The notes under the pieces: model-generated
Told to the model about the DNA's origin: nothing
The model's input: the letters and a program-made list of their open reading frames with translations, nothing else
Databases searched by the model: none
In this document: positions 1 through 64,000 of the stretch, piece after piece
Position numbering within the stretch: position 1 is the first letter of the stretch
Layout of the letters: each line of letters opens with the position of its first letter
Program-made: the position numbers and the translations under genes
Source of the DNA: an uncultured Candidatus Saccharibacteria bacterium
GTDB lineage: Bacteria > Patescibacteriota > SICC01
Length of the DNA stretch: 64,000 nucleotides
Direction of reading: 5' to 3'
Assembly: GCA_964525455.1 (NCBI GenBank)
Contig: CAZGHP010000001.1
Span: forward strand, 8,766-72,765

Positions 1-353
1 AGCCGATCCGGGTGCAAGGCGCATACGTGGAAACACGGGAAGCCAACCAGCTCACCGACTTCCTGAAGGGCAAGGGCGAACCGGTCTACGAAGAATCGGT
101 GACGGAGCGGCCGGCCGGCGGTCCCGAGGGCGGCGCCGCCGGCGAGGGCTCGGACGACCCGATGTACGAGGAAGCCAAGGGAGAAGTGATCCGTGCGAAA
201 AAGGCCTCGACCTCGTATCTCCAGCGGCGGCTCCGGATCGGGTACGGCCGTGCCGCGCGGCTGATGGATGCGCTCGAGGAGAACGGCGTGATCGGCCCCG
301 GCGAAGGCGCGAAGCCGCGGCAGGTGTTGGTGGATTCCGATGATCCGGAATAG
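1..353 (+). CDS. ftsK: DNA translocase FtsK/SpoIIIE, C-terminal fragment (gamma winged-helix domain); 5' end lies outside the window
   Basis: The ORF runs off the window edge. The tail STSYLQRRLRIGYGRAARLMDALEENGVIG matches the FtsK gamma domain. Confidence 0.7.
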   Translation, partial: PIRVQGAYVETREANQLTDFLKGKGEPVYEESVTERPAGGPEGGAAGEGSDDPMYEEAKGEVIRAKKASTSYLQRRLRIGYGRAARLMDALEENGVIGPGEGAKPRQVLVDSDDPE

Positions 354-406
354 AATGACACGTCAGGTCTACTGACCTACCGAACCTTCGACAACAAGGA
401 GTAGCG

Positions 407-637
407 ATGAGTCGTCATCCGAGCGATAAGAAGAAGATCGATCTCTTCGGAGAGAATCTTTGGCCCTGGGTTTCCGCCGCAGTCATCTTCGTCCCCGCCA
501 TAGCGGCTTGCGTAGGTACCTTTCTCATCGCGCCGAAAAGTGTGGGAGAGGGGATTAGCGCTTTCTGTCTGATTTTCTTTGGCTTGATGAGTCTGATAGC
601 GCTTGCTGTCATGCTCTCTTCGGAAGAAGGGTGGTGA
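407..637 (+). CDS. small membrane protein (2 predicted TM helices), hypothetical
   Basis: 76-aa ORF with an AAGGAG RBS just upstream and hydrophobic segments. Confidence 0.4.
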   Translation: MSRHPSDKKKIDLFGENLWPWVSAAVIFVPAIAACVGTFLIAPKSVGEGISAFCLIFFGLMSLIALAVMLSSEEGW

Positions 638-904
638 CGGACACCTGGTCGTCATGATGGTCGGGAACCTCCATGGATTGCTCGACGATCTGGAGTATGC
701 GTTCGAGCAGCGTGCATCCGAACGACGACCGTCCTCGATTCACACCATTCACCCCTGAGACGCGCCCGGAGAACGTCCCTGCGATTCGATTCGCAGCCGA
801 CTCTCTCCGGGCGCTTCTTCTTTTCGGCTCGACAGCGGTACGTCCCATGCTTGTGCGGCGGCTTAGTCCGCCGCTCCTGTCCGGATGCGATATCCTAGGG
901 ATGT

Positions 905-1900
905 ATGCCGCAATTCAAGAAACGCGAACTCAAAAGCGACAAGTCCCTGGCGGAACAGCTCAAGGCCGTCCGGCGGACGAGTCGGCTGACCTTCGAGCAG
1001 ATCGCGCGGGAGACGAAGATCCCCCGGAAATACCTGAAGGCGCTGGAGGACGGCAAATATGAGGAGTTGCCCGCCGAGGTGTACGTCCGCGGTTTCCTGG
1101 AGAATTACGCCAAGTTCCTCGGGTTTCCGGAAGACGAGGTACTCACGCAATACAAACGTGAACGGGGGATCTCCGGCCGCCCGTCGCCGGAACTGTCGCT
1201 GCCGAAACGCTCGGTCGAACGTCCGCGGCTCACGATTACCCCGCGGACGATGGGACTCGCCGCCGCGGCGGTACTGCTATTCTCCGTGGTCGGCTACCTG
1301 GTCTCCCAGATCACCGGATTCGCCTCCCCGCCGGACCTTGAGGTCATCGCACCGGTCGCCGACGTCCGCACCGACGACGACCGGGTGGAAGTACGCGGCC
1401 GTACCGAATCGGACGCTCAGGTCTTCATCAACAACCAGCCGATCCCGACCGATACGGACGGCTCGTTCAACGAGACGGTGACGCTGCCGGCCGGCACGAA
1501 CTCGCTCCGGATCGTGGCGCGCGACCAGAACGGCCGCGAACGGACGATCGAACGCTCCGTGGTGGTCGAAGTGGCGTCGCCCGGACCGAGCCCGTCCGGA
1601 ACTCCCGAGCTCGCCGGCGCCCTCTTCATCCTGCGCGTCGGTCCGAACAGCGCGTTCGTCGAGCTCCAGGTGGACGGTAAGAACACGTTCGCAGGGCTGA
1701 TGGCTCCGGACACCACCCAGACGTTCACCGCCCGTGACCGGGTGCTGGTGACGACCTCTAACGGCGGCAGTACCCGTCTGACGGTCGGCGGCAAGGACCA
1801 GGGCGTGTTGGGTGAGGAGGGGCAGTTCCGTCGCGGCGTCCAGTTCCTGGTAAGCGATTTCGCGTCTCCCTCACCGTCCCCCCGCCCACGGAATCCCTGA
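905..1900 (+). CDS. rodZ: RodZ-like protein: N-terminal XRE-type HTH, single TM, C-terminal DUF4115-like domain
   Basis: N-terminal LTFEQIARETKIPRKYLKALE HTH, a central TM segment and a Ser/Pro-rich linker. It sits upstream of recA as in many genomes. Confidence 0.55.
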   Translation: MPQFKKRELKSDKSLAEQLKAVRRTSRLTFEQIARETKIPRKYLKALEDGKYEELPAEVYVRGFLENYAKFLGFPEDEVLTQYKRERGISGRPSPELSLPKRSVERPRLTITPRTMGLAAAAVLLFSVVGYLVSQITGFASPPDLEVIAPVADVRTDDDRVEVRGRTESDAQVFINNQPIPTDTDGSFNETVTLPAGTNSLRIVARDQNGRERTIERSVVVEVASPGPSPSGTPELAGALFILRVGPNSAFVELQVDGKNTFAGLMAPDTTQTFTARDRVLVTTSNGGSTRLTVGGKDQGVLGEEGQFRRGVQFLVSDFASPSPSPRPRNP

Positions 1901-1919
1901 TTCCCCGCCTCCGGGCCGC

Positions 1920-1946
1920 TTGACACATAGTATACAGATGTATACT
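1920..1946 (+). promoter_or_regulatory. putative recA promoter (TTGACA, 15 nt spacer, TATACT) overlapped by a perfect palindrome AGTATAC-N4-GTATACT (1929-1946); candidate SOS/LexA-type operator
   Basis: Sequence read directly; it lies ~100 nt upstream of the recA start. Confidence 0.4.
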
Positions 1947-2046
1947 ATCTACCCATGTTGCTCCCTGTTCGTTCGGGTATTGCAAAAAGCGAGCAACCAT
2001 AATAGACTAGAAACCAACAATAACCTATCGAAAGGGGCGCGCTATC

Positions 2047-3105
<1,059 letters not shown>

Positions 3106-3121
3106 CCCGACAAGTGGTCTG

Positions 3122-3742
3122 ATGCAGATCACCAAGATTGAAAAACAAGCCAAGCGTGATCGTTACAACGTGCACGCGGACGGGAAGTTCGTGGCGGCGC
3201 TCGATGCCGGCGTGCTTGCCGGAGCAGGACTCTCCGAAGGTGATATCCTCACCAACGTCGAATTGGCAACGCTCTTGCAACGTGAACGTTTTGCGAAGGC
3301 GTTGGCGAAAGCCTACCAGCTGCTGGCCCGCCGGTCGCACAGCGTCAGCGAATTGACTCGAAAGCTGGGGGAGCGGGGATTCGGCACAGCCCTGGCCGTG
3401 GCGGTCTGCGAGCATCTCGGGGAACGCGGCTATCTCGACGACCGTGCGTTCGCGAAACAATGGGTCACGTACCGCGGTGGTACGCGTGGTAACCGGCTGC
3501 TCCGCATGGAACTCAGGAAACGCGGTGTAGCGGACGATGTGATCACCGAAGCGCTGGCGGAAGGCGAACGGGATCAACTGACGTCGGCAAAGTCCCTGGC
3601 CCGCCGGCGACTCGAACGCTTCCGGGACGCGCCCCCGGAGGTCGTTACCGAAAAACTAGGAGCGTTCCTGGTCCGCCGCGGATATGATTACGCGACGGCC
3701 CGCGCGGCGGTGTCGGAGCTCGTCACTACCGGGAAATCCTGA
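3122..3742 (+). CDS. recX: regulatory protein RecX
   Basis: Immediately downstream of recA. The internal Met at 3122 follows the recA stop. The helical repeat protein has RecX-like composition, and the listed ORF start at 3020 overlaps recA. Confidence 0.75.
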   Translation: MQITKIEKQAKRDRYNVHADGKFVAALDAGVLAGAGLSEGDILTNVELATLLQRERFAKALAKAYQLLARRSHSVSELTRKLGERGFGTALAVAVCEHLGERGYLDDRAFAKQWVTYRGGTRGNRLLRMELRKRGVADDVITEALAEGERDQLTSAKSLARRRLERFRDAPPEVVTEKLGAFLVRRGYDYATARAAVSELVTTGKS

Positions 3743-4214
3743 CCGGATCTCCCGGTTGGACGGAGTGTCGCCCGGCCCACCCGGCCGCGACCTCGAGCAC
3801 GCGGTCTACCGGCCCGTCCGGCCGGTAGCGGGGTAAGTCGGCCTCCGGAACGCCCGGCTTCGGCGGCGGCACATCCCGGGTTACCCCGGTGACCGTCTCG
3901 CCGGATATCCAGATGATGTCGATTGGAAAGGAGACGCCTTTCATCCAGTAGGCCTGGACCGCCGGCTCAGGATAGACGAACAGCATCCCCGCTTCTCCAC
4001 CGAGCGGTTCCCGTCCCATCAAGCCGCGGGCCTGCTTCTCCGGCGAAACAGCCACCTCGGCAGCCACCTCGGCCCGGTCGATCCGGACAGTCACGTTCGC
4101 GTCGTCGGTGAGTTCGGGAGGAGTGGTGATGGTCATGATGATCGCCGTTGCCAGTGCCGCCAACAGGAGGATGAGGCCGGTCGCGGACACTGGATTACGA
4201 AGTACCTTATGCAT
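3726..4214 (-). CDS. DUF192 domain protein (secreted or membrane-anchored)
   Basis: N-terminal TM or signal segment; GLMGR and YPEP..MKGVSFPIDIIW motifs typical of DUF192 (COG1430). Confidence 0.55.
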   Translation of the reverse strand: MHKVLRNPVSATGLILLLAALATAIIMTITTPPELTDDANVTVRIDRAEVAAEVAVSPEKQARGLMGREPLGGEAGMLFVYPEPAVQAYWMKGVSFPIDIIWISGETVTGVTRDVPPPKPGVPEADLPRYRPDGPVDRVLEVAAGWAGRHSVQPGDPVRISR

Positions 4215-4227
4215 GGTGATTTCCGGG

Positions 4228-4301
4228 TGGGCAATGCTGGACTCGAACCAGCGACCTCCGCGATGTGAACGCGGCGCTCTAGCCGACTGAGCTAATTGCC
4301 C
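4228..4301 (-). tRNA. tRNA-Val (anticodon CAC)
   Basis: Cloverleaf on the minus strand: GGGCAAT acceptor, GGTTCGAGTCC T-arm, anticodon loop TTCACAT. Confidence 0.85.
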
Positions 4302-4330
4302 CGGTCCCTATGATTATAACCGCCCGGCGG

Positions 4331-4912
4331 CTAGTCGACGAAAGCGGCATAGAATGTCTTGCCGGCTTCCGAGAGCGTCAACCGGATCGTATCGGGCTGT
4401 TGCCACCAGGAACTGCGCGCCCACCGGGCATCGGTGGCCGGATACACCAGGAACGAGACGTCTTCACCGAAGACTTTCTCGAACGTCACTTTCACGCGTC
4501 GGGCATGGTACGGGGAAGTGACGAGGATCGCCGACCGGATGTTCTGCGCTTCGAACGTGGGCTTCAGGAACTCCGCGTTCTGTTTGGTCGTCCCCGACTG
4601 TTCCTCGATGATCGTCGCGGAAAGTGGCACGCCGCTTTGCAGGGCCAACCGCTGCATCACTTCGGCATTGGACGTGCCCCGGTCGGCGGCGGCCCCGGAG
4701 AAGACGAGGGTCGGGGCCAGCTCGTCGTACCAGAGCGCCACGCCCGTTTCCACGCGGGATTCCGTCTCCCCGCCGGACACCACGATGATCGCATCCGCCT
4801 TCCGGAGTCCGTCGCGGGGGGCGATGAACCAGCCCAGGGCGATCACAAGCAGCAGTATCGCGGCAGCGAAGGATACCAGGACCACGACCACCCGGCGCAC
4901 CCAGAGGCTCAT
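4331..4912 (-). CDS. DUF218 (YdcF/SanA/ElyC family) membrane-anchored protein
   Basis: N-terminal TM; IVVSGGE and SPYHARR motifs of DUF218. Confidence 0.7.
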   Translation of the reverse strand: MSLWVRRVVVVLVSFAAAILLLVIALGWFIAPRDGLRKADAIIVVSGGETESRVETGVALWYDELAPTLVFSGAAADRGTSNAEVMQRLALQSGVPLSATIIEEQSGTTKQNAEFLKPTFEAQNIRSAILVTSPYHARRVKVTFEKVFGEDVSFLVYPATDARWARSSWWQQPDTIRLTLSEAGKTFYAAFVD

Positions 4913-5307
4913 GGGCGGAACGTCCAGAACTTATTGCCGGCGAAATTCGACAGCACCACCAATCCGTTGGCGATGACCTGGGCGGGGAAGGCGTGCACAC
5001 CCACGACCTCCACGAGGACCGCCAGACCGATCAGGTTGAGCGTCAGGCCGGTCGTCTGGACGAGTATGAACTTCACCAGCTTCCGGGTGCGGTGTTTCCC
5101 CGCCCGGAACGTCCAGATGCGGTTGAAGGTGTAGCTGTTCAGGGTCGCGAAGACGAACGCGAAGACCGCGGCGGTGATGTAAAACACGTCCAGCCACAGC
5201 AGGACGCCGTACACCGCGAAGTTGATCGCGGTGGTCATGGCCCCGACCAAGGTGAACTTCACGAACTGGCGGGCGTGACGATCCTGGGTAAGCGTGGCGA
5301 TATTCAT
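4909..5307 (-). CDS. GtrA family polysaccharide-synthesis membrane protein
   Basis: QFVKFTLVG start and NKFWTFR end are the GtrA signature. 4-nt ATGA overlap with the downstream gene. Confidence 0.8.
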   Translation of the reverse strand: MNIATLTQDRHARQFVKFTLVGAMTTAINFAVYGVLLWLDVFYITAAVFAFVFATLNSYTFNRIWTFRAGKHRTRKLVKFILVQTTGLTLNLIGLAVLVEVVGVHAFPAQVIANGLVVLSNFAGNKFWTFRP

Positions 5308-5309
5308 TT

Positions 5310-5822
5310 TTACGGCGCCGTTTCCGGTTCGAGTCCGGCGGACCGGACCTTTCCATCATATCGCACCACGACCTGCCGCCGTCCGAACCGCAGGACCCGT
5401 TCGCGGGGAATGATCAGGTCCCGTCGCGTGAGCTGCCAGAACGGCGGCGAGACGTGCAGCTTCACGAGGTAGTGGCCGTCGGTCTCGAACGTACATTCCT
5501 TGACCCGCCCCAGCCGTTTCCCCGATTCAGTCACGGCCCGGCAGCCGATGGGATCGGTACGCTCCAGCAGGACCTTCCCGAGCACCGGCAGGTCCTCGGC
5601 GGCCTGGGCGACCCCCGCGTTCGTGACCGTCACGGCGTTCTCGAGATACGCGGTCACGTCGACGGTCGAGACGAACCGTTCGTGCCGCGAGGTCGCCAGC
5701 CGGTAGGCGACGAGTTTGCCCCGGGCGCCGTCGAACACGGCCGCGGCGACCTTTCCGACCGGCGCGCCGTCCTGTCCAGAGACGACCGGTCGTCCGATGA
5801 CGTTGGTGAGGAGTATCAGCAC
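5310..5822 (-). CDS. PRC-barrel domain protein (two tandem PRC barrels)
   Basis: Two ~80-aa repeats with G-x-V-x-D PRC-barrel-like patterns; operonic with GtrA and DUF218. Confidence 0.4.
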   Translation of the reverse strand: MLILLTNVIGRPVVSGQDGAPVGKVAAAVFDGARGKLVAYRLATSRHERFVSTVDVTAYLENAVTVTNAGVAQAAEDLPVLGKVLLERTDPIGCRAVTESGKRLGRVKECTFETDGHYLVKLHVSPPFWQLTRRDLIIPRERVLRFGRRQVVVRYDGKVRSAGLEPETAP

Positions 5823-5852
5823 GTTTCCATTGTATCGGCTCGGACGGATCGG

Positions 5853-6584
5853 TCAGGCTGCCGGCGTTTCCAGTCGGAGCAGGTACTCCTGGTTACCCTT
5901 GGTCCCTTTGACGGGAGAGGCGACCGACCCCTCGACGCTCCAACCGTTCCGCAGCAGCCAGTCACGGAGCCGGTCGAGGGCGTCCGCCACCACGCCGCGG
6001 TCCGTAATCACCCCCTTGCCACGGCTTGCTTCGGTCCGTCCCACCTCGAACTGCGGTTTGAACAGCGCGATGACCGGTGCGCGGCCGGGGAGCAGTGCCG
6101 CCGTGGCGGGCAGCACGCCGCGGAGACTGATGAAACTTACGTCCACGACCGCGAGGTCGGCTGGCAGGGGGAGCTTCCGGAGCTTCCGGATGTCCGTCCG
6201 CTCCAGGACCGTCACGCGGGGGTCGTTCCGGAGCTCCCAGGCGAGCTGTCCCGTGCCGACGTCCACGGCGATCACCGCTCGCGCACCACGCTCCAGCACC
6301 AACTGGGTGAACCCGCCGGTCGAGGCGCCGACGTCGAGCACCGTCCGCCCGGCGACCGTGACCGGCCAGGCATCGAGCGCCGCCGCGAGTTTTCCAGCCG
6401 CCCGGCTCACGTACGGTTTCGCTGCGGCGCCGGACACGGCAGCCTCCACCTCGACGGACTGGCCGGACTTCCGGACCGGCGCATCCCCGACCCGGATCGT
6501 ACCGGCCATGATCAATGCCTGGGCCTTGGTGCGGCTGACGCCGAGGGCATCCGCGACGTGCTCGTCCGCCCGCCGCTTCGTCAT
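5853..6584 (-). CDS. tlyA: TlyA family rRNA (cytidine-2'-O)-methyltransferase
   Basis: S4-like N-terminus and FtsJ-type SAM motif VLDVGASTGGFT. Start taken at MTKRR (6584), giving an ATGA overlap with the upstream gene; the longer listed ORF extends further. Confidence 0.8.
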   Translation of the reverse strand: MTKRRADEHVADALGVSRTKAQALIMAGTIRVGDAPVRKSGQSVEVEAAVSGAAAKPYVSRAAGKLAAALDAWPVTVAGRTVLDVGASTGGFTQLVLERGARAVIAVDVGTGQLAWELRNDPRVTVLERTDIRKLRKLPLPADLAVVDVSFISLRGVLPATAALLPGRAPVIALFKPQFEVGRTEASRGKGVITDRGVVADALDRLRDWLLRNGWSVEGSVASPVKGTKGNQEYLLRLETPAA

Positions 6585-7972
6585 CGGCTCGAGACGGGGA
6601 CGGTATCGGAGATGCCGGCCTTGAGCTTCTGGGTGTCGCCGCTGCCGAGCTCGACCGAGAACAGTGCGCGGCCCCGGTCGTCGTCCGCGATCACCAGGAC
6701 ATGGCCGTAATCGCGGTCCCAACCGGCCAGGACGGGATTCTTGAGCGAGCCGAGCGGTTTGACGGATTCGTCCTTGAAGAGCGACAGGATCGGTTTGCTG
6801 CTGCCGCGCACCAGCAGGGTCTCCGTCAGCTCCCGGTTCAGCAGGTAGGAATGTGCCGGCTGGGTTTCGCTAAAGCTGTTTTCCTCGTCGTTCTCCAGCG
6901 TCCGGATGACCACGAGCGCACCCCCGGTGTCCTGCTCCCGTAGGAATGCGAGCCGCGCGCCGTCGGTGGATATGGAAACGTCATACTCGTTGCGTGGCGT
7001 ATCGGCGACCGCTTCCACGTCGCCGGTCACCACGTTACCGGCGAAGATATCCCGGTTGCCCTCGGAGACCTCGGCCTGGAAGTAGAGCGTTACGCCGGTC
7101 GGCGCCCACACCAGCCCTCCCGCCGGCGCCGGTGTCTTGATGCGGCTGGTCTTCCCGTCCGTGACGTTCGCGATGAAGACGGATCCCTCGGCGGGGATCG
7201 CCAGGTGCGTGCCGTCCGGTGACCAGGCTACCGGCCACGTTCCGGGCAGGTTCTCCGCGATGGTCTCGACTTTCCGTGTGGCGATATCCACCACTTTCAG
7301 CGTGGTGCGGTTCCTGGTCTCGTCGGAGGCACCCTCCTCGTTGGAGTAGAAGGCGACTTTTTGGTTCGCGCTGGAAAACGCCACTCCGTAGTCATCGAAG
7401 ACCGAACTGACCAACTGGTCGTCGCGGTCGCGTTCCACGGAGCGAAGGTAGACTTGGCGTTTGCCGGTCTCGCCCTTGGCATATACCAGCGCGAACTCAC
7501 GCGTCTCCGGAGCAGGGGCGGGAGGCAGCGGCTTGAACGAGGGCAGGGGTTCCAGCGTCGGCTCTGCCGACGGCAAGGCGGTCGGTACATCGCGCGTTCC
7601 CGGAGACGAGCTTGCGGCTGGAACAGGGCTTGCCGCGTAAAGCTGGGCGATCGGGCCGAGGCGGCTCCGGAGCGCCGCACGCGCGAGCGGTGACGGCTTC
7701 GGGCTCTGCCCCGATCCTTCCTCGTCGACCCGGACGGTCAGCACGCCAACGTCGATATTCGCGGTACTGAGCGGCCGTGACCGCTGGCCGAAGTGCTCGT
7801 TCGAGAGACCGCGCGGCGTCTCGGTACTTTCGGGCGTGGGGCTCGGGCTTGGCGAAGGTTCCGGCTGGCGGTCGCGCAGGTACACGATCGCCGCGACGAC
7901 CGCCGCCAGTACCAGGATCGCCAAGACTATGTAGGCGGCCTTTTTTTTACGAGATAGTTCCCTGTGTGTCAC
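6581..7972 (-). CDS. membrane-anchored TolB-like (PD40/WD40-like beta-propeller) periplasmic protein
   Basis: N-terminal TM, Pro/Ser-rich linker, then repeated WSPDGT.LA and ISTDGARLAF propeller blades. Confidence 0.5.
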   Translation of the reverse strand: MTHRELSRKKKAAYIVLAILVLAAVVAAIVYLRDRQPEPSPSPSPTPESTETPRGLSNEHFGQRSRPLSTANIDVGVLTVRVDEEGSGQSPKPSPLARAALRSRLGPIAQLYAASPVPAASSSPGTRDVPTALPSAEPTLEPLPSFKPLPPAPAPETREFALVYAKGETGKRQVYLRSVERDRDDQLVSSVFDDYGVAFSSANQKVAFYSNEEGASDETRNRTTLKVVDIATRKVETIAENLPGTWPVAWSPDGTHLAIPAEGSVFIANVTDGKTSRIKTPAPAGGLVWAPTGVTLYFQAEVSEGNRDIFAGNVVTGDVEAVADTPRNEYDVSISTDGARLAFLREQDTGGALVVIRTLENDEENSFSETQPAHSYLLNRELTETLLVRGSSKPILSLFKDESVKPLGSLKNPVLAGWDRDYGHVLVIADDDRGRALFSVELGSGDTQKLKAGISDTVPVSSR

Positions 7973-8004
7973 TGTGTCCCCATCATACGCGGGCGTCGGC
8001 GGGA

Positions 8005-8562
8005 CTACACCCGCTCGACGTAGGTCCCCGTACGCGTGTCGATCCGTACCTGGTCGCCCGGCTGCACGAACAGCGGTACGTTGACGGTCGCGCCGGTCTC
8101 GAGCGTCGCCGGCTTCGACCCGCCGCTGACGGTATCGCCCTTGAGCCCCGGGTCGGTCTCGGCCACTTTGAATACCGCTTTGATCGGCAACTCCACGCCG
8201 ATCACCGCGTCGCCGTGCACGAGCAGTTCCGCGGCCATGCCTTCCGTGAGGAATCCGGCTTGTCCGCCGAGCGTGTCGACCGGGACCGTATGCTGCTCAT
8301 ACGATCCGGTGTCCATGAACGTAAGGGCGTCACCCTGGCGGAAGAGGAACTGGCCGGAACGCGTCGAGAGCGCGGCCGGCTTCACCTTCTCGCTGCCCTG
8401 GAACGTCTTCTGTAGCGTCGCGCCGGTCTTCAGGTTCTTGAGCTTGGTCCGCGCGATCGCACCGCCGCGGCCCATCTTCGAATGCTGGTAGGACAGCACT
8501 ACATACGGCTCGCCGTCGAGCTCGATCTTCGTATTCGTCTTGAGGTCGGTGATTCCGAGCAT
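8005..8562 (-). CDS. efp: elongation factor P
   Basis: MLGITDLKTNTKIELDGEPYVV and KGDTVSGGSKPATLETGA motifs. The start ATG shares one base with the rpsR stop (TGATG). Confidence 0.9.
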   Translation of the reverse strand: MLGITDLKTNTKIELDGEPYVVLSYQHSKMGRGGAIARTKLKNLKTGATLQKTFQGSEKVKPAALSTRSGQFLFRQGDALTFMDTGSYEQHTVPVDTLGGQAGFLTEGMAAELLVHGDAVIGVELPIKAVFKVAETDPGLKGDTVSGGSKPATLETGATVNVPLFVQPGDQVRIDTRTGTYVERV

Positions 8563-8783
8563 CAGCGGGAAGTGTACGGCATCAGCGCCGCCAGGCGGGA
8601 GCGCTTGATCGCGAGTGCAATCATGCGCTGGTGCTTGGCACAATTACCGGAGCGCCGCCGCGAGTCGATCTTTCCGTAGGGACTGACGAACCGCGACAGC
8701 AGCCGGACGTCCTTGTAATCGATGACATCGAGGTGCTTGCTGCAGAACAGACAGCGTTTATGTTTCGGTCGTTCGACTGCCAT
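8562..8783 (-). CDS. rpsR: 30S ribosomal protein S18
   Basis: CLFCSKHLDVIDYKDVRLLSRFVSPYGKI...GNCAKHQR is the S18 signature. Confidence 0.9.
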   Translation of the reverse strand: MAVERPKHKRCLFCSKHLDVIDYKDVRLLSRFVSPYGKIDSRRRSGNCAKHQRMIALAIKRSRLAALMPYTSR

Positions 8784-9310
8784 CAGAAGGGAATGTCATC
8801 CAGCGACGGGTCTTCACCCGGCGCGTCCTTGTCTTTCTTGTCGCTCTTCTTGTCGTCCTTGCCGGACGGTGCGCCGGCCTGGGACGCTTCTGCCTCGGTC
8901 GGCTGCGCCGGCACTTGGCTGCCGCCACTGTTGGCTTGGCCAGCTGGGCCAGCCGAGCCGCCTTGGCCGCCGGCACCGCGGGAATCAAGCAGGATCATGT
9001 CATCGGCGACGATCTGGGTCTTGGAGCGCTTGGAACCGTCCTGTGCTTCCCAGGTGTCGGTCTGGAGCCGTCCTTCGAAATAGGCGCGACGGCCCTTGGC
9101 GAGGTACTGGTTGCAGATTTCCGCGAGCTTGCCCCACACCACGATGTTATGGAATTCGGCCTGCTCCTGGGTCTCGCCCTGCTGGTTCTTCCACTGCCGG
9201 TTGGTCGCGACGCCGAAGTTCGCCACTTGCTGCCCGTTCGGCGTGGTGCGCATTTCCGGATCGCGGGTCAGGTTCCCGATGATCATCGCCTTGTTGAGAT
9301 CTTTGGCCAT
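8783..9310 (-). CDS. ssb: single-stranded DNA-binding protein
   Basis: OB-fold core, Gly-rich tail and C-terminal acidic tip DDIPF. Confidence 0.92.
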   Translation of the reverse strand: MAKDLNKAMIIGNLTRDPEMRTTPNGQQVANFGVATNRQWKNQQGETQEQAEFHNIVVWGKLAEICNQYLAKGRRAYFEGRLQTDTWEAQDGSKRSKTQIVADDMILLDSRGAGGQGGSAGPAGQANSGGSQVPAQPTEAEASQAGAPSGKDDKKSDKKDKDAPGEDPSLDDIPF

Positions 9311-9334
9311 GGTGCCTCCGCCTAGTTAATCTTC

Positions 9335-9850
9335 TTAATCCTTAAGTTGCTCTTCGAGTGCGGCTTCGAGTTCCTTCTTCGACGCCTTCTTGGCCGGGGC
9401 CTTGGCGGCGGGCTGCTCTTCTTGCGTACCGGTCGTGGTATCCGCCGCCGGTTTCGCGGCCGGCGCGGCGGTCTTCCGCATGGCTTCCGGAACCTTCACC
9501 TTCGCTTCTTCCTTGCTCTCTTCCACTGCCGTGGCAACCTGGTGGATCTCGCCCGGGGTCGGTACTTCGTCGGTGCTGAGCAGGACGGTGCGGACGACCG
9601 CGTCCATCACGTTCAGTTGCCGGACGAACTCGTTGGCTTTCTCCGCCTCGATTTCGCAGTGCAGCAGCGTGTACCAGCCGTGGTCTTCCTTGCCGATCTC
9701 GTAGGCGAGCGGACGGCGGCCCAGGGAGTTCTGTTCCTTGGCCTTGCCGCCAAGCTCGAGCAGCGCGGCACCGACCGCGTCGGCCACCTTGGCGGCCTCC
9801 GGTTCGGTCTTATCGCCTGCGACGATGAAAAGTAGTTCGTATTCTCTCAT
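9335..9850 (-). CDS. rpsF: 30S ribosomal protein S6 with extended Ala/Lys-rich C-terminal tail
   Basis: MREYELLFIV start; conserved rpsF-ssb-rpsR order. Confidence 0.88.
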   Translation of the reverse strand: MREYELLFIVAGDKTEPEAAKVADAVGAALLELGGKAKEQNSLGRRPLAYEIGKEDHGWYTLLHCEIEAEKANEFVRQLNVMDAVVRTVLLSTDEVPTPGEIHQVATAVEESKEEAKVKVPEAMRKTAAPAAKPAADTTTGTQEEQPAAKAPAKKASKKELEAALEEQLKD

Positions 9851-9947
9851 GCTTCTCGTGGACTATCGTCCCGGTGCTCCGGGAGAAAAGCTCGTAGCTA
9901 AGAGTCTACGGTCGCCGGCTCGGAGCGTCAAGGAGCGAGTTATCAAT

Positions 9948-9976
9948 ATGGTAGCTTGTTTATGTTTGCTTGTCAA
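9948..9976 (-). promoter_or_regulatory. candidate sigma70-like promoter for the rpsF-ssb-rpsR operon (TTGACA, 17 nt spacer, TACCAT on the minus strand)
   Basis: Read on the minus strand ~90 nt upstream of the rpsF start. Confidence 0.35.
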
Positions 9977-9977
9977 T

Positions 9978-11087
9978 TCAAGCCCCGTGCCGGATGTGCA
10001 TGACGTCGCCATCGACGACGACGTAGTCCTTGCCTTCAGCCCGAAGCTTCCCGGTATCGCGGGCGGCGGCCTCGCTGCCCGCCGCGACGAAGTCGTCATA
10101 GCCGATTACCTCGGCGCGGATGAACTTGTCAGCGAAGTCGCCGTGGATGGTGCCGGCCGCCTGCGGCGCGGAACTGCCCTTGCGGATCGGCCAGGCGCGT
10201 ACCTCCTTGGGGCCGGCGGTGTAGAAGGTGATCAGCTCGAGCAGCTCGTATCCGGCGCGGATGAACCGGTTGAGGTTCGGCTCGGTGAGCCCGACCGAAC
10301 CGAGGAATTCCGCGCGCTCCTCCGGCGGCAACGCCCCGATCTCCGCCTCGATCTTCGCGGAGACGGCGACGACCCGGAAGCTCTGTTGCTCAGCCCAGCG
10401 CTCGGCTTCCTGGAAGAACGAGTTGGTACCGGGCTTGGCCACGTCCCCCTCGCCGACGTTCGCGACCACGAGCATGGGCTTCGCGGTGATGAACGGGAGC
10501 GGGCCGCCGGCCGCGAGCGCTTTCCGCTCATCGGCGGTGAACGTCACGGAGTGCGCCGGTTGCTCCGCATCGAACGCCGCGCCGATCCGCCGGAACAGTC
10601 CCAGTCGCTCCGCGGCGTCGGGACTGCCCTTCGCCTCCTTCTCCAGCGGGCCGAGGAGCTTGTCATACGTCTGCTGGTCAGCGAGGATCAGCTCGAGCAT
10701 GACGGTGCGGAGGTCGTCCACCGGATTGAGCCTGCCGGAGACGTGCGTGACCTGCGGGTCCTCGAAACAGCGGACCACGAGCGCGATCGCGCTGGTCTCG
10801 CGGATGTGGGCCAGGAACTTGTTGCCGAGCCCTTCGCCCTTGCTGGCCCCGCCGACGAGTCCCGCGATGTCCACGAACTTCACGGTGGCGGGGACGGTCC
10901 GTTCCGGCTTCACCAGCCCGGCGAGCTTCGTAAGCCGCGAGTCGGGGACGTCCACCACGCCCTCGTTCGGTTCGATCGTAGTGAACGGCCGGTTCGCGCT
11001 TTCGGCCTGCGCGCGCTCGAGCAGGGCATTGAAGAGCGTGGACTTGCCGACGTTCGGAAGCCCGACGATGCCGATGGAGAGGGACAT
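9978..11087 (-). CDS. ychF: ribosome-binding ATPase YchF
   Basis: GIVGLPNVGKSTLFNAL P-loop, TGS-like C-terminus, 369 aa. Confidence 0.93.
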   Translation of the reverse strand: MSLSIGIVGLPNVGKSTLFNALLERAQAESANRPFTTIEPNEGVVDVPDSRLTKLAGLVKPERTVPATVKFVDIAGLVGGASKGEGLGNKFLAHIRETSAIALVVRCFEDPQVTHVSGRLNPVDDLRTVMLELILADQQTYDKLLGPLEKEAKGSPDAAERLGLFRRIGAAFDAEQPAHSVTFTADERKALAAGGPLPFITAKPMLVVANVGEGDVAKPGTNSFFQEAERWAEQQSFRVVAVSAKIEAEIGALPPEERAEFLGSVGLTEPNLNRFIRAGYELLELITFYTAGPKEVRAWPIRKGSSAPQAAGTIHGDFADKFIRAEVIGYDDFVAAGSEAAARDTGKLRAEGKDYVVVDGDVMHIRHGA

Positions 11088-11123
11088 GAATCCAGTGTAC
11101 GCGATGGGTAGCCGACGAGACCC

Positions 11124-11145
11124 GGGAAGTTCAGGTTGAAAGGGT
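11124..11145 (+). repeat. 22-nt direct repeat copy A (GGGAAGTTCAGGTTGAAAGGGT)
   Basis: Matches 11884-11905 at 21 of 22 positions. Confidence 0.6.
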
Positions 11146-11240
11146 AATACAGAAAGCGCAAGAACTGTTGCTCCCGTCCGGTTCCTATCAAGGAAAGGTT
11201 CCGGACGGGAGCATGTTGCATGGGCTTTTGCCGCTTCCAG

Positions 11241-11702
11241 CTAATTCAACGTGTAGATGAAGTGGATCCGCTTGCACTGTTTGGACAGGGAAAGCACTAT
11301 CCAGAGGTCGCCGATCGTCCGAAAACTGTCTGCGCTCTCCGGATCTACGGACTCCACTCGTTTCTCGCATCGTTTGCTGCCGAACGGTACGGTCGTTGGG
11401 TAATCCAGGACGGGGGATGACTCGTACTCATAACAGAAGTAGGGTCCCTCGGTAGTTCCCGGCGGTTTCGGGTATGGCGGGTCCGAGTAAATCGCGTAGA
11501 CCTTGGTGACTCGGCAGTTGTCTACGATGCCGCGCACCGTCTCGGGATCCCGGTGTTTGATCGGCTCGGGAGGCTTTCCCTGATGCTCGACCTCCATGCT
11601 GGTGATCACGGGACCGTTGTCCTCGTTCCCGCAGCTGACTGCGAGCACTGCGGTGGCGGCAAGCAGGATGAGTACTGTCACCATCCGGCGGGTGATGCCC
11701 AT
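11241..11702 (-). CDS. putative lipoprotein, hypothetical
   Basis: Signal peptide with an LAVSC lipobox-like motif; 153 aa. Confidence 0.4.
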   Translation of the reverse strand: MGITRRMVTVLILLAATAVLAVSCGNEDNGPVITSMEVEHQGKPPEPIKHRDPETVRGIVDNCRVTKVYAIYSDPPYPKPPGTTEGPYFCYEYESSPVLDYPTTVPFGSKRCEKRVESVDPESADSFRTIGDLWIVLSLSKQCKRIHFIYTLN

Positions 11703-11883
11703 GTCGTTCTCCTTCGGTCGGGTACTGGGCGCTCTGGATACGGAATATCCACAGCGCCCGTCCCGATCGGAGGAAAAAAGTTGTTAACGCCTCTTCGATT
11801 GAAAAGACAATTCAGTATAACAAAAGACTTTCCTCAAGACACCTTGCGCGGGAAGCCTTCTCGCTTAGCGATCGACGAGGTCT

Positions 11884-11905
11884 GGGAAGTTCAGGTCGAA
11901 AGGGT
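11884..11905 (+). repeat. 22-nt direct repeat copy B (GGGAAGTTCAGGTCGAAAGGGT)
   Basis: Matches 11124-11145. It is followed by a GUCGGGA/UCCCGAC hairpin and a strong AAGGAGGAGG RBS. Confidence 0.6.
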
Positions 11906-11978
11906 CTAGTCTGAGGATGCATGCTCTTCGGAGTCCGCGTCGGGACGGTCTCCCGACAACGTACCTTAAGGAGGAGGC

Positions 11979-12254
11979 GTGAAACGAAGGATCTCATTCG
12001 ATCCTGTATTGGCCCTGGCCCTGGCCGTGGTGGCGGTAGCCGTCGCCGCGGGGGTCGGGATCGGCACGTTCTCCGCGAACGCGATCGTCGACTACGACCA
12101 GGCGCGTGAGCAGGAACGCCAGACCGCGATCCAGGACGGCTGTGATACGCGTGGTGGTGTCCGCAGGGTGGATGAGACGGATCCGTTCCCTCCGGGCAAT
12201 CCGGTCGGAAGTGTCATCTGCCGCGACGGCCACGCGATTCCATTCGGCGATTAA
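11979..12254 (+). CDS. small secreted protein, hypothetical (GTG start)
   Basis: AAGGAGGAGG RBS 6 nt upstream of GTG; signal-peptide-like N-terminus. Confidence 0.4.
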   Translation: MKRRISFDPVLALALAVVAVAVAAGVGIGTFSANAIVDYDQAREQERQTAIQDGCDTRGGVRRVDETDPFPPGNPVGSVICRDGHAIPFGD

Positions 12255-12264
12255 GGGAGTGTCC

Positions 12265-12579
12265 ATGATGAAGTTCCTGTTTTCTGATGGAAACGACGTA
12301 CAGGCCGTGATTCTCGTGCTGATCACGTTGCTGATCGCCCTGGCGATCAGCACTGGTACCGCCGTGCTGTTGCTCCTCACCATGCCTCTGGCGATGCTCC
12401 TGTTCTGGAAGTGTCTCTGGGGGTCGTTGGCGCTGGTCCTGAACCTGGTCGCGATCCTCTCGGCGGGGTACTACGAGACCGGCATGATGGCCACGCTGGG
12501 AGTAGTTGCGTTAGTTGCCGGTATCGGCGATTTGATTACCGGCTGGCAGCGCTGGCGCGCTAACCCCGAGCCTGCCTGA
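12265..12579 (+). CDS. small polytopic membrane protein, hypothetical
   Basis: AAGGGAG RBS before the ATG at 12265; three hydrophobic helices. Confidence 0.45.
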   Translation: MMKFLFSDGNDVQAVILVLITLLIALAISTGTAVLLLLTMPLAMLLFWKCLWGSLALVLNLVAILSAGYYETGMMATLGVVALVAGIGDLITGWQRWRANPEPA

Positions 12580-12693
12580 ATCACTACAACGGACTTCGAA
12601 CCCGCGCGCAGTAGTCCGTGTGGCGCAAGCCATGTCGCGGGAGCGGCCATCACATACTTCGGTATCTGGTGGCCTTTTTCTTATTCAAAAACA

Positions 12694-12717
12694 CCCGACG
12701 GGGGAACGTCGGGCTTT
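12694..12717. terminator. hairpin CCCGACG-gggaa-CGTCGGG followed by CTTT between convergent genes; candidate bidirectional terminator
   Basis: 7-bp GC-rich stem read directly. Confidence 0.35.
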
Positions 12718-12815
12718 AACCATGGTACTGCTGCTGATTTCCTAACCCGTGAGGGAAACTCTGATCAGCGCCGGCCGGGAAGCGGATTGCTTCACGAACG
12801 GAAGAGTTGATGTTC

Positions 12816-13355
12816 CTACGACGGCACCGGGATGAGCTCCTGACTTCCGTTCTCGAGCCCATCGAGTGGTATCCGTTTCGGTGGTCTCACGTACATCTTG
12901 CCGCGGTTCCGGAAGTTGAAGTCCACGCGCAGGGCTCTCGCGTCGAGAATCAAGTCGTACTTGCTCCGGAAGGACCATACCGCCCGTTTGCACCCCGAAC
13001 CCTGAAATGGATTCGCGTTGTTGAGCGGGAGCACTACCGGGGGTGGCACCGCCGGCACCCGGATCGCCGTGATCTGGATGTGGCACCGCTCGGCTTTCAG
13101 TGCGGGAGGCTCCTTGGTGCTGACCCGCAGCGATTTGCACGCGGCAGCCGCCTCCACCTGGAAAGCGGCACCGAAGTCGCGGGTCGGGACGAAGACCCGG
13201 CAATCGTACTCGCCGGGGGACTTGTCCGGACCGAGCTTGATGATGTGGACCTCCGGCTCGGAATCCTCATCGTGCTCGGGTGAGCTTGAGATGGCGAGCG
13301 CGAGTGCGGCCACTGCCATCAGTGCCAGTAGCAATAGCTTTCGAGCGAGCCGCAT
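12816..13355 (-). CDS. secreted protein, hypothetical
   Basis: Signal peptide, 179 aa, 4 Cys. Confidence 0.4.
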   Translation of the reverse strand: MRLARKLLLLALMAVAALALAISSSPEHDEDSEPEVHIIKLGPDKSPGEYDCRVFVPTRDFGAAFQVEAAAACKSLRVSTKEPPALKAERCHIQITAIRVPAVPPPVVLPLNNANPFQGSGCKRAVWSFRSKYDLILDARALRVDFNFRNRGKMYVRPPKRIPLDGLENGSQELIPVPS

Positions 13356-13519
13356 ACGTCCTCCTTAGTCGGGTACGGGATCGTAAGACAACGTGGTCGT
13401 GTAAAAGAACGACCGTTTATTATTGCGCCACTAAGCGGTAAATTGCAACGTCGCAGGATAGTAAAACGGGCCGGTCTTCATCGAATGGGTTCGAGGAAGG
13501 GTCCGGCCCGTAAGGTTCG

Positions 13520-13798
13520 TCATTCCCGCAGGTCATAGCCGTACCGACGGTAACGTCCTATCGCGCTTCCTATTGCCTCACCGAGTGCGAACAAGCTCAG
13601 GACGGAAATCGCGAGGCAGCCGACGACGATGAGGAAACCGAAGACGAGCAGGAATCCGGCGCCCGTCGGCGTCTCGGGGCAGATCCATTTGAGGATCAAG
13701 ACTGCCGGCACGCTTGCCAGCAGGGGTCCGAAGCAGTAGCAACCGTTCCGGAGCACCGCACGGTACTCCGGCACGGCGAACAGCGGTAGCGAGCGCAT
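13520..13798 (-). CDS. small membrane protein, hypothetical
   Basis: 92 aa with two TM segments. Confidence 0.3.
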   Translation of the reverse strand: MRSLPLFAVPEYRAVLRNGCYCFGPLLASVPAVLILKWICPETPTGAGFLLVFGFLIVVGCLAISVLSLFALGEAIGSAIGRYRRYGYDLRE

Positions 13799-13861
13799 GG
13801 GTGCTCCTTGGTCGGGAACAAGACGGAATGTGAAGCAGCGGGTTTATTGTACGCTGAATAC

Positions 13862-14194
13862 ATGGCTACTTTCGACGACTTCCAGAAGCTCGACATCCGC
13901 GTCGGCGAGATCGTTTCGGCGGAGGAATTCCCGGAAGCGAAGAGGCCCAGCTACAAGCTGACGATCGACTGCGGGCCGGAGCTCGGTACCAAACGGTCGT
14001 GCGCGCAGCTCACGGCGAACTACCCGCGGGAGTCGCTCGCGGGCAAGCGGGTGCTGGCGGTGGTGAACTTCCCGCCGCGGCAGATCGGCCCGGCGGTCTC
14101 GGAAGTGCTGACCCTCGGCGTGCCGGACGCGCAGGGCGAATGCGTCCTGCTCACCCCGGACGCGGACGTGCCGCTCGGCGGGAAGGTGTATTAG
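13862..14194 (+). CDS. tRNA-binding domain protein (CsaA/EMAP/Myf-type OB fold)
   Basis: FQKLDIRVGEI..AE.. and KLTIDCG..... VVNF motifs of the CsaA/YgjH tRNA-binding domain. Confidence 0.65.
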   Translation: MATFDDFQKLDIRVGEIVSAEEFPEAKRPSYKLTIDCGPELGTKRSCAQLTANYPRESLAGKRVLAVVNFPPRQIGPAVSEVLTLGVPDAQGECVLLTPDADVPLGGKVY

Positions 14195-14253
14195 GGTTTA
14201 TAGTTATCTGCTTGCGGCAGCAGGCAATCAGTAGCAAGCTGCAGATACGAAAC

Positions 14254-14280
14254 ACACCGCGCAGGCGGTGTTTTATTTAT
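14254..14280 (+). terminator. rho-independent terminator (ACACCGC-gcag-GCGGTGT followed by TTTATTTAT)
   Basis: Stem-loop plus T-rich run directly after the 13862-14194 gene. Confidence 0.55.
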
Positions 14281-14286
14281 GTGAAG

Positions 14287-15063
14287 ATGAAAGTCTTACT
14301 TTGGATACTGGTAATTGTGGGAGGCTTATCTTTCGTGGGTGCTGCTGCCGATGAGGATGATTCTTCATCAGGTAGTTCGGGCCACTCAGAATCGGAAGCA
14401 CTAGCTGGGACAGAAAGTTGTGCTTATCCAGAAATTAACGAAGAGAATATTCGTGCTGTCATTAATCAGAAACGCACCGCTGGCTCTGAGGTAACTCCTG
14501 ATCCTGCATTGGATTCCTATTCCGAGGAGCGTTCATATGAAAATTATGAAAGACAGTCTGCTGAGGATAGTGCTAAGTACGGAACCGGCGAAGGACAAGG
14601 TTACTACAGGTGGCGAGATCAATTCGGCACAGGTGTATTCACCGAAGAAGGTCGGAATAATAGCCAACCGATTGTTGCTCCGGCTTTCGCGGAATACCAA
14701 GAGCTTTCGGATACGACAGAATACTCTGATACTTGTGATTTAATCGCTGTTTGGGAAGAGGGAACATTCACCGATGCTGCGCTCAAATATGTAGGCATTG
14801 GTATCACTGATAAATATGTTGTGATTTCCCTAGCGAAACCGACCACGCCTGTCCCAGTTGTAAATGGTGGGCAAGCCTCAGGGAACACATACGATTCGTA
14901 TGAATATAGTGGCCACGATTATTCTTATGATGATTATGGGTATTCGGAGGATTTAGATTGTGCGGATGTCAGTTATGAAGAAGCACAACAATCAATAGGT
15001 CAGGGCGACCCCCATGGCTTTGACGGTGACGGTGATGGAATCGGTTGTGAATGGAATTATTGA
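14287..15063 (+). CDS. secreted acidic protein with C-terminal Excalibur (extracellular calcium-binding) domain
   Basis: Signal peptide, and a DxDxDGxxCE motif (DGDGDGIGCE) at the C-terminus. The gene is in a ~42% GC island. Confidence 0.6.
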   Translation: MKVLLWILVIVGGLSFVGAAADEDDSSSGSSGHSESEALAGTESCAYPEINEENIRAVINQKRTAGSEVTPDPALDSYSEERSYENYERQSAEDSAKYGTGEGQGYYRWRDQFGTGVFTEEGRNNSQPIVAPAFAEYQELSDTTEYSDTCDLIAVWEEGTFTDAALKYVGIGITDKYVVISLAKPTTPVPVVNGGQASGNTYDSYEYSGHDYSYDDYGYSEDLDCADVSYEEAQQSIGQGDPHGFDGDGDGIGCEWNY

Positions 15064-15106
15064 AATAACAATCGTTCCTAGTAGGACCATTAAAGAATGG
15101 ACTTAA

Positions 15107-15547
15107 ATGAGTAACACTTCGTACATCAATAGGTTTGTAATCACGGAGTCGCATTCATTGGTGGCAGTTGGATTATTGATTGCGATCCAATCATTTCTTT
15201 TTCAAGAGAATGTTCAGACCGTAGACCTAGGAATTCTTTACAGCATGAAGTTGGCTATCTGGTTCTTGCTAATAATTTTTCTTGGGGAGCTTACCTGGGA
15301 GTTGATCAAGAATGGTTACGAAAGTTCTGTTGGAAAGACAAAAGATTGGATTCCAGCGTCTATACTGCTCGTTCCATTTGGGTTTCTATTGTTGTCTTCA
15401 GTTGGAGTTCTAGTCGAACTAAGCGAGTGCATCAAATGCCCACCTTCTGTGTATGTTCCAGACGTATACTTCTTAGCATTCATTGCTCCAGTTATTTTCG
15501 TATTTATAAAGATTCTACGTTTTGTAAAAAAAATTGGGCGGTATTAA
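15107..15547 (+). CDS. polytopic membrane protein, hypothetical (low-GC island cargo)
   Basis: 146 aa, four hydrophobic helices, AT-rich codon usage unlike the flanks. Confidence 0.4.
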   Translation: MSNTSYINRFVITESHSLVAVGLLIAIQSFLFQENVQTVDLGILYSMKLAIWFLLIIFLGELTWELIKNGYESSVGKTKDWIPASILLVPFGFLLLSSVGVLVELSECIKCPPSVYVPDVYFLAFIAPVIFVFIKILRFVKKIGRY

Positions 15548-16524
15548 CCTTTCCCATGAAACTTCTTATGCACCTCCCGCAGCTGCGGGTTGGTGACGTG
15601 CGTGTAGACCTGGGTGGTCGTGATCGAGGCGTGGCCGAGCATCTGCTGGACGCTCCGGATGTCGGCGCCGTTCCGGAGCAGTCCCGTCGCGAACGAGTGC
15701 CGCAGCGTGTGCGGGGTCACGTCCTTCACCAGGCCGGCCGCCGCCGCGTACTTCTTGATGACCCGCTGCACCGACCGCGGCGTCAGCCGGAGGTCGGATC
15801 CGTCGGGCTCTTCCTTCACCTCGGCGGAGCGGGTCAGCAGCGGCTTCAGCGCCATCTGTGATCGTCCGCGTTTGTCCAAGTACGCCGCGAGGTGCTCCGT
15901 GGCCCGTACCGAGAGAAAGACGATCCGCGGCTTGTCGCCTTTGCCACGCACCATGAACTCGCCGCGTTCGGCGTTCACCTGGTCGGTGTCGAGGGAACAG
16001 AGCTCGGAGACGCGCAGCCCCGTGGAGTAGAAGAGCTCGAGGATCGCGCGGTCGCGGAGGCTCGTGAACGTGTCCTTGGTGCCGGCGGCTTCCAAGAGCC
16101 GCTCGACCTCCTCCGGCGTCAGGAACTCGACGCTCCGTCGTTCGGTCTTGCCGAGTTCGATCTTGTCGGCGGAAAGGGTCATCACGTCACGGCGGGCCAG
16201 GTACTTGAGCAGCGCCCGGATCGCGATCACGTGGTAGTTCTGGGTGAGCCGGCCGAGTTCGCCGCCCTGCGGGGTGGGCTGGCGGTTCAGCCAGATCCGG
16301 AAACTCCGGACCGCGTCGATCGTGATGTCCCGCGCCGTGGCGACGCCGTTCCGCGCTCCCCAGCGCATGAACCGGCCGAGGTAGTGTTCGTAATTGCGAA
16401 GCGTGAGCCGTGAAAGTTGCCGCTCCACCTCGCAGTATTCGAGAAATTGCGTGATGTATTCGGCGAGTTCGGTTTTGGGGCGGGGCGTCGCTGCCAGCTG
16501 CCCAGATGTCGCTTTTTTCGGCAT
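15544..16524 (-). CDS. xerD: tyrosine site-specific recombinase, XerC/XerD family
   Basis: C-terminal HTLRHSFATGLLRNGADIRSVQQMLGHASITTTQVYTHV catalytic motif. Its stop codon overlaps the stop of the island gene. Confidence 0.85.
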   Translation of the reverse strand: MPKKATSGQLAATPRPKTELAEYITQFLEYCEVERQLSRLTLRNYEHYLGRFMRWGARNGVATARDITIDAVRSFRIWLNRQPTPQGGELGRLTQNYHVIAIRALLKYLARRDVMTLSADKIELGKTERRSVEFLTPEEVERLLEAAGTKDTFTSLRDRAILELFYSTGLRVSELCSLDTDQVNAERGEFMVRGKGDKPRIVFLSVRATEHLAAYLDKRGRSQMALKPLLTRSAEVKEEPDGSDLRLTPRSVQRVIKKYAAAAGLVKDVTPHTLRHSFATGLLRNGADIRSVQQMLGHASITTTQVYTHVTNPQLREVHKKFHGKG

Positions 16525-16756
16525 GTTCTATATTGTGCGACATTTACGCGCGGAAAGCGAGCAGGGGTGTCCGGCAGTACGTACCGGCGTGCCCGGCCGG
16601 ACGCCGGCGGAAAAACAAAAAAGAGAGGATAAAAGTTACGGTAGGTAACGTTTGGTTCCTCTCTTTTCCCCGTCCGGAACATCTTGCGATGCGGCCGCTC
16701 AAGACTTGCAAAGCACGGGGTTGTGGGCCTGTAGGTGGGTCGTGAAAGCGTCTACG

Positions 16757-17233
16757 TTAGACGCGCATCACTCCGAGTCGTAGATGGCTGGTCGAATTGG
16801 CTGGTGTGATCGCCGAAAGCACGTGTCTGACCGTAGCGAGCGCTGTGTGTCTCATCTTCGCGAACGCGGGTCTCTTGTTCAGGGTGCCGTCGTACGTGGC
16901 GTCAGTCGCGGTGTGGTACCTCGTCCTGGTCAGGCTGAGCGCCAGACCAGTCGCAAGGACCAAGCAGGCCATCATCACCGCCAGGATACTCAACGGGCTT
17001 GCCCGCTCGGACAGGGCCGCTACGGCCTGGTCCGCCATGGCGGTGAGTTGTGCAGCGATCGGCTCTGCCGTCAGGCAGGTCACCGTCATGCCGCAGGTGA
17101 TGGATGTCCCGGCCGCGTCGCCAGTCACGCCCGTCAGGGTCTGCCCCGTACTTGCGGAACTGGACAACGGGATGGTCAGGAAGACCATCATCGCGAGAAG
17201 CGCGAGTATCAGCAGCGATAACTTGCGTCTCAT
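16757..17233 (-). CDS. secreted or membrane protein, hypothetical
   Basis: GGAGGAG RBS 5 nt upstream, N-terminal TM or signal, a second TM. Confidence 0.35.
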   Translation of the reverse strand: MRRKLSLLILALLAMMVFLTIPLSSSASTGQTLTGVTGDAAGTSITCGMTVTCLTAEPIAAQLTAMADQAVAALSERASPLSILAVMMACLVLATGLALSLTRTRYHTATDATYDGTLNKRPAFAKMRHTALATVRHVLSAITPANSTSHLRLGVMRV

Positions 17234-17356
17234 CTACTCCTCCAATTTTTGAAGGTGCTAAGAAACGGTCTTAGCGTCCGAATAAAAAATACTATAGGGA
17301 GGGCGCTTTATCAATGCTTAGCCGATAAGTTTTCAGACACGCGTTAAGCTGGACAT

Positions 17357-17914
17357 ATGAGCTTCCTCGACAACATCGACTACCAGCTGACCCGTGCCGC
17401 CACGGAGCTCGGCGGGCAGGAGCCGCTCCGTGACAGCGTCGTGGGCGCGACCGCCGACCTGCTGCCTTACTTCTTCACCGCTGCCGGGGTCTGGATATTC
17501 CTCAGCGGCCGGACCAAGCGCCAGAAGGAGAAGGGCCACGACGCGGTCTTCGCCGCGATCGGGGCCGTGCTGCTGGCGATCGGCACCCGCTGGCTGATCG
17601 GCGAGGTGTTCCACCGCGACCGGCCGTTCGTCACGCACCAGCTCCACCACCTCGATCTCGTGGATCCGCTCGAACAGTCGTTCCCAAGCGGCCACGCGAT
17701 GGTGCTCTTCGCGTTCGCCGGTACCATCTACTTCATCGGGAACCACCGGAAATGGGGCGTCGCGCTACTGACCGTCGCGGCGGTCGTGGCGGTCGCCCGG
17801 GTCGCCGCCGGCGTCCATTATCCGAGTGACGTGATCGCCGGCGCCCTGATCGGCCTCGCGCTTGCCAAACTCGTCTCTTGGCAGAGCCGCTGGCTGGCGA
17901 GGGAAATGCGCTAG
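17357..17914 (+). CDS. PAP2 family phosphatase (BcrC/PgpB-type, candidate undecaprenyl-diphosphate phosphatase)
   Basis: PAP2 motifs: KEVFHRDRP, SFPSGH and SRVAAGVHYPSDV. Confidence 0.8.
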   Translation: MSFLDNIDYQLTRAATELGGQEPLRDSVVGATADLLPYFFTAAGVWIFLSGRTKRQKEKGHDAVFAAIGAVLLAIGTRWLIGEVFHRDRPFVTHQLHHLDLVDPLEQSFPSGHAMVLFAFAGTIYFIGNHRKWGVALLTVAAVVAVARVAAGVHYPSDVIAGALIGLALAKLVSWQSRWLAREMR

Positions 17915-17977
17915 GCGTACACTGACTAGTCGTCCCACCCGACCTTTTACATCACGAAACCGACGGAAGGAGCAGCC

Positions 17978-18178
17978 GTGGAGTGGGTGATCATCATACT
18001 TGTCGTGCTGGCCCTGCTCGGGTCGCGCCTCGCCAAAGGGTGCCTGCTCGGCATCTTCTGGTTCGTCATCCTGGCCTTCGTGCTCGTTCTGTTTCTCACG
18101 CTGCTCATCCAGAGCGACGTCAAGGACGGGAACGATAAGCCGCCTAAACCCCGGACGGAAATCGTCCGGACGGTCTGA
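17978..18178 (+). CDS. small single-pass or hairpin membrane peptide (66 aa), GTG start
   Basis: GGAAGGAG RBS; hydrophobic core and charged C-terminus. Confidence 0.4.
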   Translation: MEWVIIILVVLALLGSRLAKGCLLGIFWFVILAFVLVLFLTLLIQSDVKDGNDKPPKPRTEIVRTV

Positions 18179-18188
18179 GAGGAAGTGT

Positions 18189-18311
18189 ATGAGCGTTAAG
18201 AAGAAAGTACTTATCGGTGTCGGAGGAGGCTCCCTGTTCGTCTTTGCCTTTTTGGCGGCATTGGCGTGGATCGTCCTCGAGGAGGATGAGCGTGACCGGT
18301 ATCTCGGATGA
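18189..18311 (+). CDS. small single-pass membrane peptide (40 aa)
   Basis: GAGAGGAAG RBS; one TM and an acidic tail. Confidence 0.35.
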   Translation: MSVKKKVLIGVGGGSLFVFAFLAALAWIVLEEDERDRYLG

Positions 18312-18332
18312 TCATCTGGAGGACTGAGAGCC

Positions 18333-18527
18333 ATGCGTGACTGGCCGGCAATCCTCGGCATCCTGATCCTGGTCGCCCTGGGGGTCGCGTTTTTGGCGGG
18401 GGTCGTCTCGGTGGCTACCGGATCCTCGTTCACCCTTAATATGATCAGGATCCTTGCGATCTACGTGGTTGCCTTGATTATCTGGTTCGGACGCGACCGC
18501 ATGAACCACGGCATCGACCATTCCTGA
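18333..18527 (+). CDS. small two-TM membrane peptide (64 aa)
   Basis: GGAGGA RBS; two hydrophobic helices. Confidence 0.4.
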   Translation: MRDWPAILGILILVALGVAFLAGVVSVATGSSFTLNMIRILAIYVVALIIWFGRDRMNHGIDHS

Positions 18528-18642
18528 GGCGGCGATCCATCATCCCTTCTTCGATTCTTACGATTCGAATGAAACCGGGTGATGGGTGGCCGTCTTTTTT
18601 ATGTGGGCGCGCCGCCGTGGCATACGGTACGCTGGAATCCGT

Positions 18643-19428
18643 ATGGACTATTTGTACGCTGCGGTCCTCGGCATCATCCAAGGACTCACCGAGTTCCTGC
18701 CGGTTTCCTCGACCGGCCACCTGGCCCTGGCGCAGGACTACCTCAACCTCAACCAGGCGGTGTTCGGGCTGCAGTTCGACGCCGCGATCCAGCTCGGCAC
18801 CACCGTCGCGGTGATCTGGTTCTTCCGGAAGGACTTCTGGAACCTCATCCGTCACTGGCGGCGCCCGGAAGAGAAGCGGCTGCTGCTCTCCCTGACCGTC
18901 GCCACGCTTCCCGCCCTGGTGATCGGTGCCGGCCTTGAGAAACAGATTGAAGGACCTTTCCGCGATCCCGCGGTGATCGTGTCGGCCCTGATCATCGGTG
19001 CGTTCGTCTTCTTCGCGGTCGAACGGGTCGCTAGGCAGCGCCGCGGCGTCGGCCAGGCCACCTGGAAGGACGCCCTGGCGATCGGATTCGCCCAGGCGTT
19101 GGCGCTGGTGCCGGGCGTCTCCCGCTCCGGCGCGACGATCTCGGCCGGGATGTTGCTTGGCCTGAAGCGTGAAGCCGCGGCCCGGTTCGCCTTCCTGCTG
19201 TCCGTGCCGATCATCACCGCGGCCGGAGGGAAGAAGCTCGTCGAGATTATCCAGGAGCCGGGCTCCACGGACCGGCTGGATGTCACGCTGGTGGGCCTGG
19301 TCGTCTCCGGGATCGTGGGATACGCCACCATCAAATACCTGCTCAAATTCCTGGCGCATCACCGGCTCGACGTGTTCGCCTGGTACCGGCTGGCGCTCGC
19401 CGCCGTGATCATCCTGACGCTGCTGTAA
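18643..19428 (+). CDS. uppP: undecaprenyl-diphosphatase UppP (BacA)
   Basis: GLTEFLPVSSTGHL and PGVSRSGATI motifs. Confidence 0.92.
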   Translation: MDYLYAAVLGIIQGLTEFLPVSSTGHLALAQDYLNLNQAVFGLQFDAAIQLGTTVAVIWFFRKDFWNLIRHWRRPEEKRLLLSLTVATLPALVIGAGLEKQIEGPFRDPAVIVSALIIGAFVFFAVERVARQRRGVGQATWKDALAIGFAQALALVPGVSRSGATISAGMLLGLKREAAARFAFLLSVPIITAAGGKKLVEIIQEPGSTDRLDVTLVGLVVSGIVGYATIKYLLKFLAHHRLDVFAWYRLALAAVIILTLL

Positions 19429-19438
19429 GCTTGGATAC

Positions 19439-20098
19439 ATGGTCACTGATTTCATCGAATGGGTCTCCGGATTGGCCGTCGCGCTGATCGAAGCGCTTGG
19501 CTACGGCGGCGTCGTGCTCGGCATGGCGATCGAGAGCATCAACGTCCCGCTGCCGTCAGAGGTCCTGATGACGTTCTCGGGTGCGCTGGCAGCGGAGGGG
19601 AGGTTCGATTTCTGGTTGGTGGTACTGGCCGGGGCGGTCGGGAACGTGATCGGTTCGGTCGGTAACTACTACCTCGGTGCCAAGGGCGGCCGGCCGCTGC
19701 TTGAGAAGTACGGCAAGTACGTGCTGGTCCATCACAAGGACCTGGACCTCGCCGACCGGTGGTTCCGGAAGTACGGGTTGGCGGCGGTGTTCTTCACCCG
19801 ATTGCTGCCGGTGGTACGGACGTTCATCTCGTTCCCGGCGGGGGTGTCGCGAGTGCGGCTGCTGCCATTCATCGTCCTGACTTTCCTCGGCTCGTTCATC
19901 TGGTCGGCGTTCCTGGCGTATCTCGGCTTCTACTTCGGCGAGAACTACGAGGAGCAGATCCGTCCGATCTTCAAGCAGTTCGACCTGCTGATCGGCGTAC
20001 TCCTGGTGTTGCTCGTACTGTGGTACGTCGGCCGCCACTTCGATATCCAGGTGATTCCTCGGCGGCACCGCGGCAAGTGGTTCGTCGGCAGGCGCTAA
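19439..20098 (+). CDS. dedA: DedA/SNARE-associated family membrane protein
   Basis: DedA signature G.....Y..G and F.TRLLPVVRTFISFPAG. Confidence 0.85.
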   Translation: MVTDFIEWVSGLAVALIEALGYGGVVLGMAIESINVPLPSEVLMTFSGALAAEGRFDFWLVVLAGAVGNVIGSVGNYYLGAKGGRPLLEKYGKYVLVHHKDLDLADRWFRKYGLAAVFFTRLLPVVRTFISFPAGVSRVRLLPFIVLTFLGSFIWSAFLAYLGFYFGENYEEQIRPIFKQFDLLIGVLLVLLVLWYVGRHFDIQVIPRRHRGKWFVGRR

Positions 20099-20113
20099 GG
20101 GCGTCGCGACGGT

Positions 20114-20203
20114 CCGAATCCGGTCATTCAGCCAGGGCGGGAGTGAAGAACATGATGTGAAATCGGTTCTCGCACTCCCGCGCGGGCTGGGCGACCGGAT
20201 TCG
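20114..20203. repeat. long nested imperfect hairpin between convergent genes (outer stem CCGAATCCGGTC/GACCGGATTCG, inner GCGGGAGTG/CACTCCCGC, tip AGAAC/GTTCT)
   Basis: Read directly; ~90 nt. Confidence 0.5.
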
Positions 20204-20257
20204 TAAGGAGCGCGAAGGTTCTAGAAAAATAGCATAACTAAGACGCTTTTTCAAATA

Positions 20258-20671
20258 CTAGCGCCGGAACCGGTCGGGGACCAGGTCGAAGGCGAACAGC
20301 GACGCCACGAATGCTCCCAGGAACGTGAGGAACAGCGCCAGCAGGAACGCGGAAAGCCGCGGCCGCCGCCGTACGAATCGGACCACGGCCTTGGTGAACG
20401 AACTGTCCTTGGCGCGATCGGCGTGCTCAAGCGCTTGTTCCAGCAACCGTTCGGCCCAGTGGAATTCGAGCGCCAGCAGGTAGAGTCCGGCCGGAATCAC
20501 CGCGAACGCCGGGCCGGGCAGCGCCAAAAGCAGTAGTCCCCAGATCGTCACGACCACGCCGGCGATGATCGTGAGCCCTCGGACCAGCTTGCTGCGGCGC
20601 CGGTGGTTCACACGGCTCTGGCGGAGCCGCTTCACCAAGCCGAATTCGCGCTTTCTCGGGACTCTTACCAT
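20258..20671 (-). CDS. small membrane protein, PGPGW-type transmembrane family (hypothetical)
   Basis: Basic N-terminus, two TM helices, LALPGPAF motif. Confidence 0.4.
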   Translation of the reverse strand: MVRVPRKREFGLVKRLRQSRVNHRRRSKLVRGLTIIAGVVVTIWGLLLLALPGPAFAVIPAGLYLLALEFHWAERLLEQALEHADRAKDSSFTKAVVRFVRRRPRLSAFLLALFLTFLGAFVASLFAFDLVPDRFRR

Positions 20672-21074
20672 GCGCCCGGATGATACACTAATTCCCGTGG
20701 CTTCCCGGAATAAGCTTTCGTTCTATTACTTCATAGGTGCCGTGGCACTCTTTGTCATCGGCTACGGCCTGGCGTGGTTCTCGGAGCAGCCGTTGTTCTC
20801 GAAAGAGGTCTTCCCGCGGTCGGAGGAACGGGCCGACGTGGCGCCGCCGCCGAGCGGCACCCCCGCTGCGGACGGAGATGCCCTGCCGTCCGACACCGAG
20901 GCATCCGTCCGTCCCGGCCGGCAGTACGAGGTGCAGCCCGGCGACACGATCAGCTCGATCGCCGGGGCGAACGGCCTGAGCTTCGAGGAACTCGCCGAAT
21001 ACAACGGCATTCCGTACCCGTACAACCTCGCCGTCGGGCAGATCATCGTGATCCCGGAGGGCGGCGATGAGTAA
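20670..21074 (+). CDS. LysM domain protein (membrane-anchored)
   Basis: TM, Pro-rich linker, and C-terminal LysM YEVQPGDTISSIAGANGLSFEELAEYN. Confidence 0.65.
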   Translation: MRPDDTLIPVASRNKLSFYYFIGAVALFVIGYGLAWFSEQPLFSKEVFPRSEERADVAPPPSGTPAADGDALPSDTEASVRPGRQYEVQPGDTISSIAGANGLSFEELAEYNGIPYPYNLAVGQIIVIPEGGDE

Positions 21075-22362
21075 GGCGCAGCGCGGTGCACCGGAGACGT
21101 TCCGGACCCGGGTCCTTAAGAACGGCCTGACCGTGATAACCGTGCCGCGTGCCGGCACCGAGGCCGCGACGGTCAGCTTCCTGTTCCGTGGCGGCAGCCG
21201 GTACGAGACGCCGCGAACCAACGGCATTGCGCACTTCAACGAGCATGCGGTCTTCAAGGGCGGGAAGCGCTACCCTGATTACCGCGCCGTCACCCAGGCG
21301 TTCGACAAGATCGGCGCGATCTCCAATGCGTTTACCGGCGCGGAGGTGACCGGCTTCTGGGCGAAGACGCGGGCGACGCACATCCTCGACGTGGCCGACG
21401 TCTTCTCCGACGTGCTGACCGCCACCGCTTACGACCCGGCCGAGCTCGACAAGGAACGCGGCGTGATCATCGAGGAAATCAACATGTACGAGGACGATCC
21501 GGCCTCCGACCTCTACCAGGTGCTCGAAGCCGTGACGTTCCCGGATCATCCGCTCGGCCGCGCGACGCTTGGGCCGAAGGAGAATATCAAGCGGTTCACG
21601 CCGGATGACTTCCGGACGTACGAGCGGCAGCACCAGACGCCGGACCGCTGCGTGCTGGTGATCGCCGGCAAGGTGGATGGTCTCGACGAGGCGAAGCTCG
21701 ACAAGCTGCTTGGCCGGTTTACCGGCACGAGCGACGTGCGGCCGGAGCCCGCGGCTTTCACGCAGTCCGCACCCCGGCTCCGCGTGAAGTCGAAACCGAC
21801 CGAGCAGACGCACATCGGCCTCACCCTTCGCGCGCCGTCGCTGGCCGACCGGTCAAAGTCGCCGGTTCTCAGCGTACTTGCCCAGCTGCTCGGCGGCACC
21901 ATGAGCTCGCGGCTCTTCACCGAGGTCCGCGAGAAGCGCGGCCTGGCGTACTATGTCCGCGCGATGCCGGACCAGCTTACGGACGCCGGGACGCTCGTGG
22001 TCGCGGCCGGCGTAAAGAACGAACAGGTCGGCGAAGCGATGGAGGCGATCATGCACGAGCTTAAGCGGCTCCGCGACGGAGACCTCGCCGAAGACGAGCT
22101 CGCGATGCACAAGGATTCCCAGATGGGCCGGCTCGCGCTCCGCTGGGAGGATTCGATGGCGCTCGCCGACTTCTACGGCGAACAGCAGCTCCTGCTCGAC
22201 GAGGTCCGGACGACCCAGGAATGGCTGAAGGAAATCGCGGCGGTCGGCCGCGACCAGGTGATCGGCCTGGCCGAGGAAATCATGGTGGGCGAGGGGCTCA
22301 GCGCCGCGGTGATCGGTCCGCACGAGGAGCGGAAGCTTAAGGGCGCGCTGGCGTTCGGGTAG
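21067..22362 (+). CDS. M16 family zinc metallopeptidase (insulinase/pitrilysin-like)
   Basis: Inverted zinc motif HFNEH (HxxEH) near the N-terminus; 431 aa. Confidence 0.85.
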   Translation: MSKAQRGAPETFRTRVLKNGLTVITVPRAGTEAATVSFLFRGGSRYETPRTNGIAHFNEHAVFKGGKRYPDYRAVTQAFDKIGAISNAFTGAEVTGFWAKTRATHILDVADVFSDVLTATAYDPAELDKERGVIIEEINMYEDDPASDLYQVLEAVTFPDHPLGRATLGPKENIKRFTPDDFRTYERQHQTPDRCVLVIAGKVDGLDEAKLDKLLGRFTGTSDVRPEPAAFTQSAPRLRVKSKPTEQTHIGLTLRAPSLADRSKSPVLSVLAQLLGGTMSSRLFTEVREKRGLAYYVRAMPDQLTDAGTLVVAAGVKNEQVGEAMEAIMHELKRLRDGDLAEDELAMHKDSQMGRLALRWEDSMALADFYGEQQLLLDEVRTTQEWLKEIAAVGRDQVIGLAEEIMVGEGLSAAVIGPHEERKLKGALAFG

Positions 22363-22372
22363 ACTGGAGCGT

Positions 22373-22963
22373 ATGAAACACATCAAGCAGGAACGGACAT
22401 TGGTACTGGTAAAGCCGGACGGCGTGGTGCGCGGGCTTACCGGCGAGGTATTACAGCGGATCGAGCGGCGCGGCCTCAAGGTAGTCGCGCTGAAGATGGT
22501 GCACGTGGAGCGCGGACATCTGGAAAGACATTTCCCGGACGATCCGGAATGGATGGCGCGGCTCGGTGACAAGGGCCTCAAGACCTTCGCCGAATACAAG
22601 ATCGATCCCAAGGAACACATGGGGACGGACGACCGCATGGAGATCGGTAAGAAAGTGAAGGAGAGCCTCTTCGAATACATGGCGAGCGGCCCGATCGTGG
22701 CGCTGGTGGTCGAAGGGCTCCACGCCATCGACATGGTGCGCAAGCTCGCTGGCAACACGCTGCCGGTGTTCGCCGACATGGGCACGGTCCGCGGCGACTT
22801 CTCCGTGGACTCGCCGGCGATCGCGAACGTCGAGGGGCGGGCGATCAAGAACATCATGCACGCCTCGGAAACGCCGGAAGAGGCGAAGAACGAGATCGAT
22901 CTCTGGTTTGAAAAGAACGAGCTCCACTCCTACCGGCGCGCCGACGAAGCGGCGATGTTTTAA
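22373..22963 (+). CDS. ndk: nucleoside diphosphate kinase
   Basis: ERTLVLVKPDGV and NIMHASET motifs; extended form, 196 aa. Confidence 0.85.
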   Translation: MKHIKQERTLVLVKPDGVVRGLTGEVLQRIERRGLKVVALKMVHVERGHLERHFPDDPEWMARLGDKGLKTFAEYKIDPKEHMGTDDRMEIGKKVKESLFEYMASGPIVALVVEGLHAIDMVRKLAGNTLPVFADMGTVRGDFSVDSPAIANVEGRAIKNIMHASETPEEAKNEIDLWFEKNELHSYRRADEAAMF

Positions 22964-22964
22964 G

Positions 22965-23393
22965 ATGTCGGATACCGCCGATCAGGATCGCGTACTCCAG
23001 GTCGGAGTGAAGGCGGTCATCACCGACGATCGGGGGCGGATCCTGCTGCTGAAGCGGAGCACGCCGTTCCATGGCGAGGATGTCTTGAAGTGGGACATTC
23101 CGGGAGGCCGGATCGATGCCGGCGAGGAACTTGCCGATGCGCTGGAACGGGAAGTGAAAGAAGAGACGGGGCTCGACCTGGGGTCGATCGACGGCATCTT
23201 CCACGTACAGGACATCCTCTTCAACCCCAAGCTGCACGTGGTCCGGATCACCTACCTGGTGCGTGCGGCCGGCGACGTGCAGTTGAGTGACGAGCACGTC
23301 GACCACCGCTGGGCTTCTCGGGACGAGCTGCCGCTGGATCCGACCGATATCTATTTCGTGGACGCGATCAAAGCGAACGGGTGGATTAAGTAG
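22965..23393 (+). CDS. NUDIX hydrolase
   Basis: NUDIX box GGRIDAGEELADALEREVKEETGL. Confidence 0.85.
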   Translation: MSDTADQDRVLQVGVKAVITDDRGRILLLKRSTPFHGEDVLKWDIPGGRIDAGEELADALEREVKEETGLDLGSIDGIFHVQDILFNPKLHVVRITYLVRAAGDVQLSDEHVDHRWASRDELPLDPTDIYFVDAIKANGWIK

Positions 23394-23411
23394 GTTTATA
23401 CTGCAAGGGTA

Positions 23412-23966
23412 ATGAAGCGGATCAAGGTATATCTTGCTGGCAAAGTGAGTCCCGGATCGCCACACGTGGGCGAATCATGGCGGGAGGAATACTGCGGAAT
23501 ACTGAATGACCGTACCGGCTTGGACATCCAGAACCTTAATCCGTCGCGCGGCACCGTTACCTACGAGGTGGATGAAGGCGATCCCCGGGCTGTCTTCGGA
23601 CGTGACTGCTTCATGATCCAACAATCGGATGTGGTGGTGGTGAACCTTACGGACGACATCAGCGTCGGGGGATCCCAGGAGATGCTCATCGCGAAGTACT
23701 TCAAGAAACTGCTATTGGGCATTGCTCCGGTGGACGGTAAATTCCGCAAGGCACAGGCTGAGATCAGAGGGAAAAAGTACAACGATTACGTTCATCCTTT
23801 CGTGAAGCTTCCCTGCGATGCCATCGTGGACGACATTGAGGCGGTGGGAGACTATCTCGCGACGTACTTTCGAAAACGCCGGAGACAGGTCAAGGATATC
23901 GATGTCATCGACAAGTCGATCCAGTATTACATCGACGATCTGCTAGAGAAAAGCATTGTGCAGTAA
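23412..23966 (+). CDS. nucleoside 2-deoxyribosyltransferase-like protein (Rcl/NDT superfamily)
   Basis: N-terminal KVYLAGK Rossmann-like start and a GGSQEM candidate catalytic Glu, typical of the NDT fold. Confidence 0.5.
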   Translation: MKRIKVYLAGKVSPGSPHVGESWREEYCGILNDRTGLDIQNLNPSRGTVTYEVDEGDPRAVFGRDCFMIQQSDVVVVNLTDDISVGGSQEMLIAKYFKKLLLGIAPVDGKFRKAQAEIRGKKYNDYVHPFVKLPCDAIVDDIEAVGDYLATYFRKRRRQVKDIDVIDKSIQYYIDDLLEKSIVQ

Positions 23967-23971
23967 GCCGT

Positions 23972-24604
23972 ATGAACCGCGATACTCAACTTCTGTTTGA
24001 GATGGGCGCGCTGCGCCGGATGCCGCGGCAGTGGTTCCGATTCTTCGGAGCGGCCGACTTACAGAACATCACGGAGCACACGTTCCGGGTCGCGTGGATC
24101 GCATTGGTATTGGCGACCCGCGAAAAAGCCGGTGACACCGGCAAGGTCGTGAAACTGGCCCTGGTGCACGATGCAGTGGAGAGCCGCTCGACCGACGTGG
24201 ACTATCTGAGTCGACAGTACGTTGATCGGAACGAGGGTAAAGCCGCCAAGGATATCTTTCAGGACACTACCCTGGCTGATGAATTCACGAAGCTCTGGAA
24301 GGAATACGAGGTTCGGGAAACGATCGAAGCGAAGATCGTGAAGGATGCCGATCTCCTGGACCAGGACATGGAGATGCGTGAGCAGACGGCCCTCGGCGTC
24401 CCGATGGAGCGGCTCTGGAAGGAAGACCGTCGCAAGGTCGTCCGGGAAAAGCTTCACACCAAGGCAGCGACGGACCTGTGGGATGAGATTTATGCGTCCG
24501 ACCCTTACGACTGGCACGCGAAAGGCCAGAACCGGTTCCATGCGGGGGATTGGCAGGCAGAACCGCCCGCACAGGAGGAACCGGACGATGTCGGAAAGTC
24601 CTGA
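23972..24604 (+). CDS. HD domain phosphohydrolase (YfbR-like 5'-deoxynucleotidase family)
   Basis: H..R, HDAVES and KDADLLD metal-binding motifs. Confidence 0.7.
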   Translation: MNRDTQLLFEMGALRRMPRQWFRFFGAADLQNITEHTFRVAWIALVLATREKAGDTGKVVKLALVHDAVESRSTDVDYLSRQYVDRNEGKAAKDIFQDTTLADEFTKLWKEYEVRETIEAKIVKDADLLDQDMEMREQTALGVPMERLWKEDRRKVVREKLHTKAATDLWDEIYASDPYDWHAKGQNRFHAGDWQAEPPAQEEPDDVGKS

Positions 24605-25211
24605 GCTGCTGTACGCGACCAACAACCCCGGCAAGCTGGACGAGGTCGGGACGTTCCTGCGTGACCTGATGCCGATCGAGTCGCCGAAGGGCCTGGGGAT
24701 CCGGATCGAGGTCGAGGAGACCGGTGCGACGCTCGAGGAGAACGCGTTACTCAAGGCGCGGGCGTTCCGGGCGGAAGCGCCGCCGGAGATTATCGTGATG
24801 GCGGATGATACCGGCCTGGAGATAGACGCGCTGGGGGGCGAACCCGGCGTGAAGGTCCGGCGCTGGCTGGATGGCAAGACCGAAGCGACGGACGAGCAGA
24901 TCATCACGCACTGCCTGGAGCGGATGCGCGGCATTCCGAAGGGCGAGCGCGCGGCGCAATTCCGGACCGTGATCGCCCTGATCCCGCCGGACGGGAGCGA
25001 ACGGCTGTTCGACGGCACCCTGCGCGGGGAGATCGCCGAGGAGGCCCTGCCGCTCCGCATGCCGGGCTTCCCGTTCCGCGGCCTCTTCTTCGTGACCGAA
25101 GCCGGGAAGTTTCTCGGCGAGTTGGAAGATGCCCCGGAGCAGGCCGTTCTGACCCATCGCCAGGCTGCCGTACAAAAAGCGGTCGATTGGCTCCGGGATT
25201 ACAATAAGTAA
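24588..25211 (+). CDS. rdgB: non-canonical purine NTP pyrophosphatase RdgB/Ham1 (dITP/XTP pyrophosphatase)
   Basis: LLYATNNPGKL, ADDTGLE and FRG motifs; start at the internal Met at 24588. Confidence 0.85.
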   Translation: MSESPELLYATNNPGKLDEVGTFLRDLMPIESPKGLGIRIEVEETGATLEENALLKARAFRAEAPPEIIVMADDTGLEIDALGGEPGVKVRRWLDGKTEATDEQIITHCLERMRGIPKGERAAQFRTVIALIPPDGSERLFDGTLRGEIAEEALPLRMPGFPFRGLFFVTEAGKFLGELEDAPEQAVLTHRQAAVQKAVDWLRDYNK

Positions 25212-25214
25212 GCT

Positions 25215-25287
25215 GGCCCTGTAGCTCAGCGGACAGAGCGTCTCCGTCCTAAGGAGAGCGTCGGGGGTTCGACTCCCTCCAGGGCCT
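25215..25287 (+). tRNA. tRNA-Arg (anticodon CCT)
   Basis: GGCCCTG/CAGGGCC acceptor, GGGTTCGACTCCC T-arm, anticodon loop GTCCTAA. Confidence 0.8.
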
Positions 25288-25292
25288 CAGTG

Positions 25293-26021
25293 TTACCAAT
25301 CGATCGGCTTGCGATCGTGGAAGAAGCCGCCGGTCGGGCCGTCGTCCGGCAAGGTCGCCAGCCAGACGGTCGTATCGATCCCTTCCGCGACGGAGCGTTC
25401 GGCGTTCTCGCCGCCGAGGCCGGTCCGCACCCAGCCGGGCGAGGATGCGTTCACCTTGATATCGTCGCCGTCGGTCTCCGCGGCCAGGATCCGGGTGAAG
25501 GCGTTCATCGCCGCCTTCGATGCGCGGTAACCGGCATTGCCGCCGCCCATCGAGGACAATTGGCCCATCCGGCTGGAAACGTTCACGATCCGGCCGTAGC
25601 CGTCGCGTTGCATCAGCGGGAGCAGCGCCTGGGCCGTAAGGAACGCACCGAGCGCGTTCGTCTCGAACGAGTCCCGCAGCGATTTCGTCGTGGCCTTGAG
25701 TGCCGCCGCGTGCTGTTCCGGGTGGTCGTGGTCGAATTCCTCGAATACGCCGCCGGCGTTGTTCACCAGCACATCGCAGCGGCCGAGTTCCTTCTCCACG
25801 AATGCTGCAAGGTCGGCGATGGACCGCTCGTCGGTCACGTCGAGTTGGTGAGGGATGACCAAGAGCCCGTCGGCCGTCAGGCGCTTGACGGCTTGCTCCG
25901 CGTCCTGCGCCCGCCGGGCAGTCAGCACGACCCGATACTTCTTTTCCGCCAACGCCCGCGCGGTCGCGAACCCCATCCCTCGGTTCGCTCCGGTCACGAC
26001 GGCGACTTTCTGGTCTCCCAT
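25293..26021 (-). CDS. short-chain dehydrogenase/reductase (SDR) family oxidoreductase
   Basis: TGANRGMG cofactor motif, NNAG, and YRASKAA catalytic motif. Confidence 0.88.
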   Translation of the reverse strand: MGDQKVAVVTGANRGMGFATARALAEKKYRVVLTARRAQDAEQAVKRLTADGLLVIPHQLDVTDERSIADLAAFVEKELGRCDVLVNNAGGVFEEFDHDHPEQHAAALKATTKSLRDSFETNALGAFLTAQALLPLMQRDGYGRIVNVSSRMGQLSSMGGGNAGYRASKAAMNAFTRILAAETDGDDIKVNASSPGWVRTGLGGENAERSVAEGIDTTVWLATLPDDGPTGGFFHDRKPIDW

Positions 26022-26075
26022 GTCCTCACCATACCGAGTCGGGCGCTTTCATAAAGCCTGCGGTAGAATGGCGGC

Positions 26076-26276
26076 GTGCACGCGAAAACGAAAAAGCGTA
26101 TCAACCTGATCATCATCTGGGCGTTGGTCATCCTCTTCGGGGCCAGTACGTTCCTCCTGTACCTGCCGGTCGCCGGACCGGAGCCGACGCCTGCGCCGGC
26201 GGTTCCGGTGACAGACCCCGGCACGGGAGCACAGACGGTCACCGTTCCGGAAGCCGCTGCCACGCCAGGGCCGTAA
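26076..26276 (+). CDS. small membrane protein, hypothetical (GTG start)
   Basis: One TM and a Pro/Thr-rich tail; weak RBS. Confidence 0.25.
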   Translation: MHAKTKKRINLIIIWALVILFGASTFLLYLPVAGPEPTPAPAVPVTDPGTGAQTVTVPEAAATPGP

Positions 26277-26288
26277 CCGCGCCGTGCC

Positions 26289-26948
26289 ATGCAGAATCCG
26301 TTCGAAGTCACGATCCAGAACCAGGCGGACGACGAGGAGGTCGTCCGGACCTGGCGGCACCATCCGATCACGCTGGTCGGCCCGGTCCTGAAGGTCATCG
26401 CCTTCGCCCTGATTCCGGTGGTACTCCTGTTCATCGCCGGCTTCGCGATGTTCTCGAGCCCCTTCCTGTTCGTCGTCTACGTGGTGATCCTGGCGCTGGT
26501 CCTCACCTATGCCGCCTATGAATGGGTCAGCTGGTGGGGCGACGTCTATATCCTCACCAATTACCGGATCATCGACGTGGAGCAGCGCGGCTTCTTCCAC
26601 CGGAAGTTCTCGGAAGCCACGCTCGGTAAGATCCAGGACATCAGCCACGAAGTCTCCGGGGTCTTCGCCACCGTCTTCGACTTCGGGACGGTGCTGGTGC
26701 AGACGGCGGGCTCGCTGCCGAACATCGGCCTCAACGACATCGCGAAGCCCCAAGCCCAAGCGCTGTTCTTACTGAAGGCGCAGCAAGCGTACTTGGAGGA
26801 CGAGGACCATGATCTCACGGCCCAGGAGCTGATCGAACTGCTCGGCAAGCATCGTCGCGACCTGGAGAAGATCGCGGAGGCGGACAAGGAGGTCCGGCAG
26901 GCCGCCGTGGAGAAACAGATGGACGACGCCAAGAAGAAAAAGCGATGA
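26289..26948 (+). CDS. membrane protein with bacterial PH-like (YdbS/YdbT-type) domain and C-terminal charged coiled tail
   Basis: Two TMs followed by a YRIIDVEQ....K...I.DI beta-sandwich-like segment. Confidence 0.45.
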   Translation: MQNPFEVTIQNQADDEEVVRTWRHHPITLVGPVLKVIAFALIPVVLLFIAGFAMFSSPFLFVVYVVILALVLTYAAYEWVSWWGDVYILTNYRIIDVEQRGFFHRKFSEATLGKIQDISHEVSGVFATVFDFGTVLVQTAGSLPNIGLNDIAKPQAQALFLLKAQQAYLEDEDHDLTAQELIELLGKHRRDLEKIAEADKEVRQAAVEKQMDDAKKKKR

Positions 26949-28120
26949 GAGAGGCGCGGATCGCCGTCAACGGGCTGTTCCTCAGCCGGCCGCACACGGG
27001 GATGGGCCGCTACACGATCGGCTTGCTCAAGGCGCTCCCGGCCGCCATGCGCGGTACGGAGTTCGTGACGTTCGTACCGGAGAAGGTGAAACTCGACCTC
27101 CCGGCCGCGGTCCGCACCGTCGTGGTACCGCCCAAACGATCGCTCTTCGGCCGCGGGAAGGCGCTCGACGATTGGGAGCGGAACCGGATCGGGCTGGCGG
27201 CGGGCCAACTCAAGGCGCACCTGATCTTCCAGCCGTATCCGACGCCGCCGGTCCGGAACCCGTTCGACGTGCCGGTAGCCATGGCCGTCCACGACGTGAT
27301 TCCATGGCAGTTGCCCCGCTACCGGCGCTCGCTCCGCTCGCGCCTCAAGCTCCGCGGCGTGCTCCGCGGCATCCGCGCCGCCGACCACCTGCTTACGGTG
27401 AGCAAAGCCTCGGCCAAGGGGATTACCTGGGCGAGCGGCATCCGCAACCGCATCACCGTGACGTACGAAGGGCTCGAACCGGAATTCCGGAAGCCTCCGC
27501 CCGCCGCCGCCATCACGGCGACCCGCAAACGCTTCGGGCTGACACGGCCGTTCGTGCTCTACCTCGGCGGGTACGATTACCGGAAGAACGTCCGCGGCCT
27601 GATCCGCGGATTCGCGGAGTCCGGGTTGCCCCGGGGCCACGACCTGGTGCTGGCCGGAGCGCTGACGGCGCCGGCGTCAGCGCTCTACGAGGACTTCCAT
27701 AAGCTGCCGATCCTGATCGCACAGGCGGGGATCACCAAACAGGTCCGCGCCATCGGTTTCGTGTCCGAGCCGGAAAAGCGGGCGTTGCTCGCCGGGGCCG
27801 ATGCGTTCTGCTATCCGTCGCTGGCCGAAGGGTTCGGGTTGCCGGTCCTGGAGGCGTTGGCGTCGGGGACGCCGGTGGCCGCGTCCGACATCGATACCAC
27901 ACGGGAACTGTTCGCCGATGCCTACGAACCGTTCCGCCCCGACCATGTCGAGGAGATCGCCGCCGCCGTACGTGATGCAGCCCGGGAACCGGACGAGCGG
28001 AAAGTCGCCAAAGGGCGGGAGTGGGCCGGACGGTACACTTGGCCGGCCGCCGCCGAGCGCACGGCCGCCGTCTTCGCCGACCTGATCAAACGCCGTGCGT
28101 CGGGAGGAACGCGGCGCTAG
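26945..28120 (+). CDS. glycosyltransferase family 4 (GT-B, RfaB-like)
   Basis: EGFGLPVLEALASGTPV motif of GT4 enzymes. Confidence 0.85.
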   Translation: MREARIAVNGLFLSRPHTGMGRYTIGLLKALPAAMRGTEFVTFVPEKVKLDLPAAVRTVVVPPKRSLFGRGKALDDWERNRIGLAAGQLKAHLIFQPYPTPPVRNPFDVPVAMAVHDVIPWQLPRYRRSLRSRLKLRGVLRGIRAADHLLTVSKASAKGITWASGIRNRITVTYEGLEPEFRKPPPAAAITATRKRFGLTRPFVLYLGGYDYRKNVRGLIRGFAESGLPRGHDLVLAGALTAPASALYEDFHKLPILIAQAGITKQVRAIGFVSEPEKRALLAGADAFCYPSLAEGFGLPVLEALASGTPVAASDIDTTRELFADAYEPFRPDHVEEIAAAVRDAAREPDERKVAKGREWAGRYTWPAAAERTAAVFADLIKRRASGGTRR

Positions 28121-28169
28121 TTGCAGCCGGACCGCAGGCAGCCGTATACTCAAGGCAACGAGGCAATTC

Positions 28170-29435
28170 GTGACCCCGAAGAAATCGACCAAAAAAAGCA
28201 TCTCACGCACCCGCCGGGCACCCCGTGTTCCCAAGGTGAAGATTCCTGAGTCCCGTTCCGGCAAGATCGCCGCAGGCGTAGTGGCCGGCTTGGTACTGCT
28301 CTATTTCGTCTACGCGATCATCCTCTACACCACCGGCGGCAGCGACGGCCTTACGCGGTTCGTCTCGCACTTCGCCTACTATCCGGCGGCCAAGACGTTC
28401 ACGCCGGACTACCTCTGGTGGTTCCTCGGCGGCCTGCTCTCGACGCTGGTGCTCGTGGGTACCGTCCTGAAGTTCGCGTGGTACGGCCTCGCCGGCAAGG
28501 TGATGGCACCGAAGAAGGCGGTCATCCTCGGGGTCGTGGCGGTGCTGGCCTGCCTTTCGCAGATCTGGCTGCCGCCCGTGACCGAAGTGTCGGTCAGCTA
28601 CGGTTCGTATCTCGAGCGGGCCAAGACGCTGGAGAAGATCCAAGGTGCCCAGCAGCAGGCACAGGGGCTTCCGTCCGTACCGGAGGTAGCGCTGCAGGCG
28701 CAGGCCTTGCAGCAGCAGGTCGCCTCCGCGATCACCCAGCAGGAGTCCACCAAACTCGGCGTGTCCGTGAAGGACAGCAAGGTCGAGGAAGCGTACGACC
28801 AGCAGGCCGAGAAGGTCCAAGGTGAGGACGAGCTCAAGCGACTGCTCCGTGAGCGTCTGGGCTGGTCAGTCGGGGAGTACAAGGAAGAGCTTCGCGACAA
28901 CGTGTTGATCCAGGAGGCGCTGAACGAAAAGATCTCGTCCGACGAGGACCTCAACCGCGATGCGCGGGAGAAGGCGGACGGGGCCAAGCAGCGGCTGGAT
29001 AAGAAGGAAAGCTTCGCGGCGGTCGCCAAGGACGTTTCCGAGGATCCGACGGCCAAGGAAGGCGGGTCGATCGGCGAACTCAAGCGTGGGGAAATGGATC
29101 CTGCGATCGAGAAGGTCGCTTTCGAGCTTAAGGTCGGCGCGGTGAGTGACGTAATCAGGACCCAGCAGGGCTTCGTGATTATCCAAGTGGAGAGTCGTGA
29201 TGAGGGTTCCGTCGAACTCAATCAGATCACCGTGGTCGGGAAGTCGGTCGCGACATACTTCCAGGAGATCCTTCCCAAGACGACCGTGTGGGTGCTGGTG
29301 AACGGCCTGAAATGGGACGACACGCTCTTCGCGGTCCAGCCGACGGAACAGCCGCAGCCGCAGCCGGGTGCCGTGCAGACCGCGCCGGCGGGGGCAGCTT
29401 CTCCACAACCGCCGGCAGCCTCGCCCGCCTCCTAG
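28170..29435 (+). CDS. membrane-anchored PpiC/parvulin-type peptidyl-prolyl isomerase (SurA/PrsA-like)
   Basis: N-terminal TM. Parvulin domain FAAVAKDVSEDPTAKEGGSIGEL...DVIRTQQGFVIIQV. In-frame GTG at 28170 has a GAGG RBS; the longer ORF from 28095 is the alternative. Confidence 0.7.
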   Translation: MTPKKSTKKSISRTRRAPRVPKVKIPESRSGKIAAGVVAGLVLLYFVYAIILYTTGGSDGLTRFVSHFAYYPAAKTFTPDYLWWFLGGLLSTLVLVGTVLKFAWYGLAGKVMAPKKAVILGVVAVLACLSQIWLPPVTEVSVSYGSYLERAKTLEKIQGAQQQAQGLPSVPEVALQAQALQQQVASAITQQESTKLGVSVKDSKVEEAYDQQAEKVQGEDELKRLLRERLGWSVGEYKEELRDNVLIQEALNEKISSDEDLNRDAREKADGAKQRLDKKESFAAVAKDVSEDPTAKEGGSIGELKRGEMDPAIEKVAFELKVGAVSDVIRTQQGFVIIQVESRDEGSVELNQITVVGKSVATYFQEILPKTTVWVLVNGLKWDDTLFAVQPTEQPQPQPGAVQTAPAGAASPQPPAASPAS

Positions 29436-29512
29436 TCCGCGGCAGCCTCGCTTCCGAAGGGGAAATCCCGATATACTGGTACGGTACGCATCGTATCGGT
29501 GCCTACACGCCT

Positions 29513-29590
29513 GGGGGCGTAGCTCAGTCTGGTTAGAGCGCCTGCCTGTCACGCAGGAGGTCGCCGGTTCGAGTCCGGTCGTCCCCGCCA
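29513..29590 (+). tRNA. tRNA-Asp (anticodon GTC), CCA encoded
   Basis: GGGGGCG/CGTCCCC acceptor, GGTTCGAGTCC T-arm, anticodon loop CTGTCAC. Confidence 0.85.
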
Positions 29591-29596
29591 CGAATC

Positions 29597-29626
29597 AAAA
29601 AGTGTCTTTACAGAGGCACTTTTTGA
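29597..29626 (+). terminator. stem-loop AAAAAGTG...CACTTTTTG after tRNA-Asp
   Basis: Inverted A-run and T-run around a GC stem. Confidence 0.45.
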
Positions 29627-29648
29627 TGTTATGATATCCCGCCTTAAC

Positions 29649-29666
29649 AACTTGGCTAACCGGCCA
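29649..29666. repeat. left arm of an 18-bp perfect inverted repeat (AACTTGGCTAACCGGCCA)
   Basis: Exact reverse complement of 30405-30422. Confidence 0.7.
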
Positions 29667-29702
29667 CCATTCTTTTATCCATCAAGCGATCCGGGAGGAA
29701 AC

Positions 29703-30338
29703 ATGGCCAATATATGGAAGGCTGCCTTATGCGCCTTGCTGCTCATCGCGTTCGTCTTTGCGGTGATGTGGCCTTTCCCCTCCGGTGACGGGGACTCGCC
29801 GCGTGAGTCGTCCGGCACCGCCGCGACCGGGGAGCTGTCCACGGTAAAGGGCGTACGGATTCCCCTGGGCACTAGCGCAGAGGAGTACCCGGACGTCGTC
29901 AACGACCCTGCCTGCCGACCCATCAAACCGGGAGCGGTAGTGGGAGATCCATCCGGCCGCTACAGCTGCGGGAGCGATAATCCATTCGAGGCGGGCGGAT
30001 ACCGTCACTTGAACACCCTTGACCGTGAGTGCTATTCACGGGGTCGTCCGTGCGTATACGCGATGACGGTCAGCAAAGATGCTTCCGTAGCGTTCAAGCG
30101 ACGGTTCAGTGCCGATCCGTGTGGAATCGTACGGCATCGTCAGGTTCAGGCCTGGCGAAAGGTCATGCGGCATACACCACCCCGACACCGGCCTGACCAT
30201 CGGTGGGTTCCGACAAAGTGCATTGCCACCGGCGACCTCGCTTTCTTCAACGGTCTGGTTCCTGGCGGCAAGCAACCCGATCCGAAACCCTACGATCCCA
30301 GCAGCGCCACAAACCTCTCCAACCCCAACGACTGGTAG
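29703..30338 (+). CDS. secreted Cys-rich protein (8 Cys), hypothetical
   Basis: GGGAGGAAAC RBS before the ATG at 29703, followed by a signal peptide. GC is slightly lower than the flanks. Confidence 0.4.
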   Translation: MANIWKAALCALLLIAFVFAVMWPFPSGDGDSPRESSGTAATGELSTVKGVRIPLGTSAEEYPDVVNDPACRPIKPGAVVGDPSGRYSCGSDNPFEAGGYRHLNTLDRECYSRGRPCVYAMTVSKDASVAFKRRFSADPCGIVRHRQVQAWRKVMRHTPPRHRPDHRWVPTKCIATGDLAFFNGLVPGGKQPDPKPYDPSSATNLSNPNDW

Positions 30339-30404
30339 TGAATGGTGGCATCGGCAGCCCGGATTTTCTTTTTAGATATTCGGGCTGCCATCCACTTTTA
30401 GTGA

Positions 30405-30422
30405 TGGCCGGTTAGCCAAGTT
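30405..30422. repeat. right arm of the 18-bp perfect inverted repeat (TGGCCGGTTAGCCAAGTT)
   Basis: Exact reverse complement of 29649-29666. Confidence 0.7.
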
Positions 30423-30679
30423 AGCCTCGAGCCTTGTCGCAATGCCCTGACAACCCCTGATCGGTTTGTGAGGCTTATTCCATAGTGCCGATTGAGCCAG
30501 GACTGGGCGAATATCCGCCTTGCTCGGACGTCAGGTAAGCGACTGATTACCCACCGCTTCCCTTCGGGGGTGCTCAGCGTCCCGCCTGCCGCCCCGCTTA
30601 CCCTCAACCGTTCGGTTGTGCCACAATGAACCCGACGTAAGACAAACGCACCTCGAACAATCAGAAAGGGGGTGGCCGG

Positions 30680-31267
30680 ATGGATTCGGTCGTGCCGTTC
30701 CTCATTGCCTTGCTCATCGGGCGGCAGAACGCAGTCGTCGTCGCAGACGCGACCGGGATGCCTTACTGGCACACCCTCGTCCTGACGGCGGCATTCTTCT
30801 TCGCCGTCGCATGTGTGCTGACCGGGTTGAGTCATCTGCCTCCGCTCGCGCGCAGGATACGGGAGCTTCAGCAGTCTCGTTGGGGACGCGGCGTGGTCCG
30901 GGTCGTGCGACCTCGCTGGCGGGGCGTCGTGGTGATCCCCTTGTGCCTGCTGCCGCTCGGACCGCTCCTGGCTCTCGCCCTGATGGCGATCTGGCAGTTC
31001 CGAGCAGTGACCCAGGTCATCCTGGTGACGATCGGCGGCACCGTTTCGTACGCTGTGTATGGGGCGATCATGGCACCGTTCCTTGACCTGCTGGGTACCA
31101 GGAACGTCGTCATCCTCATCGTGATTGCATTCCTGTTGGGTCGCGTCCTCAAGTCCTACTCGCACCTGATGTGGCGGATCGTCGATTGGTTACGGTCAGG
31201 AACCGGCCTGGCACCCCGTACCTACCGTCGAGCGTGTGACCGCTTTAGCTGGTCAACCACCCGCTGA
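30680..31267 (+). CDS. polytopic membrane protein, hypothetical
   Basis: AAAGGGGGTG RBS; 5-6 hydrophobic helices. The overlapping minus-strand ORF is low-complexity and was rejected. Confidence 0.4.
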   Translation: MDSVVPFLIALLIGRQNAVVVADATGMPYWHTLVLTAAFFFAVACVLTGLSHLPPLARRIRELQQSRWGRGVVRVVRPRWRGVVVIPLCLLPLGPLLALALMAIWQFRAVTQVILVTIGGTVSYAVYGAIMAPFLDLLGTRNVVILIVIAFLLGRVLKSYSHLMWRIVDWLRSGTGLAPRTYRRACDRFSWSTTR

Positions 31268-31391
31268 TATGTCGAAGACACCCTTTGGGTCATCCTGATC
31301 CTCAGGGTTTCTTCGTTTATGAAGCCAAAAGATCGGCCCGCATGGTACTATCGGTAGCTATGCAGCGGGCAACTGAAACCGGTCAGGACTG

Positions 31392-33275
31392 ATGGTTGAT
31401 AAAGCCGCGCCGGACGAAGCGCAGGGGCGGGCGGCGGCTATCGAGGCGTTCGAGTCGATCGGCCGAGAGGACTGGGAACGTATCGTGGAGGCGCTGGAAA
31501 GCGAAGCGTCTCCGGCCACGGCGGATTGGCGGAGCCTGGAGTCGGAACGTACTCCCGCGGAGGTGCTTGAGCAGCTCGCCCGGGTGAAGGTGGCCGTCCC
31601 GGGGAACAACCAGCAGGTCCACAAGCACCATCACAACCGGACGGTAGAGAACCACATCAAGCTCGCGTTGGAGGTCGCCGGTTCCAAGCCGCACCTGGAG
31701 ACGTTTCTAGAAATCGTGAAGGCACGGCTGGAATCTCGACCAGGGCCGCAACAGGAATTACTGGCGCGGCAAGCCCTGCTGCTCTGGGCACCGGCCGCGG
31801 AGATCATCGGGGACTACCGGACGAAGATCGATCTGGAAAACCTTTCTTTCCCGATACTCTACCCGCAGGAGACCCGGAAGATCGAAAAGACGTACGAATT
31901 CCTCGGTGGTGAGGAAGCGATCGACGCCGCGGCGGAGGAATACGGCAGCTTCGTCCGCAGCCTGTTGGAAAGCGAGGTTCCCGGGCTGACAGGACACCTG
32001 ACCGTGCAGTCACGGCGGAAAAGTTACTATAATATCTGGCGCCGGTCCATGAAGGAGGGCCGGCCGGATTACCGCCTGCCCGACTTCTTCGGGGTACGGG
32101 CGATCGTGGACTCGGGTATCGGCGAGCCGGAGGCGGTCAAGTATTGCTATGCGGCGGCGGGCGTACTTGGCGAGCTGTTCGAGCCCGCGCCGCAATGGCA
32201 ACGCGACTACATCACCCGGCCGAAGCCGAACGGGTACCAGAGCATCCACCTGGACCTGGAAGAGGGAGAATCGCGCCTGGAGGTACAGATCAGGACGTCC
32301 GACATGCACCGGCGCGCCGAATCGGATGCGGATACGTCACACATGGCCTATGAAGCCTGGACGAAGATTACCCCCGGGAGATTGTTCCAGCCGGGATTGG
32401 CCAAACCTCCTGCTGTCGTACGGTGGCGTGACGAGACGGCGGAACGGATACGCACCAGTGATGACGGTTCGCTGGTCGGGCATCGCCCGGACCGGGTCCT
32501 GGCGTTCACGCCGGACGGTAATCTCTATGAGATGGCCGCGAGCGACACGTTGCTCGACTTCGCGTTCGCCGTCCATGACCGGCGGGCGTTGCGCACCGAA
32601 CGGATCGTCGTCAACGGCTCCCAGGCTGCTTTCGACAGCGCGGTCCGGATGGGTGACTGCGTCGAGATCGCTTATGACCGGGAACTGCGGTGGACCGACG
32701 ATTGGTCTGGCAAGGTACAGTCCGACCGGGCTCGCAAGCGGCTGCGTCGCGCGCATCGTGAAAGACACGCCGAAGCATTCCGGCAGGTTGCGGTCACGGA
32801 TGTCGAGGGGGTGTTCGAGCGGCTTGGTATCGATAATCCGCTCAATATCCTCACTGACAAAGACGAGCGGAGACTGGCCCGGAAATATGCCGTGCGGGAC
32901 TTCGATATGGTCTTGCAGAAGATCGGTGCCGGTGAAGAAGCGCCGGGGCGGGTGATCAATCAAGTCCAACGGCGGCTCGAGCAGCAGCAAGGCGAGCCGC
33001 CTGAGACGGCCACTGATCTGTTCGAGCAGGTAAGCGGCGTTCGGGAGGAAGCCAGCGAAGTGGCGATTACCGGAATCCACGGCTGTGAGTATCACCTTGC
33101 CGGCTGTTGCGCTCCTACTCCCGGGACGTCGGAGATCATGGCGGCCGCGAGCCAGCGTCGCGGGGCCCTGACGATCCATCGGGCGGACTGCGGACAGCTC
33201 GATCGGGAGCGCGCGTTCGTCTGTAGCTGGACGGAACCGACCCGGGAGGGAGATCAGGCTACGGCAGCGGATTAA
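31392..33275 (+). CDS. relA: RelA/SpoT family (p)ppGpp synthetase with a degenerate N-terminal HD region, TGS domain and C-terminal Cys-rich/ACT region
   Basis: Synthetase motifs YQSIHLDL and EVQIRTSDMHRRAE; TGS VLAFTPDGNLYEM...DFAFAVH; conserved C-terminal C..C...C cluster. The HD catalytic dyad is not recognisable. Confidence 0.8.
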   Translation: MVDKAAPDEAQGRAAAIEAFESIGREDWERIVEALESEASPATADWRSLESERTPAEVLEQLARVKVAVPGNNQQVHKHHHNRTVENHIKLALEVAGSKPHLETFLEIVKARLESRPGPQQELLARQALLLWAPAAEIIGDYRTKIDLENLSFPILYPQETRKIEKTYEFLGGEEAIDAAAEEYGSFVRSLLESEVPGLTGHLTVQSRRKSYYNIWRRSMKEGRPDYRLPDFFGVRAIVDSGIGEPEAVKYCYAAAGVLGELFEPAPQWQRDYITRPKPNGYQSIHLDLEEGESRLEVQIRTSDMHRRAESDADTSHMAYEAWTKITPGRLFQPGLAKPPAVVRWRDETAERIRTSDDGSLVGHRPDRVLAFTPDGNLYEMAASDTLLDFAFAVHDRRALRTERIVVNGSQAAFDSAVRMGDCVEIAYDRELRWTDDWSGKVQSDRARKRLRRAHRERHAEAFRQVAVTDVEGVFERLGIDNPLNILTDKDERRLARKYAVRDFDMVLQKIGAGEEAPGRVINQVQRRLEQQQGEPPETATDLFEQVSGVREEASEVAITGIHGCEYHLAGCCAPTPGTSEIMAAASQRRGALTIHRADCGQLDRERAFVCSWTEPTREGDQATAAD

Positions 33276-33739
33276 CGGGTGCCGCGGGCCCGGTGCTCCA
33301 GTTGCTGCACGCGCCGGTCGTGGCGGCCGCCGCCGAAATCCGTCTCCAGGAATGCCGTGATGATCGGCCCGGCGTCCTCGGCCGAAAGTCGGCGGCCCGC
33401 CAGCGTCAAGACGTTGATGTCGTTATGCTCGCGGGCCAGCCGGGCCTCTTCCGGGTCATGGGCGTTGACCGCCCGCACGCCGGCTGTCTTGTTCGCCGCG
33501 ATCGCCACGCCGTTGCCCGAGCCGCACACGAGGATTCCCCGGCCGTCGCCGGCAGCTACGTGCCTTGCTACCGCACGCGCGATCGACGGATAGTCGACCG
33601 ACTCCTCGCTGTCGGTACCGACGTCCCGTACGGCGTATCCGTGCCCGGCCAGCACCTGCTTCACCGCCTCCTTGAGCCGGAACCCGCCGTGGTCGGCACC
33701 GATGATGATCACATCGTCCATCTGCCTTTCACTGTACAC
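33272..33739 (-). CDS. rpiB: ribose-5-phosphate isomerase B (RpiB/LacAB family)
   Basis: IIIGADHGGF and VCGSGNGVAIAANK motifs. Confidence 0.88.
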   Translation of the reverse strand: MYSERQMDDVIIIGADHGGFRLKEAVKQVLAGHGYAVRDVGTDSEESVDYPSIARAVARHVAAGDGRGILVCGSGNGVAIAANKTAGVRAVNAHDPEEARLAREHNDINVLTLAGRRLSAEDAGPIITAFLETDFGGGRHDRRVQQLEHRARGTR

Positions 33740-33774
33740 CGGTCCGCCGGATGCTTTTGCTATGATGAGGCCGA

Positions 33775-34815
33775 ATGGACACCACGCACACCGCCCCGAT
33801 TGCGCAAGGCCTGCCCTCGGCGTTGAAGGTAGACGACGATTCCAAGCAGTTGATGGTGACCGCCGGCCGCGCCAGCCGTGAACTTGGCAACGCGATCGCC
33901 GGCAAGCTCGGGGTCACGTTGGTAGATCCGGGACTGAAGACGTTCTCTGACGGGGAAGTCTACTGCCGGTACACCAAGTCGATCCGGGGTGCCGATCTCT
34001 TCATCGTTCAGTCAATCTGTGATAACGAAAGCGAAAAACTGACCGTCAATGATGCCCTGATGGAGCTGATGGTGATGGTCGAGGCGGCCAAGGGTGCTTC
34101 GGCGCGGCGGGTAATCGCCGTCACGCCGTGGTATGGCTACGCCCGTCAGGACAAGAAGTCCGCGCCGCGTGAGCCGATCACCGCACGGCTCGTCGCGCGG
34201 ATGCTCGAGACCGCCGGGGTGGACCGCGTGGTCACGATGGACCTCCACTCCGGCCAGGTGCAGGGATTCTTCACGAAGCCGGTGGACCACATGACGGCGA
34301 TGCCGGTGCTGGCGCAGTACCTGTCCGACCAGTTCAAGCCGAAGGCGGAGATCGCGATCATGGCGCCTGACGCCGGCCGGGCCAAACTAGCCCGGCGCTA
34401 CGCCCAGAAGCTCGGCGTCTCCTATGCCTTGCTTGAGAAGAACCGGCCGGAGCAGCAGAAGGTGAAGATGGGCCACGTGATCGGTGACGTCCGCGGCAAA
34501 TCCGTGGTAATCGTGGACGACATGATCGACACCGGTGGCACGCTGGCGGCTGGTGCGCAGACGGCGATCGACGAAGGAGCGGTCGAGGTATTCGCGCTGG
34601 CGACACACGGTGTGTTCTCCGGCGGCGCTTACGAGAACCTCCGCAAGTCGCCGCTCTCGCAGGTGATCGTGACCGACACGCTCCCGGCCCGCTTGAACAC
34701 GCCCGATTTCATCCACCGCCTGACGGTCTCGGACATCCTGACCAACTCGATCCGGTCGATCTGCACCGACGGATCGGTCTCCGAAATCTTCGCGGGCGAC
34801 AACCAGCTTTTCTGA
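33775..34815 (+). CDS. prs: ribose-phosphate pyrophosphokinase (PRPP synthetase)
   Basis: PWYGYARQDKK and the PRPP-binding loop VVIVDDMIDTGGTL. Confidence 0.92.
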   Translation: MDTTHTAPIAQGLPSALKVDDDSKQLMVTAGRASRELGNAIAGKLGVTLVDPGLKTFSDGEVYCRYTKSIRGADLFIVQSICDNESEKLTVNDALMELMVMVEAAKGASARRVIAVTPWYGYARQDKKSAPREPITARLVARMLETAGVDRVVTMDLHSGQVQGFFTKPVDHMTAMPVLAQYLSDQFKPKAEIAIMAPDAGRAKLARRYAQKLGVSYALLEKNRPEQQKVKMGHVIGDVRGKSVVIVDDMIDTGGTLAAGAQTAIDEGAVEVFALATHGVFSGGAYENLRKSPLSQVIVTDTLPARLNTPDFIHRLTVSDILTNSIRSICTDGSVSEIFAGDNQLF

Positions 34816-35009
34816 GAGCGGTGATTCGGGGCGCTGGCTAATTCACTACGAGCGGCCAATAGATTCCGATATCTTTCAGCCACGCGAACCGCTCTAGGAT
34901 CGGTGAGAAGTATTCTCGGTGAGTTCCGTTCCCGGCCGGCGTCGCGGTCGTGACATGCACACGCCAAGACCCAGAAGCAGCGCGATTCCGAAAGCGATCC
35001 GAGGGACGG

Positions 35010-36140
35010 TCACTCCAGCCGGTTCACGCGGACCAGCTTATCGTCCCCGGGTCGCGCCTTGCCCCGCCCGTCGCGGTTCGAGGTGAACAGGTAGAGCGCT
35101 CCGTCCGGCCCGACCGCCGCCGTCCGGATCCGGCCGAACTCGCCCTGGAAGTATTCACGATCCGCAGCCACGCCGCCGTCTTCGAGCGTCACTTCATGCA
35201 GATGTTCGCCACGCAGCGCTCCGAAGTACAGTTTCCCGTTCCAGAACGTCAACGAGGCCGGTGCCCAGGCCTCCGTGTTGCCGCTGGTGAGGATCGGCGT
35301 ACCGAGGCCGAACCGCGTCTGCTTGCCGGTGATCAGCGGCCAGCCGTAGTTACCGCCGCGCTCGACCCGGTTGAGCTCGTCGCGACAGCAGAGGCCGAAC
35401 TCGCCGCTCGGGCCGTGCTCGGTGGAGAACAGCCGTCCGTCTTCGCTCCACGCCAGCCCCTGAGGGTTGCGGTGGCCATACGACCAGGCCCGGTTGCCGA
35501 ACGGGTTGTCCGGCGGCGCCGAGCCGTCCCGGTCGAGCCGGAGGATCTTGCCGGCCAGGGAGTCCCGCTCCTGGGCCTGATCGGGATCCTGCGCGTCGCC
35601 GGTGGTTACGTAGAGCTTATCGTCCGGACCGAAGCGGAGCCGTCCGCCGTTATGGTTGTTGTTACCGGGGATATCGTTGAGCAGGATACGCGGCTCCACC
35701 AGGCGGTCGGTATCGTCCAGCCGGTAGCGCGCGACCCGGTTCGTCAGGCCGTCGCCAGATCCCTCGCTCACATACAGGTACACGGTCCGGTTCCGTTCGA
35801 AGTCCGGATCGAGTGCCAGGCCTTGGAGCCCGCCTTCGCCGCCTTGGCTGGTCTCGACGGTCAGTACCGGCTCGGGGCGGAGTTTGCCATTCGCCAGCAA
35901 CCGTACCCGGCCCGGCCGTTCGGTGATCAGCGCCCGCGATTCGGATAGGAACGCGATATCCCACGGCACTTCCAGCCCCTCCGCGACCGTTTCGGTCGCC
36001 GGGGTTTTGGGTGTCGGGGTGACGACCGCCGACGGTTCGGTATCGCGAGTCAGCACCACCCCGACCGTTGCCACGGCCGCGGCGATCAGAAGCGCCAAAC
36101 CGGTACCGATCCACGTACGCATACCCCTACCATACTGCAT
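35010..36140 (-). CDS. PQQ-dependent soluble sugar dehydrogenase (SGDH/YliI-like beta-propeller), membrane-anchored
   Basis: HNGGRLRFGPDDKLYVTTGD, GHRNPQGLAW and GGNYGWP motifs. Confidence 0.85.
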   Translation of the reverse strand: MQYGRGMRTWIGTGLALLIAAAVATVGVVLTRDTEPSAVVTPTPKTPATETVAEGLEVPWDIAFLSESRALITERPGRVRLLANGKLRPEPVLTVETSQGGEGGLQGLALDPDFERNRTVYLYVSEGSGDGLTNRVARYRLDDTDRLVEPRILLNDIPGNNNHNGGRLRFGPDDKLYVTTGDAQDPDQAQERDSLAGKILRLDRDGSAPPDNPFGNRAWSYGHRNPQGLAWSEDGRLFSTEHGPSGEFGLCCRDELNRVERGGNYGWPLITGKQTRFGLGTPILTSGNTEAWAPASLTFWNGKLYFGALRGEHLHEVTLEDGGVAADREYFQGEFGRIRTAAVGPDGALYLFTSNRDGRGKARPGDDKLVRVNRLE

Positions 36141-36196
36141 CCGGCCGGACAGTCACCGGTGTCTTGCGCAAGGGTGCCGGGGTATACTGACCCCGC

Positions 36197-37237
36197 ATGG
36201 CGACCAAGCGTTTTCCCGGTTTCATCGATCCACACGTCCATCTGCGGGATCCGGGCGCCACTCAGAAAGAGGACTTCACGAGCGGCACCCGGGCGGCGCT
36301 GGCCGGCGGGTTCACGTTCGTCTGTGATATGCCGAACAACCCCCAGCCCACGGTGTCGCTTGCACGGTTACGGGAGAAGGAACGGCTTGGGGAGGAAAAG
36401 GCCGCCTGCGGTCTCGGTTTCCACTACGGCACTGACGGGAAGAACCTGGAGAGCTTCACGGCCGCCGCCAAGCATCCCCGCGTATTCGGACTGAAAGTCT
36501 ACCTCAATCACACCACCGGCGAGATGCTGATCGAAGACATCGCGGTGCTCCGTGCGATCTTCGAAACCTGGCCGGCGGACAAACCGGTACTGGTACACGC
36601 CGAAGGCGTCCAGCTCGCCGCGGCGCTGTCGCTGGCACACTACTACGACAAACGGCTGCACGTATGCCATATCAGCCAAGCGGTCGAGGTCGAGCTGGTC
36701 CGGGCGGCCAAACGGAAGAAACAGGCGGTGACCGCCGGAGCGTGTCCGCATCACCTCTTCCTGACCGGGGAGGCGCGGGAGACCCACGGTTCCCACGCCG
36801 TAATGAAACCGCCGCTCGGCGAGACCGTGGACCAGGACGCGCTCTGGGAAGGCCTTGCCGACCGGACGGTCGACCTCGTCGAGACGGACCACGCGCCGCA
36901 CACGCTCGAGGAGAAGCAGGCAGACCCGGCACCGTTCGGCGTACCGGGACTGGAGACGGCCGCGCCGTTGCTCTGGAAGGCGGTACACGACGGAAAGCTC
37001 GAGGCCGGCGACGTGCCGCGCCTGTTACACGACGCGGCTCGGAAGATTTTCGCCATTCCGGAACAGCCCGACACGTTCGTGGAGTTGGATCCGGACGAGG
37101 CGTATGAGGTCGACCCGGCTGCGTTCCAATCCAAGGCGAAGTGGTCGCCGTTCGGCGGTTGGACGGCGTACGGCAAGCCGCAGAAAGTGGTATTCCGCGG
37201 CAGGACGGTCATCGAGAACGGGGCGTTCGTCGGGTGA
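36197..37237 (+). CDS. pyrC: short dihydroorotase-like cyclic amidohydrolase (PyrC-like)
   Basis: FIDPHVHLRDPG HxH metal motif, a later DHAPH motif, and it lies directly upstream of pyrB. Confidence 0.7.
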   Translation: MATKRFPGFIDPHVHLRDPGATQKEDFTSGTRAALAGGFTFVCDMPNNPQPTVSLARLREKERLGEEKAACGLGFHYGTDGKNLESFTAAAKHPRVFGLKVYLNHTTGEMLIEDIAVLRAIFETWPADKPVLVHAEGVQLAAALSLAHYYDKRLHVCHISQAVEVELVRAAKRKKQAVTAGACPHHLFLTGEARETHGSHAVMKPPLGETVDQDALWEGLADRTVDLVETDHAPHTLEEKQADPAPFGVPGLETAAPLLWKAVHDGKLEAGDVPRLLHDAARKIFAIPEQPDTFVELDPDEAYEVDPAAFQSKAKWSPFGGWTAYGKPQKVVFRGRTVIENGAFVG

Positions 37238-37247
37238 GGTCCCTCTG

Positions 37248-38162
37248 ATGAATCCGCTTACCGGCACCGATGTCCTGACCGCATCCCAGTTCGGCCCGGA
37301 CCTTTGCTCGCACCTGTTCGCGGAGGCCCGTCGTATGCGGAAAGCCGTGGATGAACATGGCTCGCTCGACCGCTTGGGGTCGAAGGTCCTGATGAATTTG
37401 TTCTATGAACCGTCCACCCGGACGTCCGCTTCATTCGCGGCGGCGATGCTCCGGCTCGGCGGCAAGGTCTTCCCGATCACCGAGATCAGGTCATCGTCGG
37501 TCTCGAAAGGCGAGACACTGGAGGATACGGTGAAGACGCTCGAGCAGTACGCCGACGTGATCGTGCTCCGGCATCCCGAAGCCGGTTCGGCGCAACGGGC
37601 TTCCCAGATCGCCGATATCCCCATCATCAACGCGGGCGACGGCACCGGCGAGCATCCGACCCAAGCGCTGCTCGACCTCTTCACGATCATCGAGGAAAAG
37701 GGCAGCGCCGACGGTCTCACGATCACGCTGCTCGGTGATCTCAAATACGGCCGTACCGTCCACTCGCTGGCCCGGCTGCTCTCGCAATATGACATCCGCC
37801 TGAACCTGGTGTCGCCGAAGTCGTTGGGGCTCCCGCAGGCGGTGCGGGACGACCTCTCCGTGCCGATCGCCGCGCACGAGTCGCTCGCTGCCGTGCTGCC
37901 GGATACCGACGTGCTGTACGTGACGCGCGTGCAGCGGGAGCGGTTCGCTCGGAAGGCCGATTACGATCGGGCGAAAGGCAGCTATGTGGTGAGTCCGGAG
38001 TCGCTCACCGAAGCGAAGGACGATCTTACGGTGATGCATCCGTTGCCACGCGTGGATGAGATCGACGCGCGGATGGATACCGACCCGCGGGCCGCGTACT
38101 TCCGCGAGGTCCGGAACGGATTGTACGTACGGATGGCGCTGCTGGCGCTCGTGTTGGAATGA
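37248..38162 (+). CDS. pyrB: aspartate carbamoyltransferase catalytic subunit
   Basis: STRTS carbamoyl-phosphate motif, HPxQ-like HPTQALLD, and HPLP. Start at the Met at 37248 after a GTGAGG RBS. Confidence 0.92.
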   Translation: MNPLTGTDVLTASQFGPDLCSHLFAEARRMRKAVDEHGSLDRLGSKVLMNLFYEPSTRTSASFAAAMLRLGGKVFPITEIRSSSVSKGETLEDTVKTLEQYADVIVLRHPEAGSAQRASQIADIPIINAGDGTGEHPTQALLDLFTIIEEKGSADGLTITLLGDLKYGRTVHSLARLLSQYDIRLNLVSPKSLGLPQAVRDDLSVPIAAHESLAAVLPDTDVLYVTRVQRERFARKADYDRAKGSYVVSPESLTEAKDDLTVMHPLPRVDEIDARMDTDPRAAYFREVRNGLYVRMALLALVLE

Positions 38163-38878
38163 CCGCCGCTCCGCTGCGACTGGGCAAGTATCTCGCGACG
38201 GCCGGGGTCGCTTCGCGTCGCCGGGCGGTCGAGCTGGTGAAGGCGGGGAAAGTCCGGGTCGCCGGCCGTATCGTGACGGATCCGGCATCCGAAGTGCCGG
38301 CGGGAGCCGCGGTCATGGTCGCTGGAAAAGCCGTTCGGCAGGATCCGCTCCGTTATTATCTCCTTCACAAACCGCTTGGCGTGATCTCGACCGCCGCGGA
38401 CACGCACGGTCGGCAAGCGGTGACGGATTTCGTACCCCGGGGGGTACGGGTGTATCCGGTCGGCCGGCTGGATGCCGACTCTTCCGGCCTGATGCTGCTC
38501 ACCAACGACGGCGAGCTCGCCAACCGCCTGACCCATCCGCGCTACGGCTTGCCGAAGACGTATCGTGCGGTGGTGAAAGGGGCGGTGACGGAGCGGACGC
38601 TTGGGAAGCTGCGCGACGGCGTCCGGCTCCGGGACGGCCGCACGCGTCCGGCGACCGTCCGGCGGCTTGGTGACGTGCCGGGTGGTACGCGTCTTGAGAT
38701 CATCATTCGCGAAGGACGGAACCGCCAAGTCCGGCGGATGGGTGACGCCGTCGGGCATCCGGTCACCACGTTGGTCCGGACGAAGCTCGGCCCGTTATCG
38801 CTGGGGCGGTTGAAACCGGGACAGCACCGGATACTGACCGTCGCCGAGCGTACGGCGCTTCAGGAATCGGCCTCCTGA
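38159..38878 (+). CDS. rluB: pseudouridine synthase, RsuA/RluB family
   Basis: S4 domain RLGKYLATAGVASRR and catalytic GRLDADSSGLMLLTNDG. Confidence 0.88.
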   Translation: MTAAPLRLGKYLATAGVASRRRAVELVKAGKVRVAGRIVTDPASEVPAGAAVMVAGKAVRQDPLRYYLLHKPLGVISTAADTHGRQAVTDFVPRGVRVYPVGRLDADSSGLMLLTNDGELANRLTHPRYGLPKTYRAVVKGAVTERTLGKLRDGVRLRDGRTRPATVRRLGDVPGGTRLEIIIREGRNRQVRRMGDAVGHPVTTLVRTKLGPLSLGRLKPGQHRILTVAERTALQESAS

Positions 38879-39435
38879 CCGTCGCCTATACGCAGTTCGA
38901 TCGTGCCGTCCGGATGTTCGAGGACGGCCCACGGCTTGATACCACGTTGCTCAAGCTGCTTCCCCACCCCTCTTGCTTCGTGGATCAGTTCCTCCCGGCG
39001 CAGGTGACGGTCCAGCGCATGGTCGTTCACTCCCGCCACGATCAACGGCACCTCCGGGTGCATCCGCCAGGCGCTGGAGTTATCAATGACGTAGCAGCCG
39101 TCGGCCGCGAACCGGGGAGCCCACTCGCGGGAAACGTCCGCGCCGGCCGAGAAGAGCGCGATGTCGAAACCCTGGCAGTTTCCTGCGGTGAGTTCCTGCA
39201 CCGTAATCAATTCCTTCCGGAACGCGACCATCGTCCCGGCCGAACGCTCGGAGCCGAAGGGGACCAGTTCCCGGACGGGGAAGTTTCGTGCTTCGAGCTG
39301 GCTCAGCATCTCGATACCCACCAGGCCGGTCGCGCCGACGACCGCCACGCGGTACCCCGCGGGTTCCCGTTCGGGGTTCGGTACGGACCGTGCTGGCTCA
39401 GGTGTCTCTGGCATGAACGGACCAGCATACCGCAA
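38860..39435 (-). pseudogene. asd: aspartate-semialdehyde dehydrogenase N-terminal (NAD-binding) fragment; catalytic/dimerisation half missing
   Basis: VAVVGATGLVG...FSAGADVSREWAPRFAADGCYVIDNSSAWRMHPEVPLIVAGVN matches the Asd N-domain. The frame then diverges and stops after 191 aa with no C-terminal domain, and its 3' end overlaps rluB convergently. Confidence 0.5.
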
Positions 39436-39468
39436 GGACGTGCCGGTCGTGAACCTTCTGACCGTCGC

Positions 39469-39933
39469 TCAGGCCTTCCGGTACCGCCAGGCGAAGGTGA
39501 ATCCGCCGAGGATGAACCCGATCAGGTAGCCGGCGACACCGAGTGAATCGGTCGCCGCGGGTTCGATTAGCCGCATGATGATTTGCACGACGATCACGTA
39601 GGCCGCGATCGAAAACAGAAGCGCCGGTGTGAGCGTGCCGTACTTGCGGATAGTCGGCCAGAGCAGCGCCCAGGCTACGCCGAGAATCGCCCATTCGACG
39701 AAGTGGATTACCGATCCGATCAGCCAATCGGCGCCGAAACCGGGATTCCCGACGGCGTCCGGCCCGAGCACGGCCGCGGAAAGGAACACGCCGAAGTCCG
39801 CCGCGGCACCGCCGCCGAGCGCGCCGATCAGGAGCATCCAGACCCAGACCACCGCCCCGGCATAGACGCCGGTAACCAGTCCCTGGTCGAGCTTGGGCGA
39901 GACCTTCCGTTCGGTCACGTTCACTTGAGGCAT
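39469..39933 (-). CDS. polytopic membrane protein, hypothetical
   Basis: 154 aa with four TM segments. Confidence 0.4.
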   Translation of the reverse strand: MPQVNVTERKVSPKLDQGLVTGVYAGAVVWVWMLLIGALGGGAAADFGVFLSAAVLGPDAVGNPGFGADWLIGSVIHFVEWAILGVAWALLWPTIRKYGTLTPALLFSIAAYVIVVQIIMRLIEPAATDSLGVAGYLIGFILGGFTFAWRYRKA

Positions 39934-39986
39934 GCTTGTATGATAACGCGCCGGGAGCCCATAAGCACGATATAATCGATAGCGAG

Positions 39987-40060
39987 GCCGATGTAGCTCA
40001 GCTGGCCAGAGCAGTCCCTTCGTAAGGGAAAGGTCGGCGGTTCGAATCCGCCCATCGGCT
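39987..40060 (+). tRNA. tRNA-Thr (anticodon CGT)
   Basis: GCCGATG/CATCGGC acceptor, GGTTCGAATCC T-arm, anticodon loop TTCGTAA. Confidence 0.82.
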
Positions 40061-40073
40061 CAAGGAATCCATC

Positions 40074-40754
40074 GTGGAAACGAAGATCAGGAACATCGTC
40101 CGGGCCCAGCGGATCACCGAGCGGGTGTTCGCGGACGTAGTAAAGACGCTGCGGGTCGGCGTGACGGAGCGGGAGCTGGTCGGACTGATCCACGACCGCG
40201 CAAGAGTCCACGGGGCGAGCGGCCTTTCCTTCGACCCGATCGTTGCGGCGGGTAGCAACGCCGCCAATCCGCATCATCTCGTGCCGGCCGCGCGAAAACT
40301 GAAGAAGGGCGAGTTGGTGATGATCGATCTCGGCTGCCGTTTCGGCGGATATTGCGCGGACATGACCCGGATGATCGCCATCGGCCGGCCGAAGCCGGAA
40401 CTGCGGGACGCGCACCGGGTTGTGCTCCGAGCCCAGGAGGCAGCCATCGCGACCGCCCGCGCCGGCATGACCGGCCGCGAACTCGATGCCGTAGCACGGG
40501 ATATCATCGATCGCGCGGGATACGGCTCGCGGTTCATCCACGCGCTGGGTCACGGGATCGGACGGAAGGTGCATCAGCTTCCGCGCATTTCACCCAAGTG
40601 GAACCGACGGCTCAAGGCCGGCGAGGTCATCACGATCGAGCCGGGCATCTACGTGCCGCGTCAGTTCGGCATCCGGATCGAGGACATGTTGCTGATTACC
40701 CCGCGCGGAGCACGTAACCTCACCCGCACACCGAAGCGGCTCGTCGTCATATAA
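40074..40754 (+). CDS. M24 family metallopeptidase catalytic domain (Xaa-Pro peptidase/creatinase-like, lacking the N-terminal domain)
   Basis: Pita-bread fold with metal ligands D..D (MIDLGCRFGGYCADMTR), H (HALGHGIG) and E..E (ITIEPG...IRIED). Confidence 0.8.
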   Translation: METKIRNIVRAQRITERVFADVVKTLRVGVTERELVGLIHDRARVHGASGLSFDPIVAAGSNAANPHHLVPAARKLKKGELVMIDLGCRFGGYCADMTRMIAIGRPKPELRDAHRVVLRAQEAAIATARAGMTGRELDAVARDIIDRAGYGSRFIHALGHGIGRKVHQLPRISPKWNRRLKAGEVITIEPGIYVPRQFGIRIEDMLLITPRGARNLTRTPKRLVVI

Positions 40755-40765
40755 TGGAGCGGTAC

Positions 40766-40836
40766 GCGGGTATCGTATAGTGGCATTACGCGTGCTTCCC
40801 AAGCACGAAAGAGGAGTTCGATTCTCCTTACCCGCT
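40766..40836 (+). tRNA. tRNA-Gly (anticodon CCC)
   Basis: GCGGGTA/TACCCGC acceptor, GAGTTCGATTCTC T-arm, anticodon loop TTCCCAA. Confidence 0.8.
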
Positions 40837-40840
40837 CAAT

Positions 40841-41404
40841 ATGCCCGAGCTAACGTTAAATCCCGAATCCACCGCCCGTGCCGAATACGAATTCTGGCGG
40901 GCGCATGACGATAAGGACCCGAGTCGGCTCCGCTCCGCGCTGGAGCGCTGGACGGGCGAACTGTATGGATTAGAACCGGACGTGTCGGCAGAAGCAGTCG
41001 GGCATCTGTTTGGCGCGGTCGCGGCCCATGATACCCGCGAGTGGGACGCGGCAGTCGAGCACGCCGCGCGATACTATGCGGTCATCGAAAAGCATTCCGG
41101 ACTATCTTTCGATCCGCGCCAGGCGGGGGAGCTTGAGGTAGCTTGGTGGCGCATCCATGACGAACTGGAGCACGAGGCGGACAAAGGGCCATTGGTAGAT
41201 GCGTTCTCCCGGTTGTATGCGGAAGTCTTCGGTGCCCCGGTGGACGCGGTCCGGCAGGCGTGCGAGCTGAAAGCGCAGGCGACCGTGGAGCATGATCGGG
41301 CTGAAGATGATGGGGTGGATCCGGAGCAAGCGGAGCGGCATTGGCACGCTGCCGCGGAGTGCCTCCGCAGCAGCTATACTGCACTGCAGCGTAATTTGAA
41401 TTAG
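40841..41404 (+). CDS. hypothetical acidic helical protein
   Basis: 187-aa ORF directly after the tRNA pair. Confidence 0.35.
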   Translation: MPELTLNPESTARAEYEFWRAHDDKDPSRLRSALERWTGELYGLEPDVSAEAVGHLFGAVAAHDTREWDAAVEHAARYYAVIEKHSGLSFDPRQAGELEVAWWRIHDELEHEADKGPLVDAFSRLYAEVFGAPVDAVRQACELKAQATVEHDRAEDDGVDPEQAERHWHAAAECLRSSYTALQRNLN

Positions 41405-41433
41405 TACTATGGTTAAGCTATTATTGCTTAATC

Positions 41434-41763
41434 ATGGACGCTGAACACCTTCTATACAGTGGACGATACTCCGGGGATCCGGTCGGAGCCTTGTTGGATG
41501 TGGCATCCGCGGAAGGTAAGCATCCCGGTTTACGACTAAGTGCCGTATATCGTTTAAACGATTGGATCGTGGATATACCCGAGGAACGCGAGGAAGCGAT
41601 TACAGCCTTATCTTTGCTTGCCAGAGACGAATCAGATACTTGGATTAGCTCGGCGGCATTGGATTGCTTGGACGCACTATCCAAGTCATCCCGCGCGGCC
41701 AGCGATACCGAACTTAAACGCCTGCTGTCAGAGGCGATCCACGAAGCCAAAACGGCGAAATGA
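41434..41763 (+). CDS. hypothetical helical protein (HEAT-like)
   Basis: 109-aa ORF with slightly lower GC. Confidence 0.3.
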   Translation: MDAEHLLYSGRYSGDPVGALLDVASAEGKHPGLRLSAVYRLNDWIVDIPEEREEAITALSLLARDESDTWISSAALDCLDALSKSSRAASDTELKRLLSEAIHEAKTAK

Positions 41764-41805
41764 CCTCCGCTTGGGGCGCCGGCATTCAGCAGGTAAGCTG
41801 AGCAC

Positions 41806-42318
41806 ATGCCCGCCGATAAGATCAGCACCGACGCCGCCAAGCCCGACAAGCTCTTCTATTTCGTGGCGACGGTCATCCCGTACCGCGCGAGCGACGGACG
41901 CTGCCTGATCCTCAAGCGCGACGAACGGGAGAAGGTGCATCCCGGCAAGTGGGCCGTACCGGGCGGCAAGCTCGAGCACGGCGACCTCGACCTTGCCAAT
42001 CCGCCGCGGATGAACGGCGACGTCGCGGACTTTCCCGGCATGGTGGCGGACCTGCTCCGCCGCGAATCGAAGGAAGAGGCCGGGATCGAGCTTGGCAGTG
42101 ACTTCAAGCTGCTCGGCGATGTAGTCTTCGTGCGGCCGGACGGCATCCCGGTGGTGTTGCTCCAGTTCGGAGCGGACTACGCCGGAGGCGACGTGACGCC
42201 GGAGGAAGGCGCGTTCACCGACCACGCCTGGGTGAACGAGAAGGAAGTCCGCGAGTACGACTGTATCGACGGCATCCACGACGAAGTCGCGCGGACGGTC
42301 GCTTTATTTTCTGCGTGA
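41806..42318 (+). CDS. NUDIX hydrolase (second copy in the window)
   Basis: NUDIX box GGKLEHGDL....RESKEEAGIEL. Confidence 0.8.
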   Translation: MPADKISTDAAKPDKLFYFVATVIPYRASDGRCLILKRDEREKVHPGKWAVPGGKLEHGDLDLANPPRMNGDVADFPGMVADLLRRESKEEAGIELGSDFKLLGDVVFVRPDGIPVVLLQFGADYAGGDVTPEEGAFTDHAWVNEKEVREYDCIDGIHDEVARTVALFSA

Positions 42319-42358
42319 CCTGGTTGCCCGTGCACTACCGCTCCGGTAGCGTAAGTAC

Positions 42359-43831
42359 ATGGAGGCACACGAAAAAGTCGTCGGGGAGGGTTTGACCTAC
42401 GACGACGTCTTGCTGTTGCCCGGGCTCTCTACGGTACGGCCACGGGCGGTGTCCACGGAGACCCGTCTTACCCGGAACATCCGTCTGGCGGTACCGCTGG
42501 TTTCAGCGGCGATGGACACCGTCACCGAGTCCGAACTCGCCATCGCCCTCGCGCGCGAAGGCGGCGTCGGCGTATTACATAAGAACCTCACCGTCGAGCA
42601 ACAAGCGGACGAGGTCCGTAAGGTCAAACGCGCCGAATCCGGCCTGATCCGTGACCCGATCACGCTCACGCCGGACGCGACGGTGAGCGAAGCGCGGGCG
42701 ACCATGGCCCGGCACCGCATCGGCGGCATCCCGATCATCGATGCGGACGGCCGGCTTGCCGGCATCGTGACCGACCGCGACCTTCGCTTCGAGCTGGAGA
42801 ACAACCGCACGCTGGCGAGCATCATGACCACGAAGCTGGTGACCGTACCGGAGGGCACGACGCTACAGGATGCCGAAGGACTGCTCCAGAAGCACAAGAT
42901 CGAGAAGCTTCCCGTAGTTGATGCCAAGCGGAAGCTCAAGGGATTGATCACGTTCAAGGACCTTGAGCAAAAGAAGCACCACCCGACGGCCGCCAAGGAC
43001 CTCCAAGGGCGGCTGATGGCTGGTGCGGCGGTCGGCCTGTCCGCGGATGCCGAGCAGCGCGCGGCCGCGCTCGCCGCCGCCGAGGTCGACTTCATCTCGC
43101 TCGATACCGCACACGGCCACACCGACGCCGTACTCAAGCTGACCGAGAAGCTCAAGTCGAACCATTCGGGACTCGAGGTCATCGTCGGGAACGTCGTGAC
43201 CGCCGCCGCGACCAAGGACCTGATCGCCGCCGGCGCCGATGCCGTGAAGGTCGGCGTGGGACCGGGATCGATTTGTACCACGCGGGTGGTCGCCGGCGTA
43301 GGTGCCCCACAGCTCTCCGCGGTGATGGAATGCGCCGCGGCCGCCGAACGCAGCGGCGTACCGGTGATCGCGGACGGCGGTATCAAGCACACCGGTGACA
43401 TCCCGAAGGCGCTCGTCGCTGGCGCGGGGACGGTGATGATGGGCGGCCTTTTCGCCGGCGTCGAGGAAAGTCCCGGCGAGACGGTCATCTATGAAGGCCG
43501 CAAGTACAAGCAGTATCGCGGCATGGGCTCGCTCGGCGCGATGGAGCAGGGTTCGGCCGACCGTTACTATCAGGACGTCGAGGAGGATATCAAGAAATTG
43601 ATTCCCGAGGGTATCGAAGGCCGCGTGCCCTACAAGGGCCGGTTGGCCGAGACGGTCTACCAGATGATCGGCGGCCTCAAGGCGGCGATGGCATATGTCG
43701 GCGCATCGACCGTGCCGGAACTTCGACAGAAAGGCACGTTCGTGCGGATTACCGCATCGGGTCAGGCCGAGTCGCATCCGCATGACGTGACCATCACCAA
43801 GGAATCGCCGAACTATAGCGGCCGCCGCTGA
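42359..43831 (+). CDS. guaB: inosine-5'-monophosphate dehydrogenase
   Basis: Tandem CBS pair, catalytic loop GVGPGSICTTR, 490 aa. Confidence 0.96.
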   Translation: MEAHEKVVGEGLTYDDVLLLPGLSTVRPRAVSTETRLTRNIRLAVPLVSAAMDTVTESELAIALAREGGVGVLHKNLTVEQQADEVRKVKRAESGLIRDPITLTPDATVSEARATMARHRIGGIPIIDADGRLAGIVTDRDLRFELENNRTLASIMTTKLVTVPEGTTLQDAEGLLQKHKIEKLPVVDAKRKLKGLITFKDLEQKKHHPTAAKDLQGRLMAGAAVGLSADAEQRAAALAAAEVDFISLDTAHGHTDAVLKLTEKLKSNHSGLEVIVGNVVTAAATKDLIAAGADAVKVGVGPGSICTTRVVAGVGAPQLSAVMECAAAAERSGVPVIADGGIKHTGDIPKALVAGAGTVMMGGLFAGVEESPGETVIYEGRKYKQYRGMGSLGAMEQGSADRYYQDVEEDIKKLIPEGIEGRVPYKGRLAETVYQMIGGLKAAMAYVGASTVPELRQKGTFVRITASGQAESHPHDVTITKESPNYSGRR

Positions 43832-43876
43832 CGAATCGGCGAGTTCGCGCCACTGGCGGGTTCGCGCGGTATACTG

Positions 43877-45670
43877 GTGGGCGTGCTGACCCAGCGCCAG
43901 ATCGATCGTTACGTCGAGCATCCCGGATTTACCGATCCGCGGATTTCGGCGAGCGCGACGCGTCGCACCGTCCCGCCCGATATCTGGCGGGCGCTGGAGA
44001 TGGTGCCGGGGTCCATTACCTGGTCAATCTTCATCAGCAGCGTGCTGTTCTCGATCTTCCTGCCGCCGGTCGTCGCCTATGCGATCCTGCTCTTCGACGT
44101 CTACTGGCTGGTCCGTTCGGTCACGCTCTCGACTAACCTGATCCGGGCCTACCGCCGGCTCCGGCGCGATACCCGCGTGGACTGGCAGAGTCGGATCCAG
44201 GCGCTTGAGCGCAGTATCGACACCTACGCCGCCACGCTCCGGCGGGTGATCCGCCGGCTCGACGACGGATGCGAGGGATTCGATCGCTGGCTCTGGCTGC
44301 GCCAGCTCGGCTTCACTAACCGTCGTTTGGCGCAGGACTACCGTGAACTGCGAGAGGAGTTGGAACAGGTCGAGCAGGCGATCGCCGCTCCGGAACCACT
44401 GCCGCGGGCGTCCCGCATTCATCACCTGGTGGTCGTCGCGACGTATACGGAAGACCTGGAGACGTTGCGCCCGAGCTTCCAGGCGCTTGCCGACGCCGCC
44501 TATGACCAGCAGCGGATGATCGTCGTGCTGGCGACCGAAGAGCGGGACAAGACGCGCGCCCGGGCGAACGCGCGGGTGATCCGCCGGGAATTCGGGAAAC
44601 GGTTCAAGCGGCTGATCGTCACTGAACACCCGGCCAACATCACCGGCGAGGTGAAGGGCAAGGGCTCGAACATCACCTGGGCCGGCCGGAAGGCGGTGAA
44701 GGAGATCGACGCGCTCGGTATCCCGCACGAAGAAGTGATCGTGACGACGTTGGACGCCGACCACCGGCCGCATCCGCAGTACTTCGCGGCGTTGACCTAC
44801 CAGTACCTGCTCACGCCGGACCGCCGTTACCGGACGTTCCAGCCCACGCCGCTCTTCCATAACAACCTCTGGCACACGACGGCGATCAACCGCGTGATCG
44901 CCACCGGCTCTTCGTTCTGGCATATGATCGAGTCCACCCGGCCGTACCGGCTGCGCAATTTCGCGGCGCACGCGCAGGGGCTGCAGACGGTCGTGGATAC
45001 GGACTTCTGGTCGGTGGACACGATCGTCGAAGACGGCCAGCAATACTGGCGGACCTATTTCCGCTACGACGGCCGGCACTTCGTGCAGCCGCTCTACGTG
45101 CCGGTCTACCAGGATGCCGTGCTCGGCGATACCTACCCGATGACGCTCAAGGAACAATACCTGCAGCTCCGTCGCTGGGCATGGGGAGCGTCCGACCTCC
45201 CCTACGCGGTGGTCAACGCGGTTCGGAACCGCCGGATCCCTTGGCCGGAGAAAACGCTGCATCTGGCCCGTTTCGTTGAAGGGCACGTGACCTGGGCCGC
45301 CGCACCGATCCTGATCACCTTCGTCGGGTGGCTCCCGATCCTTCTCTCACCGAGCTTCCGGGAGACCCTGTTCGGCCAGACCCTGGCACCGACGGCCAGC
45401 GCCATCCTCACGCTCGCGCTGGCCGGCATCATCGTGACGATCTTCATCTCGATGCTGCTGCTGCCGCCGAAGCCGCCGGGGTACAAGGAACGCCACCGGT
45501 TGATGCATGTCGCGCAATGGATCCTGATGCCGCTGACGACGATCCTGTTCTCGAGCCTGCCCGCGATCGAAAGCCAGACGCGGCTGATCTTCGGCCGGTC
45601 ACTCGACTTCCGTGTCACTCGGAAAGCGAGCCAGGCGCTCCGGCCGATCGCCAAACGGACCAAGGCCTGA
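43877..45670 (+). CDS. membrane-embedded processive GT2 glycosyltransferase (cellulose/chitin/hyaluronan-synthase-like)
   Basis: DAD (DxD) motif, QQYWRTYF, and the QxxRW motif LQLRRWAWG, flanked by TM helices. Confidence 0.78.
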   Translation: MGVLTQRQIDRYVEHPGFTDPRISASATRRTVPPDIWRALEMVPGSITWSIFISSVLFSIFLPPVVAYAILLFDVYWLVRSVTLSTNLIRAYRRLRRDTRVDWQSRIQALERSIDTYAATLRRVIRRLDDGCEGFDRWLWLRQLGFTNRRLAQDYRELREELEQVEQAIAAPEPLPRASRIHHLVVVATYTEDLETLRPSFQALADAAYDQQRMIVVLATEERDKTRARANARVIRREFGKRFKRLIVTEHPANITGEVKGKGSNITWAGRKAVKEIDALGIPHEEVIVTTLDADHRPHPQYFAALTYQYLLTPDRRYRTFQPTPLFHNNLWHTTAINRVIATGSSFWHMIESTRPYRLRNFAAHAQGLQTVVDTDFWSVDTIVEDGQQYWRTYFRYDGRHFVQPLYVPVYQDAVLGDTYPMTLKEQYLQLRRWAWGASDLPYAVVNAVRNRRIPWPEKTLHLARFVEGHVTWAAAPILITFVGWLPILLSPSFRETLFGQTLAPTASAILTLALAGIIVTIFISMLLLPPKPPGYKERHRLMHVAQWILMPLTTILFSSLPAIESQTRLIFGRSLDFRVTRKASQALRPIAKRTKA

Positions 45671-45678
45671 CGCCGGGT

Positions 45679-48012
45679 CTAAGGCGCGCTGACGGTCAGT
45701 GGGAAGTAGATGCCGACGTCCCGGAACCAGGCGGTGCCCTCGATCACGAGATTGAAGTACTCCTTGTAGTTCCCCGGCGCCGGGCTCGCGGTCAGTGGGA
45801 AGGAGAACAGGGCGGTTTCGCCCGGGTCGATCGAGGTGTCCGCGACCGTCGCCAGGGTAGTCAGGTTGGTGACGCGGCCGTCGATGCCGCTGGCACGTCG
45901 GGGTGACAGCCACGGGTCGCTGCCCGAGGTCGTCCGGAACGCGGACGACCGGTCCTTGGGGCGGCTGGTGCCGAGCCGGAGCGGATTGCTTCCGCCGACC
46001 GGCCAGCTTGCCCGCCCTACATTGGTCACCGCCAAGCGGGCGGTCATCGTCGAACCACGAGGAAAGGAGGCAGCGTTTCCGGAAACGTCCTGTTTCTCGT
46101 ACTCATAGGCATGTGGTGGGGCGGTCACCCGGATCGGGAAGTAGATACCGTAGTCCTCAGGCAACCACTGCACGCCATCGAGGACGGGTCGTACGTAAAG
46201 CCGGTAAGTGCCGGGGTCGAGTGTCGGCGGTACGTCAACCGTAAAGCGGAACTCGCCGATTTCGCCGGGATCCACCGTGGTCTCGCCCGGGTCGGTGACG
46301 TTTGCATCGAGGGCAGAGGGACGGGTTTGGGAAATCCAGGGCTCACTGCCGCCCGTGGAGCGGAAGATCGACTGGTGGTCACGGGGCCGATCGGTACCGA
46401 GCCGGAGGTCCCCGCTGACGGGCCAGGATTCCCGGCCGGTATTGCGGAGCCGGAGGACTGCTTGCTGCTCGGTCGTCCCGCTCCCGACCGTGACTGGGGT
46501 GGAAGACTGGGATTCATAGCGGTAGTGGTAACCGCGGTCGAGTACGTTCAGGCCGAACCAGGCGCCGAGGTTCGGCATATGAACCTCACCTTCCACCAGG
46601 GGGTTGAAATACTCCTTGTGGTAACCGGGTTTGTCCGGCGCGGTCACCGTGAACGAGAACGCGCCGATCTCGCCGGTGGTGACTTCGCTGTCCGGGACGA
46701 TGGTTTCGCTGCCCGGGTCGTACCGTCCGTCGAGTCCCGAGGCGCGGTTGCCGGATATCCAGTTTTCCGAGGAGCCGGTGCCGGTCAGGCCTGTCGTCCG
46801 GAACCCACTGGTACGGTCGGTCGGGTTGGCGGTCCCGAGCCGGGTCGGATTACCGCCGCCCGCCGTCCATGGCAGCTCACCGGTATTCCTTACGAAGAGC
46901 TTGAGACTTCGGGTGTCTCCGGGGAGGAGGTTATCCGCGTCGGTTTCCGTCATGTCCGCCGGATCGGAATCCGCGGTAATCCGTTGCCCGACCCACTCGC
47001 CGCGCCAGCCGGGCGGCCGGACGGTCAGCGTGGCGCAGAGCCCCCGGTCCCGCATCCAGACCACGCCTTCGATCATCGGCGCGAAGCATTCCGGCCATCG
47101 CCCGGCGACTTCATGCGATTCGAACGTCGCCCGGAACGTGGCGAGCTGATCGGGCCCGGTGTCGTTCAGGAGTTCGATCCGTTTCGTCCCGACCCAGCCG
47201 TCGGCGCTTCCGCCGTCGGCAAAACCGCTGCCACGGTCCTGCGGACGGATCGTGCCGATCCGCGCCGGGGTGTCGCCGGTGCGCCGCCACGTCTGCTTGC
47301 CGGTATTCCATACCTGGAAGTGCAATTCCGTATCTCCGGTGAACCACATCTCCCGCGCGCCGGCGACCTGATGCGGCACGTAATCATATGCAGCCCGGCG
47401 GGCATTCACGAACGCGGACGGTCCGGTCCACGCCGCACAGCAGGGATACTCATAGCCGTGGATCGAATGGTCATATGAGCCGGTCGAGGCGTTGTATCGG
47501 GCGATCCGGATGCCGAAATGCACGTGCGGATCCCAATTCCCGTTCTGGCCACCGCGCGGTCCGACGGTGCCGATCCTTTGCCCTTTAAGTACGGCTTGTC
47601 CCGCCCTCACCTTGCGATCGTTGCCGAGATGGCCGTACAGGCTGAGCACCTTGCCGCCGGAGGTCGTCGTGTGCTCGATGATGATCAGGTTGCCCCAGCG
47701 GTAGGAGTCCGGCGTGCGGGCGGAATACTTCACCACGCCGTTCCCGGCTGCGAAGACGGCCCGCCCGGCTTGGTGGCAGGAATCCTCAGCGACGTGGTAC
47801 CCCCATCCGGAGACGTACTGCCGGAAGGCGTAGTTCGGTTTGTTGTAGGGAAAGCAGGGAATCTGGTAGCTGGTCGCCGCGGCCTTGGCCTCGCCGCTGC
47901 CCAAGCCGAACAGGCCGAGCATGAGCCCGACACAGAAGACGATTACGCAATATGTGATTTTATGTCGTATCCCCACTACCTCCGTAGTATCAAATCGCCG
48001 CCGGTACTGCAA
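45679..48012 (-). CDS. large secreted protein: N-terminal M23 (LytM) peptidase domain plus ~5 copies of an unassigned ~110-aa repeat
   Basis: M23 motifs YGHLGNDRKV..GQ.V.KGQRIG and HVHFGI. The repeat carries RNTG..W..G...RLGT.RP.DR.S.F ... PGE..F.F ... G.YKEYF.PV.EG..W. Confidence 0.75.
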   Translation of the reverse strand: MQYRRRFDTTEVVGIRHKITYCVIVFCVGLMLGLFGLGSGEAKAAATSYQIPCFPYNKPNYAFRQYVSGWGYHVAEDSCHQAGRAVFAAGNGVVKYSARTPDSYRWGNLIIIEHTTTSGGKVLSLYGHLGNDRKVRAGQAVLKGQRIGTVGPRGGQNGNWDPHVHFGIRIARYNASTGSYDHSIHGYEYPCCAAWTGPSAFVNARRAAYDYVPHQVAGAREMWFTGDTELHFQVWNTGKQTWRRTGDTPARIGTIRPQDRGSGFADGGSADGWVGTKRIELLNDTGPDQLATFRATFESHEVAGRWPECFAPMIEGVVWMRDRGLCATLTVRPPGWRGEWVGQRITADSDPADMTETDADNLLPGDTRSLKLFVRNTGELPWTAGGGNPTRLGTANPTDRTSGFRTTGLTGTGSSENWISGNRASGLDGRYDPGSETIVPDSEVTTGEIGAFSFTVTAPDKPGYHKEYFNPLVEGEVHMPNLGAWFGLNVLDRGYHYRYESQSSTPVTVGSGTTEQQAVLRLRNTGRESWPVSGDLRLGTDRPRDHQSIFRSTGGSEPWISQTRPSALDANVTDPGETTVDPGEIGEFRFTVDVPPTLDPGTYRLYVRPVLDGVQWLPEDYGIYFPIRVTAPPHAYEYEKQDVSGNAASFPRGSTMTARLAVTNVGRASWPVGGSNPLRLGTSRPKDRSSAFRTTSGSDPWLSPRRASGIDGRVTNLTTLATVADTSIDPGETALFSFPLTASPAPGNYKEYFNLVIEGTAWFRDVGIYFPLTVSAP

Positions 48013-48030
48013 AAAGGCGAGTATTCGCCG

Positions 48031-50793
48031 CTACGACCCGGGAGTCGGCGAGGGAGACCCGGACGTGCCGGCTGACGATGTGACGTTCAAGGGAATGAAC
48101 AACGCATGGTCGGGGAACCACGCTACGCCTTCCTGGACGAGCGAGAAATATTCCTGGTGGCTGCCGACCTGCGCGGCCGTCAGGGTAAAGCGGAAGAGCG
48201 CGACCTCGCCCGGCTTGATCTCGTCGGCCGGAACCATCGCCAGGGTGGCGAGGTCCGTCACCTTGCCGTCGATGCCGCTGGCACGGTTGGTGGCCGACCA
48301 CGGGTCGCTGCCGGCAGTGGTACCGAACGCGGAGCCGCGGTCCTGCGGACGGGCCGTCCCTAGCTTGACGGTGTTCGCACCCGTGACCGGCCAGGCGTAA
48401 CGCCCGGTGTTGCGGACGGCGACCCGTACCTCGACCTGGTCGTCCAGTGACAACTGTCCGGGATCCCGGGAGTAGCGCTTGTCCAGGACCTCGTAATCAT
48501 AGTTCGCCGAGGTGATCGTCACCGGCAGGTAGATGCCGAGGTCCGGCAACCAGGTCCTGCCCTCCTGCACGAGATTGAAGTATTCTTTGTAGCTTCCCGG
48601 ATTGAGTGACGGGTCGACCTTGAGCGGCACCGTGAACTGCGCGACTTCGCCCTGCTTGATCTCATCCGCGGGCTGGACTTGGTCGCTCGCACCCACCTTG
48701 CCGCCGATCTGTGCGGCACGGTTCGCACTGAGCCAGCCGGTGCCATCCTCGAGCACCGCGAAGCCGGAGGGCCGGTCTTGCGGACGGAACGTCCCGAGCC
48801 GGACCGCGTTGTTGCCGTTTACCGGCCACGCGGTCTGTCCGAGGTTCTTCACCCGGAGGACTGCCTCGATCACGTCGCCGTACTTGGCGTCGGACGGGTC
48901 TTCGGAGTAATGCTGCTCGACCACGGCATAGTCGTATGCCGGCGATTCCACTTTCACGGGTACGTACATGCCGTAATCCTCGGGGAACCAGCCTTCGCCT
49001 TCCGCGACCGGCCGGAAATACTCCTGATAGCCTCCGTCCGGCTTGGTCTTGCTCTCGACCGCGAAGTCGAAACGGGCGACTTGGCCGGGGTCCACTGCAT
49101 CTTCGCCCGGCGCATCCGCGACGTCGTCGATCGTGCTGGCGCGATTCGGCGCGACCCAGTCGTCTCCCCGGAACGCCGAACTGCGGTCACGGGCGCGGTC
49201 GGTGCCGAGCCGGACGTTGCCCCCGACCTGCCACGGCTTTTGGCCGGTGTTCCGGAGGTACAGTCGTGCCGTGGCATCACCACCTTCGAAAGCGACCGGA
49301 TCCGGGTTCTCCTGCTTGACCCATGCGTAATGGTAGCCGCCCGGCAGTACCCGTAGCGAGAAGTACATTCCGAGGTCGTTCAACCAGCGGTCGCCCTCGA
49401 GTACCGGCCGGAAGTATTCCTTGTAAGTGCCGGGCTTGCTCGGTGCCTTGATCGTGAAGGAGAAGACCGCGATTTCGCCCGGATCGATCTTCGGGTCGGC
49501 GAGGACTTGGTTACTGGATGGGTCGAGCCGCCCGTTCAGCCCGGACGGGCGGCTGGCACTGATCCAGCTCTCGCCGCTCGGTACCCCGTCACGCGACGTG
49601 GTCGCGAAACCGCTCCGCCGGTCGCGTGCCCGGTCGGTAGCAAGTCGGAGCGGGGATGACCCGCCGCTGTGCCACGCGAAGTCGCCAGTATTCTTGATGT
49701 AAGCTTTCAGGTTGATTTTCCTGCCGCCCGCGAGGTAATCATCCTGGTCGGTGGTCGCTCGGGAGGTCGGCGACAGTTCGAGGTGGGCGCTCTGGCCGTG
49801 CCACTGCGCCCGATACGTGTAGCCCTGCACCTTGATGCCGGCGTAGATTCCGATATCGTGCATCCAGCCGACGCCCTCCACCACCGGCGTGAAGTACTCG
49901 CGGTGGCTTCCCGGGCCGACGTGGCTGTTGTTGAACCGTGCCCGGAAGACTCCAATGTGCCCCGGAGGTGTGTCGGATTGCAGCGCGATCCGGTTGGGGG
50001 AATGCCAGCCATGTCCGCCCATGCCCTTGGAGAACGTGCTGTTCCGGTCGCGCGGCCGTGAGGTGCCGAGCCGGACGGCATTCTCGCCGTTGGCCTGCCA
50101 GGTCACCTGCCCGGTGTTCTTCAGGCGGAACTCGACATAATGTTCTTCCGTCTTCGCCCGGGTGCCGCCGCCACTCTGGCCGACGTACTGGTAACTGTAG
50201 TAGTTCTGCCGGGACGTAATGTAGCGGCTGGGGTGCGCGTAGCTTCCCAGTTTACTCGCCGGCTCATAACCATGGATCGCCGACCAGTAGGTACCGGTGG
50301 CTGCCCCGTACGCACCAAGCCGGACCGCGAAGTGGAGGTGGTCTCCCCAGCGTCCGTTCTCCCGGGTATTGCTCGGCCCGATCGCGCCAATGTGCTGCCC
50401 CTTGCTGACCCGCTGGCCGGCACTGACGCGGCGGTTATTGCTCAGGTGTCCGTACAGGCTGGTGGCCTTCGAGCCGTCCGGATTGGTGTGCTGGATCATG
50501 ATCAAGTTGCCCCATCGCCAGGAATCCGGCGTCAGGGCGGAGTAGACCACGGTACCGTCGGCGATCGCATGGACCGGCGTGCCGGCGCTGCAGCCGATGT
50601 CCTGGCCGGCGTGGTAGCCCCAGCCGGAGACGTATTGGCCGAAATTATAGCCGGAAAGCTGGTACGGACTGCAGGGGTACTGGTAGCTGGTGGCAGCAGC
50701 CTCGGCGCGTGCGGGGCTGCCGACGATACCGACCAGAACGGCGGCGACCGCAGTGATTCCAATCAAAAGCCTGGCTGTGTAGCTGCTGTGCAT
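48031..50793 (-). CDS. paralogous large secreted protein: M23 peptidase domain plus 5 copies of the same ~110-120-aa repeat
   Basis: Signal peptide; M23 YGHLSNNRRV...HLHFAV. Five repeats share VRLGT.RPRDR.S.F and G.Y.EYF.PV.EG..W blocks. Its N-terminus is paralogous to 45679-48012. Confidence 0.75.
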   Translation of the reverse strand: MHSSYTARLLIGITAVAAVLVGIVGSPARAEAAATSYQYPCSPYQLSGYNFGQYVSGWGYHAGQDIGCSAGTPVHAIADGTVVYSALTPDSWRWGNLIMIQHTNPDGSKATSLYGHLSNNRRVSAGQRVSKGQHIGAIGPSNTRENGRWGDHLHFAVRLGAYGAATGTYWSAIHGYEPASKLGSYAHPSRYITSRQNYYSYQYVGQSGGGTRAKTEEHYVEFRLKNTGQVTWQANGENAVRLGTSRPRDRNSTFSKGMGGHGWHSPNRIALQSDTPPGHIGVFRARFNNSHVGPGSHREYFTPVVEGVGWMHDIGIYAGIKVQGYTYRAQWHGQSAHLELSPTSRATTDQDDYLAGGRKINLKAYIKNTGDFAWHSGGSSPLRLATDRARDRRSGFATTSRDGVPSGESWISASRPSGLNGRLDPSSNQVLADPKIDPGEIAVFSFTIKAPSKPGTYKEYFRPVLEGDRWLNDLGMYFSLRVLPGGYHYAWVKQENPDPVAFEGGDATARLYLRNTGQKPWQVGGNVRLGTDRARDRSSAFRGDDWVAPNRASTIDDVADAPGEDAVDPGQVARFDFAVESKTKPDGGYQEYFRPVAEGEGWFPEDYGMYVPVKVESPAYDYAVVEQHYSEDPSDAKYGDVIEAVLRVKNLGQTAWPVNGNNAVRLGTFRPQDRPSGFAVLEDGTGWLSANRAAQIGGKVGASDQVQPADEIKQGEVAQFTVPLKVDPSLNPGSYKEYFNLVQEGRTWLPDLGIYLPVTITSANYDYEVLDKRYSRDPGQLSLDDQVEVRVAVRNTGRYAWPVTGANTVKLGTARPQDRGSAFGTTAGSDPWSATNRASGIDGKVTDLATLAMVPADEIKPGEVALFRFTLTAAQVGSHQEYFSLVQEGVAWFPDHALFIPLNVTSSAGTSGSPSPTPGS

Positions 50794-51290
50794 TTGTGTA
50801 TTCCGCGAACCCCAAAAATTGTGTTATCTTAGCAAAAAAAGGATGCTTTGTCAAGTGTTTTTGGCTCATTTAAGCGGTTTTTAAACCAGCCCGTACATTG
50901 CGGGGAACAAAACAGAGCCCCGGCGCACGCGCCAAGGCCCTGTTTCCCTCTCGGGGTTTTTTTGTTGACGGTCCCTAGGAACCGATAAATGCCACAGACG
51001 GATCAATCCGCCGTGTTTTTGTTTTCATTACCAGTCTACGCCCCGGGTCGTATTACCGGAAATAATCCGCCAACTAAAAAGTGACTTAGTTAAGGAATAA
51101 ATGCTTTACTTCATACATCCCGGATTTTCCATATCGGTCGTGGATGGGGAAAACCCGCACCTTTCAAATTTCTCGCCCTGCTGTCAAGTGCCGAAGCGGG
51201 GTGCCGGTCATATCTTGTGCACGGTTGCTTCGGGGCCGGTACGGCCCGCGCCCGTTCGGCTGGCTCCCGCAGGCCGGGTACACTGAGGGC

Positions 51291-52400
51291 ATGCTCCCGT
51301 CCGCCGCCCTTTGGCTCGCTCCGCTGCTGGCGTTTACCGCCGCGATCTTGCTGACCCCGCTGGTCGGCCGGTTTGCCCGGCGCGTCGGCATCGTCGACCG
51401 GCCGGGTGGACGGCGGATCCACCGCAGCGTGACGCCCCGCCTCGGCGGTGCCGCGGTCCTCGGTGCGTTCTTCGTCGGATTCTTCGTCTTCTTTCCGGAA
51501 CTCGCGCCGAACTTCCGGCCCGGGCAGCTCCTCGTATTCTCCCTGACGGCCCTGTTCCTGTTGGCAGCCGGTTTCGTCGACGACTGGCGCGGCCTGCCGC
51601 CGGTCGTGCAGTTGGGAACGCATGTCCTTGCCGGGCTTTCGCTGGCTGCGGCCGGGATGGCGATCGAGGAAGTCACGAACCCGTTCGGCGGCAAGATCCC
51701 ACTTGACCAGTTCCAGTTCGTGCCGCCGTTCGATGTCGGGGGGCGGACGCTGAACCTGCCGGCGGACCTGATCACCGTGGTATGGGTGGTGCTGGTGATC
51801 AATGCGATCAACTGGCTCGACGGTCTCGACGGGCTGGCGGCCGGGGTCGGTGGGATCGCGGCCCTGACCGTCGCGCTGCTTTCGCTTTCCGCGGTGGTCG
51901 GCCAACCGCACGTCGCGCTGCTGGCCCTGCTGCTGGCCGGTAGCCTGGCCGGGTTCCTGCTCTATAATTTCCATCCCGCCCGGATCTTCCTCGGCACGAT
52001 CGGTTCGACGTTCACCGGGTATGTACTGGCGACGCTGGCCGTGATCTCCGGCGGCAAGGTCGCGACCGCGTTCCTGGTGCTCGGGTTCCCGATCCTCGAC
52101 GCGTTGACCATCGTCATCCGCCGGATGGCCGTCGGCGCCGCTCCCTGGCAGGCCGACACCCGGCACCTCCACCATCTCCTGCTCCAGCGCGGCTTCAGCG
52201 TGCGCCGGGCGGTCCTGTTCCTATATGGTATTTCCGCGGTCTTCGGCGTGACGGCGCTCCTGGCCGGCACCACGAGGCGCAAGGTCCTGATGGCGGCGTT
52301 ACTGGTCCTGTTGCTCGGCGGGTTGCTCCTTTGGCTGAGCCGGACCGCGCTCATCCCGCGGGAGCCCCCTACAGGGAGCGGCAGGAAGACGGTAAGCTGA
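51291..52400 (+). CDS. wecA: UDP-GlcNAc:undecaprenyl-phosphate GlcNAc-1-phosphate transferase family (WecA/TagO-like, MraY superfamily)
   Basis: DRPGGRRIHRSVTPRLGG and NAINWLDGLDGLA motifs. The N-terminal pattern fits WecA rather than MraY. Start at the Met at 51291 after a GAGGG RBS. Confidence 0.8.
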   Translation: MLPSAALWLAPLLAFTAAILLTPLVGRFARRVGIVDRPGGRRIHRSVTPRLGGAAVLGAFFVGFFVFFPELAPNFRPGQLLVFSLTALFLLAAGFVDDWRGLPPVVQLGTHVLAGLSLAAAGMAIEEVTNPFGGKIPLDQFQFVPPFDVGGRTLNLPADLITVVWVVLVINAINWLDGLDGLAAGVGGIAALTVALLSLSAVVGQPHVALLALLLAGSLAGFLLYNFHPARIFLGTIGSTFTGYVLATLAVISGGKVATAFLVLGFPILDALTIVIRRMAVGAAPWQADTRHLHHLLLQRGFSVRRAVLFLYGISAVFGVTALLAGTTRRKVLMAALLVLLLGGLLLWLSRTALIPREPPTGSGRKTVS

Positions 52401-52406
52401 AGACCT

Positions 52407-52658
52407 ATGGCCAAGAAACTTACGGCAAACAAAGGATTCTGGATTGGTGTCTCGCTATTGGCGCAGGTCACGGCGTTGCTCGCACTGACCGCGCTCGCCG
52501 GTTATGTGATCGACACGTCGTTCGACACGGCGCCGTTCGGACTGGCCGGCACCGTCATTATCGGGAGCGTTACCGCGACCATCGTGGTCGTCCGGGAGGT
52601 CTATAAGCTTTCCGCGGACATCAGTAGCGACGCGGACGGGAAGAACCGGAAGCGCTGA
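52407..52658 (+). CDS. atpZ: AtpZ/AtpI-like small membrane protein preceding the ATP synthase genes
   Basis: 83 aa, 2 TM, placed directly upstream of atpB. Confidence 0.5.
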   Translation: MAKKLTANKGFWIGVSLLAQVTALLALTALAGYVIDTSFDTAPFGLAGTVIIGSVTATIVVVREVYKLSADISSDADGKNRKR

Positions 52659-53452
52659 TGGCCGTCGAACTCCACACGCCGGCGCTTCACGCCGAGCCGC
52701 TCTTCGAACTTTGGGGAATACCGATTACCAACAGTATCCTCGGGACCTGGCTCGCGATGGCCTTGTTGCTAGTGTTCCTGGGGCTTGCCACCCGCAGGCT
52801 CCGGACGGTACCACGCGGCAGCCAGAGCCTGCTGGAGATCCTGTACGAGCAATTGTCCGGCATCGTGAACACGGTGATGGACAACGAGCGACTGGCCCGG
52901 CGCTTCACGCCGCTGATCGTGACCGTATTCCTCTTCGTCCTGTTCTCGAACTGGGTCGGCTTGCTGCCCGGTTTCGGCACGGTCGGCGGGCATGACGCCC
53001 ACGGTGAATTCGTACCACTGCTGCGGGCCGGGTCGGCGGACCTCAACCTGACGTTCGCGATCGCGGGTGTCGCCTTTATCGTGGTACAGACGACCGGCAT
53101 CGTCGTGGTCGGCCTCTTCAAATACTTCGGCAAGTTCGTCAACCTGAGCCACCTGTTCAAACGCCCGTTCAAGGCCAGGAACCTCCTGATGGTCATCCCC
53201 ACGTTCCTACTCGGTCTCACCGAACTGATCTCGGAAATCGCCAAGTTCATCGCGTTGTCCTTCCGGCTTTTCGGCAACATCTACGCGGGCGAGGTACTGC
53301 TCGTCGTCTTCGGGACGCTCCTGCCGGTGTTCATCCCGCTTTCCGCGCCGTTCTATCTGCTGGAGATCTTCGTGGGACTGATTCAGGCGTTCGTCTTTGC
53401 TATGCTGACTATTGTGTTCATCAAGATCGCGTCGCTGGCGCATGACCATTGA
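52658..53452 (+). CDS. atpB: F0F1 ATP synthase subunit a
   Basis: Conserved Arg in LSFRLFGNIYAGE. Confidence 0.92.
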   Translation: MAVELHTPALHAEPLFELWGIPITNSILGTWLAMALLLVFLGLATRRLRTVPRGSQSLLEILYEQLSGIVNTVMDNERLARRFTPLIVTVFLFVLFSNWVGLLPGFGTVGGHDAHGEFVPLLRAGSADLNLTFAIAGVAFIVVQTTGIVVVGLFKYFGKFVNLSHLFKRPFKARNLLMVIPTFLLGLTELISEIAKFIALSFRLFGNIYAGEVLLVVFGTLLPVFIPLSAPFYLLEIFVGLIQAFVFAMLTIVFIKIASLAHDH

Positions 53453-53477
53453 ACCGACGAAACGAGTAATTAACTAA

Positions 53478-53705
<228 letters not shown>

Positions 53706-53846
53706 CTTCCCCGTGCGTCCGGCCGCGCGGATTCACCGTGAACACGCCGCCGGATATGCCTGAGATCGGATTGCACATTTGGCTTGTCGGTAACAGCGTG
53801 TTCCCCAGTGAACCCGCACGGCATCATCACACGAGATACGTAAGCA

Positions 53847-54392
53847 ATGGAGATACTTGAACAGTTCGGGATCGAAGGAAAACTGCTGCTGGTACAGTTC
53901 GTTAACTTTGCGATCCTGTTACTGGTCATCTGGAAGTTCATCCTGCCGCGGCTGACCACGCTGATGCGCGACCGGGAGCGGCAAGTATCCGATTCGCTGA
54001 AACAGGCCGAGCAGGCCCGGAAGGACCTGGCGGCGGCGGAAGCGAAGCGCGCCGAGGAACGGGAAGAAGCCCGCGCCGAGGCGGAGCGGATTGTCGCCGA
54101 AGCCAAGGATATCGCCACCGGCTCCGCCCGGAAGATCCTCGAAGAAGCCCGCCGGGATGCGGCCGCGCTCCGCGGCCGGACCGAGGCGGCGCTCGGCCAG
54201 GAACGCGAGGCGCTTCGCAGCGAATTGCACCGGGAGCTCGCCGTGCTGACCGTCGAGACGACCCGCAAGGTCCTGACCGACGTGGTGAAGCCCGCAGACC
54301 AGAAGCGGCTGGTCACGGCCGCGGAGCGCTATTTGGCGAAGCAAGCCAAGCCGGCGCACGCGAAGAAACCGGCCGGGAGGAAGCGTGGCTGA
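53847..54392 (+). CDS. atpF: F0F1 ATP synthase subunit b
   Basis: N-terminal TM plus a long charged helix, in operon position. Confidence 0.85.
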   Translation: MEILEQFGIEGKLLLVQFVNFAILLLVIWKFILPRLTTLMRDRERQVSDSLKQAEQARKDLAAAEAKRAEEREEARAEAERIVAEAKDIATGSARKILEEARRDAAALRGRTEAALGQEREALRSELHRELAVLTVETTRKVLTDVVKPADQKRLVTAAERYLAKQAKPAHAKKPAGRKRG

Positions 54393-54899
54393 GCTCGGGG
54401 CATACGCCGGGGGCTTGCGCCAGGCCGTGGCCGATCCGGCCGCCGCGTGGCGGGAACTTGCCGGACTATCGGAAGCACTGGCCACGGAACCCGAGCTCAA
54501 GCGGGGCCTGATCGACGCCGCCGCCCGCCGGGAGCCGGCCCGCGGCAAACGCCTGGCGGCGTTGCTGCGGCCCTGCAGCCGTCCCGTCACGAAGCTCGTG
54601 GAACTGCTCCTCGCCGAACAGAAGATAGGCGCGGTCCGGGAACTGGCCGACGCGTTCGCCCGGAAACTGGCTGGCGAAGGGTTCGTACGAGTGCACTTGG
54701 AAACGCCGGAACCGCTCACCGCCTCGGCGGAACGGGGCATCCTGCGTTCGCTCAAGGTCGACCCCCGCCGTGCTTTGGTAACCCATGGACGGAACGAACG
54801 GCTGCTCGGGGGCGTCCGGGCCACCGTGGACGGCCGCGCGATCGACGCGAGCCTCGGCGGTCGGCTCGACCGCGTGGCTGAAGCGATAGGAGGTGCCAT

Positions 54900-54903
<4 letters not shown>
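54385..54903 (+). CDS. atpH: F0F1 ATP synthase subunit delta (OSCP)
   Basis: Operon position and OSCP-like helical N-domain. Confidence 0.8.
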
Positions 54904-56399
<1,496 letters not shown>

Positions 56400-56400
56400 C

Positions 56401-57246
56401 ATGCCGAATACCCGCGACATCAAGCGGCGGCTCGGCTCGATCGACAACATCCGGCAGATTACCCGGGCGATGGAGATGGTGGCCGCGACCAAGATGCGCC
56501 GCGCGCAGGACGGCGTGCTGGCCGCGCGCGCGTACGGCGAGAAAGCCCGCGAGCTCCTCACCGCGGTAGCGGCGGAGGACGTGGGTCATGACCAGCCGTT
56601 ACTCGTACGCCGGCCGGTCAAGCGGACCGCCGTGGTCCTGATCTCGACCGACCGCGGGCTTTGCGGAGCGCTCAATACGAACGTGCTCAAGGCCGGCCTC
56701 ACCGCGGCCGGTTCACCCGGTCAGGCGAGCTTCATCACCGTCGGCCGGAAGGCGGAACAGGCCCTGGCGGCCCGGCGCCTCCCACTGGCGGCTAGCTTTA
56801 TGGGGCTGCTCGACACGCCGCGCTACGAGGAAGTGCTGCCGATCGCGGAACTCCTGATCAGCGAATTCACGAAAGGTACGTTCGACGCGATCGACCTGGT
56901 GTACCCGCGGTTCGTCTCGACGCTCCGGAACGAGCCGGTCACAGAGCGGCTGCTGCCGTCCGACCTGCCGGAACGGGAATCGGGATCCGCGGCGCTTCTC
57001 AGCTTCGAACCGAGTGCCGAAGAGGTGCTCTCCGCGCTGCTCCCGCGCCTGATCGAGATCAGCCTGTTCACGGCCCTGCTCGAGACCAAGGCCTCGGAGC
57101 ATTCCGCCCGCATGCTCGCGATGCGAAACGCCACCGGCAACGCCGAGGACCTGCTCGAAGGGCTCCAGCTTTCGTACAACCGCGCCCGCCAGCAGGTGAT
57201 CACCACCGAGATCGCGGAGATCGCCGCGGCATCCGCGGCGAAATAA
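56401..57246 (+). CDS. atpG: F0F1 ATP synthase subunit gamma
   Basis: IKRRLGSIDNIRQITRAMEMVAATKMRRAQ N-terminus and the C-terminal helix of gamma. Confidence 0.92.
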   Translation: MPNTRDIKRRLGSIDNIRQITRAMEMVAATKMRRAQDGVLAARAYGEKARELLTAVAAEDVGHDQPLLVRRPVKRTAVVLISTDRGLCGALNTNVLKAGLTAAGSPGQASFITVGRKAEQALAARRLPLAASFMGLLDTPRYEEVLPIAELLISEFTKGTFDAIDLVYPRFVSTLRNEPVTERLLPSDLPERESGSAALLSFEPSAEEVLSALLPRLIEISLFTALLETKASEHSARMLAMRNATGNAEDLLEGLQLSYNRARQQVITTEIAEIAAASAAK

Positions 57247-57324
57247 GCTTCTTGACGCTCCACGCCCAGCGGGTACGATGAGCCCGAGGGGCCTCATCAC
57301 GCGCCTCGATTAGACATAAAAGCA

Positions 57325-57353
57325 TTGACGGAAAGGTTCTCGTGCGCTACAAT
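57325..57353 (+). promoter_or_regulatory. near-consensus sigma70-type promoter (TTGACG, 17 nt spacer, TACAAT) upstream of the Zn-ribbon gene and rplY
   Basis: Read directly; ~20 nt before an AGGAAC RBS and the ATG at 57376. Confidence 0.5.
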
Positions 57354-57375
57354 GCCTCAACCTGAGGAACCACCC

Positions 57376-57714
57376 ATGAACAGTTACCAGCTCCAAGAGC
57401 TCATCAAAAACGTGCAGACCATGATGCGTTGCCCCAGTTGTGGCGCGAATTATGGCGAGAATCACATCCATTTCCTCGGCCAGCTCGACATGGCTGCGCT
57501 GATCCAGCTCGACTGTGAGAGCTGCGGTTTGCCGGTGATGGCGACGATCGTGGTGTCCAATGGCAAGGAACAGGCCCCGAAACTGCTCTCCGACATCAGC
57601 AAGGAAGATCTCAAGGGCAAGCATGCCAAGGAACCTGTCACCGGCGACCACGTGGTCGACACGCACCAGTTCCTGAAGGACTTCGACGGGAACTTCGAGA
57701 AGTTCTTCAAGTAA
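57376..57714 (+). CDS. small zinc-ribbon protein (two CxxC pairs), hypothetical
   Basis: CPSCGAN...CESCGLP motifs; RBS TGAGGAAC. Confidence 0.5.
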   Translation: MNSYQLQELIKNVQTMMRCPSCGANYGENHIHFLGQLDMAALIQLDCESCGLPVMATIVVSNGKEQAPKLLSDISKEDLKGKHAKEPVTGDHVVDTHQFLKDFDGNFEKFFK

Positions 57715-57780
57715 CGGCCGCACCCCGGGCCGCCGGATACGTGGCAATGCCGCGGTTCCTTCCGTATACTTACGTATCGT

Positions 57781-58503
57781 ATGGCTGATTACACGCTCAG
57801 TGCGGAACCCCGCGAAGAAACCGGCAAGCGGGTCAGGCAGTTGCGCCGCGACGGCAAGGTGCCGGCGGTGCTCTACGGCCACGGGGTCACGCCGCGGAAC
57901 CTGACGTTGTCACGCGGTGAACTGGAGCGTGTATATCATCAGGCCGGCGGCTCGACGGTCGTCGGGATCAAGCTGGGAGATGGCGAGGAAAACGTGTTGA
58001 TCCACGAGGTCCAGCACGACCCGACCACCGGCCGGTACCTCCACGCCGACCTCTACCAGGTGAAGATGGACGAGAAGATCAAGGCGACCGTGCCGTTGAC
58101 GTTCGGGGGTACCGCTCCGGCGGTCCGCGAACTCGACGGGACCCTGCTCACCAATCTCAGCGAGGTCGAGGTGGAGTGTCTGCCGGGCGACCTGCCGTCG
58201 GAGATCGTGGTGAACGTGGAATCATTAGAGACGTTCGAGGATACGATCACCGTGGCCGACCTGAAAGTCGCCGCGAACGTGGAGATCCATGCCGAACCGG
58301 AGGCGAGCGTGGCGACCGTCACGCCGCCGCGCACCCAGGATGAGATCGAGGCGCTCGATGAGGACACCGAGGAAGTCTCGCCGGAAGACGTCGAGGTCGA
58401 AGGCGAAGACGCGGAGGGTGAGGAAGGCAAGCCCGGCGAAGGAGAATCCCCAACCGACGGCTCCGGCGACGGCACCGGAAGCGATTCGGAAAAGAAAGAA
58501 TAG
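57781..58503 (+). CDS. rplY: 50S ribosomal protein L25/general stress protein Ctc with acidic C-terminal tail
   Basis: REETGKRVRQLRRDGKVPAVLYGHG start and the L25 beta-barrel region. Confidence 0.9.
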   Translation: MADYTLSAEPREETGKRVRQLRRDGKVPAVLYGHGVTPRNLTLSRGELERVYHQAGGSTVVGIKLGDGEENVLIHEVQHDPTTGRYLHADLYQVKMDEKIKATVPLTFGGTAPAVRELDGTLLTNLSEVEVECLPGDLPSEIVVNVESLETFEDTITVADLKVAANVEIHAEPEASVATVTPPRTQDEIEALDEDTEEVSPEDVEVEGEDAEGEEGKPGEGESPTDGSGDGTGSDSEKKE

Positions 58504-58508
58504 CGGAC

Positions 58509-58811
58509 TCAGCCGCCGATGCGGTAGGCCGGCCGGACGCCAAGCAGGTCGCTGAGTAGGTAGGCGACGATGATGTACGCCAGGAAGATGATGATCAGGC
58601 CGAGGATCGCATAGAGCACGGTGTGGCGTGCTTTTTCGACGCCTTCCGGGTTTCCTAGCGAGATGATGAACCGGAAACCGCCGATGATGATGAAGAGCAG
58701 CGCGATGGCGCCGGCCCAGAGCAGTAGCGTACCGATCACCTGCCCGAACAGCGACGAGGCGTCGAAGTCGATCAGGGGGTTGGGGACCTGTGGCGGTGAA
58801 AGTGGGTTCAT
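58509..58811 (-). CDS. small two-TM membrane protein, hypothetical (VirB2/TrbC-pilin-like topology)
   Basis: Start at the internal Met (58811). Hydrophobic hairpin with a short NPEGVEKARH loop. Confidence 0.35.
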   Translation of the reverse strand: MNPLSPPQVPNPLIDFDASSLFGQVIGTLLLWAGAIALLFIIIGGFRFIISLGNPEGVEKARHTVLYAILGLIIIFLAYIIVAYLLSDLLGVRPAYRIGG

Positions 58812-59005
58812 CGTGTTTGGTAGTGTAGCGCAGTCCGCCCGGCTTAGCGATAAAAGCGCGATACGTCGAGCTTTTAACAGCTTTTGACGATACCGCATGC
58901 GGACCGCATTGACAAGCGCATCAGCAACCGACTATAGTGAATAGCGAGCGACCATACGGTTGCCGGAGGGAGGAGGGCCATCGGGTTCGGGTAACCATCT
59001 GTCTT

Positions 59006-59719
59006 ATGAAGCGATTACTATCAGTCCTGTCGGTGCTTACGCTGTTCCCCGCCGCCGCGTCGGGGGCGACCCCGCCACCTTCGCCCATCCCGTCGCCTTC
59101 GGCGAGCGTGCAGCCCGTGTCTCAGCCGATGCCGGGCGAGCTCCGCATCAACGAGGTCCTGCCGAATCCGGACGGTACTGACACGGGCAAGGAATGGATC
59201 GAGCTGAAGAACGTCGGTGACCAGGCGCGGGACATCAGCGGGGTTACGGTCAGGCGGGAATCCGGGTTACTACTGGCGAAAGTCCCGGACGGGACACTGC
59301 TGGACGGCGGGGCGCTGATCTTGCTCGACGACCTGTCCGGCAGCATCGTCAATGGCGGCGACACCCTGGTGCTCATGCTCGACTCGTTGGAACTGGATCG
59401 GATTACCTACGACCAGGGTGACGAGGACGCCTCATGGTCACGCCGGACGGCGACCGAAGGGTCGTGGACCAAGCCCGGCACGCCCGGGGCGGAGAACGCC
59501 GGCGGTGCATCCGCCGGGACACCAACCCCGATACCCACCGCCGTGTCCGACACTCCTGCCGCCACCCGTGCAGTCACGGCGGAATCGCGTGCTTTGGGCA
59601 ATGCGCGGACCGCTGGAGCGGGCAAGCTGCCCCAGTCCGGTCCCGGCGCCTGGCCATACGCGCTACCGCTGGCCCTTGCTACACTTTACGGGTGTCAGAG
59701 ACTACGGATACTCCGATGA
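59006..59719 (+). CDS. secreted lamin-tail-domain (LTD) protein with C-terminal LPxTG-like sorting signal (LPQSG, hydrophobic stretch, basic tail)
   Basis: Signal peptide, LTD motif INEVLPNPDGTDTGKEWIELKN, C-terminal KLPQSGPGAWPYALPLALATLYGCQRLRILR. Confidence 0.6.
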   Translation: MKRLLSVLSVLTLFPAAASGATPPPSPIPSPSASVQPVSQPMPGELRINEVLPNPDGTDTGKEWIELKNVGDQARDISGVTVRRESGLLLAKVPDGTLLDGGALILLDDLSGSIVNGGDTLVLMLDSLELDRITYDQGDEDASWSRRTATEGSWTKPGTPGAENAGGASAGTPTPIPTAVSDTPAATRAVTAESRALGNARTAGAGKLPQSGPGAWPYALPLALATLYGCQRLRILR

Positions 59720-60165
59720 TTTCCCGTTCGGTCGAAGAGACCTGCCGTTTCGGCAAGCTGTTGGCCCGCGCCCTCGAAGGGGGCGAGAATCTGCTCCTGG
59801 TCGGTGACCTGGGAGCCGGCAAGACCGCCCTGGTCCAGGGCATCGCGGCCGGGCTTGGCGTCACGGAGCCGGTCAAGAGTCCGACGTACACCTACCTGCG
59901 CGAATATACGCTTCCCAACCGGTCGACCCGGTTGGCGCACTTCGACCTCTACCGATTACCGGATCGTCCCACGGCCGCCGAGCTGCGTTCGATCGAACTT
60001 CCCGAGCGGTTGGACGACCGGGATGTCATCACCGTCATCGAGTGGGGAGACAGGTTGGAATCGCGGCAGGACGCCCGCTCCTGGGTCGTCCGGCTCTCGA
60101 TCGCCGATGCCGACGTGCGGGAGATCGAGCTCCCGGAGCGGTTACGGAAACGGATACCGACATGA
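59716..60165 (+). CDS. tsaE: tRNA threonylcarbamoyladenosine biosynthesis protein TsaE
   Basis: P-loop GDLGAGKT, TFDLYRL-like HFDLYRL, and VIEWGDRL motifs. ATGA overlap with the upstream gene. Confidence 0.85.
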   Translation: MISRSVEETCRFGKLLARALEGGENLLLVGDLGAGKTALVQGIAAGLGVTEPVKSPTYTYLREYTLPNRSTRLAHFDLYRLPDRPTAAELRSIELPERLDDRDVITVIEWGDRLESRQDARSWVVRLSIADADVREIELPERLRKRIPT

Positions 60166-60662
60166 GGCGCTTTCTCCTGATCGATACCGCGGCCGAGCCG
60201 TCTGTGGCGGCGATTGCCACCAGCCGGTCGGTACTGGCGGAGGCGACCGTACCGGACCGGAAGCGCTTATCCGAGGAGCTGCTGGCCCGGATCGACACCC
60301 TGAGCCGGGAGGCGCAGCAACCGCTTGCAGGCATCGCGGCGATCGGCATCGTGACCGGTCCCGGACCGTTCACGGCCCTGCGGATCGGGGTGGCCATAGC
60401 GAACGCGCTGGCTTATGCCCACCGTATCCCGATCGTCCCGGCGGAGAAGCCGGAAGTGGCGTCGGTGCCGGCCTTCGCCTCGTTGGTGGCGGAACGCCTG
60501 GAGGCCGGCAAGACTGCCCGGGCGGTCCTTCCTAGCTATGGCCGCGAACCGTCGATTACTCCGCCGAAACGCGGTACACCGTCACCGGGCCGTCCGTCTG
60601 TCCGGAGCCGGCGGGGAACCGCTCCCACACCGGATACCGACGGGCGAAGAACCGCTCGTTGA
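60162..60662 (+). CDS. tsaB: TsaB (YeaZ)-like tRNA t6A protein, shortened form (~166 aa)
   Basis: LLIDTAAEPSVAAIA and TGPGPFTALRIGVAIANALA motifs. ATGA overlap with tsaE. Confidence 0.72.
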   Translation: MRRFLLIDTAAEPSVAAIATSRSVLAEATVPDRKRLSEELLARIDTLSREAQQPLAGIAAIGIVTGPGPFTALRIGVAIANALAYAHRIPIVPAEKPEVASVPAFASLVAERLEAGKTARAVLPSYGREPSITPPKRGTPSPGRPSVRSRRGTAPTPDTDGRRTAR

Positions 60663-62604
60663 CGGTAAAGCCTTCATCGCCCCGTTCCGCCGGCCCGATG
60701 ACCACGAAGTCCACGCCGTAGTGCCGGAGCAGGGCGGGTGTTTCCGGTACCCCTTCGTACATCCGCCTGACGTCGTCCTCCCGCTCGGCATACTCCAGGC
60801 CGTAGCTCCAGAGCCAGCCGGTGTAGCCCAGCAGCAGCCGCTGGCCGGCCAGGGAGGCGAAGGGATTGTTCACTTGCTGGGCCGTCAGCCAGATCGAATC
60901 CGGCGCGGCCGACTCGCGGGCCGCCATCGCGATCCGCTGGGCACGCTCATCGAACATCGCCGCCCGGTAATGGTTCGGCGGGAGCGTCCGGGTGACATCC
61001 GCCAACCCGGCCAGGACCAGGAACGGGAAGATGGCAATGACAGACGCCTTGCCAACCCGGCCCCGTCCGAACAGCCAGACCAGGAACGCGCTGACCGCGG
61101 GAATGCTCAGGACCAACCAGTACACCAGGAACTTGGTATTGTCCCAGTCCCACGGCTGGAATACGAGCAGGTTCGTGAGCACCCAGACGATACCGGCCGC
61201 GAGCGTGAACCGGAGCAGAAGCGAATCGCGTCCGCGCAGCCAGAAAAAACCCATCAGCAGGAGCGGCAGGAACAGTCCGAGGTTCTTCAGCCAGAACCAG
61301 GGGAGGAAATCCCCGTGTGCCGTCCAGCCGAATTGCGGACGCAGGAACGCGGTCGCCTGGACGCCGGCGGAAAGCCAGAGTACCTGCGGCAACGCAAGCA
61401 GCAGGATCGGTACGACGAAATAGAGCCACGGCCTGAGGTACTTCCAGCGGAAGCGTCTGCGTCGGCGCCCCGCGAGCCGCTTCCAGGTGAGGAGTGCCAA
61501 CCCGGGGGTCAGGAGCCCCAGGAACACCAGCGAGTGGGTGTGTACCAACGGCAGCAAGGCGGCGATGAGGCCGGCGGCCAGGAACGGCTCGCGGGGCGCC
61601 CGGTCGCGTAATCCTGCGTAGAGCAGGCAGAGGACGGTCAGGGTGATCGGCAGGCCGAAAAGGAATGCCCGCTGCGGAATGATATACGCGAAGATCGGGT
61701 TGATGAAGTTGATGTTCGACACCGGCACCTCCCCGAAGGTCAGGGTGTATTCGTGCGGGAGATTCCGGAGGAATTCACCGAGCGGCATGCCGGAGGCGGA
61801 AAGGTCGGTGAAGAAGTTGACGAAACCGAGGCCGCCGAACGCATAAAACAGTACGGCACCGACGAGCATCGTTCCCGGCCCGGCGGTCAAGCGGAGCAAC
61901 GCGGTGAGCATGCCGAGTCCGGAGATCACCAGCAGTACTCCCGGGATCTTCATGGCGGTCAGTAGCCCGAACCCCCCGGTGACTAGCAGTGCCGAAGCGA
62001 AGTTCGTGAGCAACGGATAGGTTATCTTCTGTCCGCTAAGCACGGTCTGTTCCGGCGGGAAGTTCTCGCCGTACGCGAAACTAGTGGTCTGGGCGAGATG
62101 CTGGTTCCAGTCGCCCCAGACGTTACTGAATCCGACGTAGATCGTGCCGCCCTCGGCGAAGAGCGCCTGCCACATGATCACGCCGAGCGCTGCGGCCAAA
62201 CCGCCGAACAGCACCGCTCCCACCCGGAACGGCCACGTCCGCAGCCGGGCACGCACATCGGCGAATTCTTCACGTATCCGCCGACGGACGGCGGCACGCC
62301 GCCAGATTGCCACGGTTCCCACCGCTCCGAGCAGAGCCGGTACCAGCAGGGCACCGGCATCCATGCCGAACAGCAACGCGTAGACGAAACCGGTCAGGCC
62401 CCCGGCGGCCAGTCCGATCGGCACGCCGGCGAATACCCGTTCCTCGATCCGGAGCGCGAGCGGCAGCAGACATGCGAGGGAAAACCCGAACGCGACGGTC
62501 GAAAGCAGGAAGAATATTCCCAACATACTTACCAGCCTAGCTCGCCCGGTGCCCCGCGGTCGAGGTGGTATAGTGGGATGGCAATGATAAAGGAACCATC
62601 CCAT
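60556..62604 (-). CDS. large polytopic membrane protein with C-terminal soluble domain (possibly a GT-C-fold glycosyltransferase; family uncertain)
   Basis: 682 aa with more than 12 TM helices. Its 3' end overlaps tsaB convergently by ~107 nt; the true start may be the internal Met at 62526. Confidence 0.5.
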   Translation of the reverse strand: MGWFLYHCHPTIPPRPRGTGRARLVSMLGIFFLLSTVAFGFSLACLLPLALRIEERVFAGVPIGLAAGGLTGFVYALLFGMDAGALLVPALLGAVGTVAIWRRAAVRRRIREEFADVRARLRTWPFRVGAVLFGGLAAALGVIMWQALFAEGGTIYVGFSNVWGDWNQHLAQTTSFAYGENFPPEQTVLSGQKITYPLLTNFASALLVTGGFGLLTAMKIPGVLLVISGLGMLTALLRLTAGPGTMLVGAVLFYAFGGLGFVNFFTDLSASGMPLGEFLRNLPHEYTLTFGEVPVSNINFINPIFAYIIPQRAFLFGLPITLTVLCLLYAGLRDRAPREPFLAAGLIAALLPLVHTHSLVFLGLLTPGLALLTWKRLAGRRRRRFRWKYLRPWLYFVVPILLLALPQVLWLSAGVQATAFLRPQFGWTAHGDFLPWFWLKNLGLFLPLLLMGFFWLRGRDSLLLRFTLAAGIVWVLTNLLVFQPWDWDNTKFLVYWLVLSIPAVSAFLVWLFGRGRVGKASVIAIFPFLVLAGLADVTRTLPPNHYRAAMFDERAQRIAMAARESAAPDSIWLTAQQVNNPFASLAGQRLLLGYTGWLWSYGLEYAEREDDVRRMYEGVPETPALLRHYGVDFVVIGPAERGDEGFTVNERFFARRYPVWERFPAGSGQTDGPVTVYRVSAE

Positions 62605-64000
62605 GGATACGGTATTGTTACTGATCGTGGCTGCGGCAGCGGGAGCTGGTCTCGGTTACGCGATTTTTTCAAATCGCGGCAAAGGACAGCAGGAACGCGC
62701 GCACGCCAAGGCTGAGAAGGAACTCGCGGAGGCGGAGACCAAGGCCAAGGATATCCTGCTCAAAGCGCAGGATGATTCGCTGAAGGCCAAGGAATCCGCC
62801 CAGGAAGACGTCCGGGACCGTCGGAAGCAGCTGGAAGCGACCGAGTCGCGGCTGGCTTCCCGAGAACAGAACCTCGATCGCAAGGAAAAGCAGCTTGAGG
62901 AAAGGCTCGGACAACTTGAGAAGGACCGCGAGCAAGCCAAGACGTTGAAGGAGGAGATCGCCGAGGTCAAGGAGCGCCAGGTACAGAACCTGGAGAAAGT
63001 CGCCAAGCTCACCCAGGCCAAGGCCAAGGACGTGCTACTCAAGATGCTTGAGAAGGAGTTCTCCGAAGAGTTCGCACGGAAGATCCACGACCTTGAGGAA
63101 CAGGCCAAGGAAGAGGGCGAGCAGCGGGCGAAGAAGATCATCGCCGCTTCGATCCAGCGCTACGCCGCCGATCAGTCGGCGGAGCTCACGGTGACGACCG
63201 TCCAGATCCCGAACGAGGAGATCAAGGGTCGGATCATCGGGAAGGAAGGCCGGAACATCCAGTCGTTCGAGAAGGCGACCGGTGTGGACATCATCGTCGA
63301 CGACACGCCGGACACGATCGTGATTTCCGGCTACAACCCGGTGCGGCGGCAGATCGCCCGGATCGCCATGGAGAAGCTGGTATCCGACGGACGGATCAAC
63401 CCGTCGCGGATCGAGGAAGTGGTCGGCAAGGCCGAGAAGGAAGTGAACCAGATCGCCAAGAAGGCCGGAGAAGAGGCGGTCTACGAACTCAAGCTGAGCG
63501 GCCTCAATCCGGACCTGGTGAAGCTGCTCGGCACCATGAAGTTCCGGACTTCCTACGGCCAGAACATCCTCAAGCACTCGGTCGAGGTGAGTTTCATCGC
63601 GCAGATGCTGGCCGGCGAGCTCGGCGTGGACGCGACCAAGGCCAAGCTGGTCGGCCTGTTCCATGACATCGGCAAGGCCGTGACCCACGAGGTCGAAGGG
63701 CCGCACGCGTTGATCGGCCGCGACATCTGCAAGAAGTACGGCCTGCCGGAGGACGTCTGCCACGCGGTCGGCGCGCACCATGAGGACCTGCCGATCGAGT
63801 CCACGCTCGACATCATCTGCCAGGTCTCCGACGCGATCTCAGGTGCCCGCCCGGGCGCGCGGCGCGAAAGCTACGAGCAGTACGTCAAGCGCCTCCAAGA
63901 ACTGGAGAACGTGGCGAACGCCTTCGACGGCGTGGAAAAGACCTACGCGATCCAGGCCGGCCGCGAGATCCGGATCCTCGTGAAACCGCAGGAGATCGAC
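62603..64000 (+). CDS. rny: ribonuclease Y, 5' portion (3' end outside window)
   Basis: N-terminal TM, coiled-coil, KH domain IIGKEGRNIQSFE, HD domain LFHDIGKA...HH. No stop before the window edge. Confidence 0.92.
   Translation, partial: MDTVLLLIVAAAAGAGLGYAIFSNRGKGQQERAHAKAEKELAEAETKAKDILLKAQDDSLKAKESAQEDVRDRRKQLEATESRLASREQNLDRKEKQLEERLGQLEKDREQAKTLKEEIAEVKERQVQNLEKVAKLTQAKAKDVLLKMLEKEFSEEFARKIHDLEEQAKEEGEQRAKKIIAASIQRYAADQSAELTVTTVQIPNEEIKGRIIGKEGRNIQSFEKATGVDIIVDDTPDTIVISGYNPVRRQIARIAMEKLVSDGRINPSRIEEVVGKAEKEVNQIAKKAGEEAVYELKLSGLNPDLVKLLGTMKFRTSYGQNILKHSVEVSFIAQMLAGELGVDATKAKLVGLFHDIGKAVTHEVEGPHALIGRDICKKYGLPEDVCHAVGAHHEDLPIESTLDIICQVSDAISGARPGARRESYEQYVKRLQELENVANAFDGVEKTYAIQAGREIRILVKPQEID

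Follow-up and report, generated by a model that had tools for sequence, protein, structure and literature searches.

Hotspots of horizontal gene transfer are accessory slots that lie between conserved core genes and are refilled by homologous recombination in their flanks. In integrons, cassettes that bear attC sites are taken up at attI, which lies upstream of intI. Other mobile DNA relies on Xer. IMEX elements (CTXphi, VGJphi, TLCphi) integrate at chromosomal dif, carry dif-like flanking sites and encode phage or replication functions (PMC5357621). In the pdif or dif modules of Acinetobacter plasmids and chromosomes, pairs of 28-bp pdif bracket the cargo (PMC12907356, PMC11705084). The dif site itself is kept next to the recombinase gene in the XerS/difSL and XerH/difH systems (PMC5357621) and lies away from xerA in the archaeal XerA/dif system of Thermococcales (PMC2958812). 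Here we analyze a GC-poor, two-gene islet that abuts an xer gene, and for which an earlier note on this DNA had proposed integration through the exploitation of Xer.

Within the 64-kb window (the whole stretch of DNA analyzed here), the islet has a GC content of 43.2%, compared with 63.6% (sd 4.2%) in the remaining 300-bp windows; 300-bp windows at 14200-15550 range from 0.39 to 0.47 and those of the flanks from 0.55 to 0.70. Nowhere else in the 64 kb does GC content stay below 50% over more than 1 kb. GC3 is 0.35 in ISL1 and 0.41 in ISL2, against 0.75-0.90 in each neighboring gene, a range that includes the other lineage-specific ORFans of the window (0.75-0.80). The tetranucleotide profile of the islet correlates with that of the whole window at r=-0.29 (median 0.91), and with base composition removed the correlation is 0.355 against a median of 0.73. 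By composition, the islet is foreign DNA, and the earlier note's description of a GC-poor two-gene island beside xer, with the k-mer anomaly that it proposed to look for, was borne out. The note was also right that the island's last stop physically overlaps that of xer: the two genes share TTAA at 15544-15547, where positions 15545-15547 form the stop codon of ISL2 and positions 15544-15546 that of xer. Its left boundary needs correction, as it had the island begin right after a terminator: the GC-poor DNA starts at 14195, immediately past the stop of the tRNA-binding-domain gene, and the terminator lies within it. An independent Logan assembly, L001 (SRR6868922), is 100% identical through both islet junctions.

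Table 1. Features in and around the islet (window positions; strand as in the window).
Feature	Position	Strand	Size	Description
Divergent tract relative to L164	13400..15780		~2.4 kb	Covers h92, tRNA_bind, the whole slot and the 3'-terminal ~240 nt of xer
tRNA-binding-domain protein gene	13808..14194	+	128 aa	Native conserved left flank
GC-poor islet	14195..15543	+	~1.35 kb	Entire inter-stop slot from the tRNA_bind gene to xer; in no relative
Leader element	14219..14281	+	63 nt	AGCAGGCAATCAGTAGCAA, then hairpin
Intrinsic-terminator-like hairpin	14254..14280	+		ACACCGC GCAG GCGGTGT, then T-run; 7 nt before ISL1 start
ISL1	14287..15063	+	258 aa	Predicted exported acidic protein
ISL2	15107..15547	+	146 aa	Membrane ORFan with four hydrophobic segments; stop overlaps xer stop
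XerC/D/A-family tyrosine recombinase gene (xer)	15544..16524	-	326 aa	Native conserved right flank
AT-rich rare-codon cluster at xer C-terminus	15549..15576	-		CAT AAG AAG TTT CAT GGG AAA GGT

Both flanking genes are native and conserved. The left one has a tRNA_bind domain (Pfam, E 9.7e-13) and a GC3 of 0.86 and is 90-92% identical in L002 and L005; homology to relatives ends at its stop codon. On the right, the recombinase carries the Pfam domains Phage_integrase (PF00589, 1.8e-44) and Phage_int_SAM_1 (PF02899, 4.2e-11) and aligns end to end with XerA 4a8e, and its GLRVSEL, GKGDKPR, HTLRHSFAT, LGHAS and TQVYTHV motifs display the catalytic R-K-H-R-H-Y set. Among solved structures the closest are XerA 4a8e (E 7.6e-40) and XerD 1a0p (4.7e-38), with XerH at 3.6e-15. 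NCBIfam scores all fall short of their cut-offs (XerD 251.5/329.6 bits, XerC 248.9/335.15, XerA 212.7/220), and the XerS model reaches 130.3 bits against a cut-off of 267. Judged by these scores, the protein is a member of the XerC/XerD/XerA-type family without orthologue assignment, nearer to XerA and XerD than to the XerS/XerH-type single recombinases with which it had previously been compared. Homologues are 50-87% identical across Patescibacteria, synteny is conserved in the close clade, and the 64-kb window contains no second Xer paralogue.

We then considered what the islet encodes. ISL1 is acidic (pI 4.05; 49 D+E versus 13 K+R) and has a single N-terminal hydrophobic segment (residues 1-23, a signal or anchor), followed by a putative, divergent CAP/SCP-like domain and a linker rich in Tyr and Asp; at its C-terminal end, DGDGDGIGCEWNY, DGDGDGIGCE forms an intact DxDxDGxxCE Excalibur motif. 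Database matches to this C-terminus (E 3e-10 to 1e-5) carry PF05901. The Pfam Excalibur profile itself aligns over positions 3-36 of 36 at E 0.008, with 16.9 bits against a cut-off of 22; of the earlier characterization as a secreted acidic protein with an Excalibur motif, the acidity, the hydrophobic N-terminus and the motif therefore stand, and the profile score falls below threshold. Searched against 1.84 billion representatives, the central 174 aa have just two matches, P0025 (E 6.9e-10) and P0026 (E 1.8e-8), which are 33% identical to the ISL1 core and both carry Pfam CAP (E 8e-13 and 4e-11). Pfam CAP (PF00188) does not match ISL1 even at E<=10, and the SSPTHN segment conserved in P0025 and P0026 is missing from it. 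The N-terminal region returned only a self-match in a word-indexed database search, an AlphaFold model built without an alignment was unusable (pLDDT 35), and ISL1 has no homology to the exported proteins in the corresponding slots of L003 or L167. Together, these sequence features suggest that ISL1 is an exported, calcium-binding, CAP-like surface protein. ISL2 has four hydrophobic segments, in keeping with the four-TM membrane protein that the earlier note had read from the sequence. An open frame of its length arose in 1 of 2000 shuffles; no homologue was detected at E<=0.1 among 5.8 billion proteins, and neither Pfam, PHROG, PADLOC nor NCBIfam gave a match. It may be a small membrane partner of ISL1.

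Upstream of ISL1 lies the sole portion of the islet common to another lineage, a leader that is 84% identical to L003 9534-9473 (E 2.5e-11). Among 163 loci, its exact sub-motifs occur only in the window (with the duplicate assembly L001) and in L003, in both cases directly upstream of a first cargo gene, and the cargo proteins are unrelated. Its folding is unremarkable (z = -1.6), and its motifs are absent from viral contigs. A terminator scan recovered a hairpin at 14254-14271 with a 7-pair stem (5 G-C pairs), a 4-nt loop and a T-run after it; the L003 copy of the stem is identical and so offers no covariation. No promoter for ISL1 was detected. Searches for the origin of the islet, including the check for phage or plasmid homologues that the earlier note had suggested, came back empty: 50,697 phage records yielded nothing at either the DNA or the protein level, 72,556 plasmid records yielded nothing at the DNA level, and no relative turned up in IMG/VR contigs. 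Matches of the islet proteins to PHROG appeared at E>=0.015 only, an Rfam scan of the window returned 5 tRNAs and nothing else, and a metagenome scan for more close relatives gained none (best 71%). A reading of the islet as a defence system was rejected, PADLOC being empty for ISL1 and ISL2.

Comparative analysis revealed that the place occupied by the islet is a variable slot. The organism is a Patescibacteria bacterium, and its DedA-UppP-PAP2-Xer-[variable]-YchF synteny is conserved in seven relatives, none of which has ISL1 or ISL2. We sampled 11 contigs or genomes in which Xer is 81-100% identical; next to the xer stop, their slots contain no fewer than seven cargoes that are unrelated to one another and mostly GC-poor. 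Besides the islet, these comprise a P-loop kinase in L002/L004 and in L005 (the versions are 42% identical although Xer is 94% identical), a 166-aa exported protein in L003, an HNH protein with a RecQ-like helicase in L008/L165, a 198-aa anchored protein with a second gene in L167, a 12-nt remnant in L006 and a 167-aa ORFan in L164. The slot helicase of L008 resembles defence helicases (DpdF/PsyrT models), the only slot gene to do so. Slot alleles in relatives have a GC3 of 0.33-0.63, compared with 0.86-0.90 in xer. GC content in the 500 bp downstream of xer is below the 1st percentile of the locus in L164, L002, L003 and L005, and the window has the lowest value of all. The GC minimum adjoins xer, and is found nowhere else in the variable 2.6-6-kb xer-YchF interval, in five or six lineages; this position right at xer therefore hints at a preference beyond neutral turnover. 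The junction GGTTA[A/G]|TAC is common to the window, L003 and L008 despite their differing cargo, and no repeated structured element is common to the slot cargoes other than the 63-nt leader in two lineages.

How occupants change could be followed at strain level in L164, which is 98.5-99.2% identical to the window over more than 10 kb. In place of the islet, its slot contains an unrelated 521-bp segment (52% GC) with its single ORFan. The comparison with relatives lacking the insert, as the earlier note had advised, thus found the islet missing from a strain of ~99% identity as well as from other relatives. Identity is 100% at 12860-13400 (540 bp) and at 15781-16080 (300 bp). Between them lies a divergent tract in which identity is 90-92% at 13400-13520, 35-73% in h92, 85-97% in the tRNA_bind gene and 87-98% at 15541-15780. 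In the tRNA_bind gene, 16 of the 21 differences in 333 nt (6.3%) are synonymous. Over the final 80 codons of xer (240 nt), the same is true of 8 of the 9 differences (3.75%), and the remaining 735 nt of xer have 6 differences (0.8%). The native flanks around the slot are therefore 4-8% divergent, mostly at synonymous sites, amid DNA that is otherwise 99-100% identical, which is the signature of import by homologous recombination, in a comparison that is unpolarised, such that either strain could be the recombinant. Identity across clades is 89-96% in the final 240 nt of xer, compared with 79-85% in the xer bodies, and this segment thus makes a good homology anchor. Nearby there are further strain-level indels, at ~18.15 kb, at ~20.18 kb and left of 9978; SNP density is raised next to every one of them, and small-gene turnover by recombination is thus general in this genome. 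Given the same flanking core genes, the differing accessory content and the recombination tract, the slot is a genuine replacement hotspot: a horizontal-transfer hotspot between core genes, of the ordinary kind. The notion of the xer 3' end as a recurrent landing place is upheld by the different cargo in each lineage.

We consider it likely that the islet is recent foreign DNA from a low-GC donor, residing in a hypervariable slot that is refilled by allelic replacement. The observations behind this reading are the foreign composition, the absence of the islet from a ~99% identical strain, the divergent tract and the many slot alleles. In such a scheme, the slot between the convergent conserved genes xer and the tRNA-binding-domain gene would hold accessory genes; DNA of related lineages would recombine homologously through the last ~240 nt of xer and the h92/tRNA_bind region, and whatever lies between the conserved flanks would be brought in along with the exchange. 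Refilling by allelic replacement would explain two observations: homology to relatives stops exactly at both stop codons, and the occupant differs from lineage to lineage. Homologous recombination does not explain how GC-poor DNA first reached the slot. Its first entry into some donor lineage was probably an illegitimate or microhomology-assisted insertion that disrupted no promoter or gene. Also unaccounted for by allelic replacement are the rare-codon, dif-like xer terminus and the shared 63-nt leader.

It is unlikely that foreign DNA was inserted illegitimately, in a single event, into the slot of this very genome, for instance following natural transformation, with related strains uninvolved. 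Such an event would not cause the 4-6% mostly synonymous divergence of the native flanks from L164. The islet does contain no mobility genes, its 5' terminator-like element looks like part of a randomly cut fragment, and a 6-nt direct repeat, GTATTA, occurs at both edges (14187-14192 and 15541-15546), as microhomology might leave; that repeat, however, is largely forced because both flanking genes end in Tyr-stop. Furthermore, the leader and the xer-end junction are common to L003, which argues that slot ends circulate among lineages.

Capture by Xer is more improbable still. It would place a cryptic Xer site over the stop and last codons of xer, at which the host Xer integrates compatible circular DNA, as for IMEX and pdif modules. 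The unrelated cargoes, at least seven in number, do abut the xer stop or last codon, with the junction sequence shared by the window, L003 and L008, and the xer terminus is unusual. Its last 8 codons hold both CAT codons, one of the three TTT codons and one of the six AAA codons of xer (in core genes, 9% of Phe codons are TTT), and these rare AT-ending codons are kept in all close relatives. Synonymous conservation is raised over the last ~34 codons (22/32 versus about 0.38 elsewhere). The 28-mer 15576-15549 has a weak dif-like 11-6-11 arrangement with a CATAA-N6-TCATG core and matches the E. coli dif arms at 15/22 positions. This match was recognized post hoc: 128,000 positions contain two sites of this quality, the 28-mer included, and elsewhere in the window a site scores just as well. 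The nucleotides of the xer terminus are not conserved in more distant Patescibacteria, high-GC ones included; a dif embedded in the xer 3' end phylum-wide was rejected on the free variation of third-codon positions in 80 Patescibacteria loci. Although dif lies beside xer in XerS and XerH systems (PMC5357621), this recombinase is unlike both, and the XerA-type dif of Thermococcales does not adjoin xerA (PMC2958812).

Direct searches for a site point the same way. At the islet edges we found no direct repeat and, at neither of them, the dif-like palindrome that the earlier note had thought to look for; scans of 13.7-17.3 kb for direct and inverted repeats and 11-bp-arm palindromes gave chance-level matches only. 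No copy of the xer-end sequence, and hence no second (hybrid) site, was found at the distal islet edge or in the spacer. Canonical dif cores number 0 in the 64-kb window, and half-site scans for difSL and difH reached at most 14/21 matches, none at a slot junction. Within ~8 kb of xer the clade has no conserved non-coding inverted repeat, and a Cortez-style conserved-inverted-repeat search recovered sites inside conserved coding sequence only. In 161 loci, ATAA-N6-TTAT cores show no enrichment at distances of up to 600 bp from xer (11/68 matches), and xer flanks in about 145-150 Patescibacteria loci have no motif in common (no 9-mer in 144-149 loci), only A/T-rich low-complexity 9-mers. In L164, L002 and L005 the cargo extends from one stop to the other and leaves at most 11 nt of the slot free, too little to accommodate a second 28-bp site; distal boundaries vary between lineages. 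Exchange reaches 240 nt into xer and ~800 nt past the slot, which is homologous rather than site-specific. Cumulative GC skew, a check that the earlier note had also put forward, rises across the window and does not switch anywhere in it, 15.5 kb included. Arrival by Xer exploitation is therefore not supported: the earlier note had staked that proposal on a dif-like site or a duplicated junction, and neither is present. What survives of its cassette at the 3' end of xer is foreign DNA abutting the gene; Xer and dif as the cause do not. A hybrid version, in which the xer 3' terminus would be a cryptic Xer site where the housekeeping recombinase captures promoter-less cassettes and homologous recombination then spreads the alleles, we regard as marginally more doubtful again than capture by itself.

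Hardly credible are native genes with an intrinsic (selected) AT-richness or a chimera of assembly or binning, for although this genome abounds in small ORFans that are exported or membrane-bound, and its metagenome-assembled source makes chimeras possible, GC3, which is largely free of protein-level constraint, is 0.35-0.41 here versus 0.75-0.80 in other ORFans, the 99%-identical strain lacks the islet, two assemblies agree to the base at both junctions, these junctions fall at stop codons with the ORFs intact, and L003 carries a homologue of the leader at the equivalent place.

Collectively, our results describe an ordinary small, horizontally acquired islet, for which the Xer-hijacking account fails. 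They document, in a reduced CPR genome, a gene-replacement slot with sharp bounds, a stop codon at either end, and provide strain-level evidence that its occupants are swapped by homologous recombination. Newly arrived DNA is unusually easy to see here because the clade is high-GC. If the cargo proteins act at the cell surface, the slot could vary the surface repertoire of these episymbiont-like bacteria. Were the doubtful cryptic Xer site real, ultra-small bacteria would have a platform for gene capture that resembles integrons or IMEX.

Comparison with known systems places the locus as follows. For the pairing of a CAP-like domain, a Tyr/Asp-rich linker and Excalibur with a downstream four-segment membrane ORFan, we found no described counterpart; ISL1 resembles exported CAP/SCP (YkwD-like) and Excalibur proteins in the homology of its core to two CAP proteins and in its DxDxDGxxCE C-terminus, and differs in lying below Pfam CAP detection and in lacking SSPTHN. 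Like integrons, the locus has an Xer-related tyrosine recombinase beside an exchangeable gene slot, but its cargo lies at the xer 3' end with no repeated attC-like element, and the integron integrase model scores 132 bits on Xer against a cut-off of 265. Among the XerS, XerH and XerA modules, the recombinase is nearest by sequence to XerA, as well as to XerD; it is not XerS or XerH by score, and no difSL- or difH-like site was found near xer. IMEX likewise have no integrase of their own and are placed beside something Xer-related, but the islet has neither dif-like flanks nor phage or replication functions. Closer in size are the pdif modules, with a one- or two-gene cargo lacking its own recombinase and thought to move with XerCD (PMC12907356, PMC11705084); no such pdif pair surrounds the islet. 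With hotspots of horizontal transfer, finally, the slot shares a fixed place, unrelated cargo per lineage even at ~99% identity, a recombinant tract in the flank and an absence of mobility genes, and it differs from them in being tiny (0.5-1.5 kb, one or two genes), in belonging to a reduced CPR genome, and in being bounded exactly by two convergent stops, one of them that of xer.

The GC-poor islet at 14195-15543 is a recent import without mobility genes, and the slot that it fills, between xer and the tRNA_bind gene, is a recombination hotspot. At 43.2% GC, it is the sole stretch of more than 1 kb under 50% GC within the window, the remaining 300-bp windows of the 64 kb averaging 63.6% (sd 4.2%), and the transition is sharp: 300-bp windows over 14200-15550 give 0.39-0.47, against 0.59-0.69 before and 0.67 after. 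All neighbouring genes, lineage-specific small ORFs included, have a GC3 of 0.75-0.90, compared with the low values of the two islet genes, ISL1 and ISL2 (see table). The tetranucleotide profile of the islet correlates with that of the whole window at r = -0.29 (median 0.91) and stays an outlier once base composition is removed (0.355 vs 0.73). Because an independent Logan assembly (SRR6868922) is identical over both junctions, an assembly chimera is unlikely. The compositional anomaly, the two-gene content and the overlap of the ISL2 and xer stops were rightly described in the earlier note. The strong terminator that it placed ahead of the island was found as a hairpin followed by a T-run, but the GC drop begins at 14195, directly past the tRNA_bind stop, and the hairpin therefore lies within GC-poor DNA. 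The strongest composition-normalised tetranucleotide outlier in the window is the gene for a 920-aa exported protein, which by eye appears to carry an N-terminal M23/LytM peptidase motif, with five or more ~110-aa internal repeats after it.

Features of the window and slot contents of related loci; positions refer to the sequence named in the first column
Sequence	Feature	Position	Strand	Description	GC3
Window	h92	13520-13798	-	92-aa membrane ORF, within recombination tract	
Window	tRNA_bind gene	13808-14194	+	left boundary of slot	
Window	63-nt leader	14219-14281		AGCAGGCAATCAGTAGCAA, then hairpin ACACCGCGCnnGCGGTGT, then T-run	
Window	terminator-like hairpin	14254-14271		followed by T-run	
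Window	ISL1	14287-15063	+	258 aa, pI 4.05, one N-terminal hydrophobic segment	0.35
Window	ISL2	15107-15547	+	146 aa, four hydrophobic segments	0.41
Window	shared stop	15544-15547		TTAA common to ISL2 and xer	
Window	xer	15544-16524	-	right boundary of slot	
Window	xer-tail 28-mer	15549-15576	-	GAGGTGCATAAGAAGTTTCATGGGAAAG; last 8 xer codons	
Window	xer start region	16506-16545	-	ATGTCGCACAATA...ATGCCGAAAAAAGCGACAT	
Window	PAP2	17357-17914			
Window	UppP	18586-19428			
Window	920-aa protein gene	48031-50793	-	exported	
L002	P-loop kinase-like gene	9026-9556		start coupled to xer stop (ATGA)	0.56
L004	P-loop kinase-like gene	3779-end		start coupled to xer stop (ATGA)	0.56
L005	P-loop kinase-like gene, second version	8987-9490			0.61
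L003	exported acidic protein			166 aa	0.40
L003	counterpart of leader	9473-9534			
L008, L165	HNH endonuclease fused to RecQ-like DEAD/Helicase_C helicase	9002-10570	-	522 aa; convergent, overlaps xer stop	0.63
L167	anchored protein and second gene			198 aa (anchored protein)	0.33, 0.41
L006	remnant of P-loop gene start			12 nt	n/a
L164	ORFan			167 aa	0.59

The cargo has few relatives. An open frame of the length of ISL2 appeared in 1 of 2000 shuffles. A search of 5.8 billion proteins gave no homologue of the ISL2 product at E<=0.1, and none of the family libraries tried matched it. For ISL1, an exhaustive phmmer search with the central 174 residues returned two relatives only among 1.84 billion representatives, P0025 (E 6.9e-10) and P0026 (E 1.8e-8). 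Pfam finds a CAP domain in each; the alignment spans their core, and ISL1 is without their SSPTHN segment. ISL1 ends in DGDGDGIGCEWNY, where the Excalibur motif reported earlier is intact and matches to the C-terminus carry PF05901, although its own Pfam match (E 0.008) falls under threshold. We read the layout as a putative signal or anchor, a divergent CAP-like domain, a Tyr/Asp-rich linker and the Excalibur motif. Because the single-sequence AlphaFold model of ISL1 (pLDDT 35) is unusable, we infer function from sequence: ISL1 is probably an exported, Ca-binding surface protein, and ISL2 a possible membrane partner. Mobile-element homologues, for which the earlier note had proposed a search, did not appear; ISL1, ISL2 and the islet DNA have no match in phage, plasmid (DNA mode) or IMG/VR collections. 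On the contigs of the two ISL1-core relatives (L162, L163), the P0026 gene adjoins a SocA_Panacea-domain gene (contig 34% GC) and the P0025 gene has a large serine recombinase gene ~1.6 kb away, contexts that both look mobile or defensive.

The order DedA-UppP-PAP2-Xer-[variable]-YchF is kept in seven genomes with Xer 70-87% identical, and ISL1 and ISL2 are absent from all seven. The close high-GC relatives (Xer 81-87%) split into clades A and B, and the window represents a separate, third lineage. Past the xer stop, the content of the slot between the xer and tRNA_bind stops varies by lineage, and inter-genome homology stops exactly at these two stops. The P-loop kinase-like genes of L002, L004 and L005, weak AAA_18/AAA_33-type matches, are translationally coupled to xer through an ATGA overlap; the L002 and L005 versions are 42% identical, compared with 93-94% for the Xer (94%) and YchF that flank them. 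The 500 bp downstream of xer fall below the first GC percentile of the locus in L002, L003, L005 and the near-conspecific strain L164, and are the GC minimum of the window. These lineage-varied occupants and the GC-poor DNA past xer mark the slot as a true and repeatedly used landing site of GC-poor DNA, which bears out that part of the earlier proposal. The HNH-helicase of L008 and L165 strongly matches the PADLOC models DpdF and PsyrT, with E values as low as 1.5e-96. Its gene may serve in defence, or membership of the helicase family may by itself account for the match.

Strain L164, from another sample, shares 98.5-99.2% identity with the window across more than 10 kb, and its slot holds a 521-bp segment unrelated to the islet. 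The islet is thus absent from this close relative, and the flanks show a recombination tract. Identity is 100% at 12860-13400 and 15781-16080, and between these falls to 90-92% at 13400-13520, 35-73% over h92 (a small membrane gene), 85-97% over the tRNA_bind gene and 87-98% over the final 240 nt of xer; 6 differences fall in the remaining 735 nt of that gene. Of the 21 changes in tRNA_bind 16 are synonymous, and of the 9 in the xer tail 8. This mosaic of identity, with mostly synonymous changes, indicates that a ~2.4-kb block centred on the slot was exchanged with a more distant lineage by homologous recombination, in either the window strain or L164. Within the block, h92 is a hypervariable gene, although 100% identity holds only a few hundred bp away on its left side; its protein is 57-68% identical to those of L002 and L005.

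Across clades, identity is 89-96% in the final 240 nt of xer against 79-85% in the xer bodies, which makes this tail a natural recombination anchor. The closeness of the islet to xer is best explained by xer acting as a conserved homology anchor. Nearby strain-specific indels are likewise flanked by raised SNP density, so the turnover of small genes through recombination is a general trait of this genome rather than a peculiarity of xer. In L164 these differences comprise ~236 bp extra at ~18.15 kb (49-aa ORF), 375 bp extra at 20.18 kb (~20183; 111-aa ORF) and, left of 9978 beyond YchF, unrelated DNA with a polysaccharide-lyase gene. In the conserved block upstream of xer, UppP of the window shares 89% identity with clade B (L003, L008) and 63% with clade A (L002, L005), and PAP2 82-85% with clade A and 57-62% with clade B, values that suggest inter-lineage recombination or paralogue replacement.

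Site-specific recombination at the xer end is a low-probability alternative to this homologous exchange. It could draw on the 63-nt leader, which the window and L003 have in common at 84% identity and which in both immediately precedes the first slot gene, although those genes are unrelated. The leader is absent from the other 161 of 163 loci and from IMG/VR viral contigs, and may represent a common 5' UTR or attenuator, a terminator, or the boundary of a cassette. Further points in its favour are the junction GGTTA[A/G]|TAC common to the window, L003 and L008, the RY-stop in which the cargo ORFs of the window and of L008, though unrelated, both end, and GTATTA at both islet edges. The xer tail itself is unusual, its last 8 codons comprising both CAT codons of the gene, one rare TTT and one AAA, and the AT-ending rare codons CAT, TTT, CAT, AAA and GGT are kept in all close relatives. 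It reads GAGGTGCATAA-GAAGTT-TCATGGGAAAG, a weak 11-6-11 dif-like pattern in which 15 of 22 positions agree with the dif arms of E. coli, a score equalled by just one other site in the window. This match was noticed post hoc, and in other Patescibacteria the nucleotide sequence of the 28-mer is not conserved.

The Xer-exploiting mechanism of the earlier note is not supported, all site tests and the skew being negative. Neither a dif-like palindrome nor a duplicated junction was found at the islet edges, which carry no direct repeat other than the 6-nt GTATTA, and no second copy of the xer-end sequence lies at the distal edge. The 64-kb window contains no canonical dif core; no difSL/difH half-site pattern scores above 14 of 21 matches, and none lies at a slot junction; across 161 loci ATAA-N6-TTAT cores are not enriched near xer, and xer flanks hold no motif common to loci. 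Sites recovered by an archaeal-dif-style search (11-bp imperfect inverted repeats, 4-10-bp spacers, at least 80% conserved in relatives; after PMC2958812) all lie inside conserved coding sequence. In L164, L002 and L005 the cargo leaves at most 11 nt to spare in the slot, and hence no room for a second site. Cumulative GC skew climbs across the window with no turn at 15.5 kb.

Homologous recombination anchored in xer remains our preferred reading. The xer start region, upstream of and across the start codon, is kept in all close relatives, and a 7-bp inverted repeat (ATGTCGC/GCGACAT) brackets the start codon. This region may contain a promoter and an autoregulatory operator, or form a hairpin in the mRNA. 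Relatives of the xer product (50-87% identity, 220 GTDB genome stretches) are essentially all from Patescibacteria, which places the window in that group, as an unusually GC-rich member. In XerS and XerH systems, dif lies beside xer (review PMC5357621). By Pfam, the product is a bona fide Xer-family tyrosine recombinase, with no second Xer within the 64-kb window. It scores 251.5 bits to NCBIfam XerD, 248.9 to XerC and 212.7 to XerA, each under the curated equivalog cut-off, against 130 bits to XerS and 132 bits to integron integrase, and its nearest solved structures are archaeal XerA and E. coli XerD, with XerH far.

Follow-up and report, generated by a model that had tools for sequence, protein, structure and literature searches.

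A perfect inverted repeat around an orphan gene beside tRNA-Asp in a Patescibacteria genome: possible ends of a swapped-in cassette

Downstream of a tRNA-Asp gene, a single open reading frame for a putative secreted protein is enclosed by the two arms of a perfect inverted repeat. This raises the question whether the arms mark the ends of a DNA cassette, the sites of a switch, the two strands of an RNA helix or a leftover of some rearrangement. We addressed this question within a window of 64,000 nucleotides, the whole stretch of DNA that was analysed, and by comparison with the corresponding loci of relatives. The features of the locus are as follows.

29513-29590, plus strand: tRNA-Asp (GTC) with encoded CCA (ARAGORN; Rfam tRNA, 70 bits)
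29594-29627, plus strand: terminator hairpin of tRNA-Asp (inverted repeat I3), with A-run and T-run on both sides (bidirectional type)
29607-29635, plus strand: predicted promoter, TTTACA, 17 nt, TGtTATGAT (extended -10)
29642-29651, plus strand: CCTTAACAAC, the last block shared with relatives (blastn and alignment; homology stops at 29651)
29649-29669, plus strand: left arm (perfect part 29649-29666)
29693-29699, plus strand: Shine-Dalgarno-like GGGAGGA, read from the sequence, 4 nt upstream of the ATG
29703-30338, plus strand: orphan ORF of 211 aa from the ORF list, with an N-terminal signal or anchor helix
30339-30400, plus strand: terminator-like hairpin, core stem 30353-30364/30378-30389, then TTTT at 30396-30399
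30402-30422, plus strand: right arm (perfect part 30405-30422)
30423-30622, no strand: spacer that is not conserved, without ORF, RNA family or alignment with relatives
30623-31267, plus strand: right border of the slot, made up of a conserved leader (30623-30679) and a 195-aa membrane-protein gene (30680-31267)

The inverted repeat and the unit it encloses

The sequence AACTTGGCTAACCGGCCA lies at 29649-29666 on the plus strand and its exact reverse complement at 30405-30422, as a preliminary description of this DNA had reported. A repeat finder delimits the arms as 21 nt at 95% (20/21 positions), 732 nt apart. The match of about 21/24 claimed earlier is reached when the inner extension is added to these 21-nt arms, and the distance of 59 nt between tRNA-Asp and the left arm is likewise correct. 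With up to 3 mismatches, the two arms are the sole copies of the 18-mer in the window (0.02 expected by chance), and with up to 5 mismatches no further copy of the 21-mer was found in the window or in the relatives' loci. They also form the sole perfect long-range inverted repeat of at least 18 nt within 3 kb in the 64-kb window. The repeat is not an assembler artefact, since run SRR6868922, assembled independently in Logan, gives the same sequence over 29400-30800.

Taken alone, the repeat is only moderately improbable. First-order Markov simulations expect 0.025 such perfect 18-nt pairs per 64 kb, which amounts to about one in every two to three genomes of ~1 Mb, so a coincidence in a GC-rich genome has to be considered. 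What makes the repeat convincing is that both arms are non-coding, in a window of which only ~19% is non-coding, and that they are placed symmetrically around one gene. Taken together with the 20/21 extension and the position at a break of synteny, these properties leave chance as a very improbable explanation. Each arm furthermore holds a weak dyad, TGGC-N6-GCCA, and one of these sites overlaps the predicted transcript start, which might be expected if the arms were two operators of a DNA-looping regulator around the gene. We give this idea hardly any credence, as chance alone would produce a 4+4 dyad in a 21-mer, identity over 18 non-palindromic positions would be unnecessary, no regulator gene is adjacent and the window has no other copy of the site.

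The arms enclose a complete promoter-less unit composed of a ribosome-binding site, the 211-aa ORF and a terminator hairpin. The ORF had been described as coding for a signal-peptide protein with 8 Cys. Its hydrophobic N-terminal helix is predicted with confidence, but the Cys residues number 7 (positions 10, 71, 89, 110, 117, 140 and 173), with 6 in the mature part. The protein is an orphan: no homologue was found by a word-index search of 5.8 billion sequences or by phmmer over 1.84 billion representatives, there is no Pfam or NCBIfam match, and tblastn against the relatives came back empty. An AlphaFold single-sequence model has a pLDDT of 38 and is confident at residues 1-22 only. By codon usage the annotated frame scores best, and the opposite strand contains no alternative ORF with coding signal. 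The GC3 of the gene, 0.69 compared with 0.75-0.87 in its neighbours, is among the four lowest of the 62 window ORFs.

The hairpin behind the stop codon (inverted repeat I9) folds with a dG of -32.1 and a z of -5.8 over 30336-30402 and would act as a terminator; the right arm begins 3 nt past its T-run. A repeated element can be dismissed here, as the window and the related loci L005-L008 together contain this hairpin just once. Beyond the right arm, the ~260 bp of non-coding DNA noted earlier correspond to 257 nt (30423-30679) with no convincing ORF and no Rfam match. Neither in the cassette nor in this 257-nt stretch was a known RNA family detected at gathering or relaxed thresholds.

Both arms are similar to a tRNA 5' end. 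On the minus strand, from 29665 down to 29641, the left arm matches positions 1-25 of a tRNA-Cys at 24/25, and 30406-30422 in the right arm equals positions 1-17 of the same tRNA-Cys. A tRNA gene or pseudogene was rejected, because neither ARAGORN nor the Rfam tRNA model makes a call at either arm. The same applies to a split or decayed tRNA, as no tRNA-like sequence continues beyond positions 17 or 25 and the window has no matching 3' half.

A conserved slot with variable cargo

In the relatives, tRNA-Asp and a terminator are followed by a conserved promoter of the extended -10 type with CCTTAACAA, then by variable cargo and finally by the 195-aa gene. On the left side, tRNA-Asp is conserved in L005, L006, L008 and L014. 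Its terminator hairpin (29594-29632: dG -17.8, z -6.2) is kept with compensatory changes in L005 and L014, and TGnTATGAT followed by CCTTAACAA is conserved in the same two loci. The promoter scan gives 10/12 matches plus the TG and would place the transcript start at ~29642. By blastn, 29513-29651 aligns with 9379-9511 of L005, and the left arm begins where homology with L005 and L014 ends, with the conserved promoter and its downstream block just upstream. Of the flank conserved in L005, 3 nt (AAC) belong to the arm. On the right side, 30623-30800 aligns with L005 10382-10560 at 89%, and the 195-aa protein has homologues with 70-75% identity in L005, L014, L015 and L016, and with 35% in L008.

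Between tRNA-Asp and the next conserved gene, different genes are found in every relative examined: a pair of 98-aa and 95-aa genes in L005, L014 and L016, and a 233-aa ORF in L008. By tblastn and blastn the window contains no trace of the 98/95-aa genes, so the orphan gene is not a decayed remnant of them. The cargo of the relatives is not flanked by such inverted repeats, and there is no other gene-flanking case in the window, which speaks against a general habit of enclosing genes in this way. In L014 a hairpin with a 4-T run appears, as read from the alignment, at the place equivalent to the terminator of the orphan gene.

The proposal that tRNA-Asp is an integration hotspot holds up, as the cargo differs among relatives and the tRNA-Asp 3' end recurs as a direct repeat at the borders of separate small islands in L014 and L006; these islands in two relatives make the locus a genuine hotspot. 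It is thus supported that the gene is lineage-specific cargo of a variable locus. If the arms are mere cassette ends, the gene would be one more ordinary lineage-specific cargo in a tRNA-adjacent hotspot. The more useful result is the setting: beside tRNA-Asp, a small clade of Patescibacteria maintains a slot with a fixed promoter, whose cargo of small membrane or secreted proteins is exchanged between species, and next to it single-gene islands that lack an integrase are found at the 3' end of the tRNA. The slot offers a concrete place to study the acquisition and expression of surface genes in reduced, IS-poor genomes.

Cassette ends, switch, RNA helix or scar

Our favoured but tentative reading is that a lineage-specific gene cassette without a promoter (29649-30422) was swapped into the slot, and that the arms are its ends at the DNA level. 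Several observations argue for it. The arms enclose a complete unit of ribosome-binding site, ORF and terminator, the left arm starts at the homology break behind the conserved promoter, and the slot holds different genes in relatives. The orphan gene is without homologue and has the low GC3 expected of a recent arrival, and the L014 and L006 islands show that the neighbourhood is prone to recombination. In addition, arms identical at 18/18 positions would fit a duplication of recent date, or a need for identical DNA, better than an RNA helix maintained over a long time. The break in homology might, on the other hand, just mark the end of the constrained promoter, since unconstrained intergenic DNA is unalignable at ~70% protein identity. 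The absence of such repeats around the relatives' cargo also counts against cassette ends, as it implies that the slot itself does not use these sites. We saw no sign that the cassette still moves, flips or acts as RNA.

Mobility of this kind had been suggested in the preliminary description, which proposed that the arms could be the terminal inverted repeats of a small non-autonomous mobile cassette. The lineage-specific cargo in a hotspot agrees with this, as do the terminal repeats themselves (21 nt at 95%, 18 perfect), a character shared with MITEs and mobile insertion cassettes (MICs). A target-site duplication, further copies and a transposase, however, are all missing from the window, which weakens the reading as cassette ends. 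There is no duplication at any register outside the arms, and the outer flanks, ...CCTTAAC(AAC) on the left and AGCCTCG on the right, contain no direct repeat. Exact matching of the 18-mer against 185,579 species genomes (the source genome not among them), JGI metagenome contigs and IMG/VR revealed no family, the scans of these genome, metagenome and viral collections giving only 8 unrelated singletons. Of the 62 predicted ORFs in the window, ~55 were covered by a Pfam scan or an existing Pfam annotation, and none of these is a transposase. A REP or MITE family is not supported, given the lack of a duplication and, in the window, of a third copy and a transposase. The sole recombinase in the window (15547-16524) is XerC/D-like and lies ~13 kb away; XerC/XerD models give its highest scores, and it matches tyrosine invertase models only weakly.

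MICs and passenger-carrying MITEs such as MIC231 and TnXax1-derived elements (PMC4337579) likewise carry one transposase-less passenger gene between inverted repeats of ~20 bp in a variable region. MICs are delimited by target-site duplications and their repeats are common to a multicopy IS/Tn family (PMC4337579), whereas for the cassette here no duplication, second copy, related IS or transposase was found in the window and the collections scanned.

For the cassette ends we infer the direction of the cargo replacement and the involvement of an enzyme, as well as the activity of promoter and terminator. A recombinase or transposase supplied in trans would have recognised both identical inverted ends and placed the ~770-bp unit directly behind the resident promoter, at ~+8 of its transcript. 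The earlier cargo, presumably the 98/95-aa pair kept by three relatives, would have been lost in the same event or in an adjacent deletion, and either route would also erase any target-site duplication. The orphan gene would now be transcribed from the resident promoter, with its own hairpin stopping transcription before the right arm, and the arms may now be inert.

It is also conceivable, but in our view unlikely, that the arms are inverted recombination sites at which a site-specific recombinase flips 29670-30401 as a whole-gene inversion switch. As the cassette now lies, the fixed outside promoter would express the secreted orphan protein, while the terminator inside would shield the gene downstream. 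A flip would silence the orphan gene and leave the promoter reading antisense through the cassette towards the 195-aa gene. The cwpV switch of Clostridioides difficile is reportedly an example of such phase-variable DNA inversion. The perfect repeat here, 18-21 nt with arms 732 nt apart, has dimensions that are usual for invertible elements. Just outside the left arm is the predicted promoter, whereas ribosome-binding site, ORF and terminator are inside, and no minus-strand terminator-like site was found in 29300-31000, so that a flipped cassette would let transcription continue. The cargo is a secreted or surface-type protein, a tyrosine recombinase is encoded in the window, and a unique, locus-specific repeat without target-site duplication is what a switch predicts.

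Invertons (PMC11602134; bioRxiv 10.1101/2023.03.11.532203) resemble this arrangement in that short inverted repeats, which are also present here, surround a sub-kilobase segment that adjoins a surface or secreted function. Flipping would likewise disconnect a fixed outside element, and a unique repeat without duplication is expected. Described invertons, however, usually carry the promoter inside the segment (PMC11602134; bioRxiv 10.1101/2023.03.11.532203), whereas here it lies outside and the whole gene and its terminator lie inside. Neither a second orientation nor a dedicated invertase is seen. Both assemblies show a single orientation, the Logan contig of SRR6868922 being identical and unbroken across both arms, there is no invertase-type gene within ~13 kb, and the sole recombinase fits XerC/XerD best. 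The opposite strand would also bring no alternative ORF with coding signal into use.

That the arms are the active sites of a whole-gene inversion switch, by which a Patescibacteria (CPR) bacterium phase-varies a secreted or surface factor, seems to us a little less likely again. If true, this would be phase variation in an ultra-small, probably host-attached bacterium, and it would extend phase variation to the Patescibacteria phylum. The layout would be unusual, with the promoter outside, the gene and terminator inside and sites that look tRNA-5'-end-derived. We know of no described case of phase variation in Patescibacteria.

The arms might instead act in RNA, and pairing of the 5' and 3' UTRs had been put forward earlier as the alternative to mobility. 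Such pairing is thermodynamically possible, as the arms pair in both the MFE and the centroid structures of the fold of 29642-30440 (z -4.6). It is weakened by the position of the right arm past the predicted terminator, as sequence beyond the T-run would be present only in read-through RNA. What remains is a distinctly unlikely long-range duplex, in which the leader of a read-through transcript would pair with the right arm in a ~22-bp helix enclosing the whole ORF. It could serve as an RNase III-type processing or decay site, or insulate the 195-aa gene from the slot promoter.

In support of this duplex, the left arm would lie at ~+8 to +28 of the predicted transcript, and a second perfect 10-nt complement of the leader is found just past the stop codon (29663-29672 with 30340-30349). 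Pairing of 5' and 3' UTRs is documented for icaR (PMC3868564) and hbs (PMC5737220), where the leader is likewise complementary to sequence past the stop codon. Here, unlike in icaR and hbs, the main complement is past the predicted terminator, the ~22-bp duplex is much longer and perfect, and the Shine-Dalgarno sequence is not covered. A terminated mRNA would end before the right arm, given the hairpin of -32 kcal/mol upstream of it. A perfect 18 nt without G-U pairs is atypical of an old functional helix, the slot transcripts of relatives are without such complementarity, and there is no homologue on which covariation could show.

A further explanation, to which we assign a slim chance, is that the arms are a neutral scar of no present function. 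The right arm would then have been copied in inverted form from the left junction, or both arms would be tRNA-like leftovers, arising by a replication template switch or by illegitimate recombination during a rearrangement. Short repeats are indeed layered around the 3' end of the ORF, where the hairpin stands between the direct repeats TAGTGAATGG (30336) and TAGTGATGG (30399), and 30340-30349 joined to 30409-30422 is the exact reverse complement of 29649-29672. The AAC flank conserved in L005 is included in the arm, and both arms are outward-pointing fragments similar to a tRNA 5' end. It would, however, be surprising for a random scar to fit so precisely around a complete expression unit, and the mechanism is hypothetical.

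Likeness to integrons, dif modules and tRNA islands

Three further systems share parts of the layout that we favour, a gene cassette with the arms as its ends. Integron cassettes are likewise promoter-less ORFs served by a fixed external promoter, with exchangeable cargo. Two 7-mers inside each arm, the GTTAGCC/GGCTAAC motifs, loosely recall the GTTRRRY core sites of integrons. We rejected an integron, because no attC hairpin site is present 3' of the ORF, the 7-mers are in direct and not inverted orientation and no IntI was found; the matches of the recombinase at 15547-16524 to integron-integrase models are far below the cut-offs.

Sites of Xer recombinases have an 11-6-11 layout with an ATAA...TTAT core. 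The arms, although inverted, do not fit the 11-6-11 ATAA/TTAT 28-bp XerC/XerD consensus, and dif-like arms were rejected for this reason. What resembles the dif modules of Acinetobacter plasmids (PMC6449649, PMC13141974) is the small gene module between inverted site-sized sequences, together with an encoded Xer-type recombinase. Unlike in dif modules, the relatives' cargo in the slot is without such sites.

Islands that target tRNA genes, with direct repeats of the tRNA 3' end as attL and attR, likewise lie directly downstream of a tRNA, and L014 and L006 carry examples. The cassette differs from them in its distance of 59 nt from the tRNA, in its position behind a separate promoter, in having inverted and not direct repeats and in lacking a copy of the tRNA-Asp 3' end. 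It also has no integrase gene and consists of a single ORF without domain match. Integration at a tRNA attachment site was rejected, as no second tRNA-Asp 3' end is present in the window at up to 3 to 5 mismatches, and the window contains no copy of any other tRNA end. A 15-mer of tRNA-Asp does recur in a relA/spoT-like gene, and its 12-nt core is found inverted in the orphan ORF; we judge this recurrence to be due to chance, since 3% of tRNA 12-mers recur in the window.

A promoter slot with exchangeable cargo

The most reusable observation of this analysis is a conserved promoter slot with swapped cargo, located between tRNA-Asp and the gene of a conserved 195-aa membrane protein (30680-31267). 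We compared seven related loci, of which L005-L008 were found via the upstream PpiC gene and L014-L016 via the downstream 195-aa gene. The PpiC protein of L005 is 71% identical to that of the window, and DNA homology between the two runs over 29513-29651 and again from 30623. The left block kept with the relatives has four parts (the tRNA; its terminator, in which the changes are compensatory; the extended -10 TGnTATGAT; and CCTTAACAA), and on the right it is the leader of the 195-aa gene that is conserved. TGnTATGAT and CCTTAACAA follow the tRNA-Asp terminator at 29607-29651 in the window, 9470-9511 in L005 and 3515-3551 in L014. What occupies the slot varies:

Window: the orphan gene and the two arms of an inverted repeat
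L005 and L014: a 98-aa membrane protein and a 95-aa protein (71% and 83% identical between the two loci), then a terminator
L016, cut at the contig start: the same pair, to judge by what remains of the slot, namely the 3' part of the 95-aa gene and its terminator
L008: in the equivalent place, a 233-aa ORF, then a homologue of the 195-aa protein at 35% identity

No trace of the 98/95 genes was found in the window, and gene-flanking inverted repeats are absent from all relatives compared. The comparison indicates that a predicted, conserved promoter with exchangeable cargo behind it is a slot of this clade. The left arm coincides with the break in homology. This is suggestive of an insertion junction but is not proof of one, as unconstrained intergenic DNA would fail to align at such divergence anyway. 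The neighbours in the window are housekeeping genes (among them NDK, NUDIX, a GT4 glycosyltransferase, a PpiC/SurA-like isomerase, a RelA/SpoT-like protein, PRPP synthetase and ATP synthase), and the closest homologues carry the annotation of Patescibacteria group MAGs. A second variable slot is found 3' of the 195-aa gene, with the RelA/SpoT-like gene and rpiB in the window (31392-33739) and four other small ORFs in L014 (5163-6961), while in L005 (11027-11183) and L016 the PRPP synthetase gene comes directly.

The preliminary description had regarded tRNA-Asp as an integration hotspot. This holds for the clade, but by a mechanism that differs from that in the window. The L014 island, of 814 bp and with one 133-aa membrane ORF, is enclosed by tRNA-Asp and a further direct copy of the tRNA 3' end (2664-2692 and 3478-3506, a repeat of 18-29 nt), and the usual terminator, promoter and slot come after it. 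The L006 island (9453-10030) carries a low-GC AAA_18 gene followed by a 30-nt direct copy of the tRNA-Asp 3' end. These copies imply that the tRNA-Asp 3' end acts as an attachment site in the clade. Neither island contains an integrase, and the window has no further direct repeat of this 3' end. Another lineage-specific gene beside a tRNA may be a 187-aa ORF (40841-41404, GC3 0.68, without a Pfam match) that directly follows tRNA-Gly, a place taken in L005 by a dCMP deaminase gene.

The inverted repeat and the unit it encloses

The 18-mer AACTTGGCTAACCGGCCA at 29649-29666 and its exact reverse complement at 30405-30422 are present as described, and the left arm indeed starts 59 nt past tRNA-Asp. 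The arms extend to 20 matches in 21 positions and are spaced by 732 nt. The order of features is as follows:

29513-29590, tRNA-Asp
29594-29627, tRNA terminator, a perfect A-run/T-run hairpin (fold of 29594-29632: dG -17.8, z -6.2)
29607-29635, predicted promoter TTTACA, 17 nt, TGtTATGAT, the best-scoring promoter-like site in the region
29649-29669, left arm
29703-30338, orphan ORF of 211 aa with GGGAGGA (RBS) upstream and an N-terminal hydrophobic helix
30353-30364 / 30378-30389, core of a strong terminator-like hairpin 3' of the stop codon, with an extended stem to about 30395 (fold of 30336-30402: dG -32.1, z -5.8)
30402-30422, right arm

The promoter-like site overlaps the descending arm of the tRNA-terminator hairpin. 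With a transcript start near 29642, as expected from this site, the left arm would span about +8 to +28. TTTT at 30396-30399 directly abuts the second hairpin, and the right arm starts 3 nt past this T-run. The arms therefore enclose RBS, ORF and putative terminator, a complete unit but for its promoter, which is predicted just outside on the left. The cargo of the relatives ends in canonical hairpin-plus-T-run terminators, one of them, as read from the alignment, with four T only.

Within the window, the 18-mer occurs at up to 3 mismatches in the two arms only (0.02 expected), and these form the only perfect inverted pair of at least 18 nt spaced by at most 3 kb. First-order Markov simulations yield 0.025 such pairs per 64 kb, so that the rarity of the repeat taken alone is modest. 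Chance becomes a very improbable explanation only when the 20/21 extension, the location of both arms in non-coding DNA (about 19% of the window) and their symmetric placement about one gene are combined.

The product of the enclosed gene has no homologue. A word-indexed search of 5.8 billion proteins and a full phmmer scan of 1.84 billion cluster representatives each returned only the protein itself, no Pfam or NCBIfam family matched, and tblastn against the loci of the relatives gave nothing. It has 7 Cys, not the 8 counted previously. A single-sequence AlphaFold model is unusable (pLDDT 38), the hydrophobic helix at the protein start being the sole part modelled with confidence. Among the six frames the annotated one has the highest codon score, though only weakly so, and GC3 is 0.69 vs 0.75-0.87 in the neighbours (0.63-0.90 over the 62 ORFs of the window). 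The ORF is best regarded as a probable gene, young or imported, for a secreted or membrane-anchored protein.

Possible origins of the arrangement

The reading that we favour, though tentatively, is that the arms are the DNA-level ends of a promoter-less cassette set behind a resident promoter. What is shown is the anatomy and the comparative pattern; the steps of the mechanism are all inferred. Transposition-like or site-specific recombination, with the enzyme supplied in trans, would have placed the cassette, and the former cargo of the slot would have disappeared in that event or through a neighbouring deletion. Both routes of loss would also erase a target-site duplication. Low GC3, orphan status and perfect arm identity all fit a recent event.

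A MITE or REP family is not supported. There is no target-site duplication outside the arms, no third copy and no transposase in the window, and the exact 18-mer forms no family in 185,579 species genomes (3 singletons; a collection that does not hold the source genome), in JGI metagenome contigs (5 singletons) or in IMG/VR (0). Apart from the arm, the singleton loci show no likeness to the window. A single recombinase was found in the window, a 326-aa XerC/XerD-like tyrosine recombinase (15547-16524, minus strand) that scores below equivalog cut-offs.

An inversion switch of the whole gene is unlikely. With the predicted promoter outside and gene and putative terminator inside, the layout would suit ON/OFF control, and no terminator-like site was found on the other strand. 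However, a single orientation is seen, there is no invertase nearby, and a contig from the independent Logan assembly of run SRR6868922 shows no difference from the window over 29400-30800 and runs unbroken across the arms.

A role as an RNA duplex in read-through transcripts is distinctly improbable. If both were transcribed, the arms would pair over 18 bp, a C·A mismatch and 4 bp in both MFE and centroid structures, which agrees with the pairing of 5' and 3' UTRs once proposed. The right arm falls 3' of the predicted terminator, however, there are no wobble pairs, and nothing similar is found in the relatives. We give hardly any credence to an operator pair: each arm holds a weak TGGC-N6-GCCA dyad, but such a dyad is expected by chance, and no regulator adjoins.

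In working, the element comes closest to mobile insertion cassettes and invertons, yet defining features of both were not observed here. An integron cassette, a dif module, a tRNA-site island and a known RNA were each rejected. We classify the element as lineage-specific cargo that has inverted-repeat ends and lies in a variable locus next to a tRNA.

tRNA-like arms and other repeats

Both arms resemble a tRNA 5' end (acceptor 5' strand and D-arm), pointing away from the ORF. In L002, an unrelated MAG and one of the 18-mer singletons, the 18-mer lies in an ARAGORN-called tRNA-Cys: right-arm positions 30406-30422 (plus strand) are identical to tRNA positions 1-17, and the left arm read on the minus strand from 29665 down to 29641 matches positions 1-25, the acceptor 5' strand and whole D-arm, at 24/25. 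Eight of these 25 nt belong to the flank common to the relatives. A 40-mer around the left arm, searched by blastn against 2.3 Gb of phage DNA, hit tRNA-Gln or tRNA-His in 14 of the 15 records listed (23 matched). Neither ARAGORN nor Rfam calls a tRNA at the arms, no tRNA-like sequence follows either arm, and the window holds no matching 3' half.

Direct repeats TAGTGAATGG (30336-30345) and TAGTGATGG (30399-30407) enclose the terminator hairpin. Just 3' of the stop codon, 30340-30349 is a perfect 10-nt complement of the leader (29663-29672), and when joined to 30409-30422 it gives the exact reverse complement of 29649-29672. This leads to the suggestion that the right arm may originally have been an unbroken 24-mer directly next to the stop codon, into which about 59 nt carrying the terminator were later inserted. 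The tRNA-like arms and the hairpin repeats point to repeated local rearrangement. Such layered short repeats around the 3' end of the ORF would also suit a neutral template-switch scar, but this is as improbable as the RNA duplex, as a random scar is not expected to frame an expression unit so precisely.

The window contains a perfect 16-nt GC-rich inverted repeat (61464-61479 / 61585-61600, arms 105 nt apart) in or beside a 682-aa ORF (60556-62604). A 248-aa ORF (63035-63781, minus strand) without a Pfam match has the lowest GC3 of the window (0.63), and the gene-position index records no gene with exactly its product. A 129-aa ORF (58512-58898, minus strand) matches a type IV secretion system pilin family (PF18895). 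The 15-mer GGAGGTCGCCGGTTC of tRNA-Asp (29556-29570) recurs in the RelA/SpoT-like gene (31670-31684) and its 12-nt core is found inverted within the orphan ORF (30228-30239), probably by chance, since 3% of tRNA 12-mers recur in the window.

Follow-up and report, generated by a model that had tools for sequence, protein, structure and literature searches.

Two adjacent genes on the minus strand of the 64,000-nucleotide stretch of DNA that we analysed (the window) raise the question of what a long array of repeats, left without a name by the initial annotation, does behind a secreted peptidase of the M23 family. The source organism is a relative of the Patescibacteria/Saccharibacteria: close relatives are labelled Patescibacteria or Candidatus Saccharibacteria and lie on contigs of 574-812 kb, which agrees with the reduced genome that had been claimed for it. 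Both minus-strand ORFs, of 777 aa (A) and 920 aa (B), are present exactly as first described (Table 1), and the product of B has an identical protein in public data (P0001). The true start of A probably lies 12-30 codons 3' of the TTG, at 47976 or 47922, since codon 31 was chosen by a gene caller, alignments with orthologues start only at residue 15 and a GGAGG is found right 5' of the GTG at codon 13.

The N-terminal signal sequences proposed for both proteins were borne out, as A and B each begin with a hydrophobic segment that ends in AKA or ARA, respectively. All orthologues display a short basic n-region, a hydrophobic core and an AxA motif followed directly by the conserved mature N terminus AATSYQxPC, and the B orthologues have the same signal-peptide layout as B. 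In the full-length model a helix is predicted at residues 16-34 of A, with low pLDDT. From these sequence features A and B are predicted to be secreted and cleaved (cleavage site assigned by eye), and a sequence scan of both proteins found neither a second TM-like segment nor a C-terminal anchor, so that their retention must be non-covalent. With a computed mature size of 80-97 kDa, the proteins are large rather than "giant", as they had been called. Upstream of B, the putative sigma-70-like promoter matches 10/12 positions and is the sole such site in 45400-51300, as a consensus match only, and an Rfam scan of the 350-bp AT-rich intergenic region returned a non-significant match to Hrs1 alone (E 0.86). 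The hairpin between B and A is weak as a terminator, terminator-like sites being no commoner here than in shuffled sequence.

Table 1. Features of the A/B locus and its flanks, in positions of the window.
Feature	Position	Strand	Evidence or remark
597-aa multi-pass membrane GT2-like protein, conserved flank	43877..45670	+	PF13632 23 bits, under gathering score
Gene A: 777-aa ORF, secreted M23 peptidase, four FW-type repeats	45679..48012	-	TTG start
A repeat 4, aa 634-777, at C terminus	45682..46113	-	PF16158 match aa 653-759; single-unit 22.7 bits
A repeat 3, aa 495-631	46120..46530	-	alignment and family profile
A repeat 2, aa 337-492	46537..47004	-	alignment and family profile
A repeat 1, aa 205-333, short form	47014..47400	-	alignment and family profile
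A M23 catalytic region, aa 45-204 (Pfam match aa 79-171)	47401..47880	-	PF01551 E 9e-17
A leader and signal peptide, aa 1-44 (...GEAKA)	47881..48012	-	hydrophobic core aa 23-37 and AxA motif
Short hairpin and T-tract	48016..48029	-	directly 3' of B stop codon; overlaps putative TTG start of A
Gene B: 920-aa secreted M23 peptidase, five FW-type repeats	48031..50793	-	ATG start; M23 and PF16158 Pfam matches
B repeat 5, aa 765-906	48076..48501	-	127 bits; A repeat 4 counterpart
B repeat 4, aa 620-762	48508..48936	-	unit used for structure model
B repeat 3, aa 487-617	48943..49335	-	120 bits
B repeat 2, aa 328-484	49342..49812	-	130 bits; single-unit PF16158 match 27.3 bits
B repeat 1, aa 194-324, short form	49822..50214	-	family profile 130 bits
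B M23 catalytic region, aa 31-193 (Pfam match aa 60-159)	50215..50703	-	PF01551 E 6e-22
B signal peptide, aa 1-30 (...SPARA)	50704..50793	-	strongest 15-aa hydrophobic window aa 10-24 and AxA motif
Sigma-70-like promoter upstream of B	50826..50854	-	TTGACA, 17 nt, TAAGAT, TG before -10; putative
GT4-family polyprenyl-phosphate sugar-1-phosphate transferase (WecA/TagO/MraY-like), conserved flank	51144..52400	+	PF00953 E 1.9e-32

The assignment to the M23 family held in both proteins, with Peptidase_M23 (PF01551) scores of 61.5 and 78.1 bits against a cut-off of 28.7 and no metal or catalytic residue missing on close alignment. M23 chains in the PDB match A and B down to E 3.6e-10, and the M23 region of B aligns with solved M23 enzymes, HLHF included. 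Taking as Zn ligands the H and D of HxxxD and the second H of HxH, and as catalytic residues the GH His and the first HxH His, the full set is found in A (H73/D77; H128; H163 and H165 of the HxH at 163-165) and in B (H61/D65; H116; H152 and H154 of the HxH at 152-154), and these H/D/H/H/H positions are invariant in 36 homologues. Judged by these residues, A and B are M23 family members with an intact active site and are apparently active. The LytM factors EnvC and NlpD lack the Zn-binding and catalytic residues, and weak NCBIfam similarity of A and B to ActS, NlpD and EnvC, all far under the cut-offs, could be taken to mean that they too are dead regulators that activate amidases instead of cutting peptidoglycan. 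This is exceedingly improbable in view of the complete and unchanging HxxxD, GH and HxH set, and an inactive EnvC/NlpD-like factor was rejected on the strength of these intact catalytic residues.

Behind the M23 domain, the "about five" repeats initially ascribed to each protein are indeed five in B but four in A, with a period of ~140 aa when the linker strand is included. The conserved motif blocks listed for the repeat are real, as 13 columns are invariant over the nine copies and every copy scores 120-136 bits with the family profile; repeat number and position-specific repeat lengths are kept across ~55 homologues. The full-length model has a pTM of 0.61 and thus does not establish the geometry of the array.

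The FW domain owes its prominence mainly to the eukaryotic autophagy receptor NBR1, of which it is the hallmark. Profile matches identify the repeat of A and B as a divergent member of this family (PF16158, N_BRCA1_IG, the NBR1 FW Ig-like domain), so that "unassigned", as it had been described, no longer applies. Whole-protein PF16158 scores are 42.5 and 60 bits against a gathering score of 28, single A/B units score 13-27 bits (with no match for A1 and B1), and the domain is matched individually by 38/73 diverse repeat units and by 53/55 wider family members, at up to 90 bits. When searched against the PDB, the repeat profile recovers 4OLE (E 1.7e-4) and the CtNbr1 FW domain (7VQO, E 0.003), while a phmmer search of the PDB with P0088 gave no match. 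The suspected beta-sandwich or Ig-like character is supported by a single-unit AF2 model of B repeat 4 (pLDDT 95.5), which has six main strands and, with Foldseek TM-scores of 0.57-0.66, the fold of solved FW domains. NCBI labels on relatives read "NBR1-Ig-like domain-containing protein" and "peptidoglycan DD-metalloendopeptidase family protein". A match to a well-characterised domain had been named as the outcome that would count against the original proposal; the domain found is named and its structure has been characterised, yet no function has been established for it in bacteria, so that the match counts against the proposal only by half. NPCBM_assoc, CARDB, fn3_5 and HYDIN-like domains were discarded as the primary identity, their matches being sporadic, sub-threshold and overlapping the FW units. 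Among viral structures the fold search produced generic Ig-like matches alone (E at least 0.02), with no sign of phage lysins using the repeat.

Residue by residue, the tryptophan that follows NTG (W40) is 100% conserved in the repeats and aligns with the NBR1 "VKW" tryptophan, the place of the NBR1 beta5 "SHW" tryptophan is taken in the alignment by the F of EYF (F 80%, W 8%), and W67 and W115 are conserved with no firm pairing to the remaining FW tryptophans. Across 682 units, strong conservation extends to D57/R58/S60/F62, W67, R72, E104, E111 and W115, and conservation of 75-100% is seen at numerous polar, charged and aromatic positions in the loops. The strongly conserved residues named here fall in beta3, beta5 and the beta3-beta4 and beta5-beta6 loops. 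In the complex of CtNbr1 FW with Ams1, ligand interface I is built from these same elements (PMC9233695), and we counted this overlap in favour of the repeats being a binding module. CtNbr1 additionally has a pocket for a free N-terminal dipeptide, made of F651, D654, D658, W672 and W763 (PMC9233695). By an uncertain alignment, the repeats keep aromatics that plausibly resemble this pocket in beta1 (Y 64%; W/Y 54%; consensus Y-x-[W/Y/A]-x-x-V-x-Q) and beta6 (Y/F/W), and show no conserved Asp/Glu at the counterparts of D654/D658, where Gln (76%), Val or Ser stands instead. The FW arrays of A and B are acidic (pI 5.3-6.0) and the M23 domain is basic; acidity of the arrays, unlike many modules that target anionic wall polymers, was counted against wall binding.

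The repeat family reaches far beyond this locus, comprising 7,388 representatives (50% identity clusters) whose arrays count 3-15 copies, mostly from CPR bacteria where source labels exist. The arrays extend to the exact C terminus almost always, and those of 11-15 copies occur in family members at least 2,000 aa long. In the homologue search, the partners N-terminal to the repeat were M23 (~56 proteins), SpoIID together with S8 (9) and Amidase_2 (5), and among 55 other array proteins, drawn as a stratified sample, the partners were Amidase_2 (12), SpoIID (9), S8 (5) and CHAP (1), along with GH6, GH113 and Glyco_hydro_cc; about half of the sampled proteins have an N-terminal region without Pfam match. 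The repeat is a non-catalytic module recurrently fused to wall hydrolases (M23, Amidase_2, SpoIID, CHAP, S8), a tie that, by these domain matches, is strong, though not exclusive.

A and B themselves are 44% identical as proteins, and their individual repeats are 30-52% identical in the nine-copy matrix, with the maximum of 52% between B repeat 5 and A repeat 4. The initial annotation had read the genes as evident duplicates, with long segments repeated in the DNA: they are tandem paralogues, but the DNA repeats are just patches of 20-93 nt with 60-86% identity at the conserved motifs. By sequence, A and B are ancient paralogues kept in tandem, and we rejected a recent duplication or an assembly artefact on account of the 30-52% identity of the copies and the synteny of the pair in several independent assemblies. 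The tandem is a pair, or a triplet in one relative, giving a paralogue number of 2 to 3; a scan for related loci with a single protein found three close loci only. The flanking genes diverge more slowly than A and B, by a factor of about 1.6-2, and the faster pace of A and B would also be compatible with a role in host interaction.

The cassette lies between the GT4 and GT2 genes, in a conserved neighbourhood of envelope biogenesis, adjoins the ATP synthase operon and is syntenic in relatives down to ~50% identity. The top NCBIfam match of the GT4 flank is WecA (108 bits, under its cut-off), and this gene is syntenic in L001, L002, L003, L004 and L006; the GT2-like flank is likewise syntenic in relatives, in which it is 65-86% identical.

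Taken together, we consider it fairly probable that A and B are modular secreted peptidoglycan endopeptidases held by a multivalent FW array, with remodelling of the producer's own wall as the likeliest use. The signal peptide would be removed at the conserved AxA site and the peptide cross-links of peptidoglycan cut by the basic M23 domain at the N terminus. The FW beta-sandwiches at the C terminus, four in A and five in B, would provide a non-covalent, multivalent hold on a cell-wall polymer, as SH3b, LysM and CW-binding repeats do for other wall hydrolases that are secreted. It is plausible that the array acts as a multivalent binding module, an idea strengthened by the association of the repeat with wall hydrolases; that the repeats would bind a wall, and which ligand and which wall they would target, we infer. 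We found no experimental report of wall-polymer binding by bacterial FW domains in the searchable literature, and the experimentally defined FW ligands are proteins only (PMC9233695, PMC3357945). Remodelling during growth and division would most likely be the primary role of A and B, a leaning that comes from the synteny of the cassette down to ~50% identity and from the conserved number and lengths of the repeats; one of the two paralogues may nevertheless act on the wall of a host.

The same architecture could instead serve as a weapon or anchor directed at a host, released by the epibiont onto an actinobacterium, with the FW array recognising the actinobacterial host wall and the M23 domain opening host peptidoglycan locally for attachment or feeding. 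The relatives are labelled Saccharibacteria, whose cultivated members are epibiotic parasites (PMC8080830, PMC11623550), degradation of host walls has been proposed for peptidoglycan hydrolases that CPR bacteria secrete (PMC8080830), and the 2 to 3 paralogues, their rapid evolution and the lack of an anchor to the producer cell would all suit such a role. We nevertheless regard it as rather unlikely, as position, synteny, repeat number and repeat lengths are stable over deep divergence, when host-range determinants usually vary more, and the 64-kb window holds no other M23 gene. A passive function of the array, as an Ig-like stalk or part of a surface layer that acts in the envelope as a spacer or scaffold for the enzyme, perhaps anchored in the membrane by a retained N-terminal helix, would be in line with the frequent use of Ig-like tandem arrays as rods in bacterial surface proteins and with the 11-15 copies in the longest family members. 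However, a stalk needs an anchored end, and the AxA motif before a conserved mature N terminus suggests cleavage, and there is no C-terminal anchor; moreover, the 75-100% conservation of loop residues exceeds the needs of a spacer, and a membrane-proximal catalytic domain is the wrong way round for presenting an enzyme outward. We therefore hold the stalk to be highly improbable. A broader proposal, which we consider quite doubtful, is that bacterial FW domains are a widespread extracellular wall-recognition module of CPR/Patescibacteria with which the Saccharibacteria M23-FW paralogues latch onto peptidoglycan, be it the host's or their own. The FW ligand would then possibly be the free peptide ends or cross-bridges exposed by the M23 domain, which would recall, by analogy, the pocket for an N-terminal Gly-Gly in eukaryotic NBR1.

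As a modular secreted wall hydrolase the locus itself is of an ordinary class and already auto-annotated in public databases. What we did not find in the searchable literature is FW as a very large family of tandem extracellular arrays, which in the sampled proteins are preferentially joined to peptidoglycan-cleaving domains, whereas the earlier picture of bacterial FW was of sporadic single copies only. If the arrays are wall-binding modules, this would be the first function for bacterial FW domains, a handle to localise or engineer CPR lysins, and a short list of Saccharibacteria enzymes with candidate roles in division or host attachment. The broader wall-recognition proposal, if true, would hint at where the cargo-recognition domain of the archetypal autophagy receptor came from and would supply candidate enzymes for host interaction by epibiotic CPR bacteria.

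Compared with the FW (four-tryptophan) domain of NBR1/ILRUN, the repeats belong to the same Pfam family and have in common with it the core motif L-x-P-G-x10-N-T-G-x3-W, but they are extracellular, tandem and carried on hydrolases, while in eukaryotes the domain occurs once, in the cytosol, as part of an autophagy receptor. The units described here also carry an insertion of 20-30 residues and a block of their own, RLGT..P.DR.S.F...W...NR, and appear to differ from CtNbr1 FW in lacking a conserved acidic counterpart of the Gly-Gly-binding residues D654 and D658 (PMC9233695). The bacterial FW proteins of Marchbank et al. 2012 (PMC3357945; e.g. XRE-FW regulators) resemble A and B in having FW at or near the C terminus. 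That FW is a single copy in otherwise diverse bacterial proteins, many of them cytoplasmic XRE helix-turn-helix regulators of Proteobacteria, Actinobacteria and Chloroflexi (PMC3357945), unlike the secreted tandem arrays (3-15 copies) on wall hydrolases of mainly CPR lineages found here. Closer to A and B are the SpoIID/LytB-FW-S8 and Amidase_2-FW proteins of Patescibacteria (P0057-P0069, P0058/60/64/76), which have the same repeat subfamily (30-40% identity) in arrays of 2-5 copies and come from the same or related genomes, but with another catalytic partner (lytic transglycosylase-like SpoIID, amidase or subtilase) and at another genomic location, e.g. adjoining ComEC in L008. With lysostaphin, LytM and zoocin A, whose structures they match, A and B share a secreted M23 domain with the full HxxxD, GH and HxH set and a separate non-catalytic C-terminal module; in A and B, however, this module consists of 4-5 tandem FW domains rather than SH3b, TRD or LysM, and the enzymes come from a Patescibacteria bacterium with a reduced genome.

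Two neighbouring minus-strand ORFs, hereafter gene A and gene B, indeed lie where the initial annotation had placed them, in a region whose G+C content (~0.65) equals that of the remainder of the window. Both products begin, as proposed, with a signal sequence, a hydrophobic leader ending in AxA (...GEAKA in A, ...SPARA in B), and 36 aligned family members have in common a short basic n-region, a hydrophobic core, AxA and then directly the mature N terminus AATSYQxPC, a pattern from which, rather than from a dedicated predictor, we read a cleaved Sec signal peptide. Further TM-like segments and C-terminal anchors are absent from A and B. Gene A has an ambiguous start: the TTG from which its length was counted falls within the T-tract belonging to a small hairpin after the stop codon of B, a GTG at codon 13 follows GGAGG by 2 nt, an ATG at codon 31 was chosen in a public gene call, and orthologue alignments start at residue 15. 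Upstream of B, the unusually long (350 bp), AT-rich spacer towards the divergent GT4 gene contains one site that resembles a sigma-70 promoter (TTGACA, 17 nt, TAAGAT, extended -10 TG) and a G+C-rich imperfect palindrome, and an Rfam scan of this spacer returned just a non-significant match to Hrs1 (E 0.86).

The M23 assignment holds for both proteins, which score 61.5 and 78.1 bits against Pfam Peptidase_M23 (threshold 28.7) and can be aligned to solved enzymes such as LytM, lysostaphin, zoocin A and ShyA, with one M23 peptidase at E 3.6e-10. We looked for loss of catalytic residues, which would have counted against the initial annotation, and found the metal and catalytic residues complete in A (H73/D77 of HxxxD, H128 of GH, H163/H165 of HxH) and B (H61/D65, H116, H152/H154) and invariant over 36 homologues, thus excluding degenerate LytM factors of the EnvC/NlpD type; that A and B are inactive regulators is essentially excluded. 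No other ORF of the 64-kb window encodes an M23 domain.

Behind the M23 domain, A carries four repeat units (A1-A4) and B five (B1-B5), so that the "about five copies" proposed for each is right for B and too high for A. All nine copies score 120-136 bits against the family profile, the repeat is found in no other ORF of the 64-kb window, and the previously described motif blocks are real, 13 alignment columns being invariant across the nine copies. Since the copies are only 30-52% identical, the proteins 44% identical overall, and DNA similarity confined to patches of 20-93 nt (60-86% identity) over conserved motifs, calling the genes clear duplicates at the DNA level was an overstatement. 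The duplication is an old one; A4 finds its best partner in B5, with B4 looking like an extra internal unit.

The repeat, previously left unassigned, can be placed in a named and structurally solved family, the NBR1-type Ig-like FW domain (PF16158, N_BRCA1_IG). Both proteins exceed the PF16158 gathering score of 28 (42.5 and 60 bits); single units from the window stay below threshold (13-27 bits), with A1 and B1 lacking a match. Of a diverse set of 73 homologue units, 38 also matched PF16158 at E <= 0.01, as did, at up to 90 bits, 53 of the 55 array proteins in a wider sample. A profile of the 73 units found human NBR1 FW (4OLE, E 0.041) as the sole sequence in the PDB, while a more diverse profile that includes the first strand found 4OLE at E 1.7e-4 and Chaetomium Nbr1 FW (7VQO) at E 0.003, and relatives already bear the NCBI names 'NBR1-Ig-like domain-containing protein' and 'peptidoglycan DD-metalloendopeptidase family protein'. 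The repeat thus matches a known domain insofar as its family is named and solved; for bacterial members of the family no function has been established (PMC3357945, PMC9233695). As a whole, the initial observation is real, with corrections to copy number, to the age of the duplication and to the assignability of the repeat; its main claim, that the repeat lacks an assignment, is refuted.

Features of the A/B locus, of the remainder of the window and of related loci in other assemblies
Feature	Sequence	Position	Strand	Remark
Gene A	window	45679-48012	-	777 aa from TTG
Gene A, candidate start TTG	window	48012	-	
Gene A, candidate start GTG	window	47976	-	codon 13
Gene A, candidate start ATG	window	47922	-	codon 31
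Gene B	window	48031-50793	-	920 aa, ATG start
Spacer between B and GT4 gene	window	50794-51143		
Imperfect palindrome	window	~50910-50965		in spacer
G+C dip	window	13858-16527		0.51; elsewhere 0.62-0.65
ORF in dip	window	13858-15060	+	no Pfam match
ORF in dip	window	15107-15544	+	no Pfam match
Tyrosine recombinase/phage-integrase-family gene	window	15547-16527	-	PF00589, E 1.9e-44
Large ORF	window	5292-6707		
Large ORF	window	9705-11108		
Large ORF	window	54936-56585		
Large ORF	window	60559-62655		
PD40 beta-propeller repeat protein	window	6584-8296		
M16 peptidase	window	21052-22359		
RelA/SpoT-domain protein	window	31377-33272		
Ornithine/aspartate carbamoyltransferase	window	36807-38159		
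Three tandem M23-FW paralogues	L006	9001-16778		768, 942, 791 aa
Three tandem M23-FW paralogues	L007	4561-12338		768, 942, 791 aa
SpoIID-FW-S8 gene	L008	8001-12422		1,473 aa
SpoIID-FW-S8 gene	L009	3959-8380		1,473 aa

A protein identical to B is present on a 170-kb public contig, and the closest loci carry the labels 'Patescibacteria group bacterium' and 'uncultured Candidatus Saccharibacteria bacterium'. Related contigs span 574-812 kb, consistent with the reduced genome invoked by the initial annotation. The A/B pair belongs to a cassette of conserved order, comprising the ATP synthase operon, a WecA/TagO/MraY-like GT4 transferase gene (PF00953, E 1.9e-32), the M23-FW genes and a GT2-like membrane protein of 597 aa whose similarity to Glyco_trans_2_3 is below threshold. 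This order is preserved in locus L002 (58% identity) and in L006 and L007 (~52%), and the three paralogues within the same GT4/GT2 cassette of the latter two show that paralogue number differs between lineages. Some 55 homologues occur in two stable forms, with four repeats (~735-820 aa) or five (~900-950 aa), repeat lengths being conserved position by position. A and B diverge ~1.6-2x faster than their neighbours (76-78% versus 84-89% identity to the closest relatives; 57-58% versus 73-81% to L002), as is usual in secreted proteins. Elsewhere in the window, four large ORFs (468-699 aa) lack a Pfam match at E <= 1e-5, and a sharp dip in G+C covers two ORFs beside a recombinase gene; this stretch is possibly a small insert of foreign origin, although XerC/D is an equally possible identity of the recombinase.

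An exhaustive HMM search with the repeat against 1.84 billion representatives retrieved 7,388 proteins at E <= 1e-3 (3,598 at E <= 1e-10; 927 at E <= 1e-30), many of which have 3-15 copies. Among the best 150 of the 7,388, only 4 carry M23, and the typical architecture has 3-5 repeats up to the exact C terminus, preceded by 260-430 aa of N-terminal sequence. Partners among homologues are M23 (~56 proteins), SpoIID plus S8 (9), Amidase_2 (5) and S8 alone (2), and in a stratified sample (n=55) Amidase_2 (12), SpoIID (9), S8 (5), CHAP (1), GH6 (1), GH113 (1), Glyco_hydro_cc (2) and GSDH (2). Roughly half of this sample showed no Pfam match in the N-terminal region. Source labels, where present, name Parcubacteria, Microgenomates, CPR3, Patescibacteria, Saccharibacteria and one Dormibacteraeota; the last, on the five-repeat protein P0100, lies outside CPR and reflects either genuine occurrence beyond Patescibacteria or a binning error. 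L008 and L009 encode a protein that unites SpoIID with four FW repeats and with a subtilase (S8) domain; its gene lies immediately upstream of one for a ComEC-like competence channel. Four proteins of 1,232-2,286 aa (P0120, P0129, P0146 and P0223, the last sharing a 90%-identity cluster with the 3,958-aa P0252) have 11-15 FW-type repeats each and are possibly surface proteins of fibrillar form made from this module. Bacterial FW domains have been described as sporadic, mostly single and C-terminal, notably on XRE regulators (PMC3357945), and the searchable literature yielded no link of PF16158 to wall hydrolases or CPR bacteria. A and B fall into a large, mostly CPR family of FW-array hydrolases that is absent from this literature.

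Canonical FW domains and the units of A and B have the core L-x-P-G-x10-N-T-G-x3-W in common, whereas the latter additionally contain a 20-30 residue insertion and a family-specific block, which over 682 units reads R-L-G-T-x-x-P-x-D(75%)-R(81%)-x-S(85%)-x-F(77%)...W(96%)...N-R(96%), then E-Y-F, E-G-x-x-W and D-x-G. When the profile is aligned to CtNbr1, the block residues map to beta3, to beta5 and to the loops beta3-beta4 and beta5-beta6, all of which build 'interface I' with the cargo Ams1 in the complex solved by cryo-EM (PMC9233695). The FW pocket accommodates a free N-terminal Gly-Gly, sandwiched by F651 and W763 and bound at the amine by D654 and D658 (PMC9233695). Conservation of this pocket was not evident from the sequences: the first strand of the 682 units reads Y-x-[W/Y/A]-x-x-V-x-Q (Gln 76%) and has no conserved acidic residue, the alignment of this segment being uncertain.

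We consider it probable that A and B are modular secreted peptidoglycan endopeptidases whose FW array holds the enzyme on a wall polymer: the basic M23 domain (pI 9.1-9.4) would cut peptide cross-links, and the C-terminal array (pI 5.3-6.0) would retain the enzyme non-covalently and multivalently. Wall binding is suggested indirectly by the recurrent fusion of the module to enzymes acting on insoluble wall polymers, by the lack of other means of retention in A and B, and by loop residues that are conserved beyond the needs of a spacer and that fall on the side of the fold known to bind ligands. A purely structural array, serving as a stalk or surface layer, is less likely and in our estimate very improbable. 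The full-length prediction for A has confident individual domains (pLDDT 90.7), and at a pTM of 0.61 it does not establish how the five domains are arranged.

As to which wall would be the target, we lean towards the bacterium's own, given the stable synteny in a neighbourhood of envelope biogenesis. The main alternative, that A and B, or only one of the paralogues, are directed at the host wall, seems rather unlikely to us; CPR hydrolases in general have been proposed to degrade host walls (PMC8080830). The faster divergence of A and B does not discriminate between the competing readings. Still more doubtful is the proposition that the FW arrays of bacteria recognise peptidoglycan and are ancestral to the cargo-recognition domain of NBR1, here targeting host or self wall. 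A and B are a known kind of protein, the modular M23 lysin, with an unusual, putative targeting module, and the retention proposed for their FW array corresponds to that provided in other lysins by SH3b, LysM and choline-binding repeats.
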